Part shown: positions 1-64,000 of the stretch, piece after piece
Layout of the letters: every line of letters starts with the position of its first letter
Position numbering within the stretch: position 1 is the first letter of the stretch
Origin: an uncultured Solirubrobacterales bacterium
GTDB lineage: Bacteria; Actinomycetota; Thermoleophilia; Solirubrobacterales; 70-9
NCBI GenBank assembly: GCA_963749605.1
Contig: CAVVNN010000003.1
Location: forward strand, 85,579 to 149,578
Length of the DNA stretch: 64,000 nt
Direction of reading: 5' to 3'
The notes under the pieces: generated by a model
Told to the model about the DNA's origin: nothing
The model's database searches: none
What the model saw: only the letters and a program-made list of their open reading frames with translations
Made by a program: the position numbers and the translations under genes

Positions 1-3066
<3,066 letters not shown>

Positions 3067-3120
3067 TTTGTCGCGTACCTCCAGGGGTTTCGTTAACCAA
3101 GCCTATGAAATCTAAGTGCC

Positions 3121-3148
3121 AGTATGGCAGATCGCTCATGCATTGCAA
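3121..3148 (-). promoter_or_regulatory. Possible sigma-70-type promoter of the dnaK operon
   Basis: On the minus strand, TTGCAA (3143-3148), a 16-nt spacer, then CATACT (3121-3126), about 55 nt upstream of the dnaK start. Each hexamer matches consensus at only 4/6 positions. Confidence 0.25.
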
Positions 3149-3205
3149 ACAGGGGTGAACGTCCCGCAGCGGCTACGCGGGCAGGCCGAGCGGCTGGGAC
3201 GGTCT

Positions 3206-3622
3206 CTAGCCCTCGCCGGCGGTGCGGGCGACGAATTCGGCGACTTCCTTGGACTGCGCCTCGTTCAGGATGCCCCCGGGCATGCGGCCTGGCGTGGAGC
3301 TGTCGACCCCGTTTTCGACCGCGTTGAGGACGCGCCCTTCGGTCGACGCGATGGTGGAGGCGGCGGTGGGTCCGCTTGGCGGGCCGGACGGCGCCAGCAG
3401 TTCGTCGAGGTCGGGGGCGTAGTTGCCGTTGGTGCCCGCCGCGTAGAGCGTGTGGCAGGCGCCGCAGTTGGTCTGGAAGAGGGTCTGACCGGACTTCAGG
3501 TCTGCCGGCACCTTCTGCGCGCCCATCGCCGCGTCGCCCCGCGAGCGGAAGGCGAGCCATGGGATCAGGACCGCGAGGACGAGAACCAGCAGCCCGAAGA
3601 CGATGAAGGTGCGTCGGCTCAT
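3206..3622 (-). CDS. Membrane-anchored class I c-type cytochrome
   Basis: 138 aa from the ATG at 3620-3622 (trimmed from the 366-aa track ORF). N-terminal TM helix (FIVFGLLVLVLAVLIPWLAF) and a single CGACH haem-binding motif. The ATGA overlaps the nth stop. Confidence 0.8.
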   Translation of the reverse strand: MSRRTFIVFGLLVLVLAVLIPWLAFRSRGDAAMGAQKVPADLKSGQTLFQTNCGACHTLYAAGTNGNYAPDLDELLAPSGPPSGPTAASTIASTEGRVLNAVENGVDSSTPGRMPGGILNEAQSKEVAEFVARTAGEG

Positions 3623-4284
3623 TTGCGCCCGGCACGGTACCAAGGACACATCCGGCGCAGGTCGCACTCGCCGCAGCGCGGCTGCGGGCGGCAGACCTCG
3701 CGCCCGTGTCGGATCAGGTTCGTGTGCAGCTCGTAGGCGTCCTCGGGGTCGACGATCGCCAGCATCTCGTCGTGGGCGCGCTCGAAAGAGGCCTTCGGCG
3801 GGAAGAGGCCGAGCCGGCCGCCGACCCGGTGGATGTGGACGTCGACCGGGATCTCGGGAATCCCCCAGGTGAAGATCAAGACGCAGGCCGCGGTTTTCCG
3901 CCCGACTCCCGGCAGCGAGAGGAGGAACTCCAGCGACTCCTCGCGCGGTGCCGTCTCGGTCCAGTCGAGGTCGAGCCGCTCGCCGAGCCGCTCGAGGATC
4001 GCCTGGATGCGCGGCGCCTTCTGCTTGCCGAGCCCGCCGGGCCGGATCGCCTCCTCCACCTCGCTCACCGGCGCGTCCCGAACCTCCTCCCAGGTGGGGA
4101 GCCGATCCCGCAGCGCCGTGAACGCCCGGTCCCGGTTGCGATCGTTCGTGTGCTGCGACAGCACCGTCTTGACCAGCTCGGCGATCGGCTGCCCGTGCGG
4201 CTCGCACACCGGCTGCCCGTACAGCTCCCGCAACCGGTCCCGAATCGCTCTCACCCGCCGTTTTTCCGGTCGTTTCCATGCCAT
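3619..4284 (-). CDS. nth: Endonuclease III family DNA glycosylase
   Basis: 221 aa from ATG 4282-4284. HhH-GPD region (LLSLPGVGRKTAACVLIF) and a C-terminal Fe-S Cys cluster (CRPQPRCGECDLRRMC). The upstream part of the 474-aa track ORF looks like a GC artefact. Confidence 0.85.
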   Translation of the reverse strand: MAWKRPEKRRVRAIRDRLRELYGQPVCEPHGQPIAELVKTVLSQHTNDRNRDRAFTALRDRLPTWEEVRDAPVSEVEEAIRPGGLGKQKAPRIQAILERLGERLDLDWTETAPREESLEFLLSLPGVGRKTAACVLIFTWGIPEIPVDVHIHRVGGRLGLFPPKASFERAHDEMLAIVDPEDAYELHTNLIRHGREVCRPQPRCGECDLRRMCPWYRAGRK

Positions 4285-4335
4285 GCGCGCGCCGCACACT
4301 AGCCACCCGTTAACGGGCGGATTACAATCGGCCGG

Positions 4336-5115
4336 GTGTCTCGGGCCCTTGCGCACATAACCGGCAAGCTTCCCCAGGGATGGGGCGACGCGGGGCGCCA
4401 GCTCGGCATTCTCGCCCTGGTCGATGCCGCCTACGAGCTGGTGCGCGGCGTCGCCGACGGCCAGCGAGCCGACGCGATCGCGCACGGGCAGCAGGTGATC
4501 GCATTCGAGCGCTCGACCCACACCTTCTTCGAGTCCGGCCTGCAGACCTTCTTCCTTCCCGCCCACTGGCTGATCGACTTCGCCAACCAGGTCTACCTCA
4601 ACGCCCAGTTCTCGATTGCACTCGGCTTCCTGGTCTGGTTGTACCTCCGCCGCAACGAGTCCTATTACTTCGTGCGCAACATGTTCGTTGTCTCGATGGG
4701 CATCGCCCTGATCGGCTACACGCTGTTCCCGACGGCGCCGCCGCGGATGTTCCCCGAACACGGATTCATCGACACGATCGTCGAATTCTCCAATGTCAAC
4801 CACGACTCGTCGGTGGCGAAAATCTTCATCAACCCCTACGCGGCGGTGCCGAGCATGCACTGCGCCTTCGCGCTGATGATCGGCAGCACCGGCGTGATGG
4901 TCTGCCGCAGCCGGTTCGTAAGGGCTTTCTGGGCCGGCTGGCCGCTGCTCGTCACCTGGGTCGTGATCGTCACCGCCAACCACTACTGGGTCGACGCGGT
5001 CCTCGGCTGGACCGTCGCCGCCACCGCGGCCCTCCTCGCCCACCGGCTGCTCGCTCGTGCCCGCCCGGAGGCCTGGGCCTGGCGGTCAAGCTCGCCCCAG
5101 GAGGCGGAGGCGTAG
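4336..5115 (+). CDS. PAP2-superfamily membrane phosphatase / phosphotransferase
   Basis: 259-aa multi-TM ORF with PAP2-like motifs PSMH (PSGH-like) and NHYWVD (HxxxD). GTG start. Confidence 0.7.
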   Translation: MSRALAHITGKLPQGWGDAGRQLGILALVDAAYELVRGVADGQRADAIAHGQQVIAFERSTHTFFESGLQTFFLPAHWLIDFANQVYLNAQFSIALGFLVWLYLRRNESYYFVRNMFVVSMGIALIGYTLFPTAPPRMFPEHGFIDTIVEFSNVNHDSSVAKIFINPYAAVPSMHCAFALMIGSTGVMVCRSRFVRAFWAGWPLLVTWVVIVTANHYWVDAVLGWTVAATAALLAHRLLARARPEAWAWRSSSPQEAEA

Positions 5116-5160
5116 GGCGCCCCCGCCCCGCGCTTCCCCTGGATGATCTAGCCTCACATC

Positions 5161-5826
5161 ATGGAGTCTTCGGCGCCCTCGAGGGTCCCTGGCCCTCGCC
5201 GCAACGGCCGGCAGTCGCGCAACGGCCAGGAGCTTCGCGCTTATGCTCGCGACCGGCTGATCGAGTCGCGGCTGACGCCGAACGCGATCTCGACGGTGGG
5301 CCTGGTGCTCAACCTGGTCGCGGCGGGGCTCGTAACCCAGCGCCTCTTCTTCCTCGCCGGCGTCGCCTTCATAGTCGGTTCGACGATGGACACTCTCGAC
5401 GGGCGCTACTCGCGGATGTCGGGCAAGGGCACCCTGTTCGGGGCCTTCCTCGACTCGACCCTGGACCGGATCGAGGAGGGGATAGTGCTGGCGGCGGTGG
5501 CCGGATACTTCGCCGCCAACGGCCAGGATTTCGCTGCGGCGATGTGCGTGGTCGCGGTGCTCGGCTCGCTGATGGTCTCCTATACGCGGGCTCGCGCCGA
5601 GGCGCTCGGGGTCGAGTGCAAGGTCGGTTTGGCGACGCGGCCGGTCAGGGTGGTGCTACTTTCGATTGGCTTGGTCTTCGCCAAGGGCGCCGGGCTCGGT
5701 AACTTCGAGCTGCTGGCGCCGTCGATCTACGTGATCGCGGCGCTGACCATCGTCACCGTGATCCAGCGCGTATGGCACGTCCGAAACGAGCTCTCAAACG
5801 AGGCCCCCAGCCCGCCCGGCCTGTAA
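5161..5826 (+). CDS. CDP-alcohol phosphatidyltransferase, probably phosphatidylinositol-phosphate synthase
   Basis: The signature D-x2-DG-x2-(A/S)R...G-x3-D-x3-D reads as [26 protein letters not shown]. Multi-TM protein sitting directly upstream of ino1. Confidence 0.8.
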
Positions 5827-5887
5827 CCAGTCCGGGCTCTGGGTGTGCATTGCCACCCAGCCCGACCGAGGAAGGACTTCGAATCGC

Positions 5888-7066
5888 ATGAGTGAGACCA
5901 ACGGAGCAAACGGCAGCAACGGCGCCGGTCGCGCGGACGACAGGGTCCGCGTCGCGATCGTCGGCGTCGGCAACTGCGCCAACTCCTTCATCCAGGGGGT
6001 CCAGTACTACAAGGACGCCGACCCCGCCGACGAAGTCCCCGGCCTGATGCACGTCGATCTCGGTGGCTATCACGTCCGCGACATCGAGTTCGTCGCCGCC
6101 TTCGACATCGACGCCGAGAAGGTCGGCAAGGACCTCTCCGAGGCGATCTGGTCAGGCCAGAACAACACGATCAAGTTCGCCGACGTGCCGAACCTCGGGA
6201 TCAAGGTCGAGCGGGGAATGACCCACGACGGCCTCGGCAAGTACCTCAAGCAGAGGATCAAAAAGGCTCCGGGCGAAACCGCCGACATCGTCGGCATCCT
6301 CAAGGAGACCAAGGCCGACGTGCTGGTCTGCTACCTGCCGGTCGGCTCCGAGGACGCGACCAAGTGGTACGTCGAGCAGGCGCTGAAGGCCGGCGTCGGC
6401 TTCGTCAACTGCCTTCCCGTCTTCATCGCCCGCGAGGACTACTGGGACAAGCGCTTCGAGGAAGCCGGCCTGCCGATCGTCGGCGACGACATCAAGTCCC
6501 AGGTCGGCGCGACGATCGTCCACCGCCAGCTCGCGCGTCTTTTCCACGACCGCGGCGTGCGGATGGAGCGGACCAGCCAGCTCAACGTCGGCGGCAACAT
6601 GGACTTCTTCAACATGCTCGAGCGCGAGCGGCTGGACTCGAAGAAGATCTCGAAGACCAACGCGGTCACCTCGATCATGGGCCACGAGCTGCCCGACGAG
6701 GACGTCCACGTCGGCCCCTCCGACTACGTCGCCTGGCTGACCGACCGCAAGTGGGCCCACATCCGGCTCGAGGGCAAAGCCTTCGGCGACGTGCCGCTCA
6801 ACGTGGAGTTGAAGCTCGAGGTCTGGGACTCCCCCAACTCAGCCGGCGTCGTCATCGATGCGGTGAGGATCATCAAGCTGGCGCTCAATAACGGCATTGC
6901 CGGCCAGCTCGACGGCCCGTCCAGCTACCTGATGAAGTCGCCGCACAGCCAGCGCCCCGACGACGAGGCGCGTGAGAAGACCGAGGAGTTCATCGCGGCC
7001 TACGCGCGCGGCAAGACGCCGGTGGCCGGGGCGACGAAGGCGCCGGCGGCAGAGACCAAGGCCTGA
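5888..7066 (+). CDS. ino1: myo-Inositol-1-phosphate synthase
   Basis: [23 protein letters not shown]-terminus and overall bacterial/archaeal MIPS-like sequence. I prefer ATG 5888 (GAGGAAGGA upstream) over the track start 5843. Confidence 0.85.
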
Positions 7067-7104
7067 CCCAGGGCTCGCCGCGCGCGGGCTCTTAGACTGC
7101 TTAC

Positions 7105-8391
7105 GTGCCGGCCGAGCCGCTCTCGATCGCCCAGGTCACGCCCCACCGGCGGGGCACCCGCAACCGGGTCAACGAGTTCGTCGGCAGGGTCTCCGAGGAG
7201 CTGGAGCGGCGCGGCCATGAGGTGCGGATCGTCGCCGCCGGCGATCCGGTAAAGAAGTTGCTCGCCGCGACGCCGTTCGACATCGTTCACGTCCACGAGC
7301 CCTTCGCGCCCAGCGTCTCCTCGGCGGGGCTGCGCCACTCCTACTCGCTCAACGTCGCCACCTTCCACGCGCCGCAGGAGCGGGTGCTCTCGACCCAGGT
7401 CGCACGGCCCCTGGTCGAGATCTTCTTCGGCCGCATCGACGCTCGCACGGTCACCAGCTCGAAGACGGCCGAGCTGCTGCAGCGCTATTTCCCCGACTCC
7501 TACCAACTGGTGGAGCCGGGGGCTGCAGGCCGCGACTGGGCTGACGTCGCCGCGGAGCTGGAGTCGCTCTACCGACGCCTCGCGGCCCGACGCCACGATC
7601 CGGATGGCAATTCCGAGGTGCGGAAGCGGATCGCCTCCCGTGCCCTGATCGAGGTCGACCTGCACATGCACACCGACCACTCCCCGGACTGCGCCACCCC
7701 GGTCGACGTGCTGCTGCAGACCGCCCGCGATCGAGGTCTCGGGGCGATTGCGATCACCGACCACAACGAGGTCTCCGGCGCCCTGGAGGCGCGTCGGATC
7801 GCGGGGACGATGGGTGGCATCAAGGTGATCGTCGCCGAGGAGGTGAAGACCGCCGAGCAGGGTGAGGTGATCGGCCTCTTCCTCGAGGAGAAGATCCCGC
7901 GCGGGATGACGATGGCGGAGACGATCGCCGAGATCCGCCGCCAGGGAGGGCTCGTCTACGTACCCCATCCGTTCGACCGCTTCCACTCGGTGCCCGATTA
8001 CGAGCACCTGCTCGACGTCATCGAGGAGGTCGACATCCTCGAGGTCTTCAACCCGCGCGTCGCGCTCACCGCCTTCAACGAGGAGGCCGAGCGCTTTGCC
8101 CGCAAGTACCGGATCGTTCCCGGCGCCGGCTCCGACAGCCACGTCGCCCAGGGGCTGGGGAGCGTGCGGGTGCGAATCCACGACTTCGACGGGCCCGAGG
8201 AGTTCCTCGAGGCGATGCGAGACGCCGATATCACCCGCAAGCACAAGAACCTGGTCTACGTGCAGGCGCTGAAGCTGCTGCAGACGACCGGCCGGCCGAA
8301 GGCGCTGAAGCGGCGCGTCCCGGACGCCAAGCCGGTGCGCGGCGGCCGGCCACGGGGCCGTCGCTCGAGTGGTCTGTCCGGCAAGAGCTGA
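7105..8391 (+). CDS. Fusion of a truncated GT4-like glycosyltransferase N-domain with a PHP phosphoesterase domain
   Basis: Residues about 1-170 resemble a GT-B/GT4 N-terminal Rossmann half (RGHEVRIVAAG, FDIVHVHEPFAP), but the donor-binding half is missing. Residues about 185-400 form a PHP domain (VDLHMHTDHSPDC, AITDHN, GSDSH). Confidence 0.7.
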   Translation: MPAEPLSIAQVTPHRRGTRNRVNEFVGRVSEELERRGHEVRIVAAGDPVKKLLAATPFDIVHVHEPFAPSVSSAGLRHSYSLNVATFHAPQERVLSTQVARPLVEIFFGRIDARTVTSSKTAELLQRYFPDSYQLVEPGAAGRDWADVAAELESLYRRLAARRHDPDGNSEVRKRIASRALIEVDLHMHTDHSPDCATPVDVLLQTARDRGLGAIAITDHNEVSGALEARRIAGTMGGIKVIVAEEVKTAEQGEVIGLFLEEKIPRGMTMAETIAEIRRQGGLVYVPHPFDRFHSVPDYEHLLDVIEEVDILEVFNPRVALTAFNEEAERFARKYRIVPGAGSDSHVAQGLGSVRVRIHDFDGPEEFLEAMRDADITRKHKNLVYVQALKLLQTTGRPKALKRRVPDAKPVRGGRPRGRRSSGLSGKS

Positions 8392-9053
8392 TGCAACGGA
8401 GCCGCGCGAAAGGAGCCGCGCCCAGCTCGTCAAAGAATGCTCGGCAGATGCCGATCACCGACGACGAGATCAGGGAGAAGTACCTCGAGCGCGCGATCCG
8501 CGAGCTCAACCAGATGACACGGGAGCTGCAGGAGTGCCCCCACTGCCCGCGCGGCAACCTGATGCCGGTGCTCGGCTCCGGCCATCCGCAGGCCGACATC
8601 CTCATGCTCAAGCACGCTCCCATCAGCGCCGAGATCGAAGAGGGCGTCGCCTTCTATGGGCGGGCCGGCAACGCGCTGATGAAAAGCTTCAAGCGGCTCG
8701 GGATCGACCCGCTGGTCGTCTACGGCACGCTCTGCGTCAAGTGCCCGATCGCAGAGCCCGACCTGGCCGCCGATGAGTGTGTGCGGCGCCTGGTCGAGGA
8801 GATCGCGATCGTGCAGCCGAAGATCGTCGTGATCATGGGCGAGCCGGCGCTGCGCGTCCTCAACGGCCTCGAAGTGCCGCTGTCGCGACCGATCGAGCCC
8901 CGCGAGGGCGAGGTCCAGGCGTTCACGCCGACGATCGACGCGCTCTACACCCCCGACATCGACGACTCGCTCGACGAGGAGGGCGCCAAGCAGCGCTTCT
9001 GGCGAGCATTCCGAATGCTCGGCAAGTGGTACGAGGATCTGCCGCCCTACTAG
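8391..9053 (+). CDS. Uracil-DNA glycosylase superfamily protein (family 4/5-like, Fe-S type) with an atypical catalytic motif
   Basis: CPHCPRG ... CVKCP ... DEC cysteines and FYGRAGNAL (GrAGqLL-like). The expected GE(A/G)PG position reads LKHAP. The start ATG overlaps the preceding stop (TGATG). Confidence 0.6.
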   Translation: MQRSRAKGAAPSSSKNARQMPITDDEIREKYLERAIRELNQMTRELQECPHCPRGNLMPVLGSGHPQADILMLKHAPISAEIEEGVAFYGRAGNALMKSFKRLGIDPLVVYGTLCVKCPIAEPDLAADECVRRLVEEIAIVQPKIVVIMGEPALRVLNGLEVPLSRPIEPREGEVQAFTPTIDALYTPDIDDSLDEEGAKQRFWRAFRMLGKWYEDLPPY

Positions 9054-9059
9054 CTGGTA

Positions 9060-9182
9060 GGGGAGGGACCGGGTGCCCCTCCGTCTTGCTGGGATTTTCG
9101 CCTCTAACTGCGTGTCTCTCGCTGAGGTCCTGCTGCGAAAATCAGGACGCCGCTGCGTCGGAGGGGCACCCGGTCCCTCCTC
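9060..9182. repeat. Long nested inverted repeat (123 nt) between convergent genes
   Basis: GGAGGGACCGGGTGCCCCTCCG at 9062-9083 is perfectly complementary to 9159-9180 (22 bp, or 24 with a G-T pair). Inside it, GATTTTCGC (9093-9101) pairs with GCGAAAATC (9135-9143). Confidence 0.8.
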
Positions 9183-9189
9183 TACGGGT

Positions 9190-9963
9190 TCAGGGGGCGG
9201 CGGCCTCGGCGAGGGCTTGCATCGGCTCGACCTTGGCGGAGGCGAGGCCGCGGACCACGACCGTGTCCAGGGCCGTGTAGGCGGCGAGAGACTTCTGGGC
9301 CGTGTCGGCGTCGGGGGCGGCGACGCCGACGGTGCCCTCGGGCTCACCGAGGCGGGCGAAGTGGTTGCGGTAGCCGTCATGGAGGTTGCGGTAGAAGGAC
9401 TCCTCCTTGGCCAGGCGCTCGGCGGCATCGAGGCCGAGCGCGGTGCGGACGTAGCCGAAGACCGGCGGCGTCTCGCGCCCGGCGGCCTTGGCGCCGGACT
9501 CCACCTGCTGCCGGGCGCCGGCGGCGAAGGCAGGCGTCATCCAGTTGAAGAAGGCGCCATCGAACTCCGCCCCTGCCAGGGCGCACATCTTCGGCCCCAT
9601 CGCGGCGAGGACGAGGCGCACGCCGGGCAGCTTCTCGCGCAGGTCGGGGAGGGACTCGCGCATCCGCGTCAGCGGCTTCGCGGAGAAGCCGGCGCCGACT
9701 CCGAGCCAGAGGCGGGAGGGGTCGAGGCCGAGGCGCTCGATGTCGGCGGCGATCGTCTCGGGCGGGGTGCGATCGAGCGCGATCACGGCGACGCCAAGCT
9801 CGATCTCGGGCGCCGCCGCGGCGAACTCCGCCAATGTCTCCAAGCCCTTGGCGCCCGGATGGTCGTTGGACCAGATCGAGGCGTAGCCGAGCTCCGCGCA
9901 GCGCGCAGCGAGCGGCCTCGCCACCTCGGGGTCGAGCCCGGCGGCGACTCCAAAGCCCCTCAT
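9190..9963 (-). CDS. Luciferase-like (LLM) family oxidoreductase, possibly F420-dependent
   Basis: 257 aa from ATG 9961-9963 (MRGFGVAAG...), TIM-barrel LLM-like sequence. The ATGA overlaps the upstream methyltransferase stop. Confidence 0.6.
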   Translation of the reverse strand: MRGFGVAAGLDPEVARPLAARCAELGYASIWSNDHPGAKGLETLAEFAAAAPEIELGVAVIALDRTPPETIAADIERLGLDPSRLWLGVGAGFSAKPLTRMRESLPDLREKLPGVRLVLAAMGPKMCALAGAEFDGAFFNWMTPAFAAGARQQVESGAKAAGRETPPVFGYVRTALGLDAAERLAKEESFYRNLHDGYRNHFARLGEPEGTVGVAAPDADTAQKSLAAYTALDTVVVRGLASAKVEPMQALAEAAAP

Positions 9964-11276
9964 GGTCCGGGCGCGGCCTTCTCCAGGAGGGCTACGCACT
10001 CGATGTGCGGGGTCTGGGGGAACATGTCGACCGGCCTCACGCGGCGCAGCCTATAGCCGGCCTCGACCAGCTGAGCGGCGTTCGGCGCCAGCGTGGTCGG
10101 ATTGCAGGAGACGTAGACGATCCTCGGCGCCTCGCACTCGATCACCCTCCTGACGATCTTCTGCGAGAGGCCCGCGCGGGGCGGGTCGATGACGACGACG
10201 TCCGGCCTCCCGGCCTCCTCGACCAGCGGTCGCACCCCGGTACGGGCGTTGGCGGCGAGGAAGCGCGCGTTGTCGATCCCGTTGCGTTCGGCGTTGGCCT
10301 CGGCGTCGGCGATCGCCTCCGGGAGGATCTCCAGCCCCCAGACCTCGCCGGCGCGGCCCGCCATCGTCAGCCCGATCGTGCCGATCCCGCAGTAGAGGTC
10401 GAAGACCCGCTCGCGACCGCTCAGCCCCGCGAGCTCGGCGACCACGCCGTAGAGCCGTTCCGCCATCTCGGTGTTGGTCTGGAAGAAGGCGCCGTGGGAC
10501 ATCTCCAGCTTCAGCCCGCACAGCTCCTCCCGCAGCCTCTCCTCTCCGAGCACGCCGGTTGGACCGTCGGTCCCGCCCGAGGGCCCCTCGATCGCGGTGT
10601 GGAGGTCGACCGGCGGTTTGGGGAAATGGGCGGGCGAGGTGACGAGCCGGGTCTGGATCTGGCCGGTCCGCCGACCCTCGCGCACCACCAGGTTGCGCAG
10701 GACGCCCTCCTTCCCGCGCCGGTCATAGGGCGCGATCGACTCGAACCGCGCCCACTCCCGCACCTCGTTGCGGGCTGCGTTGCCGCGCTCGGAGGCGAGC
10801 ATGCAGTCCTCGACGTCGACGATCAGGTCCCAGCGCCCGCGCGCGTGGAAACCGAGGATCGCCTCGCCCCCCTTCTCGGCGCCGAACGAGTACTCGAGCT
10901 TGTTGCGGTAGCGCCAGGTCTCGGCCGCCGGCTCGATTGGCTCCAGCTCGAAGCCGTCGAGGCCACCGAGCCGGCGCAGGGCGTCCCCTACCTGCTCCTG
11001 CTTGTGGGTGAGCTGGCGCTCGTAGGGCAGGCCTTGCCAGGGTGCCCCGGGGCAGGGCTCGCCGCCGTGGACGCAGCGGTCGGGGACACGGTCGGGGGAC
11101 GGCTCGAGCAACTCGACCACCCGCGCCTCGGCGAAGCGACGCTTCGACTTGGTCACCTCGGCGCGCACGCGGTCGCCCGGCAGCGCACCGGCGACGAAGA
11201 CGACGAGGCCGTCCGCCCGCGCCACACCCCGCCCGCCGAAGGCGAGCGAGTCGATCTCGACCTCCAGGACCTCCAA
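9960..11276 (-). CDS. TRAM-domain RNA (uracil-5-)-methyltransferase (RlmD/TrmA family)
   Basis: N-terminal TRAM/OB (GGRGVARADGLVVFVAGALPGDRV). SAM motif DLYCGIGTIGL, catalytic VVVIDPPRAGL and VYVSCNPTT. TTG start at 11274-11276. Confidence 0.85.
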   Translation of the reverse strand: MEVLEVEIDSLAFGGRGVARADGLVVFVAGALPGDRVRAEVTKSKRRFAEARVVELLEPSPDRVPDRCVHGGEPCPGAPWQGLPYERQLTHKQEQVGDALRRLGGLDGFELEPIEPAAETWRYRNKLEYSFGAEKGGEAILGFHARGRWDLIVDVEDCMLASERGNAARNEVREWARFESIAPYDRRGKEGVLRNLVVREGRRTGQIQTRLVTSPAHFPKPPVDLHTAIEGPSGGTDGPTGVLGEERLREELCGLKLEMSHGAFFQTNTEMAERLYGVVAELAGLSGRERVFDLYCGIGTIGLTMAGRAGEVWGLEILPEAIADAEANAERNGIDNARFLAANARTGVRPLVEEAGRPDVVVIDPPRAGLSQKIVRRVIECEAPRIVYVSCNPTTLAPNAAQLVEAGYRLRRVRPVDMFPQTPHIECVALLEKAAPGP

Positions 11277-11689
11277 CTAGGGCAGCTTCTTGCGCGCCCG
11301 GCGAGCGGCCTGGGTGGCCTGCTTGCGGACCGGTCGGCGCGACCGCCGACCTCTTTGCGCGCCTGTTTGACCAGTCGTTCGAGTTCCTTCAGCAGCGTGT
11401 CGGTCTGCTTGCGGCCGCGCTTGAGCAGGTCGGTGAGCAGCTTCTCGGCGTCGCCGCGGGTCATCCTGCCGCGCTTGACCGCATCGTCGACGGCCTCCTG
11501 GAGGCGGTCGCGGCTGAGGGTGACGCTGCGCTCGAGACTCTGGCGGAACTGCTCGACGCTCTTGTCGAGGCCGACCCCCGCTCGTGCGCCGTCGCGTTTG
11601 GGCGCCGCTTTTTTCGCAGCCGGTTTACGCGCTTTGGCTTTTTTCGGTTTCGCTTTCGCTTTGCCTGTGGCGGGTTTTTTGGTGGCCAT
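11153..11689 (-). CDS. Phasin-like / PHA-granule-associated-type small basic protein (3' end doubtful)
   Basis: ATG 11687-11689 with AGGAGGAA upstream. Lys/Ala-rich N-terminus, then LQEAVDDAVKRGRMTRGDAEKLLTDLLKRGRKQTDTLLKELERLVKQ. As read, the ORF runs 124 nt into the next gene. An alternative frame ends at TAG 11277-11279 (see findings). Confidence 0.55.
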   Translation of the reverse strand: MATKKPATGKAKAKPKKAKARKPAAKKAAPKRDGARAGVGLDKSVEQFRQSLERSVTLSRDRLQEAVDDAVKRGRMTRGDAEKLLTDLLKRGRKQTDTLLKELERLVKQARKEVGGRADRSASRPPRPLAGRARSCPSWRSWRSRSTRSPSAGGVWRGRTASSSSSPVRCRATACAPR

Positions 11690-11735
11690 CTCGTTCCTCC
11701 TGGTCTGCGGGCGGGTAGGACCAGTGTGACGATTC

Positions 11736-12554
11736 TCATTCCGTTGAGAGCCTCGCATCGATCGGGGAGTGGTCTGAAAGGCGCACTGCAAGGCCGTCCT
11801 CGCGAACCTCGCGTCGCTCGGCTGGCCAGGGGGCCGGCGGGTCGAGCGCCTTCAGGCCGCGAGCCAGCAGGTGGTCGATCGCGGTGGCGGCGGTCGGCGC
11901 CGCCAAGCCGAAGCGCTCGCCCAGCTCGTCGAAGACCTCCGGGCTCTCGGCGGGCCGGAGGTTGAGGTCGCCGCCGAAGAGGAGCGGGCTGTCCCCGGCC
12001 CAGTCGGTCGCGGTGCGCGCGGCCAGCAGCACGTCCTCCGCCGCCAGCTCGGGGCGGTCGTTGGTCGCGTGCAGGTTGGCGACGCAGAGCCCCGAGCCGG
12101 TGCGGGTGAAGGCCATCGCGCGGCGCTCGGGCCTGCCTTCGTGGATCGCCAGCGCGCGGCGCTCGGCGATCGGGCCGAGGGGGCCGGTGCGGCGCACCAG
12201 GGTCAGGTTGGAGCCACCCTCGCCGGAGGCGATCAGGTCGGGATTGAGCCGTGCCGCGAGCGCGCGAAGCGCCCCCAGGGAGTTGCGGGAGGTCAGTGCC
12301 CGGTGGGGCTCCGCTTCGCAGGCCTGCGCCAGCACCGCGGCGAAGCGCGGCGGGCACTCCTGCAGCAGCGCGACGTCCCACTCGGCCTCCGCAAGCACCG
12401 CGGCGAACTCGGCCGAGAGGTCGCGGTTGACCTGGGCGTGGGTGGCGTCGCGCTCGGTGACCCGCAGCAGCCGCGAACGCCAGGTCAGCAGCTTCCGGTT
12501 CGGCGGGAAGTCGCGTCCGTGGAAGAGGTTCCAGCCGATTGCCCTGAGCTCCAC
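11736..12554 (-). CDS. Endonuclease/exonuclease/phosphatase (EEP) family protein
   Basis: 272 aa from GTG 12552-12554 (VELRAIGWNLFHG...). EEP-like motifs LQEC, VANLH, GGDLN, SDHSP. The 615-aa track ORF upstream of this start looks like a GC artefact. Confidence 0.7.
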   Translation of the reverse strand: MELRAIGWNLFHGRDFPPNRKLLTWRSRLLRVTERDATHAQVNRDLSAEFAAVLAEAEWDVALLQECPPRFAAVLAQACEAEPHRALTSRNSLGALRALAARLNPDLIASGEGGSNLTLVRRTGPLGPIAERRALAIHEGRPERRAMAFTRTGSGLCVANLHATNDRPELAAEDVLLAARTATDWAGDSPLLFGGDLNLRPAESPEVFDELGERFGLAAPTAATAIDHLLARGLKALDPPAPWPAERREVREDGLAVRLSDHSPIDARLSTE

Positions 12555-12572
12555 CCGCTTAGTATCTCCAGC

Positions 12573-13457
12573 TTGAAGCGCGATTTCCTCACAGGCGAAG
12601 AGCTGGGCGCGTTCGAGCTGGGCAAGCTGCTCGACCGGGCGCTGGCGCTGAAAGCCGGTCGCCGCGAGCGCCTCGGCGGCGATTCGCTCGCCGGTCGCAG
12701 CGTCGCTCTCGTCTTCGAGAAGCCCTCCACCCGAACGCGAGTCTCCTTCGAGGTCGGCGTGGCCGAGCTGGGCGCGACCCCGGTCGTCCTCAGCGGCGAG
12801 TGGATGCAGATCTCCCGCGGGGAGTCGATCGGCGACACGGCGCGGGTGCTGTCGCGCTACGTCGACGCGATCGTGATCCGCTCCGGCTCCCACGAGGCGG
12901 TCGCCGAGCTGGCTGCCGAGGCCGAGGCGCCGGTGGTCAACGGGCTCACCCCACTCCACCATCCCTGCCAGGCCCTCGCCGACCTGCTCACGCTGCGCGA
13001 GCGCTTCGGCGACCTGGCCGGCCTTCGCCTCGCCTACGTCGGCGACGGCAACAACGTCGCCCGCTCGCTGGCGATCGCGGGAGAGCTCGCCGGGATGGAG
13101 GTCGCGATCGCGGCGCCGCCGGGCTACCAGCTGGAGGAGGGGCACGGAGCGAAGCTGACCGACGACCCGCGCGCGGCGGCGGACGGCGCCGACGCGATCT
13201 ACACCGACGTCTGGGTCAGCATGGGCGACGAGGCGGAGGCCGAGCGCCGCCGCACCGACCTCGCTCCCTTCCGCGTCGACGCCGACCTGCTCGCGGCGGC
13301 GAAGGACGAGGCGGTCGTCCTCCACTGCCTGCCGGCCCACCCGGGCGAGGAGATCACGGCGGAGGTTCTCTACGGTGGGCGATCCGCCGTCTGGGACCAG
13401 GCGGAGAACCGCCTCCACGCCCAGAAGGCGCTCCTGCAAATGCTGCTCGACTCCTGA
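12573..13457 (+). CDS. argF: Ornithine carbamoyltransferase
   Basis: STRTR, HPCQALADL and HCLPAH motifs. TTG 12573 gives MKRDFLTGEEL..., a typical OTC N-terminus. Confidence 0.9.
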   Translation: MKRDFLTGEELGAFELGKLLDRALALKAGRRERLGGDSLAGRSVALVFEKPSTRTRVSFEVGVAELGATPVVLSGEWMQISRGESIGDTARVLSRYVDAIVIRSGSHEAVAELAAEAEAPVVNGLTPLHHPCQALADLLTLRERFGDLAGLRLAYVGDGNNVARSLAIAGELAGMEVAIAAPPGYQLEEGHGAKLTDDPRAAADGADAIYTDVWVSMGDEAEAERRRTDLAPFRVDADLLAAAKDEAVVLHCLPAHPGEEITAEVLYGGRSAVWDQAENRLHAQKALLQMLLDS

Positions 13458-13467
13458 CCTGGGGCTC

Positions 13468-14265
13468 ATGTACCCGCACCTCCACGTCGGCCCGATCACC
13501 CTCCAGACCTTCGGCCTGATGTTCGCGCTGGCGTTCCTCGCCGCTGGGGCGCTGGTCTGGAAGCGGTTGGGGGAGATCGGCAAGCCGGTCGACTGGGCCT
13601 ATGAGATCGGGTTCTCGGCCCTGATCGGCGGCATCGTCGGCTCGCGCGTCTACTTCGTCGTCCAGAACTACAGCAGCGTCAAGCACGACCTCTTCGGCAC
13701 GCTCTTCTCCGGCTCCGGGCTGGTCTGGTACGGCGGCATCGCCGGCGGCGCCCTCGCCGTCGTGCTCTGGGCCTGGTACCGCGATTTCCTCCGCCTCACC
13801 CTGCTCGACCTGGCGGCGCCGGCGCTGGCGCTCGGCTACGCGATCGGCCGCGTCGGCTGCCAGCTCTCCGGCGACGGCGACTACGGCAAGCCGTGGAACG
13901 GGCCCTGGGCGATGTCCTACCCGCACGGCACGGTGCCCACCGACCGCACCGTCCACCCGACACCGGTCTACGAGACGCTGGCGATGGGCCTCGGCGCCTG
14001 GCTCCTCTGGCAGCTCCGCGACCGCTTCCGCGCCGGCGTCCTCTTTGCGATCTACCTGATCTATGCCGGGACCGAGCGTTTCCTGGTCGAGTTCATCCGG
14101 CGCAACAAGGAGGTCGCGCTCGGTCTCACCTCGGCGCAGCTCGAGAGCCTCGGGATGATGGTGATCGGCGCCATCTGGATCTACGCCGTGAAGCGCCGCT
14201 GCGGTAGCCTCGGGCGTCCCGATGGCAGGCTCAGAGCAGCAGACCCCGCAGGCTCCCGTGCCTGA
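13468..14265 (+). CDS. lgt: Prolipoprotein diacylglyceryl transferase
   Basis: Starts at ATG 13468. Multi-TM protein with Lgt-like YAIGRVGCQLSGDGDYG and FLVEFIR segments. Confidence 0.8.
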   Translation: MYPHLHVGPITLQTFGLMFALAFLAAGALVWKRLGEIGKPVDWAYEIGFSALIGGIVGSRVYFVVQNYSSVKHDLFGTLFSGSGLVWYGGIAGGALAVVLWAWYRDFLRLTLLDLAAPALALGYAIGRVGCQLSGDGDYGKPWNGPWAMSYPHGTVPTDRTVHPTPVYETLAMGLGAWLLWQLRDRFRAGVLFAIYLIYAGTERFLVEFIRRNKEVALGLTSAQLESLGMMVIGAIWIYAVKRRCGSLGRPDGRLRAADPAGSRA

Positions 14266-15073
14266 GACCGTCGGCGCAGCGGTCAACGCGGCGGCCGAGG
14301 CGATCGCCGCCGCGGGGTGCGAGGAGCCGCGCGCCGACGCGGAGGCGCTGGTCGCGGACGCGCTCGGCATCGGCGTCGAGGAGCTGGCCCGCGACGGCGC
14401 CGGCGAGCTGACTCCGGAGCTGGCGAGCGCGATCGAAGAGCGCGTGCGACGACGGGCGGACCACGAGCCGCTGGCCTACATCCTCGGCCGCGCCCCGTTC
14501 CGCGACCTCTCGATCGCCGTCGACTCGCGGGTGCTGTGGCCGCGCCGCGAGACCGAGCTGCTGGTCGAGGTCGGCGTCGAACTGCCCGAGGAGGCCCGCG
14601 TGCACGAGGTTGGCACCGGCTCCGGCGCGATCGCCCTGGCCCTGATCTCCGAGCGCCCCGACCTGCGGGTCACCGCCTCCGACCTCTCGCCCGAGGCTGC
14701 GGAAGCCGCCCGGGAGAACGCCGAGCGACTGGGCCTACAGCTCGAGGTGATCGTCGACGAGGGCCTGCCCGATCGGCTCGTGGACGAGGAGATCGACCTT
14801 GTCATCGCCAACCTTCCCTATGTCACCGACTCGACCATCTACGACCGTTCGCCCGAGATCCAACGTGAGCCGCGGATCGCGGTGACGGGCGATTGCGGAG
14901 AGGACGGGCTGGGAGTGATTCGTCGCCTGGTCGGCGAGGTGCGTTCCGGCCAGCGCCTGGCGCTCGAGCACGACACCCACCACGGCCCCGCGATGCGGGA
15001 GCTGCTGCGCGACGCCACCACGCTCACCGACCATGAAGGCGATGAGCGGGTGACAGTCGGCTTCGCCCCATGA
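14222..15073 (+). CDS. prmC: Release-factor glutamine N5-methyltransferase
   Basis: SAM motif VHEVGTGSGAIAL and NLPYV (an NPPY variant). N-terminal PrmC helical domain (PRADAEALVADALG). Confidence 0.85.
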   Translation: MAGSEQQTPQAPVPETVGAAVNAAAEAIAAAGCEEPRADAEALVADALGIGVEELARDGAGELTPELASAIEERVRRRADHEPLAYILGRAPFRDLSIAVDSRVLWPRRETELLVEVGVELPEEARVHEVGTGSGAIALALISERPDLRVTASDLSPEAAEAARENAERLGLQLEVIVDEGLPDRLVDEEIDLVIANLPYVTDSTIYDRSPEIQREPRIAVTGDCGEDGLGVIRRLVGEVRSGQRLALEHDTHHGPAMRELLRDATTLTDHEGDERVTVGFAP

Positions 15074-16554
15074 GCGAGGCTTCACCTGGCTCGACTGAGG
15101 CGGAGCGGCGGGCGAAGGCCGAGCGCCTGCGCGAGGAAGGGATCGACCCCTTCCCTCGCTCCTTCCCCGATCGCACCAAGATCGCCGAGATCCTCGGCGC
15201 GCACGACCCCGCCGGGCTGGGGGAGGGGGAGCACTCCGAGTTCTCCTACCGGATCGCCGGCCGGCTGACCGGGCAACGGAGCCACGGCAAGACCGCCTTC
15301 TTCGACGTTCGCGACCTCTCCGGCACGATCCAGGCGTATGCGCGCCGGGACGCGCTTGGGGAGGAGGCGTACGAGCGGATCGAGGACCTCGACATCGGCG
15401 ACGTCGTCGGCGTCGAGGGCGATCTCTACGTGACCAAGCGCGGCCAGCTCGCGCTCGAGGTCCGCGAGTGCACGCTGCTGGCGAAGGCGCTGCGCGACCC
15501 GCCCGACCTCTTCCACGGCATCTCCGACGTCGAGACTCGCTACCGGCAGCGGGAGCTGGACCTGATGGCCAACGAGCGCTCGCGCGAGGTCTTCGCGCTG
15601 CGGGCGAAGGTGCTGGCGGCGATCCGCGACCACATGAACGAGCGCGGCTACGTCGAGCTGGAAACGCCGATCCTGCAGCGGCTCACCGGCGGCGCCGCGG
15701 CGCGTCCGTTCAAAACGCACCACCACGCGCTCGACCGCCACCTCTTCCTGCGGATCGCGACCGAGCTCTACCTCAAGCGCGCCATTGTCGGCGGCTTCGA
15801 GGACGTCTACGAGCTGGGCAAGTTCTTCCGCAACGAGGGGATGTCGCCGCAGCACAACCCCGAGTTCACGATGCTCGAGTGGTTCGTCAGCGGCGTCGAC
15901 TACAACGGCGTGATGGCGTTTGCCGAGGAGCTCGTCGCCGGCGTCGTCGAGCGGGTCCTCGGCACGACGAAGGTCGAGCGCGACGGCGAGACGATCGACT
16001 TCGCGACCCCGTGGAAGCGGGTGACCGTGCGCGACGCGATCAAGGAGGAGACCGGCGTCGACGTCGTCGAGTCCAGCCGCGACGAGCTGGCCGAGCTGGT
16101 GGGGGCCGACGCCGAGCCCGGCGACGACTGGGCCGCCCTGGTCGACAGGCTGCAGGGCAAGCTGGTCGAGCCGAAGCTGACCCAGCCCACCTTCATCGTC
16201 GACCTCCCGCTCGCGCTCTGGCCGCTGGTGAAGCCGCAGCGAGAAGCGCCCGAGCTGCTCGGCGAGGCCTTCGACGGGATCGTCGCCGGGATGGAGATCG
16301 TCGGCGGCGGCACCGACGTCAACGACCCCGACGAACAGCGCCGCCACTTCGTCGAACAGCGCGAAAGGCAGGAGAAGGGCGCCGAGGAGAACCCGCACGA
16401 GCACGACGAGGAGTTCGTGCGCGCGCTCGAATACGGGATGCTGCCGGCCAGCGGCTGCGGCCTCGGCGTGGATCGCCTGATGATGATCCTGACCGGCTCG
16501 AAGACCCTCCGCGACGTGATCCTCTTCCCCTCGATGCGCGAGCAGGGGCCGTAG
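15070..16554 (+). CDS. lysS: Lysine--tRNA ligase (class II)
   Basis: OB anticodon-binding domain (KTAFFDVRDLSGTIQ) and class II motifs including GCGLGVDRLMMILTG. The ATGA overlaps prmC. Confidence 0.95.
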   Translation: MSEASPGSTEAERRAKAERLREEGIDPFPRSFPDRTKIAEILGAHDPAGLGEGEHSEFSYRIAGRLTGQRSHGKTAFFDVRDLSGTIQAYARRDALGEEAYERIEDLDIGDVVGVEGDLYVTKRGQLALEVRECTLLAKALRDPPDLFHGISDVETRYRQRELDLMANERSREVFALRAKVLAAIRDHMNERGYVELETPILQRLTGGAAARPFKTHHHALDRHLFLRIATELYLKRAIVGGFEDVYELGKFFRNEGMSPQHNPEFTMLEWFVSGVDYNGVMAFAEELVAGVVERVLGTTKVERDGETIDFATPWKRVTVRDAIKEETGVDVVESSRDELAELVGADAEPGDDWAALVDRLQGKLVEPKLTQPTFIVDLPLALWPLVKPQREAPELLGEAFDGIVAGMEIVGGGTDVNDPDEQRRHFVEQRERQEKGAEENPHEHDEEFVRALEYGMLPASGCGLGVDRLMMILTGSKTLRDVILFPSMREQGP

Positions 16555-16557
16555 GAC

Positions 16558-16577
16558 ACGGCGCGAGGCCGCGCCGT
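16558..16577 (+). terminator. GC hairpin downstream of lysS (no U-tract)
   Basis: ACGGCGCG-AGGC-CGCGCCGT: 8-bp stem with a 4-nt loop, starting 4 nt after the lysS stop. It lies between convergent genes. Confidence 0.4.
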
Positions 16578-16642
16578 CGGCTGCGCGCCGTGCGAAGCAC
16601 TGTCGCTCCGCCGCCGCCACGCCCTCGCTTGGTCCTACGACC

Positions 16643-17398
16643 TCAGGACGCTGAATGCAATAGGCCACCGTCGATCGGGATCACGGTGCCGGTGACGTAG
16701 GCGGCGCGCTCGGAGCAGAGGAAGGCGACGAGGTCGCCGTACTCCTCGGGGCGGCCCAGGCGCCCGGCCGGCACTTCGCTTCGCGCCGCCGCCTCGGCGG
16801 CCTCGATCGAACCGGCGTTTTCGGCGAGCCGCTCGGTGGCGAAACGCCCGGTGGCGACGGTGTTGACGGTGACCCCGTCGGCGGCGACCTCGCGCGAGAG
16901 CGTCTTGAGGAAGCCGACCGCCGCCATCCGGTGCGAGTTGGAGAGGTTGAGCCCCGGGATCGGCTCGCGCGTCGAGCTGGAGCCGACGTTGACGATCCGC
17001 CCCCAGCCGCGCTCGCGCATCCCCGGCACAACGGCGCCGGCGAGGATGCGCGGCGCCAGGACCAGCGAGCGGTAGGCCCGCTCCCACTCCTCCAGCTCGT
17101 GGTCGAGGGCGCCGCCCAACGGCGGGCCGCCGGTGTTGGCGACGAGGACGTCGAGCGGCCCGATCGCCGCCTCGACCTCACCCGGCAGCTCCGCCAGCCG
17201 GTCGAGGTCGGCCGCGTCGGCGACGAAGGCGCTCGCCTCGCCGTCGATAGCAGCGACCGCCTCCTCGAGCCGCTCACGCGAGCGGCTGGCGATCGCAACC
17301 CGGGCGCCTTCCCGCGCCAGGGCCGCGGCGATCGCCTCTCCGATCCCGCGACTGGCGCCCATCACCAGGGCGACGCGCCCCTCCAGCCCTAGATCCAC
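16643..17398 (-). CDS. Short-chain dehydrogenase/reductase (SDR) family oxidoreductase
   Basis: 251 aa from GTG 17396-17398 (VDLGLEGRVALVMGASRGIGEAIA, a TGxxxGxG-type motif). The longer track ORF reaching 17758 looks like a GC artefact. Confidence 0.8.
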   Translation of the reverse strand: MDLGLEGRVALVMGASRGIGEAIAAALAREGARVAIASRSRERLEEAVAAIDGEASAFVADAADLDRLAELPGEVEAAIGPLDVLVANTGGPPLGGALDHELEEWERAYRSLVLAPRILAGAVVPGMRERGWGRIVNVGSSSTREPIPGLNLSNSHRMAAVGFLKTLSREVAADGVTVNTVATGRFATERLAENAGSIEAAEAAARSEVPAGRLGRPEEYGDLVAFLCSERAAYVTGTVIPIDGGLLHSAS

Positions 17399-17751
17399 GT
17401 CGCCCCCGCGCCGGGCACCCGCGCACACAAAGCGGCGAACAGCCCCACGGCGACCAGGGCGCCGAGCCAGTGCAGGCCGAAGACGACCGCAATCGCGCTG
17501 ACCACTCCCGCCAGCACCGCCCACACCAGCGTCGGCCCCACCTCCAGCCCCACGACCCGAGCGGTGACCCAGGCGCAGAGCAGCCAGGCGGCCGGCCCCG
17601 CCAGCCACCCCCAGTCGACGAAGAACCCGTGCGAGAAGACGACCGCCAGCACCACGGACAGCAGCGCCACCGCAACCAGCTGCACCAGCGCCACCCGCCA
17701 GAAGATCGCCGACCTCACGGCCGGCATTCTCCCACCTACCTGCATAATCAA
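17389..17751 (-). CDS. Small hydrophobic membrane protein (hypothetical)
   Basis: 120-aa ORF with 3-4 clear TM segments. An alternative start lies at 17727. It overlaps the SDR start by 10 nt. Confidence 0.45.
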   Translation of the reverse strand: MIMQVGGRMPAVRSAIFWRVALVQLVAVALLSVVLAVVFSHGFFVDWGWLAGPAAWLLCAWVTARVVGLEVGPTLVWAVLAGVVSAIAVVFGLHWLGALVAVGLFAALCARVPGAGATWI

Positions 17752-17760
17752 TCGCCACCC

Positions 17761-17833
17761 GGGCGGTTAGCTCAGTTGGGAGAGCGCCTCCCTTACAAGG
17801 AGGAGGTCACTGGTTCGAGCCCAGTACCGCCCA
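17761..17833 (+). tRNA. tRNA-Val (anticodon TAC)
   Basis: Cloverleaf read by hand: acceptor GGGCGGT/ACCGCCC, D arm GCTC..GAGC, anticodon stem CCTCC/GGAGG with loop CTTACAA, T arm with GGTTCGAGCC. CCA is not encoded. Confidence 0.9.
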
Positions 17834-19644
17834 TTCCACTGCTTCGCTCCAGCACGAACAGTTGGAAGTAGGGGATCTGGGAGCTTTTCTGGTAGAGGAT
17901 CGGCAGCTCGTCTTTGCGGTCGGGGTCGGCCGCTGGCTCGTGCAGACCCTGGATCGTCAGACCGGCGTCGAGGAACAGTCGAGCCCAGGTCTCGGTAGTG
18001 CGATGGAAGGTCACGATGGACTCGATGACCGTGTCGCCGAGGGAATTCTCGCGCGACTTGGATACGGGCCCCTCGTCGAAATACTCCTCCAGCACGAACT
18101 CGCGATAGCGCCAGCGACCTTCGATGCGCTCCTTTCGCCAGCCCCCGCGATCCTTGATCGGGTGGGGCAGCGAGATCACCACCCGCCCCTTCGACGATGC
18201 CAGGCGAGCGATATCGGCGATCGTCGGCTGCGGATCCTCGAGATGGTCGAGGACGTTGAGGCAGAGAACGTCGTCGAACGGCCCTTCCAGCTCAATCGTC
18301 GGCACGTCCATGAGCGTGATGCGCTCGGACACGCCGGCCTCCTTTGCGCGCCGCTCCGCCAGCGCGAGCATCTTCTCTCTGGTGTCGATGGCAACCACGT
18401 CCGAGCCGGCCAGGGCGAGCCGGATGCTTTCGTGGCCGCTGCCACAGCCGATGTCGAGGACGCGGCGCCCCGGCGAGCCGGGTACGAGATGGCGCATGAG
18501 GGGATCGAGTACCAAGGCGTTCTGGGATGCTGTCTCGCGCTCCTCGGCGTAGATGTCGGCAAGAGTTGCGTCGCCGGTTGCGGCCCCGCCGCTCAACTCT
18601 CCGCAGGCTGGGCAGTCGGGCTCGCGCACGAAATCCTCGCGGTGCAGCTCGTAGGTCGTCGAATCGATGAGCAGTCGCTGGCCGATCGTCTGAACCGGCT
18701 GACCGAGTAGCCGGCGGATCACCTCGTTTGCCTGCACCGAGGCGACGAGTACGTTCAGGGGCCCCGTAGCTGGGCGCCTGATGCCGGCGGTTGAGGTTCT
18801 CCGGCGCGCTCCCCTCCCGATCCTGCAGGTCCGCCGTGGCGCGGATGCACGCGTAGCAGGCCGACTCCCCGGGAACGACCATCGGGCCGACGACGCCAAA
18901 GGCCTCGATGTAGCCGGCATTCGAGTAGGCGAAGCCGTGACGCAGTGCGGCGTCGTTCATCCAAAGGTGGACGTCGGGCGGGGAGTCGGCTGAAAGTACG
19001 ACCACGTCGCACTCGGCGAAGTGCTCGTCGAGCAGCTCGACCCCGTGGAACGCCGACCGCACTGGCTTCAGGGTGACCTCACCGTTCAGAGCTCGCAGCC
19101 GCTCGGCCGCGACCTCGACCTTCGGCCGACCGACGGCGCCCTCGTCAAACAGCGTCTGGCGGGTGAGGTTCGACAGCTCCACGTCATCGCCGTCGGAGAA
19201 GACGATTGTTCCGACACCCGCTGCGACCAGGGTCGTGGCGAGATTCGTGCCAATCCCGCCGGTGCCGACGAGGCCGACGGTGGCGCCGGCCAGCATCTCC
19301 TGGGCCTCCGAGCCGTTGGCCCCGATCAGGTCGTAGTAGAGGAGGTGGCGGGCGTAGCGACTGGTCGAATCCAGGTCGTCAGTGGCCAGCACGCCCGCCT
19401 CGAGCAGCTCGCCGAGCAGTTGCCTTGCCTGATCCTTGTCGAGGTTTGCCAAGCGCACGGCGTGCGCGATCGCCTCGTCTCGGGTGCGGGGTACCGAGAG
19501 GTAGGCGAGAAGCTCTGGCAGGCCGGGCGGAGCGTCCTCTATTTTGACCGCGCGAGGGGGAAGGGCTCCGACGAGGACGTCGCCGTCTAGCTGGAGAACC
19601 GAGAGGTACTGCGGGACGACCAGCGTGTCACGGGAGGCGTTCAC
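17793..19644 (-). pseudogene. MccB-like ThiF/E1 adenylyltransferase fused to a class I SAM methyltransferase, interrupted by a 1-nt frameshift
   Basis: The 18292-19644 frame holds an about 90-aa N-terminal domain, then E1 motifs GLVGTGGIG, DGDDVELSNLTRQ and a first CxxC (CYAC). The 17793-18920 frame continues the E1 fold (PLNVLVASVQANEVIRRLLG, second CxxC CPAC), then VLDIGCGSG and the rest of a methyltransferase. The frames switch in the GGGGCCCC run at 18758-18765. Confidence 0.8.
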
Positions 19645-19666
19645 GTTCGAGCGCTGGACGCCTCGC

Positions 19667-21496
19667 CTAATCCTCGGGTGCGCTGGAGGGTTCGCCGTCT
19701 TCGGCGGATTTAGGCGGCCGGATGAGCTTGAGGTTCAGCTCTCGCAGCCGCTCCGGGGGGATCGGCGCCGGCGCGGCCATCATCACGTCCTGGGCGCGCT
19801 GGTTCATCGGGAAGGCGATCACCTCGCGGATGTTGGGCTCGTCGGCGAGCAGCATCACGATCCGGTCGATGCCGGGGGCGACGCCGCCGTGCGGTGGCGC
19901 CCCGACGCGAAAGGCACGCCCGAGGGCGCCGAAGCGCTCGTCGACCTCCTGCTTGGAGTAGCCGGCGATTTCGAAGGCGCGGTAGAGGACGTCGGGGCGG
20001 TGGTTCCGGATCGCGCCGGAGGAGAGCTCGTAGCCGTTGCAGACGATGTCGTACTGGAAGGCCCTGACCTCGAGCGGGTCCGTCGTTTCGAGCGTGTCGA
20101 GGCCGCCCTGCGGCATCGAGAACGGGTTGTGGCTGAACCCGACCTCCCCGGTCTCCTCGTCCAGCTCATACATCGGGAAGTCGACGACCCAGCAGAACCG
20201 GTAGGCGCCCTGCTCGACCAAGCCGAGCGCCTGGCCGACGTGGTCGCGCATCGCGCCGAGCAGGCTGCGCGCCTTCTGCAGGCGGGCGTCGGAGATCATC
20301 AGCAGGGCGTCGCCCTCCTCGGCGCCGAGCGCGGCGATCGCCGCCTGCTGGACCTCGGGCGCCAGGTGGCGAGCCAGCGGCCCGCGGAGGGAGTTGCCGG
20401 GCTCGACGAAGAACCAGGCCAGGCCACCGGCGCCCAGCTCGCGCGCGAACTCGTCGAAGCGGTCCATGTCGGCCCGGGAGAGCTCGGGTTTGGGTATGCG
20501 CATGCCGGAGACGTGGCCGGCGCTGAGCGCGCGCACCCCCGAGTCGGCGAAGACGTCGGCGAGGTCGCGCATCTCGATCGGGATGCGCAGGTCCGGCTTG
20601 TCGGACCCGTAGCGCTCCATCGCCTCCTCGTAGGGGATGCGCGGAAAGGGCAGCGGCGTCGTCTCCCACTCCGGCCTCAGATCGGCGAACAGCCCGTGCA
20701 GCACGTCCTCGACCACCTCGAACACGTCCTCCTGCTCGACGAAGCTCATCTCGATATCGAGTTGGTAGAACTCGCCCGGAGAGCGGTCCGCGCGGGCGTC
20801 CTCGTCGCGGTAGCAGGGGGCGATCTGGAAGTAGCGGTCGAAGCCGGCGACCATCAGCAGCTGCTTGTACTGCTGCGGCGCCTGCGGCAGCGCGTAGAAC
20901 TTGCCCGGATGCACCCGGGAGGGAACGAGGTAGTCGCGAGCTCCCTCCGGGCTCGATGCGGTCAGCGTCGGGGTCTGCAGCTCGAGGAAGCCGTGGCGCT
21001 GCATCCGCTCGCGCAGGCTGGCGACGATCTTCGACCGCAGGACGACGTTCTCGTGCATGCGCGAGCGGCGCAGGTCCAGAAAGCGATATTGGAGGCGGCT
21101 TTCCTCCGGCGCGTCCTCCTCGGGGAAGACCGTGAACGGCAGCGGCTCCGCCGCGCCGAGCACCTCGGCCTGCCGGGCCTCGACCTCGACCTCTCCGGTG
21201 TCGATCGCGGGGTTGACCGTCTCGGGCGAGCGCGCGAGGACCGAGCCCTCGATTCGCAGCACGGTCTCCTTGGGAACGTGGGCGAGGTCGAGGTCGAGCT
21301 CGGAGCGGACCAGGATCTGCGTGATGCCGTAGTGATCGCGGAGGTCGAGGAACAGCACGCCGCCCAGGTCGCGGCGATTGTGGATCCAGCCGGTGAGGGC
21401 GACGTCCTCGCCGACGCGATCGGCGTTCAGCTCCCCGCACGTATGCGTGCGCATGCTCGTGGAAAGTTGCGCTTGGGGGCGGGGCTGCGGTGTCAT
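19667..21496 (-). CDS. aspS: Aspartate--tRNA ligase (bacterial type)
   Basis: FLDLRDHYGITQ (OB), QAPQQYKQLLM, GAD insertion domain and GGVAPGIDRIVMLL (motif 3). ATG 21454 (MRTHTCGEL) is an alternative start. The gene is intact. Confidence 0.95.
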   Translation of the reverse strand: MTPQPRPQAQLSTSMRTHTCGELNADRVGEDVALTGWIHNRRDLGGVLFLDLRDHYGITQILVRSELDLDLAHVPKETVLRIEGSVLARSPETVNPAIDTGEVEVEARQAEVLGAAEPLPFTVFPEEDAPEESRLQYRFLDLRRSRMHENVVLRSKIVASLRERMQRHGFLELQTPTLTASSPEGARDYLVPSRVHPGKFYALPQAPQQYKQLLMVAGFDRYFQIAPCYRDEDARADRSPGEFYQLDIEMSFVEQEDVFEVVEDVLHGLFADLRPEWETTPLPFPRIPYEEAMERYGSDKPDLRIPIEMRDLADVFADSGVRALSAGHVSGMRIPKPELSRADMDRFDEFARELGAGGLAWFFVEPGNSLRGPLARHLAPEVQQAAIAALGAEEGDALLMISDARLQKARSLLGAMRDHVGQALGLVEQGAYRFCWVVDFPMYELDEETGEVGFSHNPFSMPQGGLDTLETTDPLEVRAFQYDIVCNGYELSSGAIRNHRPDVLYRAFEIAGYSKQEVDERFGALGRAFRVGAPPHGGVAPGIDRIVMLLADEPNIREVIAFPMNQRAQDVMMAAPAPIPPERLRELNLKLIRPPKSAEDGEPSSAPED

Positions 21497-21649
21497 GTGA
21501 TTAGTGGCGCTGCGATCTGTGCGAGGCCGAGGGGCTTTGCAACGTACCTCAAAGATGCGGGTACGCGGCAGGCGCGCGGCGATGCTCGACTTGGGCTCGA
21601 CCCCGCTGTTACAGTCGCGTTGCAGTTAGTCAACCAATCGAGGTAGAAA

Positions 21650-21709
21650 GTGCTAAAAGTCACGAAGGTTCGCGGAATCCGCGGCGTTTCCAGCCTGGTT
21701 CGCAACTGA
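21650..21709 (+). CDS. Unannotated 19-codon ORF ending in Asn, candidate MccA-type precursor peptide
   Basis: In-frame TAG at 21644-21646, GAGG at 21640-21643, GTG at 21650. Peptide M(V)LKVTKVRGIRGVSSLVRN, TGA at 21707-21709. It ends 17 nt before the CmoA-like start. It is too short for the 60-aa ORF track. Confidence 0.5.
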   Translation: MLKVTKVRGIRGVSSLVRN

Positions 21710-21726
21710 GCAATCCCCTCGACCGC

Positions 21727-22422
21727 GTGCTGGCCGGCGATCGCTGGGAGTTCGACGATTCCGTCACTGCGGTATTCGAGAATATGTTGGAACGGTCGAT
21801 TCCCCAGTACGGGGAGATGCGTTCGGCGGTCGGCAGCCTCGCTGCTCACTTTGCAGCCGGCCGGCCGGCCGGCTGCGTAGTCGACCTCGGCTGCTCGCGC
21901 GGTGAGGCGATTGCAACGCTCGTGGACAGATTCGATGAAGACGCGACTTTCACCGGTGTGGAGGCCAGCCCATCCATGCTCGAGGCTGCCCGGAAGCGTT
22001 TCGCTCCCCACGACAACGTCGAGATCCTGGATCTCGACCTGCGATCCGAATATCCGACTGGGACCGCAAACGTGACGCTCGCCGTTCTGACCGTGCAGTT
22101 CATCCCAATCGAGTACCGACAGCAGCTCATCCAGCAGGTCTACGATCACACCGCGCGTGGCGGGGCGTTCATTCTGGTCGAGAAGGTCCTCGGCTCCACC
22201 GCGGAGCTCGACCGCATGATGGTGGCCTTCCACCTCGAGATGAAGCGTCGCAAGGGCTACTCGCAGGAGGAGATCGACCGCAAGCGTCTCTCCCTGGAGG
22301 GCGTTTTGGTACCAGTCACCGCGAAGTGGAACGTCGAAATGCTCGAAGCAGCGGGATTTCAGGAAATCGACTGCTTCTGGCGTTGGATGAACTTCGCGGG
22401 CTGGGTCGCAGTCCGCCATTGA
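21727..22422 (+). CDS. cmoA: Carboxy-S-adenosyl-L-methionine synthase (CmoA/MccS family)
   Basis: 231 aa, colinear with my recollection of E. coli CmoA: WEFDDSVTAVFENMLERSIPQY (cf. [22 protein letters not shown]), DLGCS, LTVQF, KRRKGYSQEEIDRKRLSLEGV, CFWRWMNFAGWVAV. Confidence 0.8.
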   Translation: MLAGDRWEFDDSVTAVFENMLERSIPQYGEMRSAVGSLAAHFAAGRPAGCVVDLGCSRGEAIATLVDRFDEDATFTGVEASPSMLEAARKRFAPHDNVEILDLDLRSEYPTGTANVTLAVLTVQFIPIEYRQQLIQQVYDHTARGGAFILVEKVLGSTAELDRMMVAFHLEMKRRKGYSQEEIDRKRLSLEGVLVPVTAKWNVEMLEAAGFQEIDCFWRWMNFAGWVAVRH

Positions 22423-22438
22423 GGTCGCCGCTCGGGGC

Positions 22439-23285
22439 TCAGGGGGCGCTGGGGCGCAGCTCGGGGGTCCTGGTGCCGCCGCGGCGGCGCTCGGCCTCGG
22501 TTACCACGTCGAAGAAGACGTCGTTGCGGCCGCGCCGCAGCGGACGGGGGAAAAGGCGGCGCGCACGGCGGTGCGAGGCGGCGAGCGGCGCGGAAGCTCG
22601 CCTCGTGCGCGCCGCTCCAGCGGATGCCGAAGATCTCGCGCACCCGCGGCGGCAGCGTTCCCTTGATGATGTGGTTCTGGACCGCGATGTTGCCCCGGGC
22701 GGCGGCCGGCACCGGCTGGCGGAAGGCGACCAGCGGCGCCATCTCCAGCGCGTGCTCGGTCGCCTGCAGGTCGGGTGAGGCGAGCTTCCCGTCCCACCAG
22801 CCGCTGGAACTCGAGGTGGCTGGCCGGCACCTCGCTGCGCGGCAGCCCGAACAGCTCGCCGAAGCGCACGTAGTCCTGCCAGAGGTCCTCGCGCTCGCCC
22901 TCGCTCAGCGGCCGCACCATCGTCTCGTACATCGCCCGCCCGGAGTCGGCGATCACCGCCAGCGTCCACAGCATCAGCTCCGGGTCGAAGGCCGAGTAGG
23001 CGGCGCCGGCGGGGTGGGCGCCGGCCGCCTCGGGCAGCGTCCCCTCGACCGTCTCGTGCAGGCGGTGGACCTTGGCCAGCGCCTCGTCGGCCTCCTCGCG
23101 GCGTGCCGAGGAAGATCGTCTCCTGGATCTTCGCCGTGCGGGCGAGCCGCTCGAAGGGCCGGTCGCCGGAGCGGGTGCGAGAGCATCGTGCCGGTGTAGG
23201 TGAGCGGTTCCAGCGCCCCGATCAGCAGCGCCCGCTGGCCGTAGAGCAGGCCGACCGAGCGCTCGCCGTGGACGCGGCGCGCCAT
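22439..23285 (-). pseudogene. DUF2236 / MpaB-type oxygenase family gene broken by about 4 frameshifts
   Basis: A coherent protein can be followed only by switching frames at about 23168, 23097, 22803 and 22590: ...GQRALLIGALEPLTYTGTMLSHP / SGDRPFERLARTAKIQETIFLGT / EEADEALAKVHRLHETVEG...HLEFQRL / WDGKLASPDLQATEHALEMAPLVAF...FGIRW / LAASHRRARRLFPRPLRRGRNDVFFDVV. Confidence 0.75.
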
Positions 23286-24912
23286 CGAGCGCCCCGGGGG
23301 GAAGTAGTGGTCTTCGCTCTCCGAGGTCGGTCACGCCAGCCGCGGATGCTACTCCGCGTAGGTGGCGCTGACCGCCATCTGCCAGAGCCGGTACGGGCGC
23401 GCGGCGCTTCCTGCAGCTCGTGAGCGGCGAAGATCTCGTCGAGGTCCTCGCGGGTGAGCGTCTCGCGCTCGAGCGCGTTCGCGGCGAGGTCGTCGAGGCA
23501 CTCGCGGTTCCCGCCCAGCAGCGCGCGGGCGCGGCGGTAGGCCTCGCGCGCCAGCGTCATCGCCGCCACGTCGACGTCGCGCCGGGTGCGGTCGGAGAGC
23601 GCGTAGTCGCCGGTCGGCAGCGCGATCGGCGGCGGGCCGTCGGCGTCGAGCGCGACGCCCATCCCGAACTCGCCGACCATCTGCTTGCAGACCGAGTGCA
23701 CCCGGGCCAGGTCGTCGACCGCGCCCGGAGTAGGACTCGCCGAACACCTCCTCCTCGGCGGCGCGCCCGCCCAGCAGGGTGACGATCTCGTCGAGCAGCT
23801 CGTCGCGCGACTTCAGGTAGGTGTCCTCCTGCGGCGAGTGGCCGACGAAGCCGAGCGCCGGCCCGCGCGGGACGATGCTGAGGATCTCCGGCGGGTCGAG
23901 GCCGAGCAGCCGCCGGCAGAGGGCGTGCCCCGCCTCGTGGTAGGCGACGATCCGCCGCTCCTTCGAGCTCAGTCGCCGCGCCTGCTGGGAGCCGACCGAC
24001 TGGCGCAGCAGCGCCTCGTCGAGGTCCTCGCGGGCGATCGCGTCGCGCTCCGCCCGCCCGGCGATGATCGCCGCCTCGTTGAGCGCGTTGGCGAGCTGGG
24101 CGCCGGTCATCCCGGTCGTCTTGCGGGCGACGTCGGTGAGGTCGAGGTCGGGGCCGAGCGGCTTGCCCTTGGCGTGCGCGCGCAGGATCGCCTCGCGGCC
24201 GTCGCGGTCCGGCGGCGCGACCAGCACCTGGCGGTCGAAGCGCCCGGGTCGCAACAGCGCGCTGGTCGAGCTTGTCGACGTAGTTGGAGGCGGCGATCAC
24301 GATCACCGTCCCCGGGTCGCGCTCGAAGCCGTCGAGCTCGACCAGCAGCTGGTTCAGCGCCTGCTCGCGCTCGCTGGTGCCACCGTCGCCGCTGCCGCCG
24401 CTGCGCGCTCCCCCGACCGCGTCGAGCTCGTCGATGAAGATCACCGCGCGCCCGGACTTGCGCGCCTCCTTGAACAGCCGCCTGATCCGGGCGGCGCCCC
24501 TGCCCACGAACATCTCGACGAAGCTCGAGCCGGAGGCCGAGAAGAAGTCGACGCCGGCCTGCGCGGCGACGGCTCGCGCCAGCATCGTCTTGCCCGTCCC
24601 CGGGGGGCCGTAGAGAAGCACGCCGCGCGGCGGCTGCGCCCCGAGCGCCGCGAAGCGGTCGGGGTCGCGCAGCCACTCGGCCACGTCCATCAGCTCGTCC
24701 TTGGCTGCGTCGACCCCCTGCACCTCCTCCCACAGCACCGGCTTGGTCTGGCTCGCCTTCACCGTCTCCGGCTTGGTCGTGCCCATCGTCCCCCGCAGCA
24801 GTTTGAGGAAGACGAGCAGCAGCCCGCACATGAAGAAGACCCCGAAAACGGGGTACCAGTCGAAGAAGAAGCTCTGGATTTCGCTTGCCGCGAGTGCCTG
24901 CGTCAGGTGCAT
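23222..24912 (-). pseudogene. FtsH-like AAA+ zinc metalloprotease paralogue (single N-terminal TM) broken by 2 frameshifts; 3' boundary uncertain
   Basis: Frame 1: TM helix, Walker A GPPGTGKT, Walker B IFIDELD. Frame 2, from about 24260: [18 protein letters not shown] zinc motif. Frame 3, from about 23722: [21 protein letters not shown]. Each junction looks like one extra C before GCG. Confidence 0.8.
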
Positions 24913-25028
24913 CCGCCCTGCCTATCGATTGGGCTGCCTAGTCAAAAGTGTCAAGGCAGTGTGGGTACAAAGCCCTCCGGCTCCAATCGCACATGTGTCC
25001 ATAGCCATGCGTCCAGAGCGTAGGCGTG

Positions 25029-25790
25029 CTAGCGCCGTTCGACCTGTGAGCCGCCGACGATGGCCTCCTCGCCGCTGTCTGCGAAGACGATCCAGGCCTT
25101 GTTGCCGCCGTCGTAGTCGGGGGCCCACAGCTTCAGCGTGGCGTCGCGGCCCCAGACGGTGCAGGGCTCCTCGACAGGCTCCTCCAGCCCGCGCCAGACT
25201 CGCACGAATGCGTTGCCGTCCCACTCCTCCCCGATCGTGGTCGGCTCGCGGTGGCCCGGGTGGACGCGGGTCTCGGGCGGCAGCTTCATCAGCCGCTCCA
25301 TCACCGAGGACCGCAGGTCGGCGAAGCCGCTTGCTCCCGGCGCCATCGTCCCCCCGACCGTGCCCTTGAAGAGGACGTCGGCGGTGAAGACGTCGGTGCC
25401 GTCGATGAGGTAGGCGAGGTGGCCGGACGCGTGGCCGGGGGTGAATATCGCCTCGATCTCGAGCCCGCCGGCGTCCAGCCTCTCGCCGTCGCCGAGCGTC
25501 ACCGCGACCTCTTCGTCGAGCTCCGCCGCGGCCGCCTCGTGGGCCACCAGCGGCGGGCCGCCCAGCCGCTTGCGCGCCTCGGCCAGGCCGGCGACGTGGT
25601 CGAGGTGGGGGTGGGTGACGAGGACGTGGGTGATCTCGATTCCCTCGCGCTCGGCCCGCTCGAGCAGCGGGTCCAGCCTGTCGTTGCCGTCGATCAGGAC
25701 ACCCTTGCCGCTCTCCGGGTTGGCGACGAGGTAGGCGTTCGACAGCCACTGCGGGTTCTCGGTGCGCTCGACGATCACCGTCTCAACCAT
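25029..25790 (-). CDS. MBL-fold metallo-hydrolase
   Basis: 253 aa from ATG 25788-25790, with the THPHLDH (HxHxDH) motif. The upstream part of the 371-aa track ORF is discarded. Confidence 0.85.
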   Translation of the reverse strand: MVETVIVERTENPQWLSNAYLVANPESGKGVLIDGNDRLDPLLERAEREGIEITHVLVTHPHLDHVAGLAEARKRLGGPPLVAHEAAAAELDEEVAVTLGDGERLDAGGLEIEAIFTPGHASGHLAYLIDGTDVFTADVLFKGTVGGTMAPGASGFADLRSSVMERLMKLPPETRVHPGHREPTTIGEEWDGNAFVRVWRGLEEPVEEPCTVWGRDATLKLWAPDYDGGNKAWIVFADSGEEAIVGGSQVERR

Positions 25791-26574
25791 ATGGCTTGTA
25801 GACAAGGCGGTGGCCGAGCAGCTGGGTGACGGTCTCGAAGCCGTAGCCCCGCGCCCGCAGCGTGTCGATGACCTGCGGCAGCGCCGCCAGCGTCTCGCTT
25901 CGGTCTCCGCCGCCGTCGTGCATGAGGACGATCGAGCCCGGCTGCGTCGTGGCGACGATGGTGCTGTAGATCGCGCCGGCGCCTGGGGTCGACCAGTCGG
26001 CTGGGTCGACGTCCCAGGTGATCGTTCGCATCCCGAGGCTGCCCGCGGTGGAGACGACGCTGGAGTCGAGGGCTCCGCCCGGCGGGCGGAAGAGGCAGGG
26101 CTCGAAGTGGGTGTAGGCCTCGATCCGGGAGCTGGCGCCGGCAATCTGGGAGTAGCCGGGGTATGAGACGTGGTTCATCGTGTGGTCGCCGATCTCGTCG
26201 CCTTCGGCGAGGATCTGGCGCATCGTCGCTTCGCGCCCCGTCATCTCCTGGCCGATCTCGAAGAAGGTGCCGTTGACGTGCTTTTCGCGCAGCACCTGCA
26301 GGAAGGTGGGCGTGTATTCGCTCGGCCCGTCGTCGAAGGTGAGGGCAACGACCTTGCGCCCGCGCGGCCCGTTGGTGTCCAGCCCAGCCGTGCCGCCGGT
26401 GCAGCCGGCCGGGCGCACCGGGCGCAGGCGAAAGGTGCGGGCGCCGCTGGCGGGCAGGCTCTCCTGTCCAGCCAGCACCCGCCAGCGATAGCGGTGCGGC
26501 GCAAGCCCGGCATCGGCGGGCAGCAGCGAGACGACGAGCTCACCCGCGCTCGGTCGCTTCACCCGGGCGGGCAC
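25783..26574 (-). CDS. Polysaccharide deacetylase (NodB/CE4); true N-terminus probably further upstream
   Basis: NodB motifs TFDDGP and HTMNH. The frame stays open for about 120 more codons upstream, to 26943, and encodes a signal-peptide-like segment but no ATG/GTG/TTG (see findings). Confidence 0.8.
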   Translation of the reverse strand: MPARVKRPSAGELVVSLLPADAGLAPHRYRWRVLAGQESLPASGARTFRLRPVRPAGCTGGTAGLDTNGPRGRKVVALTFDDGPSEYTPTFLQVLREKHVNGTFFEIGQEMTGREATMRQILAEGDEIGDHTMNHVSYPGYSQIAGASSRIEAYTHFEPCLFRPPGGALDSSVVSTAGSLGMRTITWDVDPADWSTPGAGAIYSTIVATTQPGSIVLMHDGGGDRSETLAALPQVIDTLRARGYGFETVTQLLGHRLVYKPYG

Positions 26575-26943
26575 CGTGTCCCTGCCGGTCGTCTTGCCGG
26601 AGGCGTTGACCAGCTCCAGCCCCAGCCGCCGCCGCGCGGCGCTGCCGCCGAGGCAGAGGCGCCGTTCGCCCTTGCCGCCGGCCCGACGCAGCTCCAGGCA
26701 GAGGTAGGGACCGCCCCCGCCCGTGACGTTCGGCAGCGGGTCGAGCTTCGCGAGCGCCGTCGGCGCCGCCGTCCGCAGGGCGAAGACCAGGTTCTGCCCC
26801 GCCTGCGAGAGCTTGGCGCGCAGCAGGTCAGGCGCTTGCGCCTTCGCGCCGGAGCTGCCGGCGGCCGCTCCTGGGGCGCAGGCCAGCGCGGCGAGGGCGA
26901 TGCAGGCGATGCGGAGGATCTGGCGAGAGTGGGGGATGGTCGG

Positions 26944-27795
26944 TCAGGCGACGATTCGGGTTTCCAGCGTACCGATGGTCGGAGAGTCGATGACGATCTC
27001 GTCGCCGTCGCGCAGCCAGACCCGCGGCTGGCGCACGCTGCCGACGCCGGCCGGGGTCCCGGTCGAGACGATGTCGCCGGGCGCCAGGGTCATCAGGCTG
27101 GAGAGGTGGGAGAGGAGCTGCGGCACGCTGAAGATCAGGTCGGCGGTGGAGGCGCTCTGCATCTCCTCTCCGTTCAGCCGCAGCGAGATCTCGATCGCGT
27201 CGTGGGGTCCGGCCTCCTCGGCGGTCACCAGCGCCGGCCCGCAGGGCGCCGAGCCGTCGAACACCTTCCCCGACATCCACTGCGGGGTGGCGAACTGCAG
27301 GTCGCGGGCGGAGAGGTCGTTGAGGAGGGTGTAGCCGGCGACGTATTCGAGCGCCTCCTCCTCGCTCACCTCCCGGGCGGTGCGCCCGACGACGAAGGCG
27401 AGCTCGGCCTCGAAGTCGACCTTGCGGCTGGCGGCCGGCAGCCGCACTGTCGCGCCGGGAGCGGCGAGGGCGTTGCGGAACTTGCCGAAGATCGCCGGGC
27501 TCTGCGGAACCTCGATCCCCGCCTCGGCCGCGTGGCTGCGGTAGTTGAGGCCGATGCAGACGATCTTCTCCGGGTCGGGGATGGGGGGCAGCAGCTCGAC
27601 CTCGGCGAGTGGCCGCGACGTGGCCGCGCCCTTCTCCAACGCCTCCCCCAAGTCGCCGAGCCGCTGCGCGGCGATCAGCTCCCGCAGGCTGCCGCGCTCC
27701 GGCTCCCCCAGCGCGTTCCAGGCATCGATCACCGCATCCTCGGCGAGGACCCCGGCGCGCGGCCCCTGCGGCGAGCTGTAGGTCACCAATCTCAT
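26944..27795 (-). CDS. Fumarylacetoacetate hydrolase (FAH) family protein
   Basis: 283-aa ORF with a FAH-fold C-terminal domain (GLNYRSHAAE, EAELAFVVG, GDIVSTGTPAGVG). Confidence 0.85.
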   Translation of the reverse strand: MRLVTYSSPQGPRAGVLAEDAVIDAWNALGEPERGSLRELIAAQRLGDLGEALEKGAATSRPLAEVELLPPIPDPEKIVCIGLNYRSHAAEAGIEVPQSPAIFGKFRNALAAPGATVRLPAASRKVDFEAELAFVVGRTAREVSEEEALEYVAGYTLLNDLSARDLQFATPQWMSGKVFDGSAPCGPALVTAEEAGPHDAIEISLRLNGEEMQSASTADLIFSVPQLLSHLSSLMTLAPGDIVSTGTPAGVGSVRQPRVWLRDGDEIVIDSPTIGTLETRIVA

Positions 27796-27875
27796 CGCCG
27801 CGCAGGGTAAGCGACCGAGCCGGATGCGCTAGCGTTGGCGCCCCGGCTACCGCCCAAGGCCCAGCCGGACTTCTC

Positions 27876-27949
<74 letters not shown>

Positions 27950-28184
27950 CTCCACGCAAAGCCATTTCCAAAGCGGAGTTCAGACTTTCTTTCGCTTCCA
28001 GAGGTTCTCTCCAAATTCTCATGGGTACCACATTTGGGTACCAACCTGAGGCGAAATTGCACGCACCCTCGCTTGGTTCTAGCCATGAGCTGCGCGTCCA
28101 GCCCCGGCCGGTTTCCCAAGGGCTGCGGGATAGGGCGTCGGGATTGCAAAGCCCAGACAAACAGCGCTTGACCTTGGTTCGGCT

Positions 28185-28202
28185 TCAATTGTTTGGACCG
28201 AT
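28185..28202 (+). repeat. Direct repeat copy 1 (TCAATTGTTTGGACCGAT)
   Basis: 17/18 identical to 32829-32846. Weaker similarity extends about 40 nt upstream of both copies. Confidence 0.7.
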
Positions 28203-28324
28203 CTATCTCTAGACACCGCTTCATCAAGCCAAAAATAAGGCGGGTCAGAGTTGGGTCCACCTCGAGCCGCGCCGAGGCCTTATTGCCGCTGGCATCGGAC
28301 TGACGCACCGCCCCTCAGCGCCCG

Positions 28325-31099
28325 CTAGGTCTTCACTTCGAATCCGTACATCTCTCCGCGGTTCCGGTAAGCCGCCTCGCCCCCCTCGAGGATCTCGCAT
28401 GCCCGCGCCCGTGTTTGCACCGCGTCGACTGAACCGACCTCGCGGATCAGCCCTTTTCCTTCCCAGCCCTGCATCGGCACGATCAGCTCCGCATCGCCGA
28501 GCACGGTGATGTTGGCGTTGTGGGTGGCCATGATCACCTGCCGGCTCTCCTTCACCTGTCGAAGCACCGCAACGACCGTGCGCGCGATGAACTGGCTGTC
28601 GAGGTGATCCTCGGGCTGGTCGATGATTAGTGGCGTCTGCTCGGCCGAGAACAGCAGCGCGCCCAGGAGGATCGAGGCTTTCTGCCCGAAGGAGAGGCTC
28701 TCGAACTTCACCGTGCGGATCTCCTCCCCAAACGTCGTCAGTGTTATCTCAGGAGCGTCCTCGCGCGCCACCGCCTCAAGCCCCCCGAGCTTCTCGCCAC
28801 CCAGCGCCGCAATGAACTCCGCCACCGTTCCCTCGTCGACGAAGAAGGGAGTTCCCTCGCTGTCCTTGATCGCCAGCAGCTCCGCGTTGTCACCCTTCCT
28901 CACGGCGGCCGCCAGTTCGATCGGGCTTATCGCCGCGCAGAAGTGGTGCAGGCGGATGTTTTGGAAGAACTGGTTGCTGATCTGCTCGCGCACCCATTCG
29001 GCGTACTTCTCAACCAGAGCTCCCTGGCGGAAAGCCAGCTTCACCTGAAAGTCCTCGAAGGCGTTGTTCAGCTTTGCGGTCAGCGACACCATCGCCGCGG
29101 CCCGCAGCTGCCCACGCTTTACCTGCGCCGCCTCGAAATCCTTCAGCAGCTCCCTTCTCTCCTCGAGCTTCTTCCCCAGTTCCTCACTCTGCACCTTTGC
29201 CTCGTCGATCGCTTTCAGCTGCGCTGTCTCGGCGCTGGTCAGGCGATTCATTTCGCCCAGTTTCGGGTCGATCCCCTTTTCCCGCAGCATCTCCATCACC
29301 GCCTGCACCTTTGCCTCGATCGCCTGCTCGCGCGTCTTCCAATCGGCCAACCGCTCGTCCAGCCCGCTCTTCGCCTGCGATAGGGCCCTCTGCATTTCTG
29401 TTCGGGCCGAGCTCAGCTCACTCGCGAGCGCCGCCATTGCCCCGACCAACCCCTCGTCCTCGCTCTCACGGTTCAGCAACTCTGCGCTCGGCGTCTTATC
29501 CAGGTCCACCTCAGCGCTCGCTGCCATCTCGGTGACGTCCAGCGAGAGGTCGAGATCGTCGATCGCGGTGGCGATCTCTCCCAGTCGCCGCTCCAACTCC
29601 GCCCGCAAGCGTCGCTCGCCCTGAAGTTTGCGCCGCCACTCGAGCGCCTCCTTCAGGTTCGACTCTTCCAGTGCCTTCAGCTTCAGGCGTGTCTTGCCCA
29701 GCTCCCTTTCGGCATCCGCCTTCCGTTTCGGCGCCCCAGCGAGCGGTTTGGTAGCGGCCGCGTTCGCCCCCAACTTGTCGGCCAACTCGCCTAGCTCTGC
29801 CTCTATCTCCGCGAGATCGGCGAACTGGTCGAGGAAGGCGAGCAGCGGCTGCGGCTTCTCCGGGTAGCCACGAATGATCGAGGCGACACGATCCTGTCCG
29901 TAGCCCTCGATCTCGACGCTCGTTTCCGTCGCGCCCTCTTCGGTCAGCTCGTAGGTCATCTTGCCGCTGTCCCGCTTCAAGTGGTGCAGCGCTCCTAACT
30001 CGTCCTTGTAGATCAGTTGGACGGTGTCGGGCGAGTTATCTCCGTCGTCGAACCTGCCGCTCTCCGAGCGGCAGGCGGCATCGACACTCTCCAGCGCCGT
30101 CGACTTGCCCGCCCCCCGGCCCCCGATCAGGCAGTTCAGGTTCGGGCTGAAGGCGATTTCCTGGCCGTCGAGAAAACCGCCCTTAAAGCGGGCGCCGACG
30201 ATTCTCGGATAGTCCGACGGCACCCTCGCCTCCAGCTTGATTCGCGCCTCCGGGTCGGCCAGCGCCGTCCGGAAGGCGGCGAAGGATGGCTCGCTCATCT
30301 TCACCCGGGTGACCCGGTCCCGACCCTCCCGGTCGCGCCCGATTCTCTCCACGGAATGAGCGTCGGAAAACAGCAGCTTCGCCAGGCGGCCGCCGCCAGC
30401 CCCCAGCTCCGCTTCGCGCTTTTTCAGCAGCTCCAGGCGGGGCTCCGCCTCGACGCCGCTCTCCCGCGGCGTGTACCACTCGGCCTCTGCGGCGTCGTCC
30501 ACCTCCACTGCCACCAGCGCCGGGCTACAGATGACCGCCTCTTTGACCTGTGGCGAGACCCGTGCTTCAAAGCCGGTCCCGTCGCGGCCTATGTGGGCTG
30601 GAATAGCGATCCCGCCGGCCTCCCTCACTTCGTCCATAAGCTCGTGGATCTGCTTCAGCACATATCGGTCGCCGCTCTGCGCGCCCTCCTTGAACTCCAG
30701 CCTCCCGAACCATTGCTTGAAGGCCGCATATTCTTCGCGCGCGAAGTAGACCAGCACGTGCCCCTGGCCGGTCGTGATCTCGACCCCGGCAAAGGCGACC
30801 AGACCTTCCGCCGCCGCTGACCCCAGCAGCGCCTCGACCGAGTCGATCGCGTTGTGGTCGGTGATCGCGATCAGATCAAGGTCACGCTCCTTAGCCGCCG
30901 CCACGATCCCCTCCACGGTCATCTCCGGCTCGCTTACGTCTGAGGAGACCCCGTAGCTATGGATGTGCAGGTCGGCCCGTAGGAAGGCGGCGCCGGAGGA
31001 GAGCTGATCGAAGCCCTCAAATGGATCGCCGCCGCCCTCGATTTGATCTCCGTTGGTCACCGGCGCCTGTGTGTAGCAGGTGTTGAAAACAGATCGCAA
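28325..31099 (-). CDS. PHP phosphoesterase fused to an SMC/RecF-like ABC ATPase with a long coiled coil (Ppl-like architecture)
   Basis: 924 aa, TTG start. N-terminal PHP (DLHIHSYGVS, AITDHN), Walker A GGRGAGKST, an about 200-aa coiled coil, signature-like LSFGQKAS, Walker B LIIDQPEDHLD, then VIMATHNANI. Confidence 0.75.
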   Translation of the reverse strand: MRSVFNTCYTQAPVTNGDQIEGGGDPFEGFDQLSSGAAFLRADLHIHSYGVSSDVSEPEMTVEGIVAAAKERDLDLIAITDHNAIDSVEALLGSAAAEGLVAFAGVEITTGQGHVLVYFAREEYAAFKQWFGRLEFKEGAQSGDRYVLKQIHELMDEVREAGGIAIPAHIGRDGTGFEARVSPQVKEAVICSPALVAVEVDDAAEAEWYTPRESGVEAEPRLELLKKREAELGAGGGRLAKLLFSDAHSVERIGRDREGRDRVTRVKMSEPSFAAFRTALADPEARIKLEARVPSDYPRIVGARFKGGFLDGQEIAFSPNLNCLIGGRGAGKSTALESVDAACRSESGRFDDGDNSPDTVQLIYKDELGALHHLKRDSGKMTYELTEEGATETSVEIEGYGQDRVASIIRGYPEKPQPLLAFLDQFADLAEIEAELGELADKLGANAAATKPLAGAPKRKADAERELGKTRLKLKALEESNLKEALEWRRKLQGERRLRAELERRLGEIATAIDDLDLSLDVTEMAASAEVDLDKTPSAELLNRESEDEGLVGAMAALASELSSARTEMQRALSQAKSGLDERLADWKTREQAIEAKVQAVMEMLREKGIDPKLGEMNRLTSAETAQLKAIDEAKVQSEELGKKLEERRELLKDFEAAQVKRGQLRAAAMVSLTAKLNNAFEDFQVKLAFRQGALVEKYAEWVREQISNQFFQNIRLHHFCAAISPIELAAAVRKGDNAELLAIKDSEGTPFFVDEGTVAEFIAALGGEKLGGLEAVAREDAPEITLTTFGEEIRTVKFESLSFGQKASILLGALLFSAEQTPLIIDQPEDHLDSQFIARTVVAVLRQVKESRQVIMATHNANITVLGDAELIVPMQGWEGKGLIREVGSVDAVQTRARACEILEGGEAAYRNRGEMYGFEVKT

Positions 31100-31250
31100 G
31101 GGTCACAAGTTTGGGCCTGCAGATTTGGCTTTCTAGAGCCGCAAGCGGTTGCGCCCTGAACAGGACTCGAACGGTGCGACCTACTCCTTTTAGGAGGGAG
31201 TCGGTCATCCTCGTGCCTTGGGATGCCTTGCAGGCGAGTGCAACAATTCT

Positions 31251-32501
31251 TCAAGGTCCGAGCGCTCCGATCGGGACAACTTGGACCCCATCTTCGCGCC
31301 TGTAGCCGTAGCCGCCAGCGGTCAGCACAGCCAATACTGCCGGCTCGCCTGAGCGGCTGGTGTCGACCTGCCCCGCGAACTTTTGGAGGGCAGTGGCCGC
31401 TTCCTCGATGGCGGTCTCCCCACCCAGCTTGACCTCAAAGGCCCCCCACCTCCCGTCTTGGCAGTTAATGATCGCGTCGACCTCGAGATCGTTTGAGTCG
31501 CGGTAGTGCTCGACTTTGGCTTCCAGCGGCTGGGCATAGATCCGTAGGTCACGGACGACCATCGACTCGAAGAAGAGTCCAAAGGTGTTGAGGTCGTCCA
31601 TTAGCGCCTGCGGATTTCCTCGCAGCGCCGCCACTGCCAAGGAGGGATCGACGAAGTGGCGCTTTGGCGCTTTACGAAGCGAGTAGCGTGAGCGCAGGTG
31701 TGGGCGCCAGGAAGGCTGGTCCTCGATGATGAATAGTCGGCTGAGGGCTTCCAGGTACTCACTTACCGTCGCCGAAGTGACCGGGTCGCCGGACTCACTC
31801 GCGTCGCTGGCCAGCGTAGTTGCTGCAACGTTGGTCGCGAGGTTTCGAGCAAGGCTCTGCAGCAGGCGCATCACCTTCTCCGGCCGATGTCTCGGCCCGA
31901 TGCTTTTGAGATCGGCGCGGACCACCTCGTCTAGGTAATCCCGAACGCCGCGAAGCGCCGGATCCATCTCGAGATGGCGGAAACCAGGCCAGCCACCGCG
32001 ACATAGCGCCTCGGCGACCTGTTGCAGCTCAAGCCTCGGATCGGCTGCCTCAGCCTTCTCGCCGCCGAGCAGCTCGGCGAGGGAGACCTCGCCGTTGCTG
32101 GTGCCGAGCTCATAGAGCGACATCGGCCGCATCCGCAGTCGGCTAATTCGCCCTGCTCCGGTGTGACGGGTCTCGTCATCGGTGGGCTGGGCGGAGCCGG
32201 CGAGGATGAACTGACCGGGGTCGTTGCGGTTATCGACCTCCCGGCGAACATGGTTCCAGATGCTCGGCGCTACCTGCCACTCATCGATCAACCTCGGTGT
32301 TTTGCCCTCAAGGATCAGACCGGGATTGATCTCGGCGGCTTTCCTAGCCTCCTCATTCACATCGAGCAGTACCTCGCTCTTAGCCAGCTGCCTCGCAGTC
32401 TCCGTCTTGCCGCAAGCTTTAGGGCCCTCAACCAAGACCGCTCCAGTCGACTCAAGTCGTTCCTGTAGCTCGATATCTGCAGTTCTAGGCAAGTAAGGCA
32501 T
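31251..32501 (-). CDS. AAA ATPase with a DUF4143-type C-terminal domain
   Basis: 416 aa. Walker A GPKACGKT, Walker B LIDEWQ, C-terminal restriction-endonuclease-like region (DLEVDAIINCQDGRWGAFEVKLG). Confidence 0.75.
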   Translation of the reverse strand: MPYLPRTADIELQERLESTGAVLVEGPKACGKTETARQLAKSEVLLDVNEEARKAAEINPGLILEGKTPRLIDEWQVAPSIWNHVRREVDNRNDPGQFILAGSAQPTDDETRHTGAGRISRLRMRPMSLYELGTSNGEVSLAELLGGEKAEAADPRLELQQVAEALCRGGWPGFRHLEMDPALRGVRDYLDEVVRADLKSIGPRHRPEKVMRLLQSLARNLATNVAATTLASDASESGDPVTSATVSEYLEALSRLFIIEDQPSWRPHLRSRYSLRKAPKRHFVDPSLAVAALRGNPQALMDDLNTFGLFFESMVVRDLRIYAQPLEAKVEHYRDSNDLEVDAIINCQDGRWGAFEVKLGGETAIEEAATALQKFAGQVDTSRSGEPAVLAVLTAGGYGYRREDGVQVVPIGALGP

Positions 32502-32520
32502 TTTGGCTCTAAAAAAGGAC

Positions 32521-32618
32521 TTCTACAAGTTATCCCATGAATTGTAGAATAAATGGACGAAAGATTGTGGATCTTTTAGGGCAATGATTATAGGGCTTTT
32601 TGCCGAAAGATTGTAGAA
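32521..32618. promoter_or_regulatory. AT-rich repeat cluster upstream of the DUF4143 ATPase gene
   Basis: TTCTACAA (32521-32528) is the inverse of TTGTAGAA (32542-32549), and TTGTAGAA recurs at 32611-32618. CGAAAGATTGT(G/A)GA occurs at 32558-32571 and 32604-32617. Confidence 0.4.
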
Positions 32619-32828
32619 AGATCTTCCGGGGCCTTGATCCGGGTTGCGGCGCGGGCGAGCGCACGGCGCCGCCCTCGGGTCTTCTTGCCGATCACATCGC
32701 CGTGGGGCCTCGCATCGGGCTGAGCCGAAGACCACGGTCGACCCCTAGGTTCGGTAAGTGGCCTCGCTTCCGTGGCTCGCTGTCTCAGGCGACCGTCGAT
32801 CGCAACAAGAACCAACCCTTGTCTGGCG

Positions 32829-32846
32829 TCAATTGTTTGGGCCGAT
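32829..32846 (+). repeat. Direct repeat copy 2 (TCAATTGTTTGGGCCGAT)
   Basis: Partner of 28185-28202, in the same orientation. Confidence 0.7.
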
Positions 32847-33054
32847 TCCCGTGGGGCGCCGATGGCTAGCGCCCTTACGCCCCAGTGCGCGTCAGGCCGG
32901 GTCGCAGTTACCGCCAGGACATGGCCCTGGCCGCGAGGCCGCAGGGCCTGACGGCAAGCACCGACCTGGCCGCTGTTCACCGCGAGGCAAGGAACGTCCG
33001 ACCGGCTGTCGAACATTCGTTCGTTCGTGGTCGGACAAACTAAGGTGGAGAGCG

Positions 33055-33783
33055 ATGGCTGACCGAAGCGCGATCGAGTGGACGGAGGCGACCTGGAACC
33101 CGGTCACCGGGTGCTCGAAGGTCTCTCCCGGCTGCGCGCACTGCTACGCGGAGACCTTCGCCGAGCGCTGGCGCGGCGTGCCGGGACACCCCTACGAGCA
33201 GGGCTTCGACCTGAAGCTCTGGCCCGAGCGCCTCGACCAGCCGCTGCGCTGGCGCCGGCCGCGGACGATCTTCGTCAACTCGATGAGCGACCTCTTCCAC
33301 GAGCAGATCCCCGACGCGTTCGTCCACGACGTCTTCCGCGTCATGGGCGAAGCCGACTGGCACGTCTTCCAGGTCCTCACCAAGCGCCATGAGCGGCTCG
33401 TCGACCTTGGGCGAACCCTCGACTGGCCGCCCAACGTCTGGATGGGGGTCTCGATCGAGAACCGCCGCTTCGTCCACCGCGCCGACTTCCTGCGCCAGGT
33501 ACCGGCCGCCGTCCGCTTCATTTCGGCCGAGCCGCTGCTCGGGCCGCTCGACGGCCTCGACCTGAGCGGGATCGACTGGCTGATCGCCGGCGGGGAGTCC
33601 GGGCCCGGCCACCGCCCGGTGCGACATGAGTGGGTGCGCGAACTCCGCGACCACTGTCTCGCCGATGACGTCGCCTTCTTCTTCAAGCAGTGGGGCGGTC
33701 GCACCCCGAAGGCTGGCGGTCGCCTTCTCGACGGTTCCCACCACGATGCGATGCCATCTTCTCGAGCCCTCACGCCGGCTTAG
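33055..33783 (+). CDS. DUF5131 (phage Gp37/Gp68-like) three-Cys-motif protein
   Basis: 242 aa from ATG 33055 (AAGGTGGAG upstream). IEWTEATWNPVTGCSKVSPGCAHCYAE (C-x6-C-x2-C), VFQVLTKR, ISAEPLLGPL, WLIAGGESGP. Confidence 0.8.
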   Translation: MADRSAIEWTEATWNPVTGCSKVSPGCAHCYAETFAERWRGVPGHPYEQGFDLKLWPERLDQPLRWRRPRTIFVNSMSDLFHEQIPDAFVHDVFRVMGEADWHVFQVLTKRHERLVDLGRTLDWPPNVWMGVSIENRRFVHRADFLRQVPAAVRFISAEPLLGPLDGLDLSGIDWLIAGGESGPGHRPVRHEWVRELRDHCLADDVAFFFKQWGGRTPKAGGRLLDGSHHDAMPSSRALTPA

Positions 33784-34904
33784 CCGACGAACCGGATTCG
33801 CACACCGCTTGCAAACTGCCTTTGGCGACCGCTGCGGTCGACCTCGATCTTCCCGTCCCTCTCCGCTGGCGCAAGCGTCTTTCGTCTCAGGTGAGCAACT
33901 CGAAAGACTGTCTCCAGTACCGATTCGTCTGCTTCCTCGATCGTGAACCACTCGGTGCCGAACTTCTCACGCAGATGGCTCAGCAGCGGGCTGGTATCGA
34001 CGGCGTCGGGGTCGGGCGTAAAGAGAACCTCCTGGCCTTGGGCGGTCCGGGTCGCGATGTAACGCGTGCCCTTGACGAAATCGACCGACCACATCGCATC
34101 CTTCATCAGTTCCAGGCCTCGATCGTGCTGGGAGGCGAATACCAACCTGTAGTCGTTGCCGTCAGCCGTTCGCAGCTCGAAGGAGCGAACATGCTCGACC
34201 TTTCCCTGCCCGTGGAGCCGTTCTTCGAACAGCTCCAGCAGGAACTCCCGGCGCGCGGACCCCTGCAGCTCCTTCGCATCTTCCCAGCGCCTGCATCCGA
34301 ACAGCGAGTTCATCGCATTCTCCTGGCCGTCTCGTCCGACGAACCGAGCGACATGAGTGAGCGGCAGGAAGATCAACACCTCGCAGCGCGAGAACTCGAG
34401 GAAGCGGCCCGCAAGCGACATCGAGCTTGCCTTGTAGCCGAACGGGTCAATGAAGGCGAAGGTTGGGATGAGCGTGCGTCCCTCCTTGCCGTGGGTCTCC
34501 TCGACGATCTCGCCGAACGTGTCCTCGAACTCCCCGGCCACCAGCTCGTACTTCACGTTGGCCGGTAGGTCGAGGCTCTCGAGCTCCGTCTCCAGATGTG
34601 CGACGCGACGAGCATCGTGCTCGATGAAGAGATAGTTGAACTCGACGCCACTCATCCGCTCGAACGCGTCGTGGTCGAGCAAGGTCTTGAGCATGATCAG
34701 GGGCGAGCCTTCCTCGCCGGTCTCATAGCGGCCAGGACCCGCGAATCCATCGACCAGCAGAAGCCTCGGCGGATCGTTGGTAAGGCGGATCACCTTCTCG
34801 GCCTGCTGGCCCATGACCGGAAGCCATGCATTGAGATACGCGCGCAGCACGCGGTGCTTCGCGCGAGTGTGGTCGTCCAGGGGCCAAAGTACGGGCTCGG
34901 CCAT
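33780..34904 (-). CDS. tcmP: Three-Cys-motif partner protein TcmP-like
   Basis: 374 aa. N-terminus WPLDDHTRAKHRVLRAYLNAWLPVM, LVDGFAGPGRY, FAFIDPFGY. Convergent with DUF5131, and the stop codons overlap by 4 nt. Confidence 0.65.
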   Translation of the reverse strand: MAEPVLWPLDDHTRAKHRVLRAYLNAWLPVMGQQAEKVIRLTNDPPRLLLVDGFAGPGRYETGEEGSPLIMLKTLLDHDAFERMSGVEFNYLFIEHDARRVAHLETELESLDLPANVKYELVAGEFEDTFGEIVEETHGKEGRTLIPTFAFIDPFGYKASSMSLAGRFLEFSRCEVLIFLPLTHVARFVGRDGQENAMNSLFGCRRWEDAKELQGSARREFLLELFEERLHGQGKVEHVRSFELRTADGNDYRLVFASQHDRGLELMKDAMWSVDFVKGTRYIATRTAQGQEVLFTPDPDAVDTSPLLSHLREKFGTEWFTIEEADESVLETVFRVAHLRRKTLAPAERDGKIEVDRSGRQRQFASGVRIRFVG

Positions 34905-34969
34905 AGCGGTAGCAGGCTAATGCTCTAGCGGTCGAACTTCTCGGCGACTGTGATCGTTGGTGTCGTCTT

Positions 34970-35427
34970 CTACCTCGCCTGGGACGCCGCTCCACGGCGA
35001 GCGCGAGGAGCGCGATCTCGCATCGCGTCCTTGACTCGCCCACTGATCCCGTGGCCACGTTTGCCGTCCAGCCATTCTCGTGCCTCGAGCTCTGTGTCGT
35101 CTTCGATAACCGCCTTCGCTGAGACCATGAGCTCCAACAACGTTCGGGAGTAAGGCTCCGCCTCTAACGCGTAGCCGCTCGCGACTACTGCTGATGCAGC
35201 CCGGATCGAGCGGAAGGCTCGAATCGTCGCAATCAGAACGGCTTGCTTTCGTATCCCCAAGCGCTGGCCGCCGCAGCCGTTCCGCTAGTCCGATCGATCG
35301 CGGCAGCAAGGACGGCGCTTACCGCGTCGAGCAGGGTGAACGACTCGAGCACCTGAATCTCTTCGTGCACCTCCTGCTCATGCTCCCTTGGCGTCCCCCA
35401 CATCTCCACGACGGCGTGGCAAGCCAT
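34970..35427 (-). CDS. Hypothetical helical protein, read as two overlapping ORFs (possible frameshift near 35245-35262)
   Basis: ORF 35233-35427 (64 aa) and ORF 34970-35260 (96 aa) are in different frames. Joined, they give a continuous about 150-aa helical sequence. I recognise no family. Confidence 0.3.
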
Positions 35428-35456
35428 CTCTTTCTCCTGGCAAGTAGGTTCTCGAC

Positions 35457-36053
35457 ATGACCGCTGTCGTTTGGACGGATACCCTGCTGGCCGTTAGTAC
35501 GGCCGCCGGGACTCTCGGAATTCTCGGAGCGCTGATTTTCGCGGCGCTGCAGACTCGGGCGCTACGCAAACAACTCTCCCTCGCCAACGTTCAGAACGAG
35601 CGAGCCACGTCGCTTGAGCAAGCCTCCCTGGATATCCAGCTCATGGAACGGATCATGGACGTGGACCATGTCTTTATCGACCGCCCGGAGTTGCGGAAGT
35701 ACTTCTTCGAAGGGGCACCGACACCACTGACGGACCCTGAGCGAGCGAGAGTCTTAGCTGTTGCCGATCTGATCATGGACGTAGCTGATGCAGCAGCAAG
35801 CGCGCGACGACACGGCCACATGCTGGATGAGGACTATCAGGCCTGGAAACATGCACTCCACAACTACTTCCACAATAGCCCTGCCATGCGTGAGCTTTGG
35901 CCAGAGACTGGTCAGTTCTATGGACCAGGCACTTCGGAGCCCTTGATCGATGTCAACGATACCCAAACGTCGTCGGCTGTCTTCGCGGACGTTATTTCCG
36001 GTACCGATGCGAGTGCAAGCGAGAGCAAAGAGGGCCGAGAGAAAACCGTTTGA
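35457..36053 (+). CDS. Hypothetical protein with one N-terminal TM helix
   Basis: 198-aa ORF, ATG start, TM segment LLAVSTAAGTLGILGALIFAAL. First gene of a co-directional five-gene block. Confidence 0.5.
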   Translation: MTAVVWTDTLLAVSTAAGTLGILGALIFAALQTRALRKQLSLANVQNERATSLEQASLDIQLMERIMDVDHVFIDRPELRKYFFEGAPTPLTDPERARVLAVADLIMDVADAAASARRHGHMLDEDYQAWKHALHNYFHNSPAMRELWPETGQFYGPGTSEPLIDVNDTQTSSAVFADVISGTDASASESKEGREKTV

Positions 36054-36143
36054 AGAGCCGACTTGCGACTAGGCGAGTCGACGCAACCGGAGCTGCACGC
36101 TCCGACGTCAGCGTGGCGCCAAAGCCGCTAGATTTCGTTGTCA

Positions 36144-36926
36144 ATGGCGGGGGGTAAGAAGGAACTTCGTGAGGGCTTCGCGGGATACGACGTCGTCAAG
36201 GCGGCTCCAAGCTACTCAAATGTGGTGGGTCTTCTATCTGGCTTCGCCCTAACGGCAGTCGTACTTGCTATCACCGTGGCTGGTACGGCCCACCTACATG
36301 ACCAGCAGCAGTTTGATGTCGGCTTTGCGACCACGATGTTCGCGGTCGCCTTTCTTGGATGTTTAGCTTGCGCCTTTTCGATGGCTTCAATCGCGGGCGA
36401 GAAGAATTCTCCGGCTACACTGACCTGCTCGATGTTGGTGGGATCAGGTATCGCGGTCTGTTTCATCACTGTTCTAGTCGGGTTTGCCGCCCTCGCTCAT
36501 GCGTTTCTGCCCGACTCGGCACCTGCGTTTCTTGCCGTTTGCTTCGTGGGGGTCGTTATTGCTCCACCGTTCGTGTGGTTCCCCCAATGGGACATCGTCC
36601 GGAACTTTGGCGAAGCTCCTTATCCTGGGCCTCCCAGGTCAACGGAGGAGGCAAAGCGGCTTGTAGTTGGCCTCTTCATGTTGGGAGTCTTTACAGCACT
36701 AGTTGGTTTGGGGATTCGACTAACGGGGGTAATCGGAACAGCTCACCACTGGGAGGTTCTGGCCCTTGCGCTGGTGACGCTGATCTATACGGCGGCAATG
36801 GTCCTCGCCGCCCTCTTAGTGTCAACCTGGATGAACCGTCCACGCTTAGGCGTCAGGATGACTTGGGCATTGGGGCTGATTCAGTCGGCAACGGTGCTTG
36901 CGCTGATATGTCTGGTTCCTGCCTGA
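36144..36926 (+). CDS. Hypothetical polytopic membrane protein (about 7 TM)
   Basis: ORF with seven hydrophobic segments. ATG 36144 is preferred over TTG 36138. Confidence 0.5.
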   Translation: MAGGKKELREGFAGYDVVKAAPSYSNVVGLLSGFALTAVVLAITVAGTAHLHDQQQFDVGFATTMFAVAFLGCLACAFSMASIAGEKNSPATLTCSMLVGSGIAVCFITVLVGFAALAHAFLPDSAPAFLAVCFVGVVIAPPFVWFPQWDIVRNFGEAPYPGPPRSTEEAKRLVVGLFMLGVFTALVGLGIRLTGVIGTAHHWEVLALALVTLIYTAAMVLAALLVSTWMNRPRLGVRMTWALGLIQSATVLALICLVPA

Positions 36927-36999
36927 ACGCCTTGGAATCAGGATGGTGGACTCCAGACAGACTGCCGGGTACCCGCCACCCAAGAGATAGGCTGAGTGA

Positions 37000-37977
37000 A
37001 TGAAGGGCGGCAAGCTCCCAACACAAGCTCAGCAGAAGGAAATAGGAGTTCACTTCGATGAACTGGCAGCCTTACTGAGTCTCGACCAGATCCGGGGCTT
37101 TGGACCCGGCGCATTTCGCGCCACCTACGAGGGGAAAGTCAGCGCCGAGGCATTGCTGGCAGACGCAAGCCTCCTGCCTCTTGAAGGCAAGCGCGGGGAG
37201 ACACTTCGCAAAGGCATAGCGGCGCTCACGTCGACCGAGCGAGAGCTTGCGAACAATCGCGCAGAACGCCAGTTGCAGCGCGCCGCAGAGCTAGGGGTAC
37301 GCATCCTCACCTATCGGCACCCTGCCTACCCACCCAACCTGCTCGCCTCCAACAATGCAGTCCCGATCTTGTACGCAAGCGGCGACGTAAGCGTCCTGAA
37401 GAAGGTCGACGTCGTCGCTTGCGTCGGTTCTCGAAAGATTCGCCCTCAATACATCAAGCGCCTAGAGACGTTTAGTGAATTGGCCTCAAAGGCCGGTTGG
37501 CTAGTTGCCTCTGGCTTTGCCAATGGCGCTGATACGGCTGCCCATCAAGCAGCGATCGCGGCCGGCGGCGCCACGGTGCTTGTGATGCCGAGTGGCGTCG
37601 ACATCCCTTTTCCACCCGAGAATCGAGACCTATGGAAGAAATGGCATGGCGAGCCTCAGGTGGCGATGATTAGCGAGTTTCCGCTTGGCACGAAGGCCTC
37701 CTCGCTGACACTGCGGAAGCGCAACAAGACGATTGTCGGCGTCTCAAGGGCGGTCCTGGTTGCCCAGAGCTCCGTCAAGGGCGGGACGATGAATGCCTAC
37801 CGCTTTGCGCTCGAACAACGCAAGCCAATCCTTACCTTCGCCCCGGATCACCAATCCGACACCGGCGGCAACCGACTCATTCAAGAAGAGACGGACAGAC
37901 AGGAAGACCTTCTCAGTGAACACGCCCCTTCCCTACCTGAGCTTGAGCGTTGGCTCGCGCAATCCTCTTCGACCTAG
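37000..37977 (+). CDS. DprA/Smf-like (SLOG-superfamily Rossmann) protein
   Basis: DprA core: VACVGSRK, ASGFANGADTAAHQAAIAAGGATVLVMPSGVD, EFPLGT, RNKTIVG, GGTMNAY. Confidence 0.75.
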   Translation: MKGGKLPTQAQQKEIGVHFDELAALLSLDQIRGFGPGAFRATYEGKVSAEALLADASLLPLEGKRGETLRKGIAALTSTERELANNRAERQLQRAAELGVRILTYRHPAYPPNLLASNNAVPILYASGDVSVLKKVDVVACVGSRKIRPQYIKRLETFSELASKAGWLVASGFANGADTAAHQAAIAAGGATVLVMPSGVDIPFPPENRDLWKKWHGEPQVAMISEFPLGTKASSLTLRKRNKTIVGVSRAVLVAQSSVKGGTMNAYRFALEQRKPILTFAPDHQSDTGGNRLIQEETDRQEDLLSEHAPSLPELERWLAQSSST

Positions 37978-38534
37978 ACGGCACCGTTTGGGACAGCAGG
38001 CACTGGTATGCCGAGCTGCTCTGTGATCGCGGCGCTGGGCCGGTCGACGAGCAGTTGAAACGCATTGAAGGCGGCCAGCCAGCCGCAAGTTTGCTTCGCA
38101 AAGCAGGACTCTCCACAGCGCAGTTCAACAGTGCCTGCGCCCTCAGCGTCCCGCCGCTATATGAAGGAATGGCCGGTGCGATGCGCCGCTTAGCTGATGC
38201 GGGCACTCGGCTCGGTGCCGTGACCAACCTGCCCAAATGGCTGTATGCGCCGATGCTCTCTTCCTACGGCGAGGCTTTGCCGTTCGAGGCAGTCGTCGGC
38301 TGGAGCGACACGCGGCGAAAGCCGAACCCCGACCCGCTAGAACTCGCTATGAAGCGCCTTGAGATTGAGCCGGGGCCTATGCATTGGTATGTCGGAGACA
38401 CCAGCTCGGACGCCCAGGCTACAAGCGCCGCTGGAATGAGTTTCGCCTGGGCCACCTGGGGATACGACCTGACCTGTCCAGAAGGGGTGGAGTGCCGCCT
38501 GAAAAGTCCGGGACAGCTCGTAGAGCTCTTATGA
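37950..38534 (+). CDS. HAD-superfamily phosphatase
   Basis: Motif I ILFDLDGTVWDS, motif II VTNLP, C-terminal GDTSSD. The TTG start overlaps the DprA-like 3' end by 28 nt. Confidence 0.75.
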   Translation: MARAILFDLDGTVWDSRHWYAELLCDRGAGPVDEQLKRIEGGQPAASLLRKAGLSTAQFNSACALSVPPLYEGMAGAMRRLADAGTRLGAVTNLPKWLYAPMLSSYGEALPFEAVVGWSDTRRKPNPDPLELAMKRLEIEPGPMHWYVGDTSSDAQATSAAGMSFAWATWGYDLTCPEGVECRLKSPGQLVELL

Positions 38535-39601
38535 AATTCGCCTACAAGATCAATTCGTCCTTCGACGGTTTCACACCCGCAGTGCTCCCTGAACGCATGT
38601 ATCGAAAACGGTTGACGCTGGGCTGGAAGCGCTACATCGAGACCGTAGAGATGGACGCCGAAGTGTGGATCCACTTTCGCGGTCCAGATCGTTGGGTGGA
38701 CGGCGTCTATGCAGAGGGCACGGTCAGGCGGATCGACCTCGATACCCGGGAGGTGGTGGTCCGCGTTGACCGCTACTCGACCGAGGAGCCGCTCACGGAC
38801 CAGAAGACGTCTGAGGCGATTGCCCGGGTCGTCTCTACGCCGTATCGCCAGGTCTTCTATCTGCCTGATGACCTGCTGCGAGTCTTCGATTGCGACATCA
38901 ACGGCGATGCAAGAAGTTGCGCCAAGCGTCGCTGCAGTCAATGCGTGGCCTGGCCTCGGCTGCCGCGGGTGAGGGACGCGGAACTAACTCTGCCATCGCG
39001 TTTACAGGGGTCAAAAATCAGTGGCTATGCGCCTGCCTACTGGGTAATCGCCAGCCGCTCCTGGCCTGTCAGCGGCGGCCGGGCTGCTCGAGCTGGCATC
39101 AATGACACCACCTACGTCTTCAAGCGGTTCAAGACGGGAACCGAGAAGCTCGCATATCCGCTTGCCCGCGGCATTGCGGCTGCGTTGCAAGAACGCGATT
39201 TGGAAACAGCCGATTTCATCGTTCCGATCCCGCTATCTCCCGACAAGGCAAAAGCCGGCGAGTTCCACCGAACGCTGGCGCTCGCCAAGGAGCTTTCGCA
39301 GCTCCTAGGCATCGACGTGCGCCAAGCGCTGCATCTCGATCGGCCGATTTCCAAGCGAGCACTCGACCTGAGGGCAGATCAATTCGAGCGGCGATATGCG
39401 GAGGCACTGAGCTGCAGGGGAATGCGGCCTCGGCCAACTCGCGTGTTGCTGCTTGACGACGTTTGTACTCACGGGAGCACACTCGCGGTAGCAACCAAAG
39501 CGATACAGGAGCGAGTCCACGATTGCGAGGTGGTCGCCTGCACCGCCGGGCAGATGACCGTCGTTGAGGCACTCGCTGACGGCGAACAACTCCTGAAGTA
39601 A
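38531..39601 (+). CDS. ComF-like phosphoribosyltransferase with an extra about 170-aa N-terminal region
   Basis: ATG 38531 overlaps the HAD stop (ATGA). Cys pair CAKRRCSQC. PRPP-binding loop VLLLDDVCTHGSTL near the C-terminus. Confidence 0.7.
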   Translation: MKFAYKINSSFDGFTPAVLPERMYRKRLTLGWKRYIETVEMDAEVWIHFRGPDRWVDGVYAEGTVRRIDLDTREVVVRVDRYSTEEPLTDQKTSEAIARVVSTPYRQVFYLPDDLLRVFDCDINGDARSCAKRRCSQCVAWPRLPRVRDAELTLPSRLQGSKISGYAPAYWVIASRSWPVSGGRAARAGINDTTYVFKRFKTGTEKLAYPLARGIAAALQERDLETADFIVPIPLSPDKAKAGEFHRTLALAKELSQLLGIDVRQALHLDRPISKRALDLRADQFERRYAEALSCRGMRPRPTRVLLLDDVCTHGSTLAVATKAIQERVHDCEVVACTAGQMTVVEALADGEQLLK

Positions 39602-39669
39602 TCGCGATAGAGCAACAACCCGGTGAATCCACATACAAACCGGGGCCCTGCAGGACCAGGGGCTTCCTG

Positions 39670-42600
39670 CTACGAAACGTGTAACTCCAGAGGCGTAAGC
39701 TCAGGCAGTGGATCCTGATCTACGCTGCCTGTTGCGGCGCGATAGTTCGCATCAAGCGCCGGGGCCATCAACACCAGCTCCGTCAGTCGTCGGGCAATAC
39801 TTCGAAACTGTCTTGCCTCGACGAATGTCAAAGGTCGGCCAAGAATGACGTTCTCTCGATACGACAGCCACTTTCGAAGTACCTGAAAACCGCCAACCTT
39901 GAAACTCCAGACAGTCTCGGGAACACCTCGCCAGTACGTCTTGTCATTGAGGTAGACGTCGAGCACGGTATCTCCAAGCAGCTCAAGTTGGCTAGCGCTG
40001 AGGGTCGCGTGTTCCTCTGACGTTCGGGGCCGCCTCACAATCATCCCCGCGCCGGGCATCACGATGCGACTGATAGCTCCACTTTTATTCTGCTTTCGGA
40101 TTTGTGCATGCCCCCAGCCGACGGTTAGATCAAGATCGGCAGCACGCAGCGAACCTCCCCCCTTGTGCTCAATGGAAGCAATCGATTGCAACCGAACGGA
40201 GGCCGAGGTATCCAGACCTGGCAGGGGCGTGTCGATGTCGAGCAGCCCAGCAATCCTCACACCAAGGTTTGCTGAATCCTCTAGGTGATCGCGGGTGATC
40301 GGCAGCGGAACGCGCGGCCAATCATTCCGGATTGCGTCCCCGTTCTCTTCTAGGTAAAGCGGGGAGTATCCGATGGCCAAGGCGTGAAGCCAGATCAGCC
40401 GAGCAGATCCTCGCGACGTATCCGCATCGTCATAGCCGAGCTCTGCCAAATAGTTGTGTGCGAGCTGAGACAAGTTAGGACGCCATGGCAGTCCTGATTG
40501 CGCCGTCTCTTCCACTGGGAATAGACGATCCGCTGCATCATCGTCCTTAGGTTCCTCTGCGAGCAGCAGCGGCACTGCATAGGCATCTTTGTGAAGCACG
40601 TGCTGGTCGACTAAATGTTGCGACAACATGAACGCTGCCCCATCAAGGGCTCGAGGAGAGCGTTTACGAAAAAGCAAAAAGTCGCTCCCCACCTTTGCCG
40701 CCTCGAGGAACTGTGGACGCGGCCGGTTCCACAGCTTTGGCGTGGGGTCTATGTATGCCCATCGAACGTCGAACGGTTTGGTTTGAAATAGCTTCAGGCG
40801 CTCGGTATCAAATGCGCTGTCCTTAAGCATTCGTTTCCTGGTCGCAGCAGCATCGTACCCCGACCACGGTTCGAGGAGGCCATCAGCGATCTCCGGGTCA
40901 ATCTGCTCAACGTTGCGCTTATCGTCAAGGAAATGCCGCATGCGGCGCTCAAGTACGTCTCTGTCGAGATCAATGAGAGCCTCACCACGGTTCTCGTTGA
41001 GTCCAAGATCGGCTCGCGCAGCGGCTAGCTCTATCAACTTGGGCCAGGCTTCGTAGCCAAGCCGCGGATTCCATCGCCGCAGTCGGTACCAATTCTTCTC
41101 GTTTGGCGATAGCTGCTCGTAGGGAGGGCCTTCTTGGTTCTTGTCAAGCGACGCTCCGAGGTCAGCCAGCTTCGTTGAGCCCCAGAAGTCACGGTACATC
41201 GCCTGAAACTCACTTACCTTGTGATCCTCAGTCCGCACAAGCAGTGTGATCGCAGTGCCCACTTGAATGCCACTTGGACTGGCCTCGCTCGAAAAGACGC
41301 TCGGGTCTGGTTTGCCATCGGGGGTTTTCTTTCCCGTCTCCCGGCTGTCTCCATTCAGATTGTCAACATAGGCGTGATCGAACGCTCGCATTAGGTGCTG
41401 GCGCATTAGGACCGTTGATGGGTCGCCTAGCCATCCGAAGTTCGAGATGAAGCAGATGATGCCCCGTCCCGTCTGCTCCGCGATTCGTCGCTCCGCCACC
41501 CGGAAGAAGCGCACGTAATAATCATCGAGCTTGTTCTTCGTCACTTCCCAAGGCGGTTCGGACAGTCCCGCCTTGTAGGGGGCGATGAGATCGTCATCGC
41601 TCTGCTCACGGATCCCAGCGAAGCCGTTGTAAGGCGGGTTACCCAGAACCACCAGAATCGGCTCGGATCGCTTGACGTTGCCGGCGGCCTCCCGCTCGGA
41701 TTGGAACTCGACTATGTCGAGAAAGCTCTCCTCCGCATCGCGCCAACCGGTAAGCGCGTTGGTCAGATAGACCGAGGGGCGCTCTTCGGCGCGTGAGTCC
41801 AGCGGTGCCCTCAGCTCGTCCAGAAAAAGCCCGAGCTGGAGATGGGTGATGATGAACGGAGCAGGGAGGACCTCAAATCCGTGGAAGCGCTTCAGCGCAG
41901 CTTCCTTGACCTCTTGTCCGGCGAGACCGTCCCCGTACTCGTCTTCGAGAACCTCCACCGTCTTCTTCAGAGCCTCGATCAAAAAGGAGCCAGTTCCGGT
42001 GCAGGGGTCAAGGACGTGGACCCGCTCATCCGCGAGGCCGAGCGGAATGTCCATATCTCGCTGTAGCGACTCATGAACTCGGGCGACCATGTAGCGGACG
42101 ACCTCGGGGGGCGTGAACCAGACGCCGAGTTCTCGTCGCAGGCGAGGGTCATAGGCCTGAAGAAACGGCTCATAGAAGTAGCGAACCGCCTCCCGCCGCT
42201 CGAATTTCTCGAAGAATGTCCGTCGGTCGACGCGGGCGAAGACATCCTCAGTCCAGTCAAGTATCTGGTCGAGGCCAGCAGGCAGATTCCGCGGAGTCAC
42301 CAGAAGGTCGAAAAGCACCCGAACCATCGGCACATTCAGAGTCCAATTTGCCTTCTGCCAAGAGAACCTGGCGCTGCTCTCTGGAGACTGTTCGGCACTC
42401 CAGTTGACCCAGGAGGCAAAGACTCCATAAAAGAGCGTTTGAACCAGTGCGGATCTGAAGAACTCCTCGCCGGCATCGGCCTCAAAGCGCAGGCCCAAGG
42501 CATCCTCGAAGGCCGACTTGAGAGCTGCCAATCCTTTTAGCTCACCGGCTTCTTCGATTCTGGTACGTGCAATCTGTGCGTATGCGGCGAGAAAACTGGC

Positions 42601-43233
42601 GAGATCCTCGGGCGAAGACAGCGGGGCGTCAGCGAGGAGTACCCGGCGCAGAAACTGCTCCAACTCCTCCCCCTTGGAATCGTCGGCACCGGACTCTGCG
42701 AGGCTCCAGAAGGTCGACTCAGAGTTGGTGATCGCGAAGCCCTCACCCTCAATCACCTCGCCCTGCTCATTAAGCCGAAGATGCCTGAATTCGCGATAGT
42801 TGGTGATCAGGACCTGTCCGTAGTGGTCCAGGTATTTCGCGACCTGCTTGCTCCGCGCAAGGCGATTCAAATTGGTGCTTGCCGGTTTTATCTCCATGAC
42901 TCCCCGCTCGGGGGAGCGGACCTCGATCGAGATCCTGTTGGAGTCGGAGAGCTTGAGGCTGCGTTTTAGGAAGAGGGCCCCGTCTGGAATTCCCGAGCCG
43001 CGATTCTTTGGCGTCAAGACGCAGTGAACAGACGGGGAAACGTTTCCGCCCACCGCGTTAATAAGCTCGGCGAGCACCGGGTAGTAGGACGTCTCATCAC
43101 TTGCCTCGCCGGAGGCTCGAATGCGCGTCATCTCGCTCAGGTACTCCGCGAGGACACCCATGACTCGTGTCGTTCGACTGGCGGGCTCTAATTCATTCCA
43201 AGGGCGGTTTCCTGGGAACCAAGTTGCAGTCAT
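39670..43233 (-). CDS. Single-chain restriction-modification enzyme (Type IIG/IIL-like N6-adenine methyltransferase)
   Basis: 1187 aa. N-terminal PD-(D/E)xK-like pair (GIPDGALF ... VMEIKP), SAM motif VLDPCTGTGSFL, catalytic GNPPYNGF, C-terminal type-ISP-like WSFKVGGFQVLRKWLSYRE. Confidence 0.75.
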   Translation of the reverse strand: MTATWFPGNRPWNELEPASRTTRVMGVLAEYLSEMTRIRASGEASDETSYYPVLAELINAVGGNVSPSVHCVLTPKNRGSGIPDGALFLKRSLKLSDSNRISIEVRSPERGVMEIKPASTNLNRLARSKQVAKYLDHYGQVLITNYREFRHLRLNEQGEVIEGEGFAITNSESTFWSLAESGADDSKGEELEQFLRRVLLADAPLSSPEDLASFLAAYAQIARTRIEEAGELKGLAALKSAFEDALGLRFEADAGEEFFRSALVQTLFYGVFASWVNWSAEQSPESSARFSWQKANWTLNVPMVRVLFDLLVTPRNLPAGLDQILDWTEDVFARVDRRTFFEKFERREAVRYFYEPFLQAYDPRLRRELGVWFTPPEVVRYMVARVHESLQRDMDIPLGLADERVHVLDPCTGTGSFLIEALKKTVEVLEDEYGDGLAGQEVKEAALKRFHGFEVLPAPFIITHLQLGLFLDELRAPLDSRAEERPSVYLTNALTGWRDAEESFLDIVEFQSEREAAGNVKRSEPILVVLGNPPYNGFAGIREQSDDDLIAPYKAGLSEPPWEVTKNKLDDYYVRFFRVAERRIAEQTGRGIICFISNFGWLGDPSTVLMRQHLMRAFDHAYVDNLNGDSRETGKKTPDGKPDPSVFSSEASPSGIQVGTAITLLVRTEDHKVSEFQAMYRDFWGSTKLADLGASLDKNQEGPPYEQLSPNEKNWYRLRRWNPRLGYEAWPKLIELAAARADLGLNENRGEALIDLDRDVLERRMRHFLDDKRNVEQIDPEIADGLLEPWSGYDAAATRKRMLKDSAFDTERLKLFQTKPFDVRWAYIDPTPKLWNRPRPQFLEAAKVGSDFLLFRKRSPRALDGAAFMLSQHLVDQHVLHKDAYAVPLLLAEEPKDDDAADRLFPVEETAQSGLPWRPNLSQLAHNYLAELGYDDADTSRGSARLIWLHALAIGYSPLYLEENGDAIRNDWPRVPLPITRDHLEDSANLGVRIAGLLDIDTPLPGLDTSASVRLQSIASIEHKGGGSLRAADLDLTVGWGHAQIRKQNKSGAISRIVMPGAGMIVRRPRTSEEHATLSASQLELLGDTVLDVYLNDKTYWRGVPETVWSFKVGGFQVLRKWLSYRENVILGRPLTFVEARQFRSIARRLTELVLMAPALDANYRAATGSVDQDPLPELTPLELHVS

Positions 43234-43298
43234 ACACGAGAGAGGTCATGCCCGGGCTCGCTGCAGCAGGGGAAGAATGAGTGCGCCCACAGACCCAG

Positions 43299-43895
43299 CT
43301 AAGTGAGGACTTCGTCGCCACAGACACGGCCCTGAATGTGAGCAGCCTTAAGTGATCGCTTGATCTGCGCCTCAAGCGGATCGCGGTTCCTTGACGCGAT
43401 CGGCAGTCGGACCTGCATGCTGGTGTCTCCCCACGGTGCATCGTCGGGTGACACGGGCCGATGAACCCAGCTTGCCGGCGATAATTGAGATGCCCTTAGA
43501 GTGTGGACTGCCCGTTCAACATCGGCGTTGTTGATGAGCAAAGGAAGCTCTGTGTTGTCCCCCGGCCCCGCTGAGTGCTCCCAGGCCCAAAGGCGGCGAG
43601 GGACGAGCAGCTGAATTCCACGTCGGTGACGCCAGGCTGTTCCAAGTCGGTCCGAAGCGATTGCCATGCTCACGCCGAGCACCACGGTCGCGGGACGGGA
43701 GAGATCGACGATGTAGGCGCTGGCGACAGCTCCGGCGACGGCCGGGATAACGACAAGGATCCGCAACAGGAAATCGACCATGGGTCGCCACAAGCAACGC
43801 CAGCGCTCGTACTCCCGCAAGAGCCGAAACCGATCGAGGTAGTCGGCGTCTTGCGGGTACCACGGCCATCCACTTTGGTCGACACCTCCGATCAT
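43299..43895 (-). CDS. Hypothetical membrane protein
   Basis: 198 aa from ATG 43893-43895, one TM (LLRILVVIPAVAGAVASAYIV). The upstream part of the track ORF overlaps the next gene and is discarded. Confidence 0.4.
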   Translation of the reverse strand: MIGGVDQSGWPWYPQDADYLDRFRLLREYERWRCLWRPMVDFLLRILVVIPAVAGAVASAYIVDLSRPATVVLGVSMAIASDRLGTAWRHRRGIQLLVPRRLWAWEHSAGPGDNTELPLLINNADVERAVHTLRASQLSPASWVHRPVSPDDAPWGDTSMQVRLPIASRNRDPLEAQIKRSLKAAHIQGRVCGDEVLT

Positions 43896-43935
43896 CGATC
43901 GGAGAGTAGCTCTGACCGCGTGACGCCTGCTGGTC

Positions 43936-45606
43936 CTAGCCGCTGCCGGCGCCGGGTATGACTTTGCCGAGTAGGGCGTTGACGCCGCTGCCGGTGAGCC
44001 CCCAGAGGAAAAGAGTGCTGTAGTTGAGCACCGGATCGGAGCCGAACGTGCTGTTGTCGAGGTAGAGCTCTTTGAGACCGGCGAGGATGAAGGCAACGAC
44101 CAAGATTGTTCGCAGCACCCAGGGAAGCGCGTAGATACTGAGCCAGACGATAACGCGACCGGTGCGGTGCCAGACCCGCTTGGCCCATGCTCTTAGCTTC
44201 GTCCAAGCCAAACTGAGTTGTCGGCCGCGTCGTGCGGACTCCCCTTCGGTTTTTTGGCGCCCCGACCGCGGCTGCCTGCCGTAGAAGATCTCCGCTCCCG
44301 GCGTCGCTCGCACCTTGGGAGATTTTCCGACGAAAGCCCATAGATCCGTTTGGGCCGCCTTGGCTGCCGTCGTGTCGCCCCGCTCGATCGCCTTCCGCAA
44401 GGCGCCCAGCGGCTCGGAGATCCCATCCGGGAGCGGCTTCCCAGGATGCGCCTTCTCGACTTCGATCAGCAGTGTCCGCACTTCGCCCAGCCACTCGATG
44501 TATTGGCCGATCGCAGCGCGGGCCTCTTTTGCCGCATCCAGCCTGCCGTGCAGAGCCAAGTCGCGGGCGGCATCGAGCCTGCCCTCCAGCAGAACTCGGT
44601 CATCCAGCGCCAACGATCGCGTTTTCTTGCGCAGGGAGCGCAGTTCACGCAACTCTTCTGCCCTCGCTTTGGTGCGCCCAGCGAACCAGATGAGGAACTG
44701 GACAAGCAGTGCTATAAGGATGGCGATGATCGCGTAGAGAGGGCCCACCTTCACGTCTAGTTCGAGCGGCAGTGCCACCCGCTTGTCGGCACCAAGCACC
44801 GTGAGGTAGATGGCTCCCATGTAATGGCCGGGATCGAGGTCGCTGCGTTTGACCTCGATTGGCTTCAGCACCGAAGTGCTCTGGGGGAGTAGTTCGAACT
44901 GTTGAGCGGAGGACCTCAGGGCGTCGGGGGCGATCACTTCTCCGCCCGGATTACGGGTCAGAGCGATCTGCACTCCAGTCACCTGAGCGGGGCTTTGCGA
45001 CGCGTTGTCGACCTGCGGGGCGAACTCATCGCGGCGAGCGGCAGCGCGGGTAAGAAATTCAAGGATTCCCCCAGGCCCACACGACAGAGTCCGGCAATTG
45101 ACCATCTGCAAGTGAAGGGTCTTGTCGGCGCCGCCAACGAAGCTCACGTCGGCCGCACCCGAGGCGACCACGGTCAGCGCAATCCGACACGCGCCACGAT
45201 CCGCGCGAATCACGCCTTTGTATTCACCGGCGAAGCGAACGTCTTTGGCAGTGATCTTGACGTCTCGTGACTCGCCCTTTTCCAGCGGGGCATCAAGATT
45301 GGTAATTTCTATTTCACTGGTGCTAATCCGGTGCGGTATCGAGTCAGTGGACACCAGCGCACTTGCAAGGAAAAAGGGCTGCGCTCCTTTCCGCAGCCCA
45401 GTAAGGCGCAACGATCCGGTGAACGTTTCCGCGACGCCGAGGACACCGTTCATGCGTAATGAATGAGGTGCGACTCGGGCGCCACCGCAATTCTGGAGGC
45501 TCTCGGCGGGAGTGGAGGTGGCCGTGGCGTAGGTCGGAGCAAGTAGCAATGTCGCGCCGGCGAGCGCCACGATCCCCGTGACTCCACGTACGTTGAAGCG
45601 CTCCAC
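43936..45606 (-). CDS. Hypothetical secreted/membrane protein (signal peptide, mid and C-terminal TM helices)
   Basis: 556 aa, GTG start. Signal-like VTGIVALAGATLLLAPTYATA, TM PLYAIIAILIALLVQFLIWF, C-terminal TMs. No recognisable catalytic motif. Confidence 0.5.
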   Translation of the reverse strand: MERFNVRGVTGIVALAGATLLLAPTYATATSTPAESLQNCGGARVAPHSLRMNGVLGVAETFTGSLRLTGLRKGAQPFFLASALVSTDSIPHRISTSEIEITNLDAPLEKGESRDVKITAKDVRFAGEYKGVIRADRGACRIALTVVASGAADVSFVGGADKTLHLQMVNCRTLSCGPGGILEFLTRAAARRDEFAPQVDNASQSPAQVTGVQIALTRNPGGEVIAPDALRSSAQQFELLPQSTSVLKPIEVKRSDLDPGHYMGAIYLTVLGADKRVALPLELDVKVGPLYAIIAILIALLVQFLIWFAGRTKARAEELRELRSLRKKTRSLALDDRVLLEGRLDAARDLALHGRLDAAKEARAAIGQYIEWLGEVRTLLIEVEKAHPGKPLPDGISEPLGALRKAIERGDTTAAKAAQTDLWAFVGKSPKVRATPGAEIFYGRQPRSGRQKTEGESARRGRQLSLAWTKLRAWAKRVWHRTGRVIVWLSIYALPWVLRTILVVAFILAGLKELYLDNSTFGSDPVLNYSTLFLWGLTGSGVNALLGKVIPGAGSG

Positions 45607-45686
45607 AGCGCGACACTCTCACACTGCACAGGACATTTCAAGTGTTTAACGAAGCGCGCGGGCGATGAGAGCTTGCGGCACCGCAG

Positions 45687-45970
45687 TCAAAGCATCCCGT
45701 ATCGCGCACTGCTCTTCGCGGTCACACGGATGCCCTCCTTCGACCGCTTGATCTCGCCCTTTGCCTCTAACCGCCGAGCCAAAGACCCCGCCTGGTTCGC
45801 CGACACTCCATGGCCTTCGCGATCCCCGCGACCGACGCCCCCGGGTTCGCCTCGACCGCCGCCAGGAACTGCTTGCGCGCCGATCCTCTGCTGCGGGCAA
45901 TCGACGTCAACCGTCGTTCGCGCGTCGTCAAGCGACGCTTCCTCCTGGCCCCTACCACGATCTCCAGCAC
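45687..45970 (-). pseudogene. Small winged-helix regulator, apparently frameshifted
   Basis: The ORF 45767-45970 frame reads ...QFLAAVEANPGASVAGIAKAM. The ORF 45687-46145 frame continues GVSANQAGSLARRLEAKGEIKRSKEGIRV. The junction is at about 45806-45812. Divergent from the sulfotransferase gene. Confidence 0.5.
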
Positions 45971-46036
45971 CGTCCGTGTCCTGCGCCAAGCTTCCGGCCC
46001 TTGTCTTCGGCCGACGGGCGGGGCAGGGTATAGCGG

Positions 46037-47161
46037 ATGGACGAACGACGGCTGACTTGGATCTTTGGCTCATCGCGAAGCGGCAGCACCTGGCTGTTGC
46101 GAATGCTCGCCGACTTCGAGCGGGTGGTGCCGATCGACGATCCACACCTCGGTCATCACCTTGGCGTCTGGCGGCCGATTCCGCTTGCCTGGGCGACGGT
46201 TGACGGCGACCCCCCGGAGCTGACTACGTTGCTCGAGCTGAAGGCCGACGAGCCGGGCTACTTCTTCTCCGAGCGTCACCGAGAGAGCTGGTGGCAACCG
46301 CTGCGAGATCTGATCGCTTCGCGGTTTGAAGCGCAGGCTGAGGAACACGCTCTCGATCCGGCTGAAGCGAACTACGTGGTCAAGGAGCCGGGTTCCCACG
46401 TAGCGCCTCTACTCGCGGACCTCTTCCCGGATTCCAAGCTGGTCTTCCTGCTTCGCGATGGTCGCGATGTCGTTGACTCCTGGCTCGCTGGCTACCGCCA
46501 CGGTGGTTGGGCGATACCGGGAGGCGCCTTTCCGGTTGCCCGCGATAGTCGGATCGCTTTGATCACATGGCTCTCGGCGGTGTGGGTCTATCGCAGCCGT
46601 GCAGTCCGCACCGCGTTCGAAACGCGTTTCCCCGACAGCCGGGTGTTGGTTCGCTACGAGGCGTTGCGCGAGCGCACCGTGGAGGCACTGGCAGAAGTCT
46701 GCGAGCCACTGGGGTTCGATCACATGCGCGCCGAGGAGATTGCCGAACGGCACAGCTTCGAGCGGCTTCCCCCGCATGTGCGAGGCCCGCACATGCGTGA
46801 GCGCACCGCCCGTCCGGGTTCTTGGCGGAGGAACCTCACCGCCGCCGAGCAGACTGCGATGCACGAGGCTCTTGGCGACGCACTGGTCGAATTCGGCTAT
46901 GACACGGCAGACACACGCGAGGCCAGGGTCTCGGATGTATCGGGAAAATCGAATTCAGGGTTGCGAGGGGTATGGACTAGTGTTGCTGCTGTGTTCGCGG
47001 GTTCATCGACTCCGACTCCTTCCGATCCCAGCTCCGCTGTGACGAGAATCAGCGGGGGGGGGGGGGGGGGTTATCGCTTCGATGGCGCCCACCTAGGGTC
47101 TTGCGCGGGGCATTGTCCATCGGAATCCGCTCAACGCCGAGCTAAGCGGAAACCGAAGTGA
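46037..47161 (+). CDS. Sulfotransferase family protein (C-terminal tail after about 46920 doubtful)
   Basis: PAPS 5'-phosphosulfate loop GSSRSGSTWL and 3'-phosphate motif FLLRDGRDVVDS. The last about 80 codons are lower-GC and cross a G17 tract. Confidence 0.75.
   Translation: MDERRLTWIFGSSRSGSTWLLRMLADFERVVPIDDPHLGHHLGVWRPIPLAWATVDGDPPELTTLLELKADEPGYFFSERHRESWWQPLRDLIASRFEAQAEEHALDPAEANYVVKEPGSHVAPLLADLFPDSKLVFLLRDGRDVVDSWLAGYRHGGWAIPGGAFPVARDSRIALITWLSAVWVYRSRAVRTAFETRFPDSRVLVRYEALRERTVEALAEVCEPLGFDHMRAEEIAERHSFERLPPHVRGPHMRERTARPGSWRRNLTAAEQTAMHEALGDALVEFGYDTADTREARVSDVSGKSNSGLRGVWTSVAAVFAGSSTPTPSDPSSAVTRISGGGGGGYRFDGAHLGSCAGHCPSESAQRRAKRKPK
47054..47070. repeat. Homopolymeric G17 tract
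   Basis: Counted directly in the sequence. It lies inside the 3' tail of the sulfotransferase ORF, 88 nt before the next gene start. Confidence 0.95.
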
Positions 47162-48447
47162 GCGGTACGTCGGCGCGGGTCGGTCGCATCGTCGACGCCA
47201 TGTTTCGACATGGCAGGGTGGGCCGGCGCAAAGCCATCAGGTCCGCCGGAGTTGTGGTGAGTCGCGGGCGGGGCTCTTACGTCTACGGTGAGGATGGCGA
47301 GCGCTATCTCGATGCCGTGTCGGGTTTCGGCGTGGCGTCGCTCGGTCACTCACACCCCCGCTGGGTCGAGGCCGTGCTCGCGCAGGCCGACCGGCTCGTC
47401 GTCAATCCGTTCCTCGGCCCGGAGCTGGCGGAATACGTGACGGCGTTGTCGCACCTCCTCCCTCCCGAGCTCGGCCAGGTGGCGCTGTACTCGGGCGGGG
47501 CGGAGGCCGTCGAGGCGGCGATCCGGCTCGCCCAGACCTCGCGGGGGAAGCCGGGCCTGGTCACGTTCAGCCCTAGCTTTCACGGCAAGACGAGCGTTGG
47601 CGTCAGGTACTCGGGTGATCCGACCTCGCCCGAGGCGCGCCTGCTCGGTCCGGACTGGTTCCGCGTCATGCCCTTTCCGGCCTGCGAGCAACACGACGCG
47701 GTCTCCTACTCGGAGTGCCGGGAGTCCGGCGCCGACGTGCTCGCACAGCTGACCGCCCGGGACGACCTCGACGAGGTCGGAACGGTGCTGGTCGAGCCGG
47801 TGCTCGGCACCTCGGGCAACATCCCGCCGCGCCGGCGGTTCCTCTTCGAGCTGCGTCAGCTGTGCGACCAGCGCGGCTGGGTGCTGGTGTTCGACGAGCT
47901 GATCACCGGCTTCGGGCGCACCGGCTCGCTCTTCGGCTTCGAGGAGTTCGGCACGGTCCCCGATGTCCTGATCCTCGGCAAGGGGATCGGCGGCGGGATC
48001 CCGCTGAGCGCGGTGTGCGCCGCTGAGCAGACCTGGGAGGGCTCGGCCCTGGCACCGCCCGCCGCGACGTCGAGCAGCTTCGGCGGCAATCCGTTGGCGT
48101 GCGCGGCCGGCCTGGCGACGCTTGAGATTCTCACCGACCCTGAGTTCATGGCGCAGGTAAGGTCCGTCTCCGCCGTCGCTGCGGGCCGGCTGCGGGAGCT
48201 TGCTGGCGCGTCGGACCGCGTGGCGCGGCCTCGCGGGCTGGGCCTGATGCTCGGCTTCGACCTTGTTAACCCCGCCACGGGCTCGCTCGCCTCCGAGCAG
48301 GAGTGCTTCGCGACTTTCCGGGCCTGCCGCGATCACGGCCTCCTGATCCTCGCCGACGTACCGAGGGTGCGGATCAGCCCGCCGCTGACGATCTCGGTTG
48401 CCGAGGTGCACGAGCTTTTCGACATCCTCGCCGAGGTGCTCGTTTGA
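47158..48447 (+). CDS. Class III (acetylornithine/GABA-type) PLP aminotransferase
   Basis: GAEAVEAAIRLA, DELITGFGRTG, ILGKGIGGG (PLP lysine). The GTG start overlaps the upstream stop. Confidence 0.85.
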   Translation: MSGTSARVGRIVDAMFRHGRVGRRKAIRSAGVVVSRGRGSYVYGEDGERYLDAVSGFGVASLGHSHPRWVEAVLAQADRLVVNPFLGPELAEYVTALSHLLPPELGQVALYSGGAEAVEAAIRLAQTSRGKPGLVTFSPSFHGKTSVGVRYSGDPTSPEARLLGPDWFRVMPFPACEQHDAVSYSECRESGADVLAQLTARDDLDEVGTVLVEPVLGTSGNIPPRRRFLFELRQLCDQRGWVLVFDELITGFGRTGSLFGFEEFGTVPDVLILGKGIGGGIPLSAVCAAEQTWEGSALAPPAATSSSFGGNPLACAAGLATLEILTDPEFMAQVRSVSAVAAGRLRELAGASDRVARPRGLGLMLGFDLVNPATGSLASEQECFATFRACRDHGLLILADVPRVRISPPLTISVAEVHELFDILAEVLV

Positions 48448-49418
48448 GGATTGCCCTGGCGGGTCTCGGCGGCGCCGCGGTTCACGGTCACCTGCCGGCC
48501 CTGCGCCGGCTAGCAGGGGAGCGACGGCTCCGCCTCGTGGCGGCGGCCGAGCCGGCGTCGGCGCCGCGCCGCGCTTTGGATCAGGCTCTCGCAGACGTGC
48601 CGACCTTCGCCCGCGCTGAGGCGATGCTGAGAGCCGTGGAGGCTGACGTCCTGGTCGTCGCGACGGAGCCAGCGGCGCACCCCGAGCTGGTCGAGCTCGG
48701 GCTCGCCCACGGCGTGCACGTCGTCTGCGAGAAGCCGCTGGTCCACACCGGTGACCACCACGCGGTGGTTCGTGCCGCGGCTCGGCCCTGGCCCGATCTG
48801 GCGATCGTCACCGTCCATCAGTACCGCTACGCGGCGGCGTGGAGGTATCTCGCGCCCTTCGCTCGGCTCCTCAACGCGCTGCGCCTTCCCTACTCGATAC
48901 GGGTCGAGGTGTGCCGGCACGGGGTCGAGGATCCCTACGCCGCCTCGTCTTGGCGCAGCGACCTGACGAGCTCCGGCGGGCTTCTAGCCGACCACGGCGC
49001 CCACTTCATCGCCCTCGCCTGGACGATCCAGCCAGACATGACGGTGCTCGGCGCGGCGCGCCGCTGGGACGCGCCAGGGCTGGAGCGCTCGTGGGGAAGG
49101 GTGAGGTTCGGCTCCGGCACGCTCGATCTCCACCTGTCGACGCTGGCGGACAGTCGCCGCACTCGGCTGCAGCTGCGCGCTCCGGGGATGACGCTGGACT
49201 GGGGGTCGGCGCGGGTCGCCCTGAGGCTGGCGCGGCGGCGGGTCGGCTCATGGCCGGCCGGCGAGCTCAGCGATCGCGCCTACCTCGACTCGCTCTATCT
49301 GGCCTTCTACGAAGACCTCGCCCGGAATCTCCACGAGTCCTCCTGGCGGGCCGCTCGCACGGCCGAATCACTGCGCGTCGGCGAGGTCCTAGTCGAGCTG
49401 CTGCGGCAAGCGGTGTGA
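48444..49418 (+). CDS. Gfo/Idh/MocA family NAD(P)-dependent oxidoreductase
   Basis: TTG 48444 (LRIALAGLGGAAVHGH, Rossmann) and the VVCEKPL motif. It overlaps the aminotransferase stop. Confidence 0.75.
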   Translation: MRIALAGLGGAAVHGHLPALRRLAGERRLRLVAAAEPASAPRRALDQALADVPTFARAEAMLRAVEADVLVVATEPAAHPELVELGLAHGVHVVCEKPLVHTGDHHAVVRAAARPWPDLAIVTVHQYRYAAAWRYLAPFARLLNALRLPYSIRVEVCRHGVEDPYAASSWRSDLTSSGGLLADHGAHFIALAWTIQPDMTVLGAARRWDAPGLERSWGRVRFGSGTLDLHLSTLADSRRTRLQLRAPGMTLDWGSARVALRLARRRVGSWPAGELSDRAYLDSLYLAFYEDLARNLHESSWRAARTAESLRVGEVLVELLRQAV

Positions 49419-49434
49419 TTACACTCCCCTGCGG

Positions 49435-50421
49435 GTGAGTGGGAATCGCGTCACCGAGCACGCTGGCCTCGATGAGGTCGATCGAGCGGCCTGGTCGCGG
49501 CTTGCCGCGCGGCCACCGGCCTCCGTAATCGGCTCGCCGTCCTGGCTCGAAGCGGCCTTCGCCAGCACTCACAGTGGGATGGAGCCGCTGCTCCTGGCCT
49601 GCGAGGGCGAGGATGGACTGACAGGATTGCTGCCGCTTGCGCTTGATGGCTCGGGCGGGGCGCGGCTCGTCGGCGCGCCCTACAACGATCTCAGCGACGT
49701 GCTCACGCTCCCCGGCTATGAGGCCGAGGCGGCGGCGGCGATCCTCGCCGCCGTCCGCTCGCTCGCCGGCCGGGGTGTTGCGGTGACGCTGCACAGCCTC
49801 GATCCACAGGGCGCCCTCGCCGCGGCCGACGCCCGGCTCGGGGCGCTCCTATGGTCGCCGGAAAGGCCGGCGCCGGCCATCCACCTCGACCGCGACCTCG
49901 AGGTGAAGGTCTCGGGGCGACGCCGCCGCACTTGGGGCAACCGTCGTCGCCGCCTCGAACGGAGCCACGCGGTCGAGTTCAGGGCGGTCGAGGGGGCGGC
50001 GGCCGGCGACGCCCTGCCCGACTTCGAGCGGCTGCGGGAGCAGCGGCGCGCCGCGACCGGGCGCCCCCGCGAACGGCCGCCGGTCGCACTCGTCGCCGAG
50101 GCGGTGCGGCGTCTGACGGCAACCGGCGCGGTCGCCTTCTTCGAGATGCTGGTCGATGGCAGTCCCGTCGCCTCCGACCTCTACCTGCTCGACCGGCCCG
50201 GGGCGCTGATGTGGCTGAGGGGCCTGAATCCGGCCTGGCAGCCGTTCCCCTGTGGCCACCTCCTGCTCTGCTGGACCGCCGCTCGGCTCCGGCGCGAAGG
50301 GTATGAGGTGCTCGACATGGGCCGGGGCGACGAGCCGTACAAGTTCATCTTCGGCGCCAGCGATCGGGTCCTGCTCAAGGCCGAAGTCCCGGCCGGGCGG
50401 CTGGCAGGCGCGATGGGCTAG
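49435..50421 (+). CDS. GNAT-fold acyltransferase of the FemAB/CelD (Acetyltransf_6)-like type
   Basis: 328-aa ORF. Weak resemblance to the BioF2/CelD-like family (C-terminal GYEVLDMGRGDEPYKFIFGA). Confidence 0.5.
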   Translation: MSGNRVTEHAGLDEVDRAAWSRLAARPPASVIGSPSWLEAAFASTHSGMEPLLLACEGEDGLTGLLPLALDGSGGARLVGAPYNDLSDVLTLPGYEAEAAAAILAAVRSLAGRGVAVTLHSLDPQGALAAADARLGALLWSPERPAPAIHLDRDLEVKVSGRRRRTWGNRRRRLERSHAVEFRAVEGAAAGDALPDFERLREQRRAATGRPRERPPVALVAEAVRRLTATGAVAFFEMLVDGSPVASDLYLLDRPGALMWLRGLNPAWQPFPCGHLLLCWTAARLRREGYEVLDMGRGDEPYKFIFGASDRVLLKAEVPAGRLAGAMG

Positions 50422-52676
50422 TCGCCGGCGATCGGTGCGTCGGCAAGGCGCTGCGGGCGGCGGCGCGAGTAGTACATCCGGACCGGCGGCAGGATCGCCC
50501 AGCGCAGCGCGCGTCGCAGCGCGCTTGCCTCGCGGATCTCTTCCCTGAGGCCGATGCTGCGCGCCTGCGCGATCGCTGCCGCGGCCACCTTGACGCCGTC
50601 CAGCGGTCGTCCGCCCAGCAGCTGCAGGCGCGCTTCGCTGATCGCGATTCGCACCTGCATCCGCTGGTCCTCGTACCGAATGGCGATGGCGCGTGAGCAG
50701 GCCAGCAGTTCGCCTGCCTGGGCGAACTCGCCGCGGTGCATCGTGACCTCCCCCAGCATCTGCAGCGGATATGCCTTGACCCGCTCCCAGGGGATCGAGT
50801 CGGACAGCCGCTGGTGCTCAAGCGCCGCGGCTTCGCAGGCGTCCATCTCGCCGAGGTACCAACGGCAGGCGGCTCGCAGATCCTGGAGGTCGACGAGGAT
50901 GTGGCGGTCACCGGCGGCCTCGGCCAGCTCGTCGGCACCGTCGAGCAAGGCAAGCGCCTTTCGCGGTTCCCGGGAACGGTAGGCGACGTAGGCGGCCACC
51001 CGCCTCTGCCTGGCGGTTTCCCCCGGTAGCCCCGCGCGCTCGGCGGCAAGCTGCCCGAGGCTGAGCATCTCGCGGGCGGCCTCGAGTTCGCCGCGGATCG
51101 CGCAGTTCATCGTGCGGGCCGCCGAGGCTCGCGCTGCCCGCTGGAAGTTCTTGTCGCAGATCGCGCGTTTGTAGGCGAGGGTGGCGATCGCGATCCGGTC
51201 GTCGAACTTGCCGAGCGTGAAGAGGATGTCGAGTACCGACGTGAAGAGCGCGTGCAGCTCGTCACCCTTCCCTTCCGTGTGCAGCTCCTCCGCCACCACG
51301 GTGAACGCCCCGACGTGAGGAAGGGCGCCAGCCGCGTCCTCCCAGTCGGTGGAGAAGCGCTCGATGTAGTGCGCGGCGAGTCGCGAGGTGAAGGCCGCGG
51401 TATCCTCGCGCGAGGTGAGTGCGAGAGTCGCGTTTCTCACCCCTACACCGCACGTGAACAGGTTGGGCCGGTCCTTGAGGCGAACACAGGTGACGAGCCC
51501 CTCGGCCATCAGCTTGGTAAGCAGGAGCGCGACCTCGTCCTCGGACATGCGGGTCGCCACTGCAAGGTGCGCAGCGATTGCGTTGCCGCGCAGCAGGGCG
51601 CAGGCCGAGAGGATCGCGCGGGCGTTGGGCGAGAGTGACGTCAGGTGCTCCGCAAGCATCGCCTCGTCGTCGCCCCCGCCGCAGCGGGCCGCCTCCAGCC
51701 GTGCCTCGACCGAGTGCGGACTGCTCTCGAGTCCGTTGAGGAACGACATGATCAGGTGTGGGTTGCCGCCGAAGAGTTCGAGCATGCAGTCGAGGAAACC
51801 TTCGTCGCGAAGCTCCGGCACGCTGAGGCCCAGCCGGTCGGCTTCTTGGCGGATCAGGCCGCGAGCCTCCTCGAGCGCGAGCTCGGTCAGCCGCACCCGC
51901 GGCGCGGGCAGCGCTCCGGGGCTGTTGACGGAGGCGATGACGAGTGAGTTTCGCGGCACCGTTTTCAGCAGCCTGATCAGGGCCTTCGAGTTCGCGTCGC
52001 CGGACAGCCTCAGGTTGTCGAGGAGCAGGACGGTGGGCTGCTCGGCGAGATGCGCGCGAATCGCGTCGAACTTTTCGTCCCGCGCGACCACCGACAGCGC
52101 GCGGTCGTCGGTGAGGATGCTGAGCGACCCGCACAGCTCGGTCAGGCTGGGGCACCCGTCTTCGCATTCGATCCACACGAACGATCGCTTCCTGCGACGG
52201 TGCCGCTGTGGCCCCTTTCGTTCCTGCAGTCGGTATGCCAGCTCCGTCGCCGTGGCGCTCTTGCCGACTCCCACCTCGCCCTCGATCGAGACCACGCTCC
52301 CTCCCCCCTGCAACTTCTCCCGCGCCTCGGCGAGCTCTCCGACTCGGTTCACCAGGTCCGGGCGCGGCGGCAGCGCAAAGTCCTGCCGCTTGCGCACCTT
52401 CGGATCCTCATGAAGGGAAGCGCTTCGTCGGGTATCGCGCGCGGTCCAGAGGTTGACGAGAGCGGTTGCAAGCGTGACGACCACGGTGAACGCCCCTACC
52501 CAGACCCCCACCTGGATCCAGACCATGGCGCTATTCAGCATCCCCGCGCTCCTGCATGCGGTTGAATCTTGCCGCACCATCTCGATTCTTGCGCTCACAC
52601 GGCGATGACTCGCCGCCATGAGGGCCGACTCTACATGCGCAAAACAAGATTGGGAAGGATCGCAGGGCAGAGGCAA
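50418..52676 (-). CDS. STAND-type NTPase (NB-ARC-like) with an N-terminal TM anchor and C-terminal TPR-like repeats
   Basis: Walker A GEVGVGKS, Walker B VLLLDNL, helical repeat C-terminus, TM MVWIQVGVWVGAFTVVVTLATALV. The likely start is 52541 or 52526 rather than 52676. Confidence 0.7.
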   Translation of the reverse strand: MPLPCDPSQSCFAHVESALMAASHRRVSARIEMVRQDSTACRSAGMLNSAMVWIQVGVWVGAFTVVVTLATALVNLWTARDTRRSASLHEDPKVRKRQDFALPPRPDLVNRVGELAEAREKLQGGGSVVSIEGEVGVGKSATATELAYRLQERKGPQRHRRRKRSFVWIECEDGCPSLTELCGSLSILTDDRALSVVARDEKFDAIRAHLAEQPTVLLLDNLRLSGDANSKALIRLLKTVPRNSLVIASVNSPGALPAPRVRLTELALEEARGLIRQEADRLGLSVPELRDEGFLDCMLELFGGNPHLIMSFLNGLESSPHSVEARLEAARCGGGDDEAMLAEHLTSLSPNARAILSACALLRGNAIAAHLAVATRMSEDEVALLLTKLMAEGLVTCVRLKDRPNLFTCGVGVRNATLALTSREDTAAFTSRLAAHYIERFSTDWEDAAGALPHVGAFTVVAEELHTEGKGDELHALFTSVLDILFTLGKFDDRIAIATLAYKRAICDKNFQRAARASAARTMNCAIRGELEAAREMLSLGQLAAERAGLPGETARQRRVAAYVAYRSREPRKALALLDGADELAEAAGDRHILVDLQDLRAACRWYLGEMDACEAAALEHQRLSDSIPWERVKAYPLQMLGEVTMHRGEFAQAGELLACSRAIAIRYEDQRMQVRIAISEARLQLLGGRPLDGVKVAAAAIAQARSIGLREEIREASALRRALRWAILPPVRMYYSRRRPQRLADAPIAGD

Positions 52677-52751
52677 AGGGACGAGTTCCTATTGAGCAGG
52701 GAGCTAGTGATCGGAGGCCCCACCGCGCCATAAGGGGGACGGAACCGCATC

Positions 52752-52861
52752 GGAGCCCTGCTGATCGGCCACTACGAGAACGCAAGCCTCGCTACGTCGG
52801 CAAAGTCGGCACCGGCTTCAGCGAGCGGGTCTTGGAGCAGCTCGCCACGAAACCCAGTTGA
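52752..52861 (+). pseudogene. Remnant of an ATP-dependent DNA ligase (LigD/LigC-type OB-domain end), with an internal frameshift
   Basis: GALLIGHYEN in one frame, then (K)PRYVGKVGTGFSERVLEQLATKPS-stop in another. There is no upstream ligase body. Confidence 0.55.
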
Positions 52862-53490
52862 GGTGAACTGTCGCACTGCGAACTCGTTTCGGTAGCAGTT
52901 TTCTGCGGTGATGGCTGCGACGAAGTTTCCCCCTCAACACCCCTCCGGCCGATGCCGGTTGTGCAACAGCCCCGCCCGCTTCCGCGCTTCCCACGTATCA
53001 ATTCGCTGCAAGCATGCCTCCCTCCGCATCACCGCCGGCGACTGAGGTTGTGCTTCCGGACTGACAGCCCACTGCGCAAACACCCTCCAGGCCAAGACCA
53101 CGACCACGACAACCACCGCGACGATGACCGCCCTCCGGCTCACGCCACCCAGCCTAGCTTCACCTCGGAGCACGCACCAACGCTAAGGATCGACTCGACC
53201 CCGAGCATCAAGCAGCACCTCTCGTTCCAGCTCTGACCTCCGCCGCCCCCCGGCCAACGCGCCGCCAGCCAATCGCACAGCGCGCACAAGCTCGCGGTGC
53301 CGGGCAACGCCCGCCGAGACACCGCCGCCCGCCTCCCTGGCCCGCCGTCCCTCGACCCGCCACGACCGCCCCTCCGCACCGCTCAGCCCACCGCAAGACG
53401 CCGCCCCGCCCGCAGGTTACGCGCCTGCGGCGCGTGAGAGCGGGCGAACGGCTCCCGCGTCGGGCGGGAGCCACTGCGAAGGGAGCTCTC

Positions 53491-53739
53491 GTGAGCGATC
53501 GAGTTGCAGCGAACCAGCCTCGGCGAAGCGTCGGGCCCGGGCGTCCCTCGCCCGACCTCGAGCGGGCCGCCTTCCTGCAGCGCCTCTCCCGCATGAGCGC
53601 GGAAGAGCGCCTGGAAGCGTCCCGCTTCGAGTTCACCGCTCGCCAGCGCACGCTTTGGATCGCCCGCTACAGGGACGAGGTTCCGATCGTCAACGACGAG
53701 TACGAGCACATCGCCCTGCAGCTGGCCGACCTCGATTAG
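53491..53739 (+). CDS. Hypothetical small protein
   Basis: GTG 53491 preceded by GAAGGGAG; 82 aa; sensible composition (ERAAFLQRLSRMSAEERLEASRFEFTARQRTLWIARY). Confidence 0.4.
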   Translation: MSDRVAANQPRRSVGPGRPSPDLERAAFLQRLSRMSAEERLEASRFEFTARQRTLWIARYRDEVPIVNDEYEHIALQLADLD

Positions 53740-53846
53740 CTGGGCGCGCATCGCCCCTCAAGCTGGATTTGAAGTGGATCAAACTGCCCTGGCCCAAAAC
53801 CAAGCCCTCAGTCGCCGCCTGAGACCTCGGCGAGACGCCGCCGCTT

Positions 53847-54299
53847 GTGATCGCCCACCCCGATCCACGCCTGCGCCGCACCCAGCGCTACCGTGAAGGA
53901 GTGGCCCGCACGCCCCTCCCGATCGCCTTCTACGATGCCGGCCGCCCCGTACGCGGCGAGACCCTCACCCTCGACGTCGGCGACAACCTGCTCATCCTCA
54001 CAACCGCCTCTTCCGACCTCGGCCTCAACCTCCGCAACGTTTACGACGCCGCCGAGGGACGCGACGAGATCCAAGTCATCGACAACTACAAGATTTGCGG
54101 AAGGCACGGCCCACCAACGACACGCCTCCTGGCCACCTCCCCCGATCCCTCCTTCGAGCCGATCCCCCCCGACCGTCGCCCGCGCTGCCTCTACGACCAC
54201 CTCGGCCGCTTCATCGAGCTTGCCCGCGCGGCCGGTTTCGAGCTGAGCATCGAAGGCGTCGACGCAGCCGCCCGCCAGCTCGATCCTGCCAGCGTCTGA
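53847..54299 (+). CDS. Hypothetical protein
   Basis: 150-aa ORF with a non-repetitive composition, unlike the overlapping Pro/Ser/Ala-rich alternative frames. The start is uncertain. Confidence 0.35.
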   Translation: MIAHPDPRLRRTQRYREGVARTPLPIAFYDAGRPVRGETLTLDVGDNLLILTTASSDLGLNLRNVYDAAEGRDEIQVIDNYKICGRHGPPTTRLLATSPDPSFEPIPPDRRPRCLYDHLGRFIELARAAGFELSIEGVDAAARQLDPASV

Positions 54300-54510
54300 G
54301 CTCGCCAGCACGCTTCCTTCTCGTCCAGAGCGAACGCCTCGATCACGCGGGTCGGGGCGCCTGCTCGTGTGGCAAAGCAGGCGCACTAAGCAAAGTCAGT
54401 CTCCCTTCTTGTTTTGGCTCAAACCAGAAGTACCGACCTTGAGTCCTAAATTTTCAACTCTCCCACCCGGCGGCTCTATTCATTGATCGACTTGGGCTAG
54501 TCTTCCACTA

Positions 54511-57500
54511 ATGGATACACACGGACAGGGAACGTGGCGACACACGAAGCTCTGGGCTGAGTTGAAGCGCCGCCAAGACACGCCATCGGAGATGCTTCGG
54601 GCAGTCATTGTCGGTGTTATGCCAGACATCGAGACCGTTTTGACAGACCGCGGCACTTCCTCGGCTGATTTCACTCTCCATGACGCCTTCCATTCCTACC
54701 GCGTCGCGAACTTTATGGCCGACCTCGCCGGTCCTGACGTACTAGAACAGCTCGGCCCGCAAGACATTGCTCTGCTCTTGCTCAGTGCGTACGTCCACGA
54801 TATTGGAATGACGCCACCCATGGCGAAGATCGATGGCCATCTCGCATTCATCCTTTCGGGTGACGCTTCGAGCTTGGGCGAACGTGACATTGAGTCACTG
54901 CAAGCCTGGCTGGACGATGAGTGGGACGGTATCACTCCGCCCATATCGCACGGTGCGCCTAGCGCGAATGAGCTGCGTCTCGCCAAACAGATGGTCGCAG
55001 GGTACATTCGACACCGGCACACCGATTGGAGTGCGGCGTGGATCCGGGGGCGCCTGCAAGCAACTCAAGAGCCGTACTCAGGATGGCTGGAGGATCTCGT
55101 TAGTCTTGCCAAGAGCCATCACTTCAACATAGACCAGCTAAGGTCTCACGCCTTCGATCCGCGACTCGTTGGATCGCCTGCGACGGTCGTCCACCTCCGT
55201 TACTGTGCCTGCTTACTCAGAGTTGCCGATGTACTGGACTTTGATCCAGAGCGCACGCCACCGATCCTGTATCGCCACCGTGGCGTGAGTGACGGCAGCG
55301 CGATCTTTTGGCGCAAGGACCAGGAGCTTTCCTTTGAGCTGCAGGGCAGTCACATTGTTCTCCACGCCCGACCTCTAGATGCCGCGGTTCATCACGCAAT
55401 CGACATAACGGTACGTGACGTGAATAGAGAGCTACTACTGAGTCGAAGGCTTGCGGACGAGACCAATTTCCAGCACATGTCGGGCCGAGACGAGCCACTT
55501 CCCCATCGCTGGAGAATGGATACCACGGTGCGTTCGCTTATTACGCCCAGAAACGACGCATATGAGTACATCAACGGGACCTTCCGCCCAAACCCACAAC
55601 GCATGCTCGCTCTGCTTGGCGGCATTGAGCTATACGGATCACACGATGCGGCAGTGCGGGAGATCATCCAAAACGCCTTCGACGCGGTTCGTGAGCAGAT
55701 AGCGCGAGAACGCCTACTTCAGCCTGAGCTATCAAGCGGGGAGACCCTTGACCGAATAGCCTCAGCCCACCGCGTGTCCCTGATATTCGAGGAAGCTGGT
55801 CCAGGGGAGTACCGGCTGAGCTGCCAAGACACGGGTACCGGTATGACGCGCGACATTATCCACAATCGTTTTCTGGTGGGAGGTATTTCCTCCAGCCATG
55901 AAGTCAGGGCTTTGGAACGAGCATGCGACGAGCGAGGCTTTTCGCTTGGCCGAACGGCTCGGTTTGGTATCGGGGTACTGTCTTACTTCATACTTGGCAG
56001 GTATCTAACCGTACATACCCGTCGCTCTCTGGAGGCTGGGGATCCGGACGGTATCGGTTGGACCTTTACGAGTGGCGGGCTAGATGATTTCGGTGAACTT
56101 AAGCGCCGCCCGGATCTGCAAAATGGCACTGAGATCGTGTTGGACCTTCGAGAGGATTTGGTCGGACCAGACCCAAGCGCATTCGCTAGCCATTTATCGG
56201 CATATCTGTCGACTATCGTAAGGCGATCTCCATGCGCGTTCGACTTCGAAGCTCCGGGCTTCGACTGTCCATCGATCTCAAGCTCTTGGGGGTGGGTTGA
56301 CCGGTCCGCCGACATCAGGATGATTCTGCGTGGGTCGACAACTGACGAGTTCAGAGGGATCATGGGCAGCTACGGAATCGCTACAACGAAGAGGAAGAAC
56401 TGGTTGCGTCGCCGCAAACAGCGCTATGCCGCGTATGAGGAAGATGCGGAGGAGCGACTTGAAACCCACACGTTCGAATGCCCCCTTCCCGGAGAACTGG
56501 GAAGCGCGCGAATCGTCATTGGGACCTTTCGCCTTCTCCCGGGCGCTTCCTTTGCGTACTTCGACCTCATCGACGAGTCGGTCGACACGTATCGATTGAA
56601 ATCTCTTCCAACCGAGGACGGCGTGGTATCACGTGGCCAGATGACGATGAGTTGGAACGGCATGATGATAGATGCCGATTCTGCATCACGTTCAAGTGTG
56701 CACGTGAATACTGTCGCTGCAGTTGTTGAAATCGATTGGACTAGTGACACGGCCGGCCAGTTGGCTATTCACAGGCATAGCTTCAAACCAAGTCCCAAGG
56801 CGATTCGTGCGCTGCGTTGGCTCGAGAAGGAGATAACGAACCGTCGTCTTGAGATCCTCGAGGAGGAGGGCGCAACCCTCCTTGCTCTCCTGAACAGGCG
56901 CATAGTTGATTCCCCGCCTGAGGAGTCAACGCCGCTGGCCTGGCCAGTTGAGGTTGGCAAGAGGAAGGTAGTTCTCAAACGTTTGGAAACCCCCACCGTC
57001 ACGATTCCGAGATACGCGGACGGAGACAGATCAGCTTTGAGATGGAGGAGGGCGAAGGTCTGCGCGGCGCGTGACCTTAGCCTTGGAACTAGCGACGCCA
57101 ACTATTATCGCAACATCTCTTGGAGTGGCACCCAATTTGGACCTACCTCGTTGGGTGTGATGGCCATCTCCGGAAAAGACAGAGCGGTTGTAGTTTGGGA
57201 GAACTTCAAAAGTAACCGGAGTCTAACGAGCGTTCCGCATTCCGCGGTCCCCTTTCCTCCTGCCTGGAGATCTCTTGCCGTCGTTCGGCCACGAACGAGA
57301 TTCACAGGTGGAATCACTGAGTTCTTCAACGCAAATCATCCCCTAGTGCGCACCGTCGATAAAGAGGGATGGAAGTGGGCCGAGGGCGTCACCTTGGCTG
57401 AAAGAAACCCCGTTACTTATAGCGCTGACATGATGAAAACGCCTGGACGCGTTGCGGCTTGGCTCTTACACTGCATCAGCGGTGACGGCAGTATGCTGGA

Positions 57501-57774
57501 AGCGGTCGTCGAGGAGTCGCCTAGCCTTCTTGCCAACGCTTGGACTAAGATCGACGGTCTCGGTGAGTACGACGAGATCTTATCTTGGAGCGAAGATGAA
57601 TCTGAAGAAGAGGGCGCACTACTATCCATTCTCTCGCTGAGCCCAAGGAACTATTACGGTTATGTAGGTCGAGAGGCTGAGCGTGAGTTTGCCGCCCGGT
57701 GCCCTTCCGTGGATGAGGCTTGGCGTCTGGTTGGCTGGAATGAAGACGATAGCCAGCCACGGCTTAAGCCGTAG
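54511..57774 (+). CDS. Large HD-domain plus GHKL (Hsp90/MORC/sacsin-like) ATPase protein
   Basis: 1087 aa in a low-GC segment. HD motifs TLHDAFHSYRV and SAYVHDIGM. GHKL N-box EIIQNAFDAV, G1 DTGTGM, G2 RFGIGVLSYF. The about 600-aa C-terminal region is unassigned. Confidence 0.75.
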   Translation: MDTHGQGTWRHTKLWAELKRRQDTPSEMLRAVIVGVMPDIETVLTDRGTSSADFTLHDAFHSYRVANFMADLAGPDVLEQLGPQDIALLLLSAYVHDIGMTPPMAKIDGHLAFILSGDASSLGERDIESLQAWLDDEWDGITPPISHGAPSANELRLAKQMVAGYIRHRHTDWSAAWIRGRLQATQEPYSGWLEDLVSLAKSHHFNIDQLRSHAFDPRLVGSPATVVHLRYCACLLRVADVLDFDPERTPPILYRHRGVSDGSAIFWRKDQELSFELQGSHIVLHARPLDAAVHHAIDITVRDVNRELLLSRRLADETNFQHMSGRDEPLPHRWRMDTTVRSLITPRNDAYEYINGTFRPNPQRMLALLGGIELYGSHDAAVREIIQNAFDAVREQIARERLLQPELSSGETLDRIASAHRVSLIFEEAGPGEYRLSCQDTGTGMTRDIIHNRFLVGGISSSHEVRALERACDERGFSLGRTARFGIGVLSYFILGRYLTVHTRRSLEAGDPDGIGWTFTSGGLDDFGELKRRPDLQNGTEIVLDLREDLVGPDPSAFASHLSAYLSTIVRRSPCAFDFEAPGFDCPSISSSWGWVDRSADIRMILRGSTTDEFRGIMGSYGIATTKRKNWLRRRKQRYAAYEEDAEERLETHTFECPLPGELGSARIVIGTFRLLPGASFAYFDLIDESVDTYRLKSLPTEDGVVSRGQMTMSWNGMMIDADSASRSSVHVNTVAAVVEIDWTSDTAGQLAIHRHSFKPSPKAIRALRWLEKEITNRRLEILEEEGATLLALLNRRIVDSPPEESTPLAWPVEVGKRKVVLKRLETPTVTIPRYADGDRSALRWRRAKVCAARDLSLGTSDANYYRNISWSGTQFGPTSLGVMAISGKDRAVVVWENFKSNRSLTSVPHSAVPFPPAWRSLAVVRPRTRFTGGITEFFNANHPLVRTVDKEGWKWAEGVTLAERNPVTYSADMMKTPGRVAAWLLHCISGDGSMLEAVVEESPSLLANAWTKIDGLGEYDEILSWSEDESEEEGALLSILSLSPRNYYGYVGREAEREFAARCPSVDEAWRLVGWNEDDSQPRLKP

Positions 57775-57930
57775 TGTTGCAGACTCACCTTCGCCCTAGA
57801 TCTGTCTTGCTAAATCAGGTGAAGTACGCGGCATACTTTGCGCAGCGCCCACAATACTGTCGCTTCCGCGTGGTTGCGAGCACGCGCGCAGACGCGGCTC
57901 ACGCTCTCGCTCCGGACGAAGAGCAGGCGC

Positions 57931-57947
57931 GCTCACGAGACGTGAGC
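57931..57947 (-). terminator. Hairpin just downstream of the NERD gene
   Basis: GCTCACG-AGA-CGTGAGC: 7-bp stem starting 8 nt after the stop at 57955. No clear U-tract. Confidence 0.35.
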
Positions 57948-57954
57948 CCTGGCT

Positions 57955-58743
57955 TCACGCCGAGCTCAGCCCCGCCGAGACCGCTGCGATGCTGTCGGCT
58001 GGTTCGCTCTCGCCGATCCCCGCCACGCACTCCGCGATCGCTTCGACCTCCCCCTCACCAAGCCGCTCAGGTCGCCCCCGCATCCACTCACGCAGCCGCG
58101 ACCCATGAACAAACACACAGCGCCCGTCTTCGACCAAGCCTTCCGGAAAATCCGACCAGAACACAACGACCGCCTGCACCCAAAGGCGCCGCCCGCTCCG
58201 CCGCTCGATGTCCTCCTTCAACGATGCAGCAGCCCCCAACGCCCGCGGCCTGATCGACTCCCACGGCTTGTTGTCTTCCGGATCCAACCGCCGCTGCAAG
58301 TGCGGAACGCCATCGCGCATCTCGACCACCCCGGCGAGGTTTTTGGTCTCCAGCAAAAACACCCCAGCCCGACCCACCGCGATGTGGTCGTAGTTGCCGT
58401 GTCCGTTCTCGACGTCGTGGAACACGCGCCACCCCGCCCGCTCCAGCGGCCGCAGCTCCTTCTCCGTCTTGCGCTCCCCTTCGGCTCCCTCACGCCAGTG
58501 CTCGATATAGAAGGGAGGCGTATCTCGAAACTCGACCCATGCTGCGACACCGAGAGCGGTGAGCCCCCCGGCAAACCACGACAGCGGATTCCCGTCGGCA
58601 ACGAAGACCACCATCCCGACCACGATCAATGGGCCGGAGAACGCAAAGCAGATCAACCGGATCTTCGCCCGCCATCGACGCCGACCTTGCCGATAGCGAT
58701 CCGCCGCATAGCCGCCAGCCTGAGCCCGCCTCATCAAGTTCAT
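57955..58743 (-). CDS. NERD (nuclease-related domain) protein with N-terminal TM helices
   Basis: 262 aa. Two TM segments, then GAEGERKTEKELRPLERAGWRVFHDV...NYDHIAVGRAGVFLLETKN (NERD signature). Confidence 0.75.
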   Translation of the reverse strand: MNLMRRAQAGGYAADRYRQGRRRWRAKIRLICFAFSGPLIVVGMVVFVADGNPLSWFAGGLTALGVAAWVEFRDTPPFYIEHWREGAEGERKTEKELRPLERAGWRVFHDVENGHGNYDHIAVGRAGVFLLETKNLAGVVEMRDGVPHLQRRLDPEDNKPWESIRPRALGAAASLKEDIERRSGRRLWVQAVVVFWSDFPEGLVEDGRCVFVHGSRLREWMRGRPERLGEGEVEAIAECVAGIGESEPADSIAAVSAGLSSA

Positions 58744-58841
58744 GGCCCCCTATCGGCCAGAACTCACCAGGGCTGAACTAGGCACTCCCGGGCACAGGCG
58801 CCGAAGCCAGCAGGCTCCCAGTCGCTCGCCAAACCCCGCGC

Positions 58842-58863
58842 ACACAGTCAACACACAGTCAAC
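58842..58863. repeat. Tandem 11-mer (ACACAGTCAAC x2) upstream of the secreted-protein gene
   Basis: Exact tandem duplication. It is followed by the near-repeat GAATAGCCGAG / GAATAACCGAG (58864-58888) and a hairpin GTGTCTGG-N11-CCAGACAC (58912-58938). Confidence 0.7.
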
Positions 58864-59061
58864 GAATAGCCGAGGACGAATAACCGAGCACCCCTGAGCG
58901 CTCCATTTGACGTGTCTGGTTGTTGTGAATCCAGACACAAGTCAGATCGTCGGAACGACCACCTCCCCGGCAGCGATTCATCGCTCGCCCACCAAGGAGG
59001 GAAGGGAAGCCGCAAGCGCCTCTCCTGAGCCTCGATCGACACAGAATCAAGGAGCAGGAAC

Positions 59062-61360
59062 ATGTTCTCTCGATCGAGCGGACCGGCTCGCCGGCCGGTC
59101 CTGATAGCCCAATGCCTGATGCTGCTCACCGTCGCCATCGCCGTCCTCGGCGCAGCCAGCGCCCACGCCGCCGACTACAAGCTGGTGCTCTGCGCCGCCA
59201 ACAACGGCTCCAACGGCTACCAAACGGCCACCAACACCACCAGCTCCCAGAACCCCGCCGGCATCTTCGACTTCAATAACTACTGCGGCCCCGCCCCGGA
59301 CCCCGCGGGGAACAGCGCCTTCCTGCGGATCGCCGAGAACCAATCCGGCGGCAACGCCGGGGTCAACGCCTACGGCAGCGTCTCCTGGACTGCTCCGCCC
59401 TGGGTGGCGATCCTCGCCGCCGGCGGCTACACCCGCGAGCCAAACGCCTTCAACGAAGGCTGGCGCGGGCGCTTCTGGGCCGAAGGCTTCGACGGCTCCA
59501 CCAACAACATCCTCATGCAGGGCACCGGGCGAGCCCAACTCGGGCATCTTCTGGAACCCGACCTCGACCTTCGCCCCACATCTGTGGCCATTCGGCTCCT
59601 TCGGCAACTACCGCCGCTTCGTCTTCGAGCTGACCTGCGTCCGCCCCTCCGGTTGCGACCGCACCAACTTCAACGCCGTCGACGCCAACAGCTTCGCCTT
59701 GATCCTCAACGACGTCTCCCCGGTGCAGCTGCAGCTCACCAACACCTCAGCGCCCCTGCTCGCAGGCCAGTGGGTCCGCGGCACCCAGACCGCCACCTAC
59801 AGCTGGTCCGATCAGGGATCGGGCATCCGGATGGAGTGGATAAACATCGACGGCGCCCGCCGCTTCACCATCGACCACGCCAGCGAATGCAACACCGGCT
59901 CCTCGGCGGTCAACGGCGAGTTCGCCCGTGACTTCCAGCCCTGCGCTACTGCCTCGGGCATCGGCCGCTCCTACAGCTTCGACACCTCCTCGCTCCCCGA
60001 CGGCGCCCACACCCTGCAGGCCTGCGCTCAGGACTACGCGCAATACCAAGGGCTCTACGGCACCGGCGGGGCAAGCTGCGAAGCAGCGACGATCCGCACC
60101 GACAACACCCCGCCTGGCGCCCCGGCTGGGCTGGAAGTGACGAGTTCGAACCCGGCTCGCTACCTGCCCCACTTCGGCGCCCACTGGCAGCTGCCGCCCA
60201 ACCAGGGCTCACCCGTAGCCAAGGTCCATTACAACGTCGTCAACGCCACTGGCGAAGTGGTCGTGCCCGAGCAGACGGTTGCCGCCAGCGAACCCTCGAC
60301 GCTGTCGAACATCGAAGGTCCCAGCAAACCCGGCGACTACCGCCTCCGCGTCTGGCTCGAGGACCAAGTCGGTCTCAGCGGTCCCGTCTCCACGGCGCCG
60401 ATCCCCCACGACACCACGCCTCCGGCCGCGCCGCAGGGCCTCTCGGTGACGGCGCCGACTACGACCCGCACGGCGCAGGGCTTCGACGTCCGTTGGCGCA
60501 ACATCGCCGACGCCGGCTCCCCAATCGCCGCCGTCCACTACCAGGTGCTGGACGGCTCGGGCGCCGTCGTCGTCCCGACCAAGACCGCCGCCGCCGAAGA
60601 CGTCCAGGCGATCCAGAACCTGGAAACGCCCGGCGACCGCGGCAGCTACACCCTGCGCCTCTGGCTCTCCGACGCCGAGGGCAACACCGGCGCCCCCACC
60701 AGCGCCCCGCTCGCCTATGACTGCGTGCGCTCCGAAGTCCCCGGCGGCCTGCACTTAAGCGCCGGCTTCGGCGGCGCCGGCAGCGAAGTGGTGGGGGAGG
60801 GCAGCGGCTCGACCCTCAGCGGCAACCTGCGCGCCATCGCCAAAGGCATCGCCGGCGCTCCGCTCTGCGTCTACAGCTCCGTCGTCACCGACCCCGGCCG
60901 CGAATTCCTCGGCATCGCCATCACCGACGCCGCCGGCAACTACAGCTTCGCGATCCCACCCGGCCCCTCGCGCAACCTCAGCGTCATCTACCGCCCCGAC
61001 CAGCGCCAGCTGAGCGCCGAAGCGACGCTCCTGACCAGGGTCCGCCCGACCTTCCAGATCGCACGCAAGGTCGTCCACAACAAGCACCTCGCCCGCTTCT
61101 CCGGCCAAATCCCCGGCCCCCACAACGACCAGGTGGTCGTCGTCCTTCAGGTCAGAAGCGGGAAGGGCTGGCGGGCCTTTCGCCGCTACCGCACCCGCGA
61201 AGGCGGCCGCTTCTCGGTCGGCTACCGCTTCACCCGCACCGTCTCACCGACCCGCTACGTGATGAGGGCCCAGGTTCGCGAAACCACCGGTTACCCGTAT
61301 CTGCAAGGGAACTCGAGGCAGCTAGGGCTGAGTGTGTTGCCGTCGCCGCGTCGCAGATGA
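59062..61360 (+). pseudogene. Large secreted protein with tandem Ig/FN3-like modules, read through one frameshift at about 59530
   Basis: ATG 59062 with AAGGAG upstream and a signal peptide (LMLLTVAIAVLGAASAHA). The frame changes after ILMQGTG to EPNSGIFWNPTSTF..., which continues into track ORF 59699-61360. Confidence 0.65.
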
Positions 61361-61420
61361 GCCGCCTCGAACGGCGTGCGCCTGGGAGCCGTGCAGTTCC
61401 CAGTTCAAGTCTCCGAAACC

Positions 61421-61444
61421 CCGATCCGGAAGGGTCGGTCTTTT
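61421..61444 (+). terminator. Rho-independent terminator
   Basis: CCGATCC-GGAA-GGGTCGG followed by TCTTTT, 60 nt after the stop at 61360, with an A-rich stretch upstream. Confidence 0.6.
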
Positions 61445-61650
61445 GAGAAGAGCCTTCGCCAACCTCGAACAGACCGATACCAACGAAAACGGCATCGGAG
61501 ATACGTGCGAAGAATGAATAGGGCCATAGGCGCAAGGTCCCCACAAGAGCGGTAGTAGCCTCGGGGGAGGAGCTCTTGTCTCGTAGGCCTGTTGAAGGGA
61601 AGCGGAGAAAGCTCCCAGAAAGCGACGATTCAGATCGGACGCGACAGAAC

Positions 61651-63048
61651 ATGCGAGTGCGAGCGGTGACCGAACGACTAAATAGCCTCGCGAGGGGCGG
61701 GCTGCTGCTCGCGGGCCTGGCCGCGATGGTCGTGGCGCCCGCCGTGGCTCATGCCGGCGGGGATCCGCTGGACCCTTCGTTCGGCAACGGCGGAGTCGTG
61801 GTCACCCCGACCCCAACCCCCCGCTGGAATGGCGCTGTCTTCGGCCTCGCCGAAGACAGCGAGGGGCGAATCATCGCGGCTGGCGAGACGGATGCGGGAG
61901 GCTTCGGGCTCCTGCGCGATCTCGCCGACGGCTCTTTGGACAGGTCCTTTCGGGGAGGCTCGGTCGAACGAGAACCCTCCTATCCCGGCGGACTTGTGGA
62001 AACTGGATTCAGTGGTGGAGCGGCGGCCCACGACGTCGCCGTCCAGCGCGACGGAAAGATCGTCGCCACTGGCTCATCGTCAGAACAGGGAGCCTTCGCC
62101 CTCGCCCGTTACGAGGAAGACGGCACCCGCGACCCCAGCTTCGGCAAAGACGGGCGGGTCGTGACCCACCTCGGCCCATTCGACGGAGGTGCCTTTGCCC
62201 TGGCGATCCAGCCCGACGGGCGGATCGTGGTCGGCGGCTTCAGGGAAACGTGGAATAGGCGCACGGAAGGCCTCCTGATCCGCTACCTGCCCAACGGCGC
62301 GATCGACCCCAGCTTTGGCTCACACGGAGAAGTCCGCTTCAAGCCCCGCCACCGCGGCCAGGCAAAGGTGGACGACGTAGCGCTGCTGCCGAGCGGCAAA
62401 ATCCTGGCGGCTGGCGGCTTCCACGGCGACTTCCTGCTGGCGCGACTGCTTCCGAATGGAAGCCTCGACCCCAGCTTCGGCGGCGGCGATGGCCGCGTTC
62501 TCACCGATGTCGACGCCAACGGCTACTGCGCCGAAAGCCAGTGCGCCTACGCTTCGAGTCTCGCGGTCAGCCACGGCCACATCGTGCTGGCGGGCAATGC
62601 CGCGAACCATCGCGATCTGTTCACCGCCGTGACCCGCTACCAGGCAAACGGCAAGCTCGACCGACGCTTCGGGGACCGGGGCATCGTCCGCGTCCACCGG
62701 CTCTACATCCTCACCGCCGACCAGTTGGTCGTCCAGCGCGACGGGAAGATCGTCACCGTTGGCCACCGCTACGGAAAATATGGGGAATCGGTCGTGGCCG
62801 TGCGCTTCCTGCCCAGCGGCAAGCCCGACCCCAGCTTCGCCCGCTCGGGAGTCTTCACGCGCAAGGTCGGTTTTAGCAGCGTCGCTTATACGGCACTCCT
62901 GCAGCGCGACGGCAAGGTAGTGATCGGCGGATACGCCGTTGCGAAGGGCGGCACGCCGACGTTGCCACCCGAAGCCGCAGAAGAAGGTCCCGAAGACCCC
63001 TTGGAATCCGCGCATTTCATGCTGATGCGGTTCCTGCCGGGTGCTTAG
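61651..63048 (+). CDS. Secreted delta-60-repeat (beta-propeller) protein
   Basis: ATG 61651 gives a signal peptide (LLLAGLAAMVVAPAVAHA). There are at least 7 repeats of the D(P/R)SFG-x-(D/G)G motif. Confidence 0.75.
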   Translation: MRVRAVTERLNSLARGGLLLAGLAAMVVAPAVAHAGGDPLDPSFGNGGVVVTPTPTPRWNGAVFGLAEDSEGRIIAAGETDAGGFGLLRDLADGSLDRSFRGGSVEREPSYPGGLVETGFSGGAAAHDVAVQRDGKIVATGSSSEQGAFALARYEEDGTRDPSFGKDGRVVTHLGPFDGGAFALAIQPDGRIVVGGFRETWNRRTEGLLIRYLPNGAIDPSFGSHGEVRFKPRHRGQAKVDDVALLPSGKILAAGGFHGDFLLARLLPNGSLDPSFGGGDGRVLTDVDANGYCAESQCAYASSLAVSHGHIVLAGNAANHRDLFTAVTRYQANGKLDRRFGDRGIVRVHRLYILTADQLVVQRDGKIVTVGHRYGKYGESVVAVRFLPSGKPDPSFARSGVFTRKVGFSSVAYTALLQRDGKVVIGGYAVAKGGTPTLPPEAAEEGPEDPLESAHFMLMRFLPGA

Positions 63049-63330
63049 CCTCAAGCACCAAGGATCTTGTTGGAGATCAGGCGATACGCGGTCGCGGATA
63101 TCCGTTCAAAACCCGCCCCCGCTATTTGACGAAGGCCGTGTAAATCGGGGCTTTTTCACGTCTAGGCCCCGTTGCCTCAAGGGCCAGCGGGTCACAATCG
63201 GGTCACAAATCTTTTTGGGCCTGTGCTTCAGCGAGACAGTTTGGGGCGATCGAGCAGCGTTTCGCGATATTTTCGAGCTGAGAGGGACGGAGAGGTGAGA
63301 GCGCCCCACGGGGGCCTCTCGGATTGAGGG

Positions 63331-64000
63331 TCAGCCGCCCTTGAAGATGAGCACCAGCGTGCCGGCGGCGATGACTGCGCTGAGGATCGCGGTCGCCCAG
63401 GTGAGCAGTTGCAGGCGCCTCTCCGAGCGGCCCTCGAAGCGAGTGCTCGTCTCCCGGTAGAGCGCCTCCAGCTTGTCGCTGAGAGCTTTGAATTCGGCGG
63501 TGATGCCGAGGCGCTCGCGGAGCAGGCGGTAGCGGCTCCGGTAGGTCTCGGTCATGATTTCGAGGTCGTAGGTCTCGTGCAGCTCGACCATCGCTTCGCG
63601 CTCGATGTCGGCGATCGAGTCGGGCTTGGAGCGATCGGAGCGAGAGATGTCGCGAAAGACGCTGCGAATCATCCCGGTCGCCGTCGCGGCGCCGATCACC
63701 ATGTATGCGGTCCAGCCAGCCTCGAGCAGCGCGGAGGCTTCGAGGCCGTGCTGGGAGCAGCCGTCGCCGACGGTGACAACGCAGCGGTTGGCAGGAAGGA
63801 CGCCGATCGCATAGCGCTTGGTGTCGAAGAAGTTGCGATCGAGGCGGTAGCCGTCTTGGCCCGTGCGCGGTATCCACGCCGGTGTCTGGTAGGGGTGCGA
63901 GATGGCTTTTGAGACTTCGGCGAGCAGCCCCGAGAGGTCCGGGTCCCTGCAGGTGCCCGGCCCTTGGGAGGTCTGTGACTTTGCGCAATTGTCGTCGACG
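63331..64000 (-). CDS. Hypothetical protein with a C-terminal TM helix (5' end beyond the right edge); faintly DUF155/RMD1-like
   Basis: The frame is open from 63999 down to the stop at 63331 (the track lists only the part from the internal Met at 63702). C-terminal WATAILSAVIAAGTLVLIF. Confidence 0.4.
   Translation of the reverse strand, partial: VDDNCAKSQTSQGPGTCRDPDLSGLLAEVSKAISHPYQTPAWIPRTGQDGYRLDRNFFDTKRYAIGVLPANRCVVTVGDGCSQHGLEASALLEAGWTAYMVIGAATATGMIRSVFRDISRSDRSKPDSIADIEREAMVELHETYDLEIMTETYRSRYRLLRERLGITAEFKALSDKLEALYRETSTRFEGRSERRLQLLTWATAILSAVIAAGTLVLIFKGG

What the first reader, a model, noticed from the sequence alone, without database searches (positions are those of the whole stretch)
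17793..19644. MccB-like E1 adenylyltransferase-methyltransferase fusion split by one extra base in a GGGGCCCC run
Seen: the ThiF/E1 fold itself spans the frame break. The first Zn-binding CxxC (CYAC) and GLVGTGGIG are in one frame. PLNVLVASVQANEVIRRLLG and the second CxxC (CPAC) are in the other. This is therefore one gene, not two. Removing one base from 18758-18765 restores ...APSYGPLNVLV.... An about 90-aa N-terminal domain precedes the Rossmann fold, at the position where MccB carries its peptide-clamp (RRE-like) domain. A complete class I SAM methyltransferase (VLDIGCGSG) follows.

Inference: this is an MccB(+MTase)-type enzyme. It is either inactivated in this strain or mis-assembled at a homopolymer.
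Basis: partly seen in the sequence, partly recalled or inferred. Interest (0 to 1): 0.65.

Follow-up and report, generated by a model that had tools for sequence, protein, structure and literature searches.

The report
Microcin C-type antibiotic gene, frameshift likely artefact
The split gene is the core enzyme of a small, already described type of "Trojan-horse" peptide-nucleotide antibiotic cluster in an uncultured soil actinobacterium, and the one-base break that splits it is most likely an error in this sequence record, not a dead gene.

Summary
On the minus strand, 19644->17793 is one gene split by one extra base in GGGGCCCC (18758-18765). Removing one base gives a 616-aa protein with an N-terminal peptide-clamp domain, a ThiF/E1 domain that runs across the break, and a class I methyltransferase.

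The protein is a full-length homologue of intact ~600-aa fusions (72% identity in soil MAGs; 45% to the Bacillus amyloliquefaciens protein whose locus has the published four-gene mcc content). E. coli MccB is its best solved relative by sequence and by predicted fold.

The rest of the cluster is present:
- a 19-aa precursor ending in Asn (mccA, 21650-21709)
- a CmoA-like carboxy-SAM synthase (mccS, 21727-22422)
- aspS (19667-21496), encoding the antibiotic's target

This actinobacterial cluster type, aspS included, was already described bioinformatically (PMC8323819).

The frameshift is probably not biological. Contigs from five soil or plant metagenome runs, from four studies, span the site. 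All lack the extra base and none carries it. The same record carries at least 13 other private single-base insertions at 22.6-25 kb. These break two genes that are intact in three close relatives.

Verdict: a new member of a known kind, of modest interest.

The parts
17793..19644 (-). mccB: fused peptide nucleotidyltransferase and carboxymethyltransferase. Reads as 616 aa once one base of the GGGGCCCC run is removed. GTG start at 19644, stop at 17793-17795.
18758..18765 (.). GGGGCCCC run carrying the one extra base (frame break between Gly294 and Pro295). Public contigs read GGGGCCC here.
   Evidence: 'left out 1' at 18762 in runs X1, X3, X7, X9 and X10. No contig has the extra base.
19369..19644 (-). 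N-terminal peptide-clamp (RRE-like) domain, residues 1-92. Four short strands followed by three helices.
   Evidence: Model secondary structure. Foldseek aligns about 355 columns to full-length E. coli MccB. The PaaA sequence match covers residues 12-192.
18588..19368 (-). ThiF/E1-like nucleotidyltransferase domain, residues 93-352. Contains GxGGxG and both Zn CxxC pairs (C263/C266 and C344/C347). Spans the frame break.
   Evidence: Pfam PF00899, residues 98-345, E 5.9e-46. C263, C266 and C344 are invariant and C347 is conserved in at least 90% of 64 homologues.
17844..18521 (-). C-terminal class I SAM-methyltransferase-fold domain, residues ~375-600. Homologous to the carboxymethyltransferase domain of Bacillus-type MccB.
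   Evidence: Pfam Methyltransf_31/11/25/12/23. Full-length alignment to P0017 and P0019. Role taken from PMC8323819 and PMC12250964.
17793..17843 (-). Non-conserved C-terminal tail plus stop codon. Read antisense through the 3' part of tRNA-Val. Disordered in the model (pLDDT below 50 for residues 605-616).
17761..17833 (+). tRNA-Val(TAC). The mccB-containing segment abuts its 3' end.
19667..21496 (-). aspS, a bacterial-type aspartyl-tRNA synthetase and the target of microcin C-type antibiotics. Lies 22 nt upstream of mccB. Looks native to this lineage.
   Evidence: NCBIfam NF001750, 774 bits against a cutoff of 443. 96% identical and syntenic in relatives L018-L020, which lack mcc genes. GC3 0.93.
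21650..21709 (+). mccA: 19-aa precursor (M)LKVTKVRGIRGVSSLVRN, GTG start, GAGG 9 nt upstream. It is the only short Asn-terminated ORF in 16.5-24 kb.
   Evidence: Conserved 19-22-aa Asn-terminated ORFs lie in all 10 related clusters examined, including Bacillus and Paenibacillus.
21727..22422 (+). mccS: CmoA-like carboxy-SAM synthase, 231 aa.
   Evidence: TIGR00740, E 8e-46 over 14-238 of 239 positions, below the equivalog cutoff. 66-71% identical to the genes in L001-L007.
21511..22446 (.). 936-bp segment (mccA + mccS) absent from the close relative L018. Flanked by a 7-bp direct repeat, CAGCGCC.
17834..19645 (.). 1.8-kb segment (mccB) absent from close relatives. It lies between the aspS stop region and the tRNA-Val 3' end.

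Best explanation
The locus is the core of a Bacillus-amyloliquefaciens-type microcin C-like (peptidyl-nucleotide "Trojan horse") biosynthetic cluster in an uncultured soil actinobacterium.

**Shown**
- 19644->17793 (-) encodes one MccB-type protein: an N-terminal peptide clamp, an E1/ThiF nucleotidyltransferase domain with a Cys4 zinc site, and a C-terminal methyltransferase-fold domain.
- mccA (a 19-aa precursor ending in Asn), mccS (a CmoA-like gene) and aspS lie beside it.

**Inferred from the characterised E. coli and B. amyloliquefaciens systems**
1. The clamp binds the precursor MLKVTKVRGIRGVSSLVRN.
2. The E1 domain uses two NTPs (probably CTP). It converts the C-terminal Asn through a succinimide into an isoAsn-phosphoramidate-linked nucleotide.
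3. The C-terminal domain transfers a carboxymethyl group from carboxy-SAM, made by MccS, onto the cytosine.
4. A target cell takes up and trims the product, releasing a non-hydrolysable aspartyl-nucleotide mimic that blocks AspRS.
5. The adjacent aspS may protect the producer.

**The frameshift**
The single extra base in GGGGCCCC that splits mccB is most likely a sequencing or assembly error of this record. In the natural population the gene is intact.
For: **Identity of the gene**
- Pfam ThiF matches residues 98-345 across the break, followed by methyltransferase domains.
- More than 70 intact ~600-aa fusion homologues exist, the best at 72% identity.
- The repaired junction, QAPSYGPLN, is the family's conserved motif.
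- E. coli MccB is the best PDB match by sequence (E 2e-42) and by fold (top 24 hits, about 355 aligned columns, target TM up to 0.87).

**Identity of the cluster**
- mccA is the only Asn-terminated short ORF nearby. It belongs to a conserved family present in all 10 related clusters examined.
- mccS is CmoA-like.
- AspRS sits beside MccB in 8 of 9 other actinobacterial loci.
- The literature describes exactly this architecture and chemistry (PMC8323819; PMC12250964).

**Frameshift as artefact**
- Contigs spanning the site come from five runs, five samples and four studies. All lack one base at 18762 and are otherwise 99-100% identical. None supports the extra base.
- The record has at least 13 further private single-base insertions between 22586 and 24954. 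They are seen against Logan contigs and also against the independent relative L018.
- Those insertions break an FtsH-like gene and an MpaB-like gene that are intact in L018, L019 and L020. Deleting them restores most of the MpaB ORF.
- In that stretch all the events are insertions, and most are not in homopolymers. That pattern fits error, not decay.
- mccB has no other lesion. Six of 10 population SNPs are synonymous in the repaired frame.
Against: - I had no reads of the record itself. The public contigs come from other samples of a near-identical population, so a private, real mutation in the sequenced genome cannot be excluded.
- The cluster is dispensable and does decay. Three close relatives lack all mcc genes. 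An isolate, Nocardiopsis sp. NPDC006832 (L011), has an internally deleted mccB.
- The mccB site is a homopolymer junction, whereas most of the other private insertions are not. The error process may therefore differ.
- No export pump (MccC) is present in or near the cluster.
- Nucleotide specificity, carboxymethylation and antibiotic activity are inferred by homology only.
- aspS here looks like the native housekeeping gene, not a dedicated second copy. Its immunity role is unproven.
Confidence: 0.78

Rival explanations
1. The frameshift is real in the sequenced genome. mccB is a recent pseudogene, and the strain no longer makes the antibiotic.
For: - The record shows the extra base.
- The cluster is accessory in this species. 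It is absent from L018, L019 and L020.
- Decay is seen elsewhere in the family. L011 mccB has lost about 164 residues.
- G/C homopolymer junctions are natural slippage sites.
Against: - Five of five independent contig sets lack the extra base.
- The same record has at least 13 other private one-base insertions that break conserved neighbouring genes.
- Neither half of mccB has any other lesion, and all family-invariant residues are kept.
Confidence: 0.17
2. The break is a programmed or phase-variable switch. Ribosomal frameshifting or slippage at G4C4 would give regulated expression of a short E1-only product and a full-length product.
For: Only that the break lies in a short G4C4 run.
Against: - All homologues, and all near-identical environmental contigs, encode the junction in frame.
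- The break falls inside the E1 fold, between the two zinc CxxC pairs. A frame-A product would lack half the catalytic domain.
- A 4+4 run is too short for typical phase variation.
Confidence: 0.02
3. The gene is not an MccB. It would be a ThiF/MoeB sulfur-carrier activator, or a TOMM (YcaO-partner) leader-peptide-binding protein, as several homologues are annotated.
For: - NCBIfam gives sub-threshold MoeB/ThiF matches, and a TIGR03882 domain match of 47.9 bits against a cutoff of 36.9.
- Some database names read 'TOMM precursor leader peptide-binding protein'.
Against: - MoeB and ThiF scores are far below their cutoffs: 120 against 449, and 114 against 275.
- MccB is much the best structural and sequence match.
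- An Asn-terminated precursor gene and MccS are adjacent.
- No ThiS/MoaD, rhodanese or YcaO gene was seen among the neighbours that were scanned.
Confidence: 0.02

Closest known systems
B. amyloliquefaciens DSM7 McC-like system (MccB with C-terminal carboxymethyltransferase domain, MccS, 19-aa MccA; Serebryakova et al. 2016, as summarised in PMC12250964 and PMC8323819)
   Same: - Same three-domain MccB: 44-45% identity over the full length to a B. amyloliquefaciens protein (P0019).
- A CmoA-like MccS.
- A 19-aa precursor that starts MLK and ends in Asn. The Bacillus locus L004 encodes MLKIRKVKIVRAQNGHYTN.
   Different: - No MFS export pump (MccC) in the window.
- aspS is embedded in the cluster.
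- Gene order differs: the window has divergent mccA-mccS and aspS-mccB, while Bacillus has mccB-mccS-mccA-mccC.
- The host is a high-GC actinobacterium.
- The product has not been characterised.
Actinobacterial mcc-like clusters with an AspRS gene (type 19 in Fig. 6 of Travin, Severinov and Dubiley 2021, PMC8323819)
   Same: The gene content is mccA, mccB with the C-terminal domain, mccS and an aspartyl-tRNA synthetase gene. The same adjacency is seen here in Nocardiopsis, Dactylosporangium and 'Pseudonocardiaceae' MAG loci.
   Different: - In the window, aspS looks like the native chromosomal gene. It is syntenic and 96% identical in mcc-less relatives, with host-like GC3. It does not look like an added copy.
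- The YqcI/YcgG-family gene and the extra methyltransferase found in the closest relatives (L001-L007) are missing here.
E. coli MccB (PDB 3H5A, 3H5N, 3H9G, 6OM4)
   Same: - N-terminal peptide clamp plus E1 domain, with a Cys4 zinc site.
- Best solved match by sequence (E 2e-42) and by fold (target TM 0.79-0.87 over the whole chain).
   Different: - Only 27-29% identity.
- E. coli MccB has no C-terminal methyltransferase domain.
- It adenylates a heptapeptide.
- Its cluster uses MccC, MccD, MccE and MccF.
PaaA (pantocin A) and ThiF/MoeB
   Same: All share the E1 fold. PaaA also has an N-terminal RRE-like domain, and its sequence match covers query residues 12-192.
   Different: - Much weaker matches: PaaA 5e-18, ThiF 2e-24, MoeB 2e-21.
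- ThiF and MoeB align only over about 255 columns and lack the clamp.
- Their substrates and chemistry are different.

Membership tests
MccB-type peptide nucleotidyltransferase (microcin C family) | ThiF/E1-like nucleotide-binding domain with GxGGxG and a Cys4 (2 x CxxC) zinc site | tested here: met
   - PF00899 matches residues 98-345, E 5.9e-46.
- GTGGIG is present.
- C263, C266 and C344 are invariant and C347 is conserved in at least 90% of 64 homologues.
- MccB chains are the best PDB match.
MccB-type peptide nucleotidyltransferase (microcin C family) | N-terminal peptide-clamp / RRE domain preceding the E1 domain | tested here: met
   - In the AF2 model (pLDDT 91.8), residues 1-92 form strands followed by three helices.
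- Foldseek aligns about 355 columns to full-length E. coli MccB, with target TM 0.79-0.87.
- ThiF and MoeB align over only about 255 columns.
MccB-type peptide nucleotidyltransferase (microcin C family) | Cognate short precursor gene (mccA) ending in Asn within the cluster | tested here: met
   - 21650-21709 (+) encodes a 19-aa peptide. It is the only Asn-terminated short ORF in 16.5-24 kb.
- Homologous peptides occur in all 10 related clusters examined.
MccB-type peptide nucleotidyltransferase (microcin C family) | Uninterrupted reading frame | tested here: inconclusive
   - Broken in this record.
- Intact in contigs from five public runs.
- The record's own reads were not available.
MccB-type peptide nucleotidyltransferase (microcin C family) | Catalyses N-P bond formation between the C-terminal Asn of MccA and a nucleotide | not testable with these tools
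   Needs an enzyme assay.
Cytidylating / carboxymethylating (B. amyloliquefaciens-type) mcc cluster | C-terminal methyltransferase-fold domain fused to MccB | tested here: met
   - Pfam methyltransferase families match residues 380-504.
- The full-length alignment to the Bacillus proteins runs through residue ~600.
Cytidylating / carboxymethylating (B. amyloliquefaciens-type) mcc cluster | MccS (CmoA-like carboxy-SAM synthase) encoded in the cluster | tested here: met
   - 21727-22422 matches TIGR00740 at E 8e-46 over its full length.
- It is 29% identical to the gene in the B. amyloliquefaciens locus.
Cytidylating / carboxymethylating (B. amyloliquefaciens-type) mcc cluster | Dedicated export pump MccC | tested here: not met
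   - tblastn with Bacillus MccC finds nothing in the window at E 1e-8.
- Pfam of the neighbouring genes shows no transporter.
- The review calls mccABC the minimal set, but none of the actinobacterial relatives examined showed an MccC either.
Target-copy self-resistance gene (as abmK, agnB2) | Gene for the antibiotic's target enzyme located inside the biosynthetic cluster | tested here: met
   - aspS lies between mccA-mccS and mccB.
- AspRS is adjacent to MccB in 8 of 9 other actinobacterial loci.
Target-copy self-resistance gene (as abmK, agnB2) | It is an additional copy, distinct from the housekeeping gene | tested here: inconclusive
   - Only 64 kb is available, so a second aspS cannot be sought.
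- The evidence leans against a second copy. aspS is at the same locus and 96% identical in three mcc-less relatives.
- Its GC3 of 0.93 is host-like.
Target-copy self-resistance gene (as abmK, agnB2) | Enzyme insensitive to the processed antibiotic | not testable with these tools
   The shared RADRSPGEFYQLD motif-2 variant is not specific to mcc clusters.
ThiF/MoeB sulfur-carrier adenylyltransferases | Score above the family cutoff, with a ThiS/MoaD partner | tested here: not met
   - NCBIfam scores are 120 against 449 (MoeB) and 114 against 275 (ThiF).
- No such partner was found among the neighbours that were scanned.

The most novel reading that the evidence does not exclude
The mcc genes flank, on both sides and as two precise insertions or deletions, what looks like the producer's own native aspS. 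That AspRS belongs to a widespread subtype with motif 2 RADRSPGEFYQLD in place of RADRQPEFTQLD. The same subtype is carried inside the mcc clusters of distant actinobacteria such as Nocardiopsis and Dactylosporangium.

The most novel reading not excluded has two parts:
1. This AspRS subtype is intrinsically insensitive to the processed carboxymethyl-cytidylate warhead.
2. The cluster was assembled around its target gene in this lineage, which later supplied the "immunity aspS" that travels with the cluster elsewhere.
Probability: 0.15. Interest if true: 0.55.

Novelty: new member of a known kind. Interest (0 to 1): 0.3.

Why it matters
- **Annotation.** The gene should be annotated as one mccB. 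It should not be called as two ORFs, as ThiF/MoeB, or as a "TOMM leader-binding protein". The break should be treated as suspect, because this record contains many frame-breaking single-base insertions.
- **Biology.** The locus adds an uncultured soil actinobacterial member to the peptidyl-cytidylate branch of microcin C-like antibiotics. It has a new 19-aa carrier peptide and no dedicated exporter.
- **The target gene.** The target, aspS, sits in the middle of the cluster. That makes it a convenient system for testing whether AspRS itself provides immunity. The literature has so far only proposed this.

Tried and rejected
1. **AspRS "resistance signature".** All nine cluster-linked AspRS share RADRSPGEFYQLD, ALPQAPQQ and other changes relative to the T. 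thermophilus and M. smegmatis enzymes. All 120 best database homologues also carry the variant loop (118 match RADRSPGEF exactly), including Thermoleophilia and Bryobacteraceae MAG proteins. It is therefore a natural subtype, not an mcc-specific mark.
2. **Integrative island at tRNA-Val.** No second copy of the tRNA 3' end exists in the window, and no tRNA lies next to mccB in the relatives. The junctions show only 5-7-bp microhomologies. The direction of the event, gain or loss, is unresolved.
3. **Source record.** An exact look-up of the window's AspRS found nothing. The look-up for P0244 also failed. The cluster-member look-up gave no organism names.
4. **Expression.** No RNA runs hold the locus.
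5. **Promoter and terminator scan of 21400-22600.** Nothing above chance.
6. **The crude GC3 frame plot** was too noisy to map frameshifts. Comparison with contigs and with L018 replaced it.
7. **Literature.** The primary B. amyloliquefaciens paper (PMC5152938) is not held, and the peptide sequence is not in the searchable text. The match of L004's peptide to the published MccA rests on its 19-aa length as given in PMC12250964, and on my memory of the sequence.
Full report
**1. The observation**

The window is GC-rich (66%) and the gene lies on the minus strand.
- ORF 18292..19644 (-) carries the N-terminal region, GLVGTGGIG and CYAC.
- ORF 17793..18920 (-) carries PLNVLVASVQANEVIRRLLG, CPAC and VLDIGCGSG.
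- The two frames meet at GGGGCCCC, 18758-18765. Removing one C of the plus strand gives ...QAPSYGPLNVLV... and a 616-aa protein.
- On that protein, Pfam ThiF matches residues 98-345 as one stretch across the break (E 5.9e-46). Five general SAM-methyltransferase families match residues 380-504.

**2. What the gene is**

*Homologues.* A search of the large protein collection finds more than 70 intact proteins of about 600 aa with the same ThiF plus methyltransferase architecture.
- The best are 69-72% identical and come from soil metagenomes and MAGs.
- Named ones include Bacillus amyloliquefaciens and B. subtilis (44-45% identity), Streptomyces, Nocardiopsis and Mycobacteroides abscessus.
- In alignments of 11 and of 64 sequences, the repaired junction falls in a highly conserved motif. 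G294 and N297 are invariant. Q289, A290, S292, P295 and L296 are conserved in at least 90%.

*Solved structures.* E. coli MccB is the best match by sequence (E 2e-42). ThiF scores 2e-24, MoeB 2e-21 and PaaA 5e-18.

*Predicted fold.* An AlphaFold2 model built on the 64-sequence alignment has mean pLDDT 91.8. Only the linker at 354-357 and the tail at 605-616 are disordered.
- Its 24 best Foldseek hits in the PDB are all E. coli MccB chains. They align over about 355 columns, with target TM 0.79-0.87. That span covers the N-terminal peptide clamp as well as the E1 domain.
- PaaA comes next. ThiF and MoeB align only over about 255 columns.

*Other families.* NCBIfam MoeB and ThiF scores are far below their cutoffs. 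The "TOMM leader peptide-binding" and "cyclodehydratase" names on some homologues come from a domain-level match, and no YcaO gene was seen in the neighbours I scanned.

**3. The rest of the system**

- **mccA.** Between 16.5 and 24 kb there is exactly one short ORF ending in Asn: 21650-21709 (+). It has a GTG start preceded by GAGG and encodes (M)LKVTKVRGIRGVSSLVRN.
- **mccS.** Seventeen bases downstream, 21727-22422 (+) encodes a 231-aa CmoA-like protein. It matches TIGR00740 at E 8e-46 over its full length, below the equivalog cutoff, as expected for a paralogue.
- **aspS.** Immediately upstream of mccB (22-nt gap), 19667-21496 (-) is a bona fide bacterial aspartyl-tRNA synthetase (NF001750, 774 bits against a cutoff of 443).

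Related loci were fetched through the homologues and compared by tblastn.
- MccS accompanies MccB in every full-length locus.
- AspRS is adjacent to MccB in 8 of 9 other actinobacterial loci. These are MAGs labelled Pseudonocardiaceae, two JGI soil contigs, Dactylosporangium and two Nocardiopsis.
- The Bacillus and Paenibacillus loci instead carry an MFS pump.
- Every cluster has a 19-22-aa Asn-terminated ORF of the same family, for example:
  - MLKITKVRKVRGVSSLVRN (L005)
  - MLKIRKVKIVRAQNGHYTN (B. amyloliquefaciens, L004)
  - MRRISMTPVRKVKGSTTVVAN (Nocardiopsis)

**4. How it most likely works**

This mechanism is inferred from the characterised systems. The sources are PMC12250964 and PMC8323819.
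1. MccB's clamp holds the precursor.
2. The E1 domain consumes two NTPs. It converts the C-terminal Asn, through a succinimide, into isoAsn joined by an N-P bond to a nucleotide.
3. MccB enzymes that carry the C-terminal methyltransferase-like domain cytidylate. They then carboxymethylate the cytosine, using carboxy-SAM made by MccS.
4. After uptake and proteolysis in a target cell, the aspartyl-nucleotide mimic inhibits AspRS.

Shown here are the domains, the fold, the conserved residues, the precursor and the partner genes. Nucleotide choice, carboxymethylation and activity are inferred. No exporter is present.

**5. Is the frameshift real?**

*Public data at the site.* Near-identical sequence exists in about 20 public soil, plant and freshwater metagenome runs. 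Logan contigs that span 18762 were found in five runs (X1, X3, X7, X9, X10) from five samples and four studies.
- All five lack one base at 18762 and are otherwise 99-100% identical. In X9, X10 and X1 there are no other differences over 211-288 bp.
- No contig carries the extra base.
- The gap placement in the C run gives GGGGCCC, which reads SYGPLN.

*Other private insertions in the record.* The same contigs lack single bases at 22800, 23103, 23178, 23316, 23377, 23381, 23385, 23397 (2 bases), 23723 and 24263. An independent relative (L018, 96% nucleotide identity) shows the same set and adds 22586, 24914 and 24954.
- In that 2.4-kb stretch every event is an extra base in the window.
- Most are not in homopolymers.
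- They split an FtsH-like AAA+/M41 gene into three frames and shatter an MpaB-like gene.
- Both genes are intact (518 aa and 298 aa) in L018, L019 and L020.
- Deleting the extra bases restores most of the MpaB reading frame.

*State of mccB itself.* It has no other lesion. Of 10 population SNPs, 6 are synonymous third-position changes in the repaired frame, including 4 of the 7 downstream of the break.

*Conclusion.* The break is most likely an error of this record (about 0.8). A private real mutation remains possible (about 0.17), because I had no reads of the record itself. Real decay does occur in this family, as in L011's internally deleted mccB.

**6. Genomic setting**

L018, L019 and L020 have AspRS at least 90% identical to the window's. 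They share the window's gene order:
FAA hydrolase - deacetylase - MBL - FtsH-like - MpaB - aspS - tRNA-Val - small ORF - SDR - lysS - prmC - lgt.
None of the three has any mcc gene.

blastn against L018 gives three collinear blocks at 95.5-96.3% identity. They are interrupted by exactly two window-specific segments:
- 21511-22446 (mccA + mccS, 936 bp), flanked by a 7-bp repeat, CAGCGCC.
- 17834-19645 (mccB), wedged between the aspS stop region and the 3' end of tRNA-Val.

The mccB ORF has lost the family's usual stop. It reads 14 residues further, antisense into the tRNA.

Composition separates aspS from the mcc genes.
- GC3 is 0.93 for aspS and 0.95 for lysS and the FAA hydrolase gene.
- GC3 is 0.82-0.85 for mccB and 0.78 for mccS.
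- In relatives L001, L002, L003 and L007, aspS has the same GC3 as the mcc genes.

So aspS here looks native, and the mcc genes are accessory in this species. Whether they were gained around aspS, or lost twice from the relatives, is unresolved.

**7. aspS as an immunity gene**

The 2021 review already notes that "several BGCs from Actinobacteria include" an aspartyl-tRNA synthetase gene that may provide resistance.

I looked for a signature. All cluster-linked AspRS share RADRSPGEFYQLD in the motif-2 loop, plus other changes, relative to the T. thermophilus and M. smegmatis enzymes. All 120 best database homologues carry the variant loop as well (118 match RADRSPGEF exactly). They include stand-alone genes from MAGs labelled Solirubrobacteraceae, Thermoleophilaceae and Bryobacteraceae.

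It is therefore a natural AspRS subtype, not a mark of mcc clusters. It remains possible that this subtype is intrinsically insensitive, and that this is why it travels with the cluster in Nocardiopsis and Dactylosporangium. That idea is a hypothesis only.

**8. Comparison with known systems, and novelty**

This is a member of the B. amyloliquefaciens-type branch of microcin C-like clusters, the branch that makes peptidyl-carboxymethyl-cytidylates. It belongs to the actinobacterial, AspRS-containing variant already catalogued bioinformatically (PMC8323819).

It differs in four ways:
- it has no exporter;
- it lacks the YqcI/YcgG-family gene and the extra methyltransferase gene of its nearest relatives;
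- aspS appears to be the native gene;
- its carrier peptide is new.

No product of any actinobacterial cluster of this type has been characterised, as far as the papers I could read show.

**Verdict:** a new member of a known kind. The eye-catching frameshift is probably an artefact. Interest is modest (0.3).

Noticed in passing
window 23222-24912 (-): An FtsH-like gene (AAA+ ATPase plus peptidase M41, single N-terminal TM segment) is split into three frames by extra bases at about 23723 and 24262. It is an intact 518-aa gene in relatives L018-L020, and public contigs lack these bases.
   Followed up: yes
window 22447-23334 (-): An MpaB/Lcp_cat-family oxygenase gene is broken by at least nine private extra bases (22586, 22800, 23102, 23181, 23316, 23377, 23381, 23385, 23403 x2). 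Deleting eight of the sites (not 22586) restores most of the ORF. The record is error-laden in 22.6-25 kb.
   Followed up: yes
window 17793-17833: The mccB stop codon (TAA, 17793-17795) lies antisense in the anticodon loop of tRNA-Val(TAC). The gene and the tRNA overlap convergently by 41 nt.
   Followed up: partly
L018 11852-14059: In the close relative L018, the slot occupied by mccB in the window holds a different element of about 2.1 kb (an HTH_17 protein plus a 248-aa ORF). It is integrated into tRNA-Val, leaving a 10-nt remnant of the old tRNA 3' end (TGGGCGGTAC) beside aspS and a hybrid tRNA. The tRNA-Val 3' end is therefore an insertion hotspot in this species.
   Followed up: partly
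window 27950-~46000: Homology to L018 stops exactly at the end of tRNA-Asp (27876-27950), and GC drops from about 72% to about 62%. The region encodes defence-type genes:
- a 924-aa PHP plus OLD/AbiEii-like ATPase
- an AAA_14/DUF4143 ATPase
- DUF5131
- a DprA/SLOG-like protein
- a 1187-aa N6-methyltransferase with a Type ISP C-terminal domain (PglX/MmeI-like)

This is probably a defence island at tRNA-Asp.
   Followed up: partly
L005 4071-5859; L009 7684-9419; L011 10001-11277: Other records of the family also show breaks:
- mccB of MAG L005 (2.5x coverage) changes frame near residue 198.
- aspS of the Dactylosporangium MAG L009 changes frame near residue 494.
- mccB of the isolate Nocardiopsis sp. 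NPDC006832 (L011) lacks about residues 228-391, which looks like real decay.
   Followed up: partly
L001 7196-7798, L002 6437-7189, L003 13667-14338, L005, L007, L008: A YqcI/YcgG-family gene sits directly upstream of mccS in six related actinobacterial clusters and is absent from the window. L002, L003, L005 and L007 also carry an extra ~215-aa methyltransferase, and L003 carries a carbamoyltransferase (MccY-like). These suggest further warhead decorations in relatives.
   Followed up: no
window 19667-21496 and P0121-P0240: A widespread bacterial AspRS subtype has a one-residue insertion and substitutions in the motif-2 loop (RADRSPGEFYQLD against the canonical RADRQPEFTQLD), plus ALPQAPQ(Q/M) in place of ALPQSPQL. 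It is found in MAGs labelled Thermoleophilia, Bryobacteraceae and Pseudonocardiaceae.
   Followed up: partly
window 16643-17758 (-): The 371-aa ORF is an SDR (251 aa in relatives) artificially extended upstream. A separate 109-aa gene (17392-17718, another frame) occupies that stretch in relatives.
   Followed up: partly

What the first reader, a model, noticed from the sequence alone, without database searches (positions are those of the whole stretch)
19667..21496. aspS, the gene for the cellular target of processed microcin C, sits inside the candidate locus
Seen: aspS is 22 nt upstream of, and co-directional with, the MccB-like gene. It is divergent from the mccA-like/CmoA-like pair across a 230-bp intergenic region.

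Established: processed microcin C is a non-hydrolysable aspartyl-adenylate mimic that inhibits AspRS.

Inference: the arrangement could be a target-linked self-resistance or dosage arrangement, as seen for duplicated targets in other biosynthetic clusters. It could also be pure coincidence if an accessory locus inserted next to a housekeeping gene. aspS is the only gene in 17.8-24.9 kb that is both essential and fully intact.
Basis: inference. Interest (0 to 1): 0.65.

Follow-up and report, generated by a model that had tools for sequence, protein, structure and literature searches.

The report
Target gene aspS inside microcin-C-like cluster
In this soil actinobacterium the gene for aspartyl-tRNA synthetase, the enzyme that microcin-C-type antibiotics poison, sits in the middle of a microcin-C-like gene cluster; relatives keep the same pairing, so it is not chance, but reviewers of the field have already noted the pattern and its protective role is untested.

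Summary
aspS (19667-21496, minus strand) lies 22 nt upstream of a MccB-type ThiF-methyltransferase gene. It is divergent from a 19-codon mccA (MLKVTKVRGIRGVSSLVRN) and a CmoA/MccS gene.

The linkage is not coincidence. All six testable loci of this MccB clade (window, L004-L007, L099) have aspS directly beside mccB, with unrelated flanks and shuffled gene order. AspRS, MccB and MccS co-diverge. Twelve more distant MccB-methyltransferase loci have no aspS. Three of them (Streptomyces-type) carry the proven immunity peptidase MccG in the slot just upstream of mccB.

aspS is not a foreign or divergent duplicate. It is the clade's ordinary AspRS ortholog. Two about 96 % identical relatives (L001, L103) keep it in the same synteny but lack both mcc segments.

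The "only intact gene" remark does not hold. The frameshifts in neighbouring genes are probably assembly errors: no independent short-read contig that covers a checked site shows the extra base.

The most likely function is target-linked self-protection, by co-expression or a tolerant enzyme. This is unproven. A 2021 review already notes aspS genes in actinobacterial mcc clusters, so this is a new member of a known kind.

The parts
19667..21496 (-). aspS: bacterial-type aspartyl-tRNA synthetase, 609 aa (595 aa if the Met at codon 15 is the start). It is the predicted target of the cluster's processed product.
   Evidence: NF001750 774 bits and TIGR00459 600 bits; Pfam OB-fold, class II core and GAD. 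96 % identical to the syntenic AspRS of the mcc-free relatives L001 and L103.
17793..19644 (-). mccB: ThiF-like peptide nucleotidyltransferase fused to a C-terminal (carboxy)methyltransferase domain. In the window it is broken by one extra base at about 18762. Its last 40 nt overlap tRNA-Val.
   Evidence: After removing one base it aligns end to end with homologs, 44 % identical to B. amyloliquefaciens MccB, with the invariant SYGPLN restored. Best PDB hits are E. coli MccB 3h5a/3h5n/6om4 at E 2e-42, against ThiF at 2e-24. A short-read contig lacks the extra base.
21650..21709 (+). mccA: 19-codon precursor peptide MLKVTKVRGIRGVSSLVRN with a C-terminal Asn.
   Evidence: A homologous 19-aa ORF ending in VRN, preceded by a GGAG-type ribosome-binding site, is present in L004, L005, L006 and L007. 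It has the same length and N-terminal MLK(I/V)xKV as B. amyloliquefaciens MccA (PMC6594144).
21727..22422 (+). mccS: CmoA-like carboxy-SAM synthase, the donor for the MccB methyltransferase domain.
   Evidence: TIGR00740 E 8e-46 (156.6 bits, below the 193.3 equivalog cut-off). PDB 4gek E. coli CmoA E 7e-31. 64-71 % identical copies lie in the clusters of L004, L006, L007 and L099.
21497..21649 (.). Divergent control region between aspS and mccA. Putative mccA promoter: -35 TCGACT at 21586-21591 and -10 TACAGT at 21610-21615. Possible aspS -10 TACGTT on the minus strand at 21546-21541.
   Evidence: The -35/-10 pair upstream of mccA is conserved in position in L004 (TGGACG/TACGGT) and L005 (TTGACC/TATCGT). 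The consensus scan found no E. coli-type promoter. The promoter assignment is inference.
17761..17833 (+). tRNA-Val(UAC): the boundary of the mccB segment and a variable insertion site.
   Evidence: ARAGORN and Rfam. Homology with L001 and L103 stops exactly at the tRNA 3' end. L103 has 30 nt between aspS and the tRNA. L001 has a different island there plus a 10-nt tRNA remnant.
21506..22450 (.). Segment carrying mccA, mccS and the aspS promoter region. It is absent from L001 and L103 (BLAST breakpoints 21511-22446) and is bounded by a 6-nt direct repeat (AGCGCC on the aspS-sense strand, at 21506-21511 and 22445-22450).
   Evidence: BLAST breakpoints and junction sequences. A metagenome contig joins 21497 to 22447 directly.

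Best explanation
The window holds a compact microcin-C-like gene cluster of the carboxymethyl-cytidine type, built around the organism's own aspS.

Inferred by homology to the Bacillus amyloliquefaciens and Nocardia vaccinii systems:
- mccA encodes a 19-residue peptide ending in Asn.
- MccB attaches a nucleotide to that Asn through a P-N bond.
- Once the peptide is degraded, the product is a non-hydrolysable aspartyl-nucleotide that blocks AspRS.

Shown here:
- aspS is the clade's ordinary AspRS ortholog.
- It lies directly upstream of mccB, apparently in one operon.
- It faces mccA-mccS across a conserved divergent promoter region.
- The pairing is kept in every testable relative that has this MccB type.
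- None of the known McC immunity genes or exporters is present in five of the six loci.

Inferred mechanism: the arrangement protects the producer. It ties the supply of the target enzyme to expression of the toxin-making enzyme (titration by dosage). The AspRS may also be intrinsically tolerant. The pairing also ensures that cluster and protection are inherited together.

Relatives L001 and L103 lost the mcc genes on both sides and kept aspS. This fits aspS being a core gene of the clade.
For: Cluster identity:
- MccB homology.
- Conserved mccA.
- CmoA/MccS.

Linkage:
- aspS is adjacent to mccB in the window, L004, L005, L006, L007 and L099. Flanks differ, and both co-directional and divergent orders occur.
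- The aspS-mccB gap is 22 nt or about 22 nt in the window, L004, L005 and L099, and 4 nt in L007.
- Pairwise identities of AspRS, MccB and MccS are congruent across loci.

Contrast with other clades:
- Twelve distant MccB-methyltransferase loci (32-48 % identity) have no aspS.
- L100 and the Streptomyces loci L101/L102 instead carry an MFS pump, and an S51 peptidase directly upstream of mccB. The S51 peptidase MccG is an experimentally shown immunity protein (PMC9239234).
- No MFS, S51 or GNAT homolog was found in the window, L004, L006, L007 or L099.

Native status of aspS.

Literature: aspS genes in actinobacterial mcc clusters have been proposed as immunity genes by analogy with abmK and agnB2 (PMC8323819).
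Against: - No experiment or sequence feature here shows protection.
- AspRS has no substitution specific to mcc-linked copies. Its unusual active-site motifs (QAPQ, SHNPF, ELSSGAIRNH) are shared by all 189 compared AspRS sequences, which come from many bacteria, none of them known to carry an mcc cluster.
- If aspS is the only copy and is vertically inherited, physical linkage is not needed for resistance, so something else may maintain it.
- No exporter lies near any of the six clusters. That is odd for a secreted antibiotic.
- The six loci share ancestry, so they are not six independent events.
- aspS copy number in the genome could not be determined.
Confidence: 0.55

Rival explanations
1. 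Classical duplicated-target resistance. The cluster-borne aspS is an extra, inhibitor-insensitive paralog (like AgnB2, AbmK or MupM), and a sensitive housekeeping aspS lies elsewhere in the genome.
For: - This is the model proposed in the literature for aspS in actinobacterial mcc clusters (PMC8323819).
- In L007 the aspS-mcc block is flanked by IS110 and DDE transposases, as expected for mobile cargo.
- The genome outside the 64-kb window was not available.
- All solved AspRS structures have different active-site motifs from this enzyme.
Against: - The linked AspRS genes do not form a separate divergent clade. They are interspersed with AspRS from mcc-free contexts (L001, L002, L003, L103).
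- Indirect count: of about 23 AspRS clusters of this clade on contigs longer than 10 kb, only three share a contig length with a fused MccB. This AspRS type therefore behaves as a core gene.
- L001 and L103 deleted the mcc genes on both sides but kept aspS, fused into the upstream operon.
- aspS divergence equals that of the flanks.
Confidence: 0.15
2. Coincidence. An accessory mcc locus happened to insert next to a housekeeping aspS beside a tRNA insertion hotspot.
For: - tRNA-Val is a variable site: L001 carries another island there.
- Close relatives have the same aspS synteny without mcc genes.
- A 6-nt direct repeat flanks the mccA-mccS segment.
Against: - The mcc genes lie on both sides of aspS, which would need two precise insertions.
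- The same aspS-mccB adjacency occurs in five other loci with unrelated flanks and no tRNA-Val.
- The mccA-aspS intergenic region is homologous in the window, L004 and L005.
- The three proteins co-diverge.
Confidence: 0.05
3. Internal regulation rather than warfare. With no exporter, the peptidyl-nucleotide acts inside the producer as a brake on its own AspRS, for example triggering a stringent response or dormancy. Linkage to aspS sets the toxin-to-target ratio, as in a toxin-antitoxin pair.
For: - No MccC-type pump or other transporter was found in the window or in any of the five related loci.
- The minimal characterised mcc clusters always include a pump (PMC8323819).
- mccB appears to share an operon with aspS.
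Against: - An exporter could be encoded elsewhere.
- All characterised McC-like compounds are secreted Trojan-horse antibiotics.
- The 19-residue MccA resembles the Bacillus peptide, which serves as an uptake carrier.
- There is no direct evidence for this reading.
Confidence: 0.15
4. Biosynthetic role. AspRS supplies an activated aspartyl intermediate to the pathway, as the SerRS AbmK does for albomycin.
For: AbmK is a precedent for an aaRS that both feeds biosynthesis and gives immunity (PMC8323819).
Against: - MccA ends in Asn in all loci.
- Characterised MccB enzymes build the aspartamidyl-nucleotide directly from that Asn, without an aaRS.
- Related clusters in Streptomyces, Bacillus and Nocardia work without an aspS (PMC9239234).
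Confidence: 0.05

Closest known systems
Bacillus amyloliquefaciens mcc cluster (peptide-carboxymethyl-cytidine antibiotic: MccA 19 aa, MccB with C-terminal carboxymethyltransferase, MccS = CmoA homolog, MccC pump)
   Same: - MccB is 44-45 % identical over its full length, including the fused methyltransferase domain.
- A CmoA-like MccS is present.
- The precursor is 19 aa with N-terminal MLK(I/V)xKV and a C-terminal Asn.
   Different: - No MccC exporter is nearby.
- aspS is embedded between mccA-mccS and mccB.
- The host is a high-GC Thermoleophilia-like actinobacterium.
- The product has not been characterised.
Nocardia vaccinii / Mycobacteroides abscessus / Streptomyces mcc clusters with the MccG (S51 peptidase) immunity gene
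   Same: - Same MccB-methyltransferase family (44-47 % identity) with a CmoA-like gene and YqcI/YcgG-like genes.
- In L100 and the Streptomyces loci L101/L102 the immunity gene sits directly upstream of mccB.
   Different: - The slot upstream of mccB holds aspS instead of the S51 peptidase.
- There is no MFS pump and no Orn/DAP-decarboxylase gene.
Actinobacterial mcc-like clusters containing an AspRS gene, noted in Travin, Severinov and Dubiley 2021 (PMC8323819, Fig. 6 item 19)
   Same: - An aspS gene lies inside a carboxymethyl-cytidine-type mcc cluster of an actinobacterium.
- Self-immunity is the proposed role.
   Different: - The review gives one sentence and no test, and its species list was not available to me.
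- Here the linked aspS is shown to be the clade's core ortholog, retained after cluster loss. It is not a demonstrably extra copy.
Self-resistance aminoacyl-tRNA synthetases in antibiotic clusters: AgnB2 (LeuRS, agrocin 84), AbmK (SerRS, albomycin), MupM (IleRS, mupirocin)
   Same: - The gene for the antibiotic's target enzyme is kept inside the biosynthetic cluster.
- The antibiotic is a Trojan-horse aminoacyl-nucleotide mimic.
   Different: - Those are second, divergent, inhibitor-insensitive paralogs that sit beside a sensitive housekeeping enzyme.
- No second copy, divergence or insensitivity is shown here.

Membership tests
Microcin-C-like peptidyl-nucleotide cluster, carboxymethyl-cytidine subgroup | MccB: ThiF-like nucleotidyltransferase with an N-terminal peptide-binding domain and Zn-binding cysteine pairs | tested here: met
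   PDB best hits are MccB 3h5a/3h5n/6om4 at E 2e-42. ThiF Pfam E 3e-39. TIGR03882 leader-peptide-binding hit. C263, C266 and C344 are invariant and C347 nearly invariant.
Microcin-C-like peptidyl-nucleotide cluster, carboxymethyl-cytidine subgroup | C-terminal SAM-dependent (carboxy)methyltransferase domain fused to MccB | tested here: met
   Full-length alignment with B. amyloliquefaciens MccB and 11 relatives. Methyltransferase Pfam hits and weak CmoB hits. The frame is interrupted in the window by one base that a short-read contig lacks.
Microcin-C-like peptidyl-nucleotide cluster, carboxymethyl-cytidine subgroup | MccS: CmoA-type carboxy-SAM synthase in the cluster | tested here: met
   TIGR00740 E 8e-46 (below the equivalog cut-off); PDB 4gek E 7e-31. 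It co-occurs with MccB in L004, L006, L007, L099 and in distant loci.
Microcin-C-like peptidyl-nucleotide cluster, carboxymethyl-cytidine subgroup | Short precursor peptide gene whose product ends in Asn | tested here: met
   A 19-aa ORF ending in VRN, with a ribosome-binding site, is conserved in five loci.
Microcin-C-like peptidyl-nucleotide cluster, carboxymethyl-cytidine subgroup | Dedicated export pump (MccC, MFS) in the cluster | tested here: not met
   No homolog of the Streptomyces cluster MFS pump was found in the whole window or in L004-L007 and L099. Unknown neighbouring ORFs have no transporter domains.
Microcin-C-like peptidyl-nucleotide cluster, carboxymethyl-cytidine subgroup | Product is a peptidyl-nucleotide whose processed form inhibits AspRS | not testable with these tools
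   Inferred from homologs characterised in B. amyloliquefaciens and N. vaccinii (PMC12250964, PMC9239234).
Cluster-borne self-resistance aminoacyl-tRNA synthetase (AgnB2 / AbmK / MupM type) | Gene for the antibiotic's target synthetase lies inside the cluster and travels with it | tested here: met
   aspS is adjacent to mccB in 6 of 6 testable loci of the clade, with unrelated flanks. The proteins co-diverge.
Cluster-borne self-resistance aminoacyl-tRNA synthetase (AgnB2 / AbmK / MupM type) | It is an additional copy beside a housekeeping synthetase | not testable with these tools
   Only 64 kb of the genome is available, and it holds one AspRS. An exact look-up of the protein found no record.
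Cluster-borne self-resistance aminoacyl-tRNA synthetase (AgnB2 / AbmK / MupM type) | Cluster copy is phylogenetically distinct from the lineage's housekeeping enzyme | tested here: not met
   Linked AspRS genes are scattered among unlinked ones in the tree. The window copy is 96 % identical to the syntenic, mcc-free L001 and L103 copies.
Cluster-borne self-resistance aminoacyl-tRNA synthetase (AgnB2 / AbmK / MupM type) | Active-site changes or measured insensitivity to the inhibitor | tested here: inconclusive
   Motif differences from E. coli, Thermus and Mycobacterium AspRS exist (QSPQ>QAPQ, HHPF>HNPF, GGGS>SSGA, a one-residue insertion in the motif 2 loop). They are shared by all 189 compared sequences, none of which is known to carry an mcc cluster. 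Sensitivity cannot be computed.
Bacterial-type aspartyl-tRNA synthetase | N-terminal OB anticodon-binding domain, class II catalytic core with motifs 2 and 3, GAD insertion domain | tested here: met
   Pfam PF01336, PF00152 and PF02938; NF001750 774 bits. Motifs are intact.

The most novel reading that the evidence does not exclude
The aspS in the cluster is the organism's only AspRS. On this reading an essential housekeeping gene has become a structural part of the operon that makes its own inhibitor. Protection would come from coupled expression, or from a clade-wide tolerant AspRS subfamily, and not from a spare resistant paralog. No exporter was found, so the compound may even act mainly as an internal brake on translation. 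When the cluster decays, aspS stays behind as the only trace, as in L001 and L103.
Probability: 0.25. Interest if true: 0.7.

Novelty: new member of a known kind. Interest (0 to 1): 0.45.

Why it matters
Microcin-C-type compounds are Trojan-horse inhibitors of AspRS. The known producer defences are efflux, acetylation (MccE), peptidases (MccF, MccG) and a phosphoramidase (MccH). A target-gene-based defence has been suggested in one sentence of a review but, in the papers I could search, never tested.

This clade is a clean test case. It has a minimal cluster (mccA, mccB, mccS), no other recognisable immunity gene, and aspS in the slot where related clusters keep their immunity gene. Natural "before and after" relatives that lost the cluster are also available.

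If the AspRS, or simply its co-expression, protects the producer, that would add a new immunity mode for this antibiotic class. It would also point to AspRS features that determine sensitivity to aspartyl-nucleotide mimics. If it does not protect, the conserved pairing needs another explanation.

Tried and rejected
1. Genome-collection scan with AspRS. The 80 loci served later as a comparison set, and none has MccB or CmoA nearby.
2. Exact look-up of the window's 609-aa AspRS found no record.
3. T-box or other riboswitch upstream of aspS: an Rfam scan of 17-23 kb found only tRNA-Val.
4. E. coli-type promoter and terminator scan: nothing above background.
5. CmoA-like gene and methyltransferase domain as tRNA cmo5U enzymes for the adjacent tRNA-Val(UAC). 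Rejected: both are absent from L001 and L103, which keep the tRNA, and they always accompany mccA and mccB.
6. Pseudogenised, decaying cluster. Rejected: the frameshifts are not supported by independent contigs.
7. Active-site substitutions specific to the clade or to mcc-linked copies: none found. The differing conserved positions lie mostly in the GAD domain or are shared with outgroups.
8. Plasmid collection search with MccB: only E. coli and Salmonella McC plasmids at 35 % identity over the ThiF domain, and no actinobacterial aspS-mcc plasmid.
9. Insertion versus deletion at the junctions. Both the 6-nt repeat and the sequence at the tRNA side are ambiguous on their own. Secondary loss in L001 and L103 is inferred from the phylogenetic distribution, not from the junctions.
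10. The metagenome scan with the MccB alignment gave only 11 loci. One was close (L088) but is truncated at the mccB 5' end, so it is uninformative for aspS.
Full report
**What is there**

The window is high-GC DNA (about 70 %). Its best protein matches are to uncultured Thermoleophilia and Solirubrobacterales-type actinobacteria from soil.

ORF 19667-21496 (minus strand) encodes a 609-aa bacterial-type AspRS. It scores 774 bits on NF001750 against a cut-off of 443, and it has the OB-fold, class II core and GAD domains.

Twenty-two nucleotides downstream, on the same strand, a ThiF-family gene starts (GTG at 19644). It continues after one frameshift into a methyltransferase domain and ends at 17793, overlapping tRNA-Val(UAC) (17761-17833) by 40 nt.

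On the other side, 230 nt separate the aspS start from a CmoA-like gene (21727-22422, plus strand). Inside that gap lies a 19-codon ORF with a GAGG ribosome-binding site: MLKVTKVRGIRGVSSLVRN (21650-21709).

**The neighbours are a genuine microcin-C-like cluster**

- Removing one base from the GGGGCCCC run at about 18762 gives a 616-aa protein. It aligns end to end with about 600-aa homologs, including Bacillus amyloliquefaciens MccB at 44 % identity. The invariant SYGPLN motif and the Zn-binding cysteine pairs are restored.
- Its best solved-structure matches are E. coli MccB (E 2e-42), well ahead of ThiF (2e-24).
- The CmoA-like protein matches E. coli CmoA (4gek, E 7e-31) and TIGR00740 (E 8e-46).
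- The 19-aa peptide is conserved in length, in N-terminal MLK(I/V)xKV and in C-terminal VRN in four other loci. It resembles the Bacillus precursor fMLKIRKVKIVRAQNGHYT-N (PMC6594144).
- In the Bacillus and Nocardia systems this gene set makes a peptidyl-carboxymethyl-cytidylate whose processed form inhibits AspRS (PMC12250964, PMC9239234). That chemistry is inferred here, not shown.

**The frameshifts are probably not real**

- The only short-read metagenome contig that spans the mccB frameshift has no mismatch over 211 nt and lacks the extra base.
- Relative to relative L001, the MpaB-like and FtsH-like stretch carries 13 insertions between 22586 and 24954, twelve of 1 nt and one of 2 nt, and none in aspS.
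- At the sites covered by independent contigs, the covering contigs listed lack the extra base. One of them has a single mismatch in 244 nt.
- The two outermost sites (24914, 24954) are non-coding, and one contig shows no gap there, so they may be real differences.
- The statement that aspS is the only intact gene therefore reflects local assembly errors.

**aspS is native**

- A contig from another metagenome (L001, AspRS 96 % identical) is collinear with the window from 12001 to 27952. Identity is 95.1 % on the left flank, 96.3 % across aspS and 96.0 % on the right flank. L001 lacks exactly two segments: 17834-19645 (mccB) and 21511-22446 (mccA, mccS and the aspS upstream region).
- A second relative (L103, 96.4 %, on a 983-kb contig) is the empty form. 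The MpaB stop overlaps the aspS start (ATGA), and 30 nt after the aspS stop comes tRNA-Val.
- L001 carries an unrelated island integrated into tRNA-Val, with a 10-nt remnant of the tRNA end.
- The window contains a single AspRS.

**The pairing is nevertheless not chance**

Every other locus of this MccB clade (59-72 % identity) for which the upstream side is available has aspS as the immediate neighbour of mccB.

| Locus | Order |
|---|---|
| L004 | mccS<-yqcI<-mccA<- then ->aspS->mccB |
| L005 | GNAT<-mccA<- then ->aspS->mccB |
| L006 | <-aspS then ->mccB->mccA->tailoring genes->yqcI->mccS |
| L007 | IS110, aspS->mccB->mccA->...->mccS, followed by transposases |
| L099 | aspS->mccB->...->yqcI->mccS |

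- The outer flanks are unrelated in all six loci, and only the window has tRNA-Val.
- Pairwise identities of AspRS, MccB and MccS give the same grouping: window with L004, L007 with L099, and L006 nearer the latter pair.
- The mccA-aspS intergenic region of the window, L004 and L005 is homologous and holds a conserved -35/-10 pair in front of mccA.
- Twelve more distant MccB-methyltransferase loci (32-48 % identity) have no aspS, although six of them carry a CmoA-like gene detectable with the window's protein.
- Three of those loci (one metagenome locus, L100, and two copies in a Streptomyces genome) carry an MFS pump, and an S51 peptidase directly upstream of mccB. The S51 peptidase MccG is an experimentally shown immunity protein (PMC9239234).
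- In the Thermoleophilia clusters that slot is occupied by aspS. No MFS, S51 or GNAT homolog occurs in the window, L004, L006, L007 or L099. Only L005 has a RimL/MccE-type acetyltransferase.

**How the two facts fit**

- In a neighbour-joining tree of the 70 closest AspRS sequences, the mcc-linked copies are scattered among copies from mcc-free contexts (L001, L002, L003).
- Matching contig lengths between the AspRS and MccB hit lists suggests that only about one in six AspRS genes of this clade on contigs longer than 10 kb has an MccB on the same contig. This is indirect.
- So this AspRS is a core gene of the clade, the mcc cluster is accessory, and where the cluster exists it sits at aspS.
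- The most economical history is an old association, co-inherited or co-transferred, with repeated loss of the mcc genes. L001 and L103 would be recent losers.
- The junctions are ambiguous on their own. A 6-nt direct repeat (AGCGCC) bounds the mccA-mccS segment where L103 has a single GGCGTC. That fits either deletion between short repeats or insertion.

**Active site**

- Compared with the structurally characterised AspRS of E. coli, Thermus, Mycobacterium and Pseudomonas, the window enzyme differs in several catalytic-core motifs: QSPQ>QAPQ, RQP-EFTQ>RSPGEFYQ, HHPF>HNPF and E(V)GGGSIRIH>ELSSGAIRNH.
- All of these variants are shared by the 189 AspRS sequences compared. These come from Streptomyces, sphingomonads, Rickettsiales, Lentisphaerae, Acidobacteria and other groups, and none is known to be mcc-linked.
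- Positions that separate the Thermoleophilia clade from the rest lie mostly in the GAD insertion domain or are shared with outgroups.
- Nothing marks the mcc-linked copies as specially adapted. Whether the whole subfamily is less sensitive cannot be computed.

**Interpretation**

The best-supported reading is target-linked self-protection. The enzyme that the product poisons appears to be co-transcribed with the enzyme that makes the poison, and the pair faces the precursor gene across a shared control region. Protection could come from dosage, from a tolerant enzyme, or from both.

- The classical "spare resistant paralog" model is disfavoured by the phylogeny and by the retention of aspS after cluster loss. 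It is not excluded, because the rest of the genome was not available.
- The absence of any exporter keeps open an internal regulatory role for the compound.
- A biosynthetic role for AspRS is unlikely, because MccA ends in Asn and related clusters need no aaRS.

**Prior knowledge**

Travin, Severinov and Dubiley (PMC8323819) state that several actinobacterial mcc-like clusters include an AspRS gene that "may provide resistance" by analogy with abmK and agnB2. I found no experimental follow-up in the searchable literature.

The finding is therefore a new member of a known, still untested, kind. What this analysis adds:
- the linkage is strictly conserved in this clade;
- aspS replaces the known immunity gene positionally;
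- the linked aspS is the clade's core ortholog, not a demonstrable duplicate.

Noticed in passing
window 22586-24954: 13 insertions relative to L001 (twelve of 1 nt, one of 2 nt), concentrated in the MpaB-like and FtsH-like genes, with none in aspS. At the sites covered by independent short-read contigs the extra base is missing. This looks like a locally badly polished stretch of a long-read metagenome assembly, possibly a strain mixture. In run X1 the mcc-region contigs match at 99.5 % or better, but the contigs of this stretch match at only about 96-98 %.
   Followed up: yes
window 28000-47000: Low-GC (57-66 %) island starting right after tRNA-Asp (27876-27950). It looks like a defence or mobile island. 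It encodes a 924-aa PHP + AAA_21/AAA_15 ATPase, an AAA_14/DUF4143 ATPase, DUF5131, a DprA/SLOG-like protein, an 1187-aa Type ISP/MmeI-like methyltransferase-restriction protein and a sulfotransferase. L001 is collinear with the window only up to position 27952, the tRNA-Asp end; what follows tRNA-Asp in L001 was not compared.
   Followed up: partly
L001 11852-13986: A different 2.1-kb island (an HTH_17 protein of 240 aa and a 248-aa protein) is integrated into tRNA-Val in the close relative. It supplies a new 3' half of the tRNA and leaves a 10-nt remnant, TGGGCGGTAC, next to aspS. tRNA-Val is therefore an active integration site in this lineage.
   Followed up: partly
window 19667-21496 (AspRS residues 203-212, 228-252, 454-462, 489-500): The AspRS belongs to a subfamily whose catalytic-core motifs differ from every solved AspRS structure (QAPQ, RSPGEFYQLD with a one-residue insertion, SHNPF, ELSSGAIRNH). 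The subfamily is widespread (Streptomyces, Sphingomonadales, Rickettsiales, Lentisphaerae, Acidobacteria). Its GAD domain has lost several otherwise conserved Phe and Arg residues in the Thermoleophilia clade.
   Followed up: partly
L005 583-1176; L006 9051-15053; L007 and L099 downstream of mccB: Related clusters carry extra genes that the window lacks. L005 has a RimL/MccE-type GNAT next to mccA. All five related loci have a YqcI/YcgG-like protein. L006, L007 and L099 have a 215-aa methyltransferase. L006 also has a GDSL-type hydrolase, a carbamoyltransferase (MccY-like) and a further methyltransferase. The window has the minimal set.
   Followed up: partly
L007 126-1211 and 11120-13664: The aspS-mcc block of L007 is bracketed by an IS110 transposase upstream and by DDE transposases, a Dcm-type methylase and an RHH protein downstream. 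In at least one organism aspS may therefore be riding on mobile DNA.
   Followed up: no
window 17793-17833: The mccB reading frame runs 40 nt into the tRNA-Val gene on the opposite strand, giving about 12 extra C-terminal residues compared with homologs. All conserved C-terminal residues (PYFQLFVLE) lie before the overlap.
   Followed up: yes
window 54000-58000: A second low-GC stretch (56-60 %), preceded by strongly negative GC skew at 53-54 kb. It was not examined.
   Followed up: no
window 15070-16554 and 27876-27950: lysS (another class IIb synthetase) lies 3 kb from aspS, and tRNA-Asp lies 6.4 kb away. Both are equally present in the mcc-free relatives L001 and L103 and absent from the other linked loci, so they are ordinary synteny and not part of the cluster.
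   Followed up: yes

Follow-up and report, generated by a model that had tools for sequence, protein, structure and literature searches.

A 19-codon open reading frame ending in asparagine as the probable precursor gene of a microcin C-like cluster around aspS in a high-GC actinobacterium

Aspartyl-tRNA synthetase (AspRS) is the target of microcin C7 of E. coli. Among the described clusters for microcin C-like peptidyl-nucleotides, that of Bacillus amyloliquefaciens DSM7 (Bam) has the composition mccA-mccB-mccS-mccC and directs the formation of a peptide-carboxymethyl-cytidine antibiotic (Serebryakova et al. 2016, via PMC12250964 and PMC8323819), with an MccA precursor of 19 aa (PMC12250964). 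In this variant a methyltransferase domain forms the C-terminal part of MccB, and the partner of MccB is the CmoA homologue MccS, as the original prediction on the locus reported here had stated and as the literature bears out (PMC8323819, PMC12250964). MccB enzymes with such a domain cytidylate in vivo (PMC8323819, PMC9239234, PMC12250964), and the MccB of Nocardia vaccinii was shown in vitro to cytidylate and carboxymethylate its 21-aa MccA (PMC9239234). It should be added that an exporter belongs to the minimal mcc set (PMC9239234). Actinobacterial mcc-like biosynthetic gene clusters with an aspartyl-tRNA synthetase gene appear as type 19 in Fig. 6 of the review by Travin et al. 2021 (PMC8323819), and a role of aspS in immunity has been proposed for mcc clusters (PMC8323819). 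Self-resistance by a duplicate of the target is described for other Trojan-horse inhibitors of aminoacyl-tRNA synthetases, namely albomycin, with the SerRS gene abmK, and agrocin 84, with the LeuRS gene agnB2 (PMC8323819).

In the window, as we call the whole 64-kb stretch of DNA analysed, the open reading frame (ORF) at positions 21650-21709 of the forward strand is, from its sequence and with a probability of about 0.9, mccA, the gene of a ribosomally made precursor, 19 residues long, for a microcin C-like peptidyl-nucleotide of the subclass known from B. amyloliquefaciens, Y. pseudotuberculosis and N. vaccinii. Its neighbours are homologues of MccB (ThiF fused to methyltransferase), of MccS (CmoA-like) and of AspRS. 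The pair mccA-mccS on the forward strand is arranged divergently to aspS-mccB on the reverse strand, and the divergent intergenic region was read from the sequence as 21497-21649. The earlier proposal that the ORF is flanked by enzymes of both types is correct in the case of the CmoA homologue, situated directly 3' on the same strand, but the ThiF-methyltransferase gene is 2 kb off, on the opposite strand and behind aspS.

Direct reading from GTG 21650 to the stop TGA 21707-21709 gives 19 sense codons (GTG CTA AAA GTC ACG AAG GTT CGC GGA ATC CGC GGC GTT TCC AGC CTG GTT CGC AAC TGA) and the product MLKVTKVRGIRGVSSLVRN. Its C-terminal residue is Asn, which would be the site of nucleotidylation. 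A Shine-Dalgarno-like GAGG (21640-21643, forward strand) stands 6 nt 5' of the GTG, and in the relatives the mccA starts are preceded at 6-9 nt by GGGGAGG, GGGAGGG or GGAAGGG. Two codons 5' of the start there is an in-frame TAG (21644-21646), and the GTG start of mccS, 21727, follows 17 nt past the mccA stop on the same strand. All these details of the ORF and its surroundings are as the original prediction had given them. At the same time, the TAG at 21644-21646 terminates a long, spurious ORF that runs antisense to aspS.

At a GC content of ~68%, the window is rich in short open frames: 1606 start-to-stop ORFs of 7-45 aa were counted. An Asn end is rare among them, with 13 of the 1606 overall and 5 of the 497 with a length of 15-25 aa. 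An Asn-ending ORF is uncommon and, until comparative data are added, unconvincing. For this comparison, one genome per species was scanned with an MccB alignment, which resulted in 64 loci. About 35 of the 64 have a 19-aa ORF, MLK[ILV]x[KR]...N, near the MccB gene, and the hosts of this form are Pseudonocardiaceae MAGs, Paenibacillus, Lysinibacillus, Streptomyces, Streptacidiphilus, a Clostridia MAG, Arthrobacter/Paenarthrobacter and Nostocoides. The B. amyloliquefaciens locus is among them, with the peptide MLKIRKVKIVRAQNGHYTN, which was read from the genome locus and is encoded 3' of mccB and mccS and 5' of an MFS gene. In 15 more loci, hosted by Nocardiopsis, Mycobacterium, Dactylosporangium and Pseudonocardiaceae MAGs, among others, a 21-aa form, MRRIxLxRxxxxK[GA]SxxVx[AS]N, is found directly 5' of aspS in mccA-aspS-mccB-mccS operons; a further locus, that of N. 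vaccinii (L015), encodes a 21-aa peptide with a different N-terminus, MKIVLKLKRIVRGAGPIIVSN. The locus closest to that of the window, L001, has the genes for AspRS and then the ThiF-methyltransferase on one strand and, on the other, a 19-codon ORF for MLKITKVYKVRGASSLVRN with GGGGAGG ahead of it. The peptides of L001 to L004 are all of 19 aa and conform to MLKITKV[YRE]KV[RH]G[AV]SS[LI]VRN. In the ORF family, the peptides are of 19 or 21 aa, the last residue is always Asn, and an MccB homologue is always encoded alongside.

A control for circularity was done with the N-terminal motif alone across 1.18 Mb of related loci, with lengths of 5 to 60 aa and every last residue allowed. It returned 62 matches, 51 of which were 19 or 21 aa long, and every one of these 51 was Asn-terminal; the remaining 11 showed scattered lengths, ten with non-Asn ends and one of 22 aa with an Asn end, and are taken as background. 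No such short ORF was present in L068-L070, in which a related aspS occurs and mccB is absent. The differences between the mccA of the window and those of L001-L004 are concentrated at third codon positions (8-12, versus 1-5 at positions 1 or 2), and correspond to 6-8 synonymous codon changes versus 3-6 non-synonymous ones, mostly conservative. Both ATG and GTG serve as start codons across these five genes. Apart from the conserved Shine-Dalgarno sequence (SD), the flanks of mccA are unalignable with those in L001-L004, at an ungapped identity of ~20-40%. Moreover, the position of mccA varies between loci: in L002 and L072 it follows mccB, in Bacillus it follows mccS, and in the MRRI clade it precedes aspS. 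A profile HMM was built from 19 peptides from other loci, including the Bam peptide and excluding that of the window; against the 1606 small ORFs of the window it scored mccA at E=2e-8, with the runner-up at 0.53. Conservation of this degree raises the ORF above the level of chance. Because of the conserved length and terminal Asn, the codon pattern and the profile HMM, we consider the ORF as a genuine gene that belongs to the Bam-type MccA family. These same lines of evidence support the microcin C-type precursor of the original prediction, and the check proposed with it, namely the conservation of a short ORF with terminal Asn in syntenic loci, turned out positive in L001-L004.

The question arises as to whether a chance open frame, or a regulatory uORF in the leader that precedes the CmoA-like gene, could explain the ORF instead of a substrate peptide. 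Small ORFs are frequent at this GC content, and translational coupling is plausible for an ORF 17 nt 5' of mccS, which itself lacks an SD. Neither would account for a peptide sequence, an exact length and a terminal Asn conserved across phyla, nor for the bias of differences to third positions, and the ORF moves relative to mccS from locus to locus. Furthermore, the peptide is homologous to characterised MccA peptides (PMC9239234, PMC12250964), and Rfam, searched at gathering threshold over the whole 64-kb window and permissively over 21300-21900, returned no riboswitch, leader or sRNA, with only sub-threshold noise over the intergenic region. We therefore regard such an explanation as highly improbable and retain mccA.

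As for transcription signals, a weak putative promoter (TCGACT, 18-nt spacer, TACAGT) may be located at 21586-21615 of the forward strand, and L001, L003 and L004 have TGGACG, 17-18 nt and TAC(G/C)GT at equal distance 5' of mccA. A generic scan for sigma-70 promoters and for terminators found no promoter, 21586-21615 included, and its one terminator-like match, inside mccS, did not exceed the shuffle expectation. Folding of mccA with its downstream region was unremarkable in the window (z-score +0.27). A strong GC hairpin occurs 3' of mccA in L002, L003 and L004, with a departure from shuffles in L002 only (z=-2.4). Since the fold of the window is unremarkable and only L002 departs from shuffles, we do not claim a terminator of the E. 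coli mccA kind for the window.

The gene downstream of mccA, mccS (21727-22422, forward strand), encodes a CmoA-like homologue of carboxy-SAM synthase with 231 aa. Its best NCBIfam model is TIGR00740 (CmoA; E=8e-46, model positions 14-238 of 239), with 157 bits, which is below the equivalog cut-off of 193, and its best PDB match is E. coli CmoA (4GEK, E=7e-31). The protein is 66-71% identical to its homologues in L001-L004 and its N-terminus is ~9 residues shorter than those of the nearest ones. In the closest relatives a YqcI/YcgG-family gene, which may be the mccX of the literature, is placed between mccA and mccS; it is missing from the window, and no remnants of it were found between mccA and mccS. 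A tblastn alignment that seemed to run on into the YqcI gene of L001, at its 3' end, crosses a stop codon and was dismissed as over-extended.

The genes mccB, aspS, mccA and mccS are the only part of the window common to L001-L004, their flanks being different, and in L072 the module is flanked by transposases. Three close relatives, L068 (~96% nucleotide identity to the window), L073 (98-99% in the flanks) and L074 (same gene order), keep the genes for FtsH-like and MpaB-like proteins, aspS, tRNA-Val, ..., lysS and prmC in this order, and have no mccA, mccS or mccB. Two segments of the window are missing from all three. The first, of 936 nt (21511-22446), comprises the divergent promoter region, mccA and mccS and has the 7-nt repeat CAGCGCC at both junctions; the second, 17834-19645, contains mccB. 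Homology with the relatives sets in again precisely at 17833/17834, where tRNA-Val(TAC) (17761-17833, forward strand) has its 3' end, which makes this end the outer boundary of the mccB-bearing segment; the last ~14 codons and the stop of mccB are antisense within the tRNA gene. In the place of mccB, L073 has an empty site and L068 a different 2.1-kb element. Between the window and L073, dS equals 0.09 for aspS and 0.004 for prmC, so the region is a recombination mosaic. The mcc genes are, in sum, a strain-specific accessory flanking aspS in the host, which its LysRS places, probably, among the Solirubrobacterales.

The mccB gene occupies 17793-19644 of the reverse strand and, according to Pfam and alignments, consists of a putative peptide-clamp region, a ThiF-like nucleotidyltransferase and a C-terminal methyltransferase domain. 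As assembled, the ThiF (E=3e-39) and methyltransferase domains are spread over two overlapping ORFs, the latter domain on the second. The cause is a +1 frameshift at 18762-18765 (reverse strand), where GGGG stands in place of GGG; due to this insertion of 1 nt no full-length MccB is encoded as assembled. Restoring GGG yields ...QAPSYGPLNVLVASVQANEVIRRLLG..., and the residues so recovered are the invariant alignment columns Q286, A287, S289, G291, L293 and N294. The repaired protein is 69-72% identical to four metagenomic/MAG proteins of 600 aa (P0001-P0004), 45% identical over 95% of the length to the ThiF-methyltransferase of B. amyloliquefaciens (P0019) and 44% identical over at least 95% to the N. 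vaccinii protein (P0036). It aligns end-to-end with the last two, C-terminal methyltransferase domain included, and we infer that this domain transfers carboxymethyl rather than methyl. The N-terminal 90 residues, the putative clamp region, align family-wide, and the two CxxC pairs, CYAC and CPAC, fall in invariant or near-invariant columns (C260, C263, C341 and C344). The best PDB match is E. coli MccB (3H5A, E=2e-42), well ahead of ThiF (2e-24) or MoeB, both at about 1e-24.

The broken frame gives rise to another reading, in which mccA is genuine but the module is decaying and non-producing in this strain: the mccB frameshift would be real, and of the other genes aspS would have been kept while mccX and the exporter were lost. 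The peptide would in that case be made to no purpose, or not be made. Consistent with it are the absence of mccX and the missing SD of mccS; no MFS or ABC exporter was found in the module or within ~8 kb (genes of window 10-28 kb, mapped onto the annotated L068); relatives of the same species group (L068, L073 and L074) exist without mcc genes; and the adjacent genes for FtsH-like and MpaB-like proteins are broken too, with 11 single-nt insertions relative to L068. The lesion is, however, the only one in ~600 codons of mccB, the family-invariant residues are kept, and mccA, mccS and aspS are intact. Furthermore, the Bam cluster is functional without mccX (PMC12250964), and an adjacent exporter is also missing in other aspS-type actinobacterial modules; an exporter may be encoded elsewhere in the genome. 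Split genes were also seen in the assemblies of close relatives, apparently of the same assembly kind; together with the 11 insertions in neighbouring genes, they indicate that the mccB frameshift may be an assembly artefact. We consider decay of the module as possible but less likely than not.

The sequence of events that may be expected from characterised homologues (PMC8323819, PMC9239234, PMC12250964) would be as follows. The peptide would be bound by the N-terminal clamp of MccB, and the ThiF domain would consume two NTPs to turn the C-terminal Asn through a succinimide into isoAsn joined to CMP by an N-P bond, the nucleotide used in vivo being predicted as CTP, as in the Bam/Yps/Nva subclass. 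MccS would produce carboxy-SAM from SAM and prephenate, and MccB with its C-terminal methyltransferase domain would add the carboxymethyl group from it. After import into sensitive cells, the degradation of the peptide part would leave a non-hydrolysable aspartyl-nucleotide mimic that blocks AspRS. Hypothetically, aspS would protect the producer as an insensitive or additional target.

The peptide could also be a substrate of the ThiF-like enzyme with a chemistry different from that of Bam and Yps: another nucleotide, no carboxymethyl group, extra tailoring or a target other than AspRS. The choice of nucleotide is unreadable from sequence, MccB enzymes are promiscuous in vitro (PMC8323819), the identity of MccB to the characterised enzymes is no more than 44-45%, and related modules hold extra genes for methyltransferases, a carbamoyltransferase and YqcI-like proteins. 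All known MccB with the C-terminal methyltransferase domain, however, cytidylate, and MccS is confined to clusters of such enzymes (PMC8323819), while AspRS is suggested as the target by the invariant C-terminal Asn and also by the aspS gene within the cluster. We consider a deviating chemistry improbable and keep to a precursor of the cytidylated, carboxymethylated type as the expected one.

The embedded aspS (19667-21496, reverse strand) codes for a complete, bacterial-type AspRS of 609 aa (NF001750, aspartate--tRNA ligase; 774 bits vs. a cut-off of 443) and is situated 22 nt 5' of mccB on the same strand, an adjacency that recurs in 20 of the fetched loci. As a copy of the target gene it is a candidate for self-immunity. 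The mcc-linked AspRS of a Mycobacterium MAG scores 506 bits against the AspRS of M. smegmatis and 499 bits against that of Thermus, and is thus not of the usual housekeeping type. For the window, on the other hand, the same aspS occupies the same chromosomal site in the three mcc-less relatives, and AspRS homologues 76-80% identical were found in non-mcc contexts; it may therefore be the ordinary AspRS of the lineage. At 0.18-0.22, the dN/dS of aspS is no different from that of its housekeeping neighbours lysS and prmC. The motif FSHNPFSMPQGG, which replaces the MHHPFT loop, is invariant in 20 of 20 cluster-linked AspRS, the set in which it was read. It was considered as a signature of resistance and dropped: AspRS of the same lineage occur in mcc-free contexts. 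It is therefore to be taken as a lineage marker and not as evidence of resistance.

A scenario that would join these data is that mcc genes have wrapped around their host's own core aspS as a strain-variable, recombining haplotype block, with an AspRS, of the lineage marked by FSHNPFSMPQGG, that is naturally insensitive to processed McC-like compounds and has been the source of the travelling aspS immunity genes in other Actinomycetota. We put it forward tentatively and as rather unlikely; if true, the target gene itself would be the nucleus around which an antibiotic cluster assembles.

If the assignment of mccA holds, the key substrate of an antibiotic cluster is encoded by a gene of 60 nt that ordinary gene callers do not see, and without it the genes for the ThiF-methyltransferase, the CmoA-like protein and AspRS would read as primary metabolism. 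The Bam-type peptidyl-cytidylate family is probably extended by it to Solirubrobacterales, and ~50 further precursor sequences are supplied, invariably of 19 or 21 aa and invariably with Asn as the last residue. Moreover, genomes that are near-isogenic and share the same aspS, but differ in whether mcc genes surround it, constitute a natural set for testing the unproven idea of self-immunity through the cluster AspRS.

Compared with the known systems, the module shares with the Bam cluster a precursor of 19 aa with an MLK[IV]xKV start, [IV]R at positions 10-11 and an Asn end, as well as an MccB with the same ThiF and methyltransferase domains and a CmoA-like MccS. It differs in gene order, which is mccB-mccS-mccA-MFS in the Bam locus and mccA-mccS divergent from aspS-mccB in the window; the Bam locus has an MFS exporter and no aspS, the window aspS and no exporter; and the host of the window, unlike Bam, is a high-GC actinobacterium, probably of the Solirubrobacterales. 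With the clusters of N. vaccinii and Y. pseudotuberculosis, whose products are peptidyl-carboxymethyl-cytidylates, it has in common the bifunctional MccB, MccS and a short, basic, Asn-ended precursor, whereas those clusters add mccC, mccD/E1 for aminopropylation, mccX and immunity genes mccG or mccE2, none of which is present in the window (PMC9239234); the candidate immunity determinant here is aspS in place of mccG or mccE2. Its likeness to microcin C7 of E. coli (mccABCDEF) consists in the ThiF-like MccB, a precursor with C-terminal Asn and AspRS as the predicted target; E. coli MccA is a heptapeptide, adenylated rather than cytidylated, and the C7 cluster is plasmid-borne and without methyltransferase domain, MccS or aspS. 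The clusters of albomycin and agrocin 84 resemble that of the window in containing the gene of the targeted synthetase, which in the window has a candidate resistance role only, and, unlike in those two cases, aspS is also found at the same site in mcc-less relatives and may be an ordinary AspRS gene.

The module resembles the actinobacterial type 19, with which, in the text description of that type, it shares an MccB with a carboxymethyltransferase-type domain, MccS and an in-cluster AspRS gene. The sub-clade formed by the window with L001, L003 and L004 has its own layout, mccA-(mccX)-mccS divergent from aspS-mccB, and a 19-aa MLK peptide, not the 21-aa MRRI one. Since aspS-bearing actinobacterial mcc clusters were already catalogued in the 2021 review (PMC8323819), the cluster is of a known kind; no new kind of system is revealed and no new principle is added. 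What differs from the known clusters is the lack of exporter and mccX, the divergent arrangement, the probable host order and the presence or absence of the mcc genes at the level of strains.

The site occupied by aspS is unchanged in three close relatives, L068, L073 and L074 (related contigs with aspS), where it lies between the MpaB-like gene and tRNA-Val; the flanks of L068 and L073 are 96-99% identical to the window at the nucleotide level. Absent from all three relatives compared are both mcc segments of the microcin C-type module, i.e. mccA-mccS (window 21511-22446) and the ThiF-methyltransferase gene mccB (17834-19645). At the mccB position, L073 has an empty site with about 30 nt between the aspS stop and the 3' end of tRNA-Val, and the gene order of L074 matches that of L073; the same position in L068 holds a 2.1-kb HTH_17-containing element together with a partial tRNA repeat. 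The 936-nt segment 21511-22446 of the window carries a 7-nt direct repeat, CAGCGCC, at both bounds. It should be added that mccB extends approximately 14 codons (17793-17833) beyond the conserved C-terminus of its homologues (...IPYFQLFVLE), and its stop falls in the antisense strand of tRNA-Val, so that the two genes overlap by 41 nt.

Comparison of the window with L073 revealed a dS of about 0.09 for aspS (19667-21496) versus 0.004 for prmC (14222-15073), located 5 kb away, and the aspS differences were clustered in the 3' half of the gene. Judged from these sequence comparisons, the dS values and the concentration in the 3' half identify the aspS/mcc region as a recombination mosaic inside an otherwise near-identical background. 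The dN/dS of aspS was about 0.2, equal to that of lysS and prmC. The complete class II lysyl-tRNA synthetase gene lysS (15070-16554), 3 kb from aspS, is common to L068, L073 and L074 and represents conserved core context outside the mcc module; the best named relatives of its product were from Solirubrobacterales MAGs (85-87% identity), which points to this order as the probable taxon of the window.

The motif FSHNPFSMPQGG was found in all 20 mcc-linked AspRS (window, its four closest loci L001-L004, and the further loci L010-L014, L017-L019, L027, L034, L035, L054, L056, L057 and L063), replacing the active-site histidine loop MHH(P/A)FT(S/A)P of the E. coli, Thermus and Mycobacterium AspRS in PDB. 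Since members of this AspRS lineage with 76-80% identity are also encoded in mcc-free contexts, the motif, as read in the 20 mcc-linked enzymes only, is probably a lineage marker.

Two genes on the minus strand, MpaB-like (22501-23334) and FtsH-like (23349-24912), have broken frames in the window. Relative to L068, 11 single-nucleotide insertions, most of them outside homopolymers, are present in 22586-24262 and split each gene into several frames, whereas the neighbouring aspS coding sequence has none; in relatives both genes are intact (298 and 518 aa, correspondingly). These insertions may reflect either an assembly error or real decay.

A lower-GC island (58-63%) spans approximately 28000-46000 of the window, starting at tRNA-Asp (27876-27950), where homology with L068 and L073 stops. 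It encodes a PHP + AAA_21/AAA_15 ATPase (28325-31099), a Type ISP/MmeI-like restriction-modification enzyme (39670-43233) and AAA_14/DUF4143, DUF5131 and DprA-like proteins, and looks like a defence island.

Related aspS-type modules, L002 (9036-15038), L072 (5793-7901) and L071 (4375-5773), contain extra tailoring genes, a set comprising one to two additional SAM methyltransferases, a GDSL-family protein, a YqcI/YcgG-family protein and a carbamoyltransferase, the MccY type of the literature. None of the three has an adjacent exporter, and IS110 and DDE transposases border the L072 module.

No comparable stem-loop follows mccA in the window, because mccS starts 17 nt downstream. Strong GC-rich stem-loops with perfect stems of 9-10 bp were observed about 30 nt past the mccA stop in L003 (~1869-1948), L004 (~5835-5914) and L002 (~8930-9010), and these are reminiscent of the terminator that follows mccA of E. 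coli.

Follow-up and report, generated by a model that had tools for sequence, protein, structure and literature searches.

A three-gene DprA-like, HAD and phosphoribosyltransferase unit resembling ShosTA in a tRNA-Asp-adjacent defence island

Extent of the conserved unit

The 64,000-nt stretch of DNA analysed here (the window) contains a block of five genes, g1 to g5, which raises the question of whether they form one system and, if so, of what kind. The first-pass annotation had described five co-directional genes on the + strand with gaps of 84 nt (g1-g2) and 73 nt (g2-g3), a 28-nt g3/g4 overlap, and an ATGA overlap of g4 and g5; the open reading frame list and the sequence agree with the arrangement, and both overlaps are present in the sequence (Table 1). 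All five are real genes, and homologues of each are found in public data. For g2, public gene callers chose an alternative ATG start at 36144 (260 aa), which widens the g1-g2 spacing to 90 nt, and the TTG start of g4 sits immediately 5′ of HAD motif I (FDLDGT).

Table 1. Features of the g1-g5 block (window positions)
Feature	Coordinates	Strand	Description	Basis
g1	35457-36053	+	198 aa; 1 TM segment	hydropathy
g2	36138-36926	+	262 aa from TTG; 7 TM segments	hydropathy
g3	37000-37977	+	325 aa; DprA-like (SLOG/Rossmann), ShosA-like, predicted antitoxin	
g3/g4 overlap	37950-37977	+	28 nt; g3 stop region and g4 start (translational coupling)	sequence
g4	37950-38534	+	194 aa, TTG start; HAD-superfamily phosphohydrolase	
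ATGA	38531-38534	+	4 nt; g4 stop/g5 start	sequence
g5 (PRT1)	38531-39601	+	356 aa from ATG; three-part phosphoribosyltransferase (PRTase), predicted toxin	
PUA-fold domain, EVE/ASCH/YTH kind	38531-38875	+	g5 residues 1 to about 115	model and Foldseek
C-x8-C-x4-C-x2-C	38891-38944	+	g5 residues 121-138; predicted zinc ribbon	invariant cysteines
ComF-like PRTase core	39083-39565	+	g5 residues about 185-345	comF profile, motifs, Foldseek

The DprA-like, HAD, and PRTase genes were adjacent and in the same order in 38 of 38 non-redundant related loci, and wherever a full-length g5 homologue was present, the trio stood side by side in this fixed order. Among the 33 intact loci, 31 have a 4-nt NTGA overlap of the HAD stop and the PRTase start, and all 33 have a DprA/HAD overlap (19-31 nt in 32, 73 nt in one). 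Because this order and these overlaps recur across all 38 loci, it is the three-gene unit g3-g5, not the five-gene block, that is beyond chance. The hosts are Actinomycetota, Alpha-, Gamma-, and Deltaproteobacteria, Acidobacteriota, Gemmatimonadota, Latescibacterota, and two archaea. A second PRTase paralogue (TPR-PRTase) is added in 25 of 41 loci and is absent from the window.

Co-variation with the DprA/PRTase pair, raised in the first-pass annotation for both the HAD and the TM genes, holds for the former, which lies between the two in every related locus, and fails for the latter: homologues of g1 or g2 are absent from all 38 related loci. The same annotation had put forward the membrane proteins as candidate effectors of an expanded five-gene variant, in which g1 and g2 would be driven by the product of the PRTase, HAD, and SLOG proteins. 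The co-directional arrangement, the short gaps, and the failure to find a convincing terminator in the g1-g5 intergenic stretches speak for such a system, as does another island in which a g2 homologue directly follows a DUF4062/TIR-like gene, which leaves room for g2 to be of effector type somewhere. However, in addition to their absence from the related loci, no multi-TM gene was found upstream of the DprA-like gene in the 15 loci examined, all lacking the second PRTase; the nucleotide similarity to the closest relative (71%) is limited to 37081-39577 and begins inside g3; and 10 g1 and 14 g2 homologues lie elsewhere, in surroundings where neither the trio nor the other membrane gene is present. 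The survey thus largely refutes the five-gene reading, which we regard as very improbable; g1 and g2 are unrelated neighbours of g3-g5 within the same defence island.

Domain architecture of g3, g4, and g5

That g3 and g5 are a DprA-like/PRTase pair of the DprA-PRTase (ShosTA) kind was borne out by PADLOC, in which g3 matched ShosA (PDLC03961, 8.4e-47) and g5 matched ShosT (PDLC03962, 4.2e-7). In Pfam, g3 matched DNA_processg_A (4e-46) and the SLOG model LDcluster4 (2.7e-6), while its score was under the NCBIfam dprA equivalog cut-off (131 bits vs 191). Its PDB sequence matches were DprA and ShosA (9vzo/8zva), and it is about equally near genuine DprA (3uqz, 2.3e-18) and crystallised ShosA (4.8e-10).

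The g4 protein matched Pfam HAD_2 (4.6e-16); its NCBIfam matches were all under cut-off (phosphoglycolate phosphatase 2.3e-25, PpaX 2.8e-10, BT2127-type diphosphatase 6e-4). HAD motifs I (D8, D10, T12), III (K124), and IV (G149, D150, D154) are kept in 36-37 of 37 family members. In E. coli ShosT, a HAD-like pyrophosphatase domain is fused to the PRTase and assists its toxicity (PMC11961720). Comparison of the HAD family (n = 37) with the ShosT family (n = 5) by hhalign gave a probability of 94.9% (E 4.5e-8, 116 columns), with g4 residues 67-185 aligned to ShosT residues 27-159; pairwise BLASTP gave 4e-4, and PGAP labels one ShosT homologue 'HAD hydrolase-like protein'. [quoted passage not shown] One metagenomic protein, P0213, is a HAD-PRT1 fusion (n = 1). 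Unlike the fused ShosT hydrolase, g4 is a separate gene, and its family has the full Asp nucleophile motif (DxDGT) and a cap region; the ShosT domain lacks motif I, the corresponding position in five aligned homologues reading SIAD, SIED, GVDG, SLRD, and SLRD. The substrate of g4 need not be pyrophosphate.

More than 120 full-length g5 homologues (40-79% identity) were found, yet the family is rare, with 95 clusters among 1.84 billion representatives. Profile matches of g5 were weak to Pfam PRTase (0.02) and better to NCBIfam comF (1.6e-8, residues 197-327), and its AF2 model (pLDDT 89.5) retrieved H. pylori ComF (7p0h, 7.5e-5) and then ShosT (8zvc, 1.1e-3) as top Foldseek matches. The catalytic core has an intact PRPP loop (LLLDDVCTHGST) and a VPIPLSPDK motif, and D309, D310, T313, G315, T317, and P234-L235-S236-P237-K239 are invariant. 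Modelled on their own (pLDDT 84), g5 residues 1-165 matched EVE proteins foremost (2ar1 6.1e-4, 2p5d, 2g2x, 1wmm, 2eve, and THYN1 3eop/5j3e), followed by ASCH (3iuw) and YTH domains, with Foldseek probabilities of 0.97-1.0 and a moderate TM of about 0.45-0.5. No Pfam family matched this PUA-fold domain in any of 55 members; its invariant residues are K6, F14, P16, R22, Y35, W46, F49, and Y60. The N-terminal cysteines noted in the first pass are indeed a motif, but not a pair: C121, C130, C135, and C138 are invariant in the 55 sequences and occupy the position of the 4-Cys zinc finger that precedes the PRT domain of ComFC (PMC9005727). Nucleic acid is the most likely ligand of the EVE/ASCH-like domain and the four-Cys motif, through which a DNA or RNA signal could govern how active the toxin is.

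A putative toxin-antitoxin module of the ShosTA kind

Taken together, g3-g5 look like the anti-phage system ShosTA in a three-gene form not described before, and they probably constitute a translationally coupled toxin-antitoxin/abortive-infection module of this kind. The analysis shows how the genes are built, conserved, related, folded, placed, and lost; that g5 is toxic, that g3 counteracts it, what triggers the module, which substrates it uses, and that it acts against phages are inferred by analogy. ShosT toxicity depends on PRPP binding, and ShosA binds ssDNA and RecA (PMC11961720, PMC12961424); a DprA-PRTase pair confers protection against T7 and lambda (PMC9122126). If g5 acts like E. 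coli ShosT, it would be the toxin, binding PRPP and transferring the phosphoribosyl group to some acceptor, which would disturb nucleotide metabolism and DNA replication. The g4 enzyme, produced in fixed proportion to g5 through the ATGA overlap, might pull the g5 reaction forward by removing either pyrophosphate or a phosphate group of the product, as the fused N-terminal hydrolase domain does in ShosT. Translated first, g3 would be the antitoxin; its effect would be indirect, as it would bind single-stranded DNA and bring RecA-dependent repair into play. Phage infection, through host shut-off or through phage ssDNA and its binding proteins, would remove this protection, and growth of the infected cell would stop.

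ShosTA of E. coli and P2-like phages consists of the DprA-like antitoxin ShosA and the 424-aa ShosT (PDB 8zva-8zvd, 9vzo). As in g3-g5, a DprA-like gene is directly followed by a PRPP-binding PRTase (DprA-like first in phage P2_4C9 and plasmid loci), a HAD-fold hydrolase homologous to g4 is physically tied to the PRTase, and the loci lie in defence hotspots; the g5 model also matches ShosT structures by fold. Specific to the present variant are a separate HAD hydrolase with conserved catalytic residues and a ComF-like PRTase with the EVE/ASCH-like PUA-fold domain and the four-Cys motif; nothing in the prototype ShosTA mechanism corresponds to the EVE-like module, the Zn module, or the second PRTase that many loci carry. 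In sequence, g5 and ShosT are related at the PRPP loop only (33 columns, hhalign), and the g5 family profile retrieved no ShosT from the PDB. Given this limited relation, the two PRTases may use different acceptors.

The minimal DprA-PRTase pair ('DprA-PPRT') of P2-like phages, e.g., Salmonella phage SopEPhi orf14/orf15, matches the same ShosA model (4.6e-71; 30% identity to g3) and the same ShosT model. However, its PRTase is just 193 aa, lacks a HAD and the N-terminal modules, aligns with g5 at the PRPP loop only, and comes first in the gene order. PsyrTA/RqlHI pairs a RecQ-like helicase-PRTase toxin with a DprA-like antitoxin; g3 matches PsyrA (1e-27), whereas g5 has no helicase domain and matches PsyrT marginally (0.0064), at the PRTase end only.

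The pattern of gene decay fits a toxin/antitoxin split: PRT1 is disrupted in 8 of the 38 related loci (two by IS element insertions) and HAD in 3, while the DprA-like gene is intact in all. The chance that no damage falls in DprA is about 0.015, assuming that the nine damaged loci are independent events evenly spread along the genes, and faulty assembly of long-read MAGs may account for some of the 'broken' genes.

Alternative readings and genomic context

Two other chemistries deserve weighing against the ShosTA-like module. The PRTase could use PRPP and a base to build a nucleotide-like compound, and its dephosphorylation by the HAD enzyme would yield a signal or toxin of nucleoside type; the SLOG-fold protein would bind or process this molecule rather than DNA. 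PRTase then phosphatase is a coherent two-step chemistry, strict 1:1 HAD/PRTase coupling suits substrate channelling, g3 also matches a SLOG family model, and the HAD protein, whose catalytic residues are fully conserved and of the kind usual in phosphomonoesterases, is as near sugar-phosphate/nucleotide phosphatases as pyrophosphatases. We nevertheless consider this pathway unlikely: g3 falls in the DprA clade, in which the members with solved structures, ShosA among them, are ssDNA binders (PMC12961424), the homologous ShosT domain was measured as a pyrophosphatase (PMC11961720), and the neighbourhood of the trio has no conserved receptor or effector gene. Alternatively, in a DarTG-like logic, the EVE-like domain and Zn ribbon could put the PRTase on DNA or RNA, where a base would be phosphoribosylated, the HAD enzyme would trim the 5′-phosphate, and the DprA-like protein would recognise or repair the lesion. 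The N-terminal domain of g5 shares its fold with EVE/ASCH/YTH readers of modified DNA or RNA bases, no purine acceptors were found for ShosT (PMC11961720), and the catalytic part is structurally closest to ComFC, an ssDNA-binding partner of DprA (PMC9005727). The predicted antitoxin is an ssDNA-binding, RecA-loading protein. This second reading is quite doubtful, given that the PUA-fold match is only moderate and such a domain might just as well have a free nucleotide as its ligand or serve as a regulatory sensor. No PRT-family enzyme is known to modify nucleic acids.

Ordinary competence genes, dprA and comFC in their usual DNA uptake role, would account for the best general family matches (DprA and ComF), and in transformation ComFC does act together with DprA (PMC9005727). 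Shared with that pair are the ComF-like motifs of g5 (VPIPLS..., DDVxTxGxT), a 4-Cys motif ahead of the PRT domain, and a DprA-family partner. Yet the scores are far under the equivalog cut-offs (dprA 131 vs 191, comF 34.7 vs 233), and the cysteine spacing differs (CxxC-x8-CxxC in H. pylori ComFC; PMC9005727). The coupled HAD, the EVE-like domain, and the second PRTase are not competence features, the distribution is sporadic and includes archaea, and the decay is toxin-like, with IS disruptions only on the PRTase side. The genomic context points the same way, and we find this reading barely credible: g3-g5 sit in a low-GC defence island after tRNA-Asp, not in a competence context, among Ppl, PDC-S01, PDC-M30, and a type IIG restriction-modification enzyme. 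At other trio loci, the neighbours are type I RM, DUF4238, SLFN/AlbA_2, Cas3-like, and PIN/Fic genes.

Gene order and conservation of the trio

The first-pass annotation described five plus-strand genes, encoding two membrane proteins (g1 and g2), a DprA-like/SLOG protein (g3), a HAD protein (g4), and a phosphoribosyltransferase (PRTase; g5, designated PRT1). ORF calls and the sequence itself confirmed this arrangement, including the intergenic gaps of 84 nt and 73 nt, the 28 nt overlap between g3 and g4, and the ATGA common to g4 and g5; the DprA-like/SLOG, HAD, and PRTase domain calls were likewise supported by family searches (Pfam, NCBIfam, and PADLOC). A scan of 34800–39800 for promoters and terminators revealed no signal above shuffled expectation.

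Features of the five-gene block, its surroundings, and the second PRTase (window coordinates, except where a related trio locus is named)
Feature	Location	Coordinates	Strand	Description
tRNA-Asp	window	27876–27950	+	low-GC stretch starts directly after
Ppl-like	window	28325–31099	-	PHP + ATPase; defence-model match
PDC-S01	window	31251–32501	-	AAA_14/DUF4143; defence-model match
PDC-M30 B and A, DUF5131	window	33055–33783	+	defence-model match
PDC-M30 B and A, partner	window	33780–34904	-	defence-model match
g1	window	35457–36053	+	198 aa, one N-terminal predicted TM segment
g2	window	36138–36926 (alternative ATG start 36144)	+	seven predicted TM segments
g3	window	37000–37977	+	DprA-like
g4	window	37950–38534	+	HAD; TTG start eight codons ahead of HAD nucleophile
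g5	window	38531–39601	+	PRT1, 356 aa
Type IIG/ISP restriction-modification enzyme	window	39670–43233	-	defence-model match
Second PRTase	L005	3175–4212		example
Second PRTase	L003	7194–8210		example
Second PRTase	L011	5126–6187		example

In the gene tables at five g5 homologues examined, the DprA-like, HAD, and PRTase genes were present at all five and the membrane genes at none. We surveyed related loci by tblastn with the five window proteins, using one genome per species (42 loci). Homologues of g3, g4, and g5 were adjacent and in the same order in every surveyed locus with a full-length g5 homologue; after duplicate removal, this order was kept in 38/38 non-redundant loci, and the DprA-like and PRTase genes were co-oriented in all 38, always with the HAD gene between them. 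Thus, the proposed co-variation of the HAD gene with the DprA-like/PRTase pair holds throughout the neighbourhood survey (38/38 loci). The stop codon of the HAD gene overlaps the start codon of the PRTase gene as NTGA in 31 of the 33 intact loci, and the DprA-like and HAD genes overlap by 19–31 nt in 32 of the 33. The bacterial hosts belong to the Actinomycetota, Alpha-, Gamma-, and Deltaproteobacteria, Acidobacteriota, Gemmatimonadota, and Latescibacterota, and the two archaeal hosts are members of the Methanomassiliicoccales and the Bathyarchaeota, one each.

The two membrane genes had also been proposed as parts of the system, which the survey did not bear out: tblastn detected no g1 or g2 homologue in the surveyed trio loci, and of the 15 related loci that do not carry a second PRTase, none has an ORF with multiple TM segments upstream of the DprA-like gene. 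At the nucleotide level, the window resembles its closest relative (L001, 71%) only over 37081–39577, which lies within the trio. The five-gene reading was rejected because the trio recurs without g1 or g2 in the surveyed loci. The g2 homologues form a small family (14 proteins, 53–77% identical), found, for example, 46 nt downstream of a DUF4062/TIR-like gene (L048, 4863–6765), close to genes for an integrase and a radical-SAM protein (L050), and behind an unrelated ORF of 167 aa with HEPN-RES and UvrD genes alongside (L051). The g1 homologues, about 10, are solitary and lie in unrelated neighbourhoods (including L052 and L053). We considered g1 as a conserved partner of g2 and rejected it, as the ORFs 5′ of the g2 homologues in L051 (167 aa) and L048 (DUF4062/TIR-like) are dissimilar to g1. 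Given that g1 and g2 homologues occur in other settings and are absent from the surveyed trio loci, the island carries g1, g2, and the trio as three items of cargo independent of each other. Neither g1 nor g2 matched a family in Pfam, PADLOC, or NCBIfam; g2 may act as a membrane effector in a different defence module that has yet to be described.

The low-GC stretch that begins after tRNA-Asp spans ~28–47 kb (27876–47200 with the tRNA gene included), with a GC fraction of 0.57–0.66 vs about 0.70 in the flanks. With the defence-model matches listed in the table, the surroundings of the trio are those of a defence island rather than of a competence locus. The window contains no repeat of the tRNA-Asp 3′ end beyond the tRNA itself, and no integrase was found in it. 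Neither Pfam nor PADLOC matched two large ORFs: one of 556 aa inside the island (43936–45606, minus strand; region 43299–45606) and one of 1087 aa (54511–57774, plus strand) in a second low-GC patch at 54–58 kb.

The DprA-like and HAD proteins and their counterparts in ShosTA

ShosTA is a DprA–PRTase anti-phage toxin–antitoxin of E. coli, in which ShosA is the DprA-like antitoxin and ShosT the PRTase toxin. The g3 protein matched Pfam DNA_processg_A (4e-46, plus a weaker SLOG match), the PADLOC ShosA model PDLC03961 (8.4e-47, profile positions 14–262 of 303), PADLOC PDLC02997 (9.2e-12), and the ShosA entry 9vzo in the PDB (4.8e-10). The g4 protein matched Pfam HAD_2 (4.6e-16) and scored below the respective cut-offs of all equivalog models. 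The catalytic residues of its family, D8/D10/T12 (motif I), K124 (motif III), and G149/D150/D154 (motif IV), are kept in 36–37 of 37 sequences; for motif II, T92 of the TN motif aligned to the TN motif of ShosT (hhalign).

E. coli ShosT (424 aa) consists of two domains, a PPase-active domain fused to a PRTase domain; mutation of the hydrolase domain lowers toxicity slightly, and mutations of the PRPP loop abolish it (PMC11961720, PMC12961424). In phage P2_4C9, from which we retrieved the prototype locus, ShosT starts one nucleotide after ShosA; we aligned this ShosT with four plasmid homologues. BLASTP of g4 against ShosT gave a local match (4e-4) across the motif IV region. Comparison of the HAD family (n = 37) with the ShosT family (n = 5) by hhalign gave a probability of 94.9% (E 4.5e-8, 116 columns), pairing g4 residues 67–185 with ShosT residues 27–159; the match is convincing only with the five-member ShosT alignment and is weak (probability 45%) against the single E. 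coli ShosT sequence. At the motif I position, the five aligned ShosT homologues read SIAD, SIED, GVDG, SLRD, and SLRD, not DxDGT, and one ShosT homologue is named "HAD hydrolase-like protein" by PGAP. Judged from these sequence comparisons, g4 is homologous to the ShosT N-terminal domain and appears to be its split counterpart, differing from it in fusion state. A metagenomic protein of 806 aa (P0213) carries a g4-type HAD at residues 1 to about 175, a g5-type region from about 182, and a GyrB/Toprim-like tail; it is either a natural HAD–PRTase fusion or a faulty gene call, and we gave it little weight because the GyrB-like tail suggests the latter.

Domain architecture of PRT1

More than 120 full-length g5 homologues were found (350–370 aa, 40–79% identity), and none was detected when collections of plasmids and phages were searched with g5 by tblastn. 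Family searches matched the PRTase core weakly with Pfam (0.02), with NCBIfam comF at 1.6e-8, and with PADLOC ShosT at 4.2e-7 (PDLC03962, covering only 128/237 profile positions); the prototype ShosT model of PADLOC, PDLC03012, gave no match. Four cysteines (C121, C130, C135, and C138), the PRPP loop (D309, D310, T313, G315, and T317), and a ComF-like VPIPLSPDK motif are invariant in the family alignment. Foldseek searches with the AF2 model of g5 (pLDDT 89.5) ranked H. pylori ComF first (7.5e-5), followed by ShosT structures (1.1e-3) and then PurF and APRTs. Searches of PDB sequences with the single sequence and the family profile did not find ShosT and gave only generic PRPP-loop matches (E > 0.01), and sequence likeness between PRT1 and ShosT is limited to 33 columns at the PRPP loop (hhalign); the link between the two rests on the fold and the HAD domain.

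The model of g5 residues 1–165 (pLDDT 84) was matched by Foldseek foremost to EVE proteins, i.e., 2ar1 (6.1e-4), 2p5d, 2g2x, 1wmm, 2eve, and THYN1, including a THYN1 complex with 5-methylcytosine DNA, and after these to ASCH and YTH domains (probabilities 0.97–1.0, TM about 0.41–0.55). The N-terminal ~115 aa are thus predicted to form an EVE-like domain with a PUA-like beta-barrel fold. Pfam recognised no EVE, ASCH, YTH, or other family in this region of 55 members. A phmmer search of 1.84 billion representatives with it returned only 95 proteins, the complete ones almost all 350–380 aa long, so the family is rare and its N-terminal domain essentially confined to a single architecture. The modelled combination of EVE-like and Zn modules with a ComF-like core suggests contact with nucleic acid.

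Relation to known systems and proposed action

The trio could be read as an ordinary competence dprA/comFC pair. ComFC carries an N-terminal 4-Cys zinc finger directly ahead of its PRT domain and measures about 190–240 aa overall (PMC9005727), and g5 likewise has a 4-Cys motif and a PRT domain. However, g5 is longer (356 aa), with an extra 115-aa EVE-like domain and a different Cys spacing, and the trio scores under the curated equivalog thresholds for both dprA (131.1 for g3 against TIGR00732, cut-off 191.15) and comF (34.7 for g5 against TIGR00201, cut-off 233.55; 26 against PRK11595, cut-off 304). Both scores and architecture disfavour this reading. With ShosTA, the trio shares a DprA-like protein that matches ShosA models, adjacent and co-oriented DprA-like and PRTase genes, although the HAD gene always lies between them, and a PRTase-associated HAD-fold hydrolase, which is a separate gene in the trio and fused in the prototype. 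In PsyrTA/RqlHI, a RecQ-like helicase is fused to the PRTase, whereas no helicase is found in g5 or its neighbours; the minimal pair of Salmonella phage SopEPhi has a 193-aa PRTase, then DprA. Four DprA–PRTase architectures are thus distinguished: the SopEPhi minimal pair, the E. coli prototype, in which a HAD-like domain is fused to the PRTase, the helicase-containing PsyrTA/RqlHI, and the present trio. In the literature searched, ShosTA is a two-gene system and no paper combines EVE, PRTase, and DprA; neither a standalone HAD gene, nor a PRTase bearing an EVE-like domain, nor a paired TPR-PRTase is mentioned, though these may have been described elsewhere.

By analogy, the best-supported reading of the trio is a ShosTA-type, type IV toxin–antitoxin/abortive-infection module, which its antitoxin-first gene order and fixed coupling fit. 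Following the prototype (PMC11961720, PMC12961424), PRT1 would spend PRPP and thereby harm nucleotide metabolism or replication, the HAD protein would drive or complete the PRT1 reaction, the DprA-like protein would offset the damage via ssDNA binding and RecA, and infection would take this protection away.

ComFC is an ssDNA-binding protein and a DprA interaction partner (PMC9005727), and the predicted nucleic-acid contact of g5 could serve a sensing function or, more speculatively, reflect a nucleic-acid substrate. It is rather improbable, in our estimate, that the EVE-like/Zn-ribbon/ComF-like PRTase is directed at nucleic acid and not at a free base. On that account, either PRT1 would phosphoribosylate a DNA or RNA base, the HAD protein would trim the phosphate, and the DprA-like protein would handle the lesion, a DarTG-like logic with PRPP as the donor; or PRT1 would be switched on once its reader domain binds modified or single-stranded phage nucleic acid. 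Nucleic acid as the trigger or target of PRT1 is a testable idea raised by the g5 architecture.

The pattern of gene decay is as expected under the toxin–antitoxin reading, i.e., if PRT1 is harmful and the DprA-like protein protective, with some breaks perhaps being assembly errors: of the 38 loci, three have an interrupted HAD gene and eight an interrupted PRT1 gene, but none an interrupted DprA-like gene. For nine affected loci, assumed to be independent and hit evenly over 875 codons, the chance of no damage to the DprA-like gene is about 0.015. This asymmetry and the defence-island setting lend indirect support to the predicted toxicity of PRT1, its neutralisation by the DprA-like protein, and protection from phage. 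Two breaks are due to IS insertions (DDE_3 in L040, 6641–8871; DDE_Tnp_1 in L038, 6404–9037), whose transposases lie on the PRTase or HAD side of a trio with a whole DprA-like gene. Flanking-ORF clustering followed by HMM searches revealed that a second PRTase accompanies 25/41 trio loci (about 60%), upstream or downstream and mostly on the same strand. This protein (300–380 aa; TPR-like N-terminus, ComF-like PRTase C-terminus) is an accessory component, and its HMM detected no copy in the entire 64-kb window.

In E. coli ShosTA, a defence system characterised only recently, the role of the hydrolase domain appears minor. The g4–g5 pair probably represents a natural split version of ShosT, its hydrolase being an independent HAD enzyme with predicted catalytic motifs intact. 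In bacteria and archaea alike, a conserved overlap of stop and start codons keeps the HAD gene coupled to the PRTase gene, which argues that the hydrolase step is essential to the chemistry; the split trio also offers two separable proteins for biochemistry. Moreover, a ComF-type PRTase with a modified-base-reader fold links DprA–PRTase defence systems to the ComFC–DprA competence pair. In SopEPhi (L054, 982–4271; a P2-like phage hotspot), the minimal PRTase–DprA pair follows a PDC-M11 pair in which protein B has an ASCH (PUA-like) domain. A PUA-like domain thus adjoins a ShosT-like PRTase in that phage and forms part of the PRTase itself in the g5 family, which may be coincidence. Defence-system annotation tools would probably call either a two-gene ShosTA or nothing at such loci, and both the HAD gene and the second TPR-PRTase, frequent as it is, would be missed.
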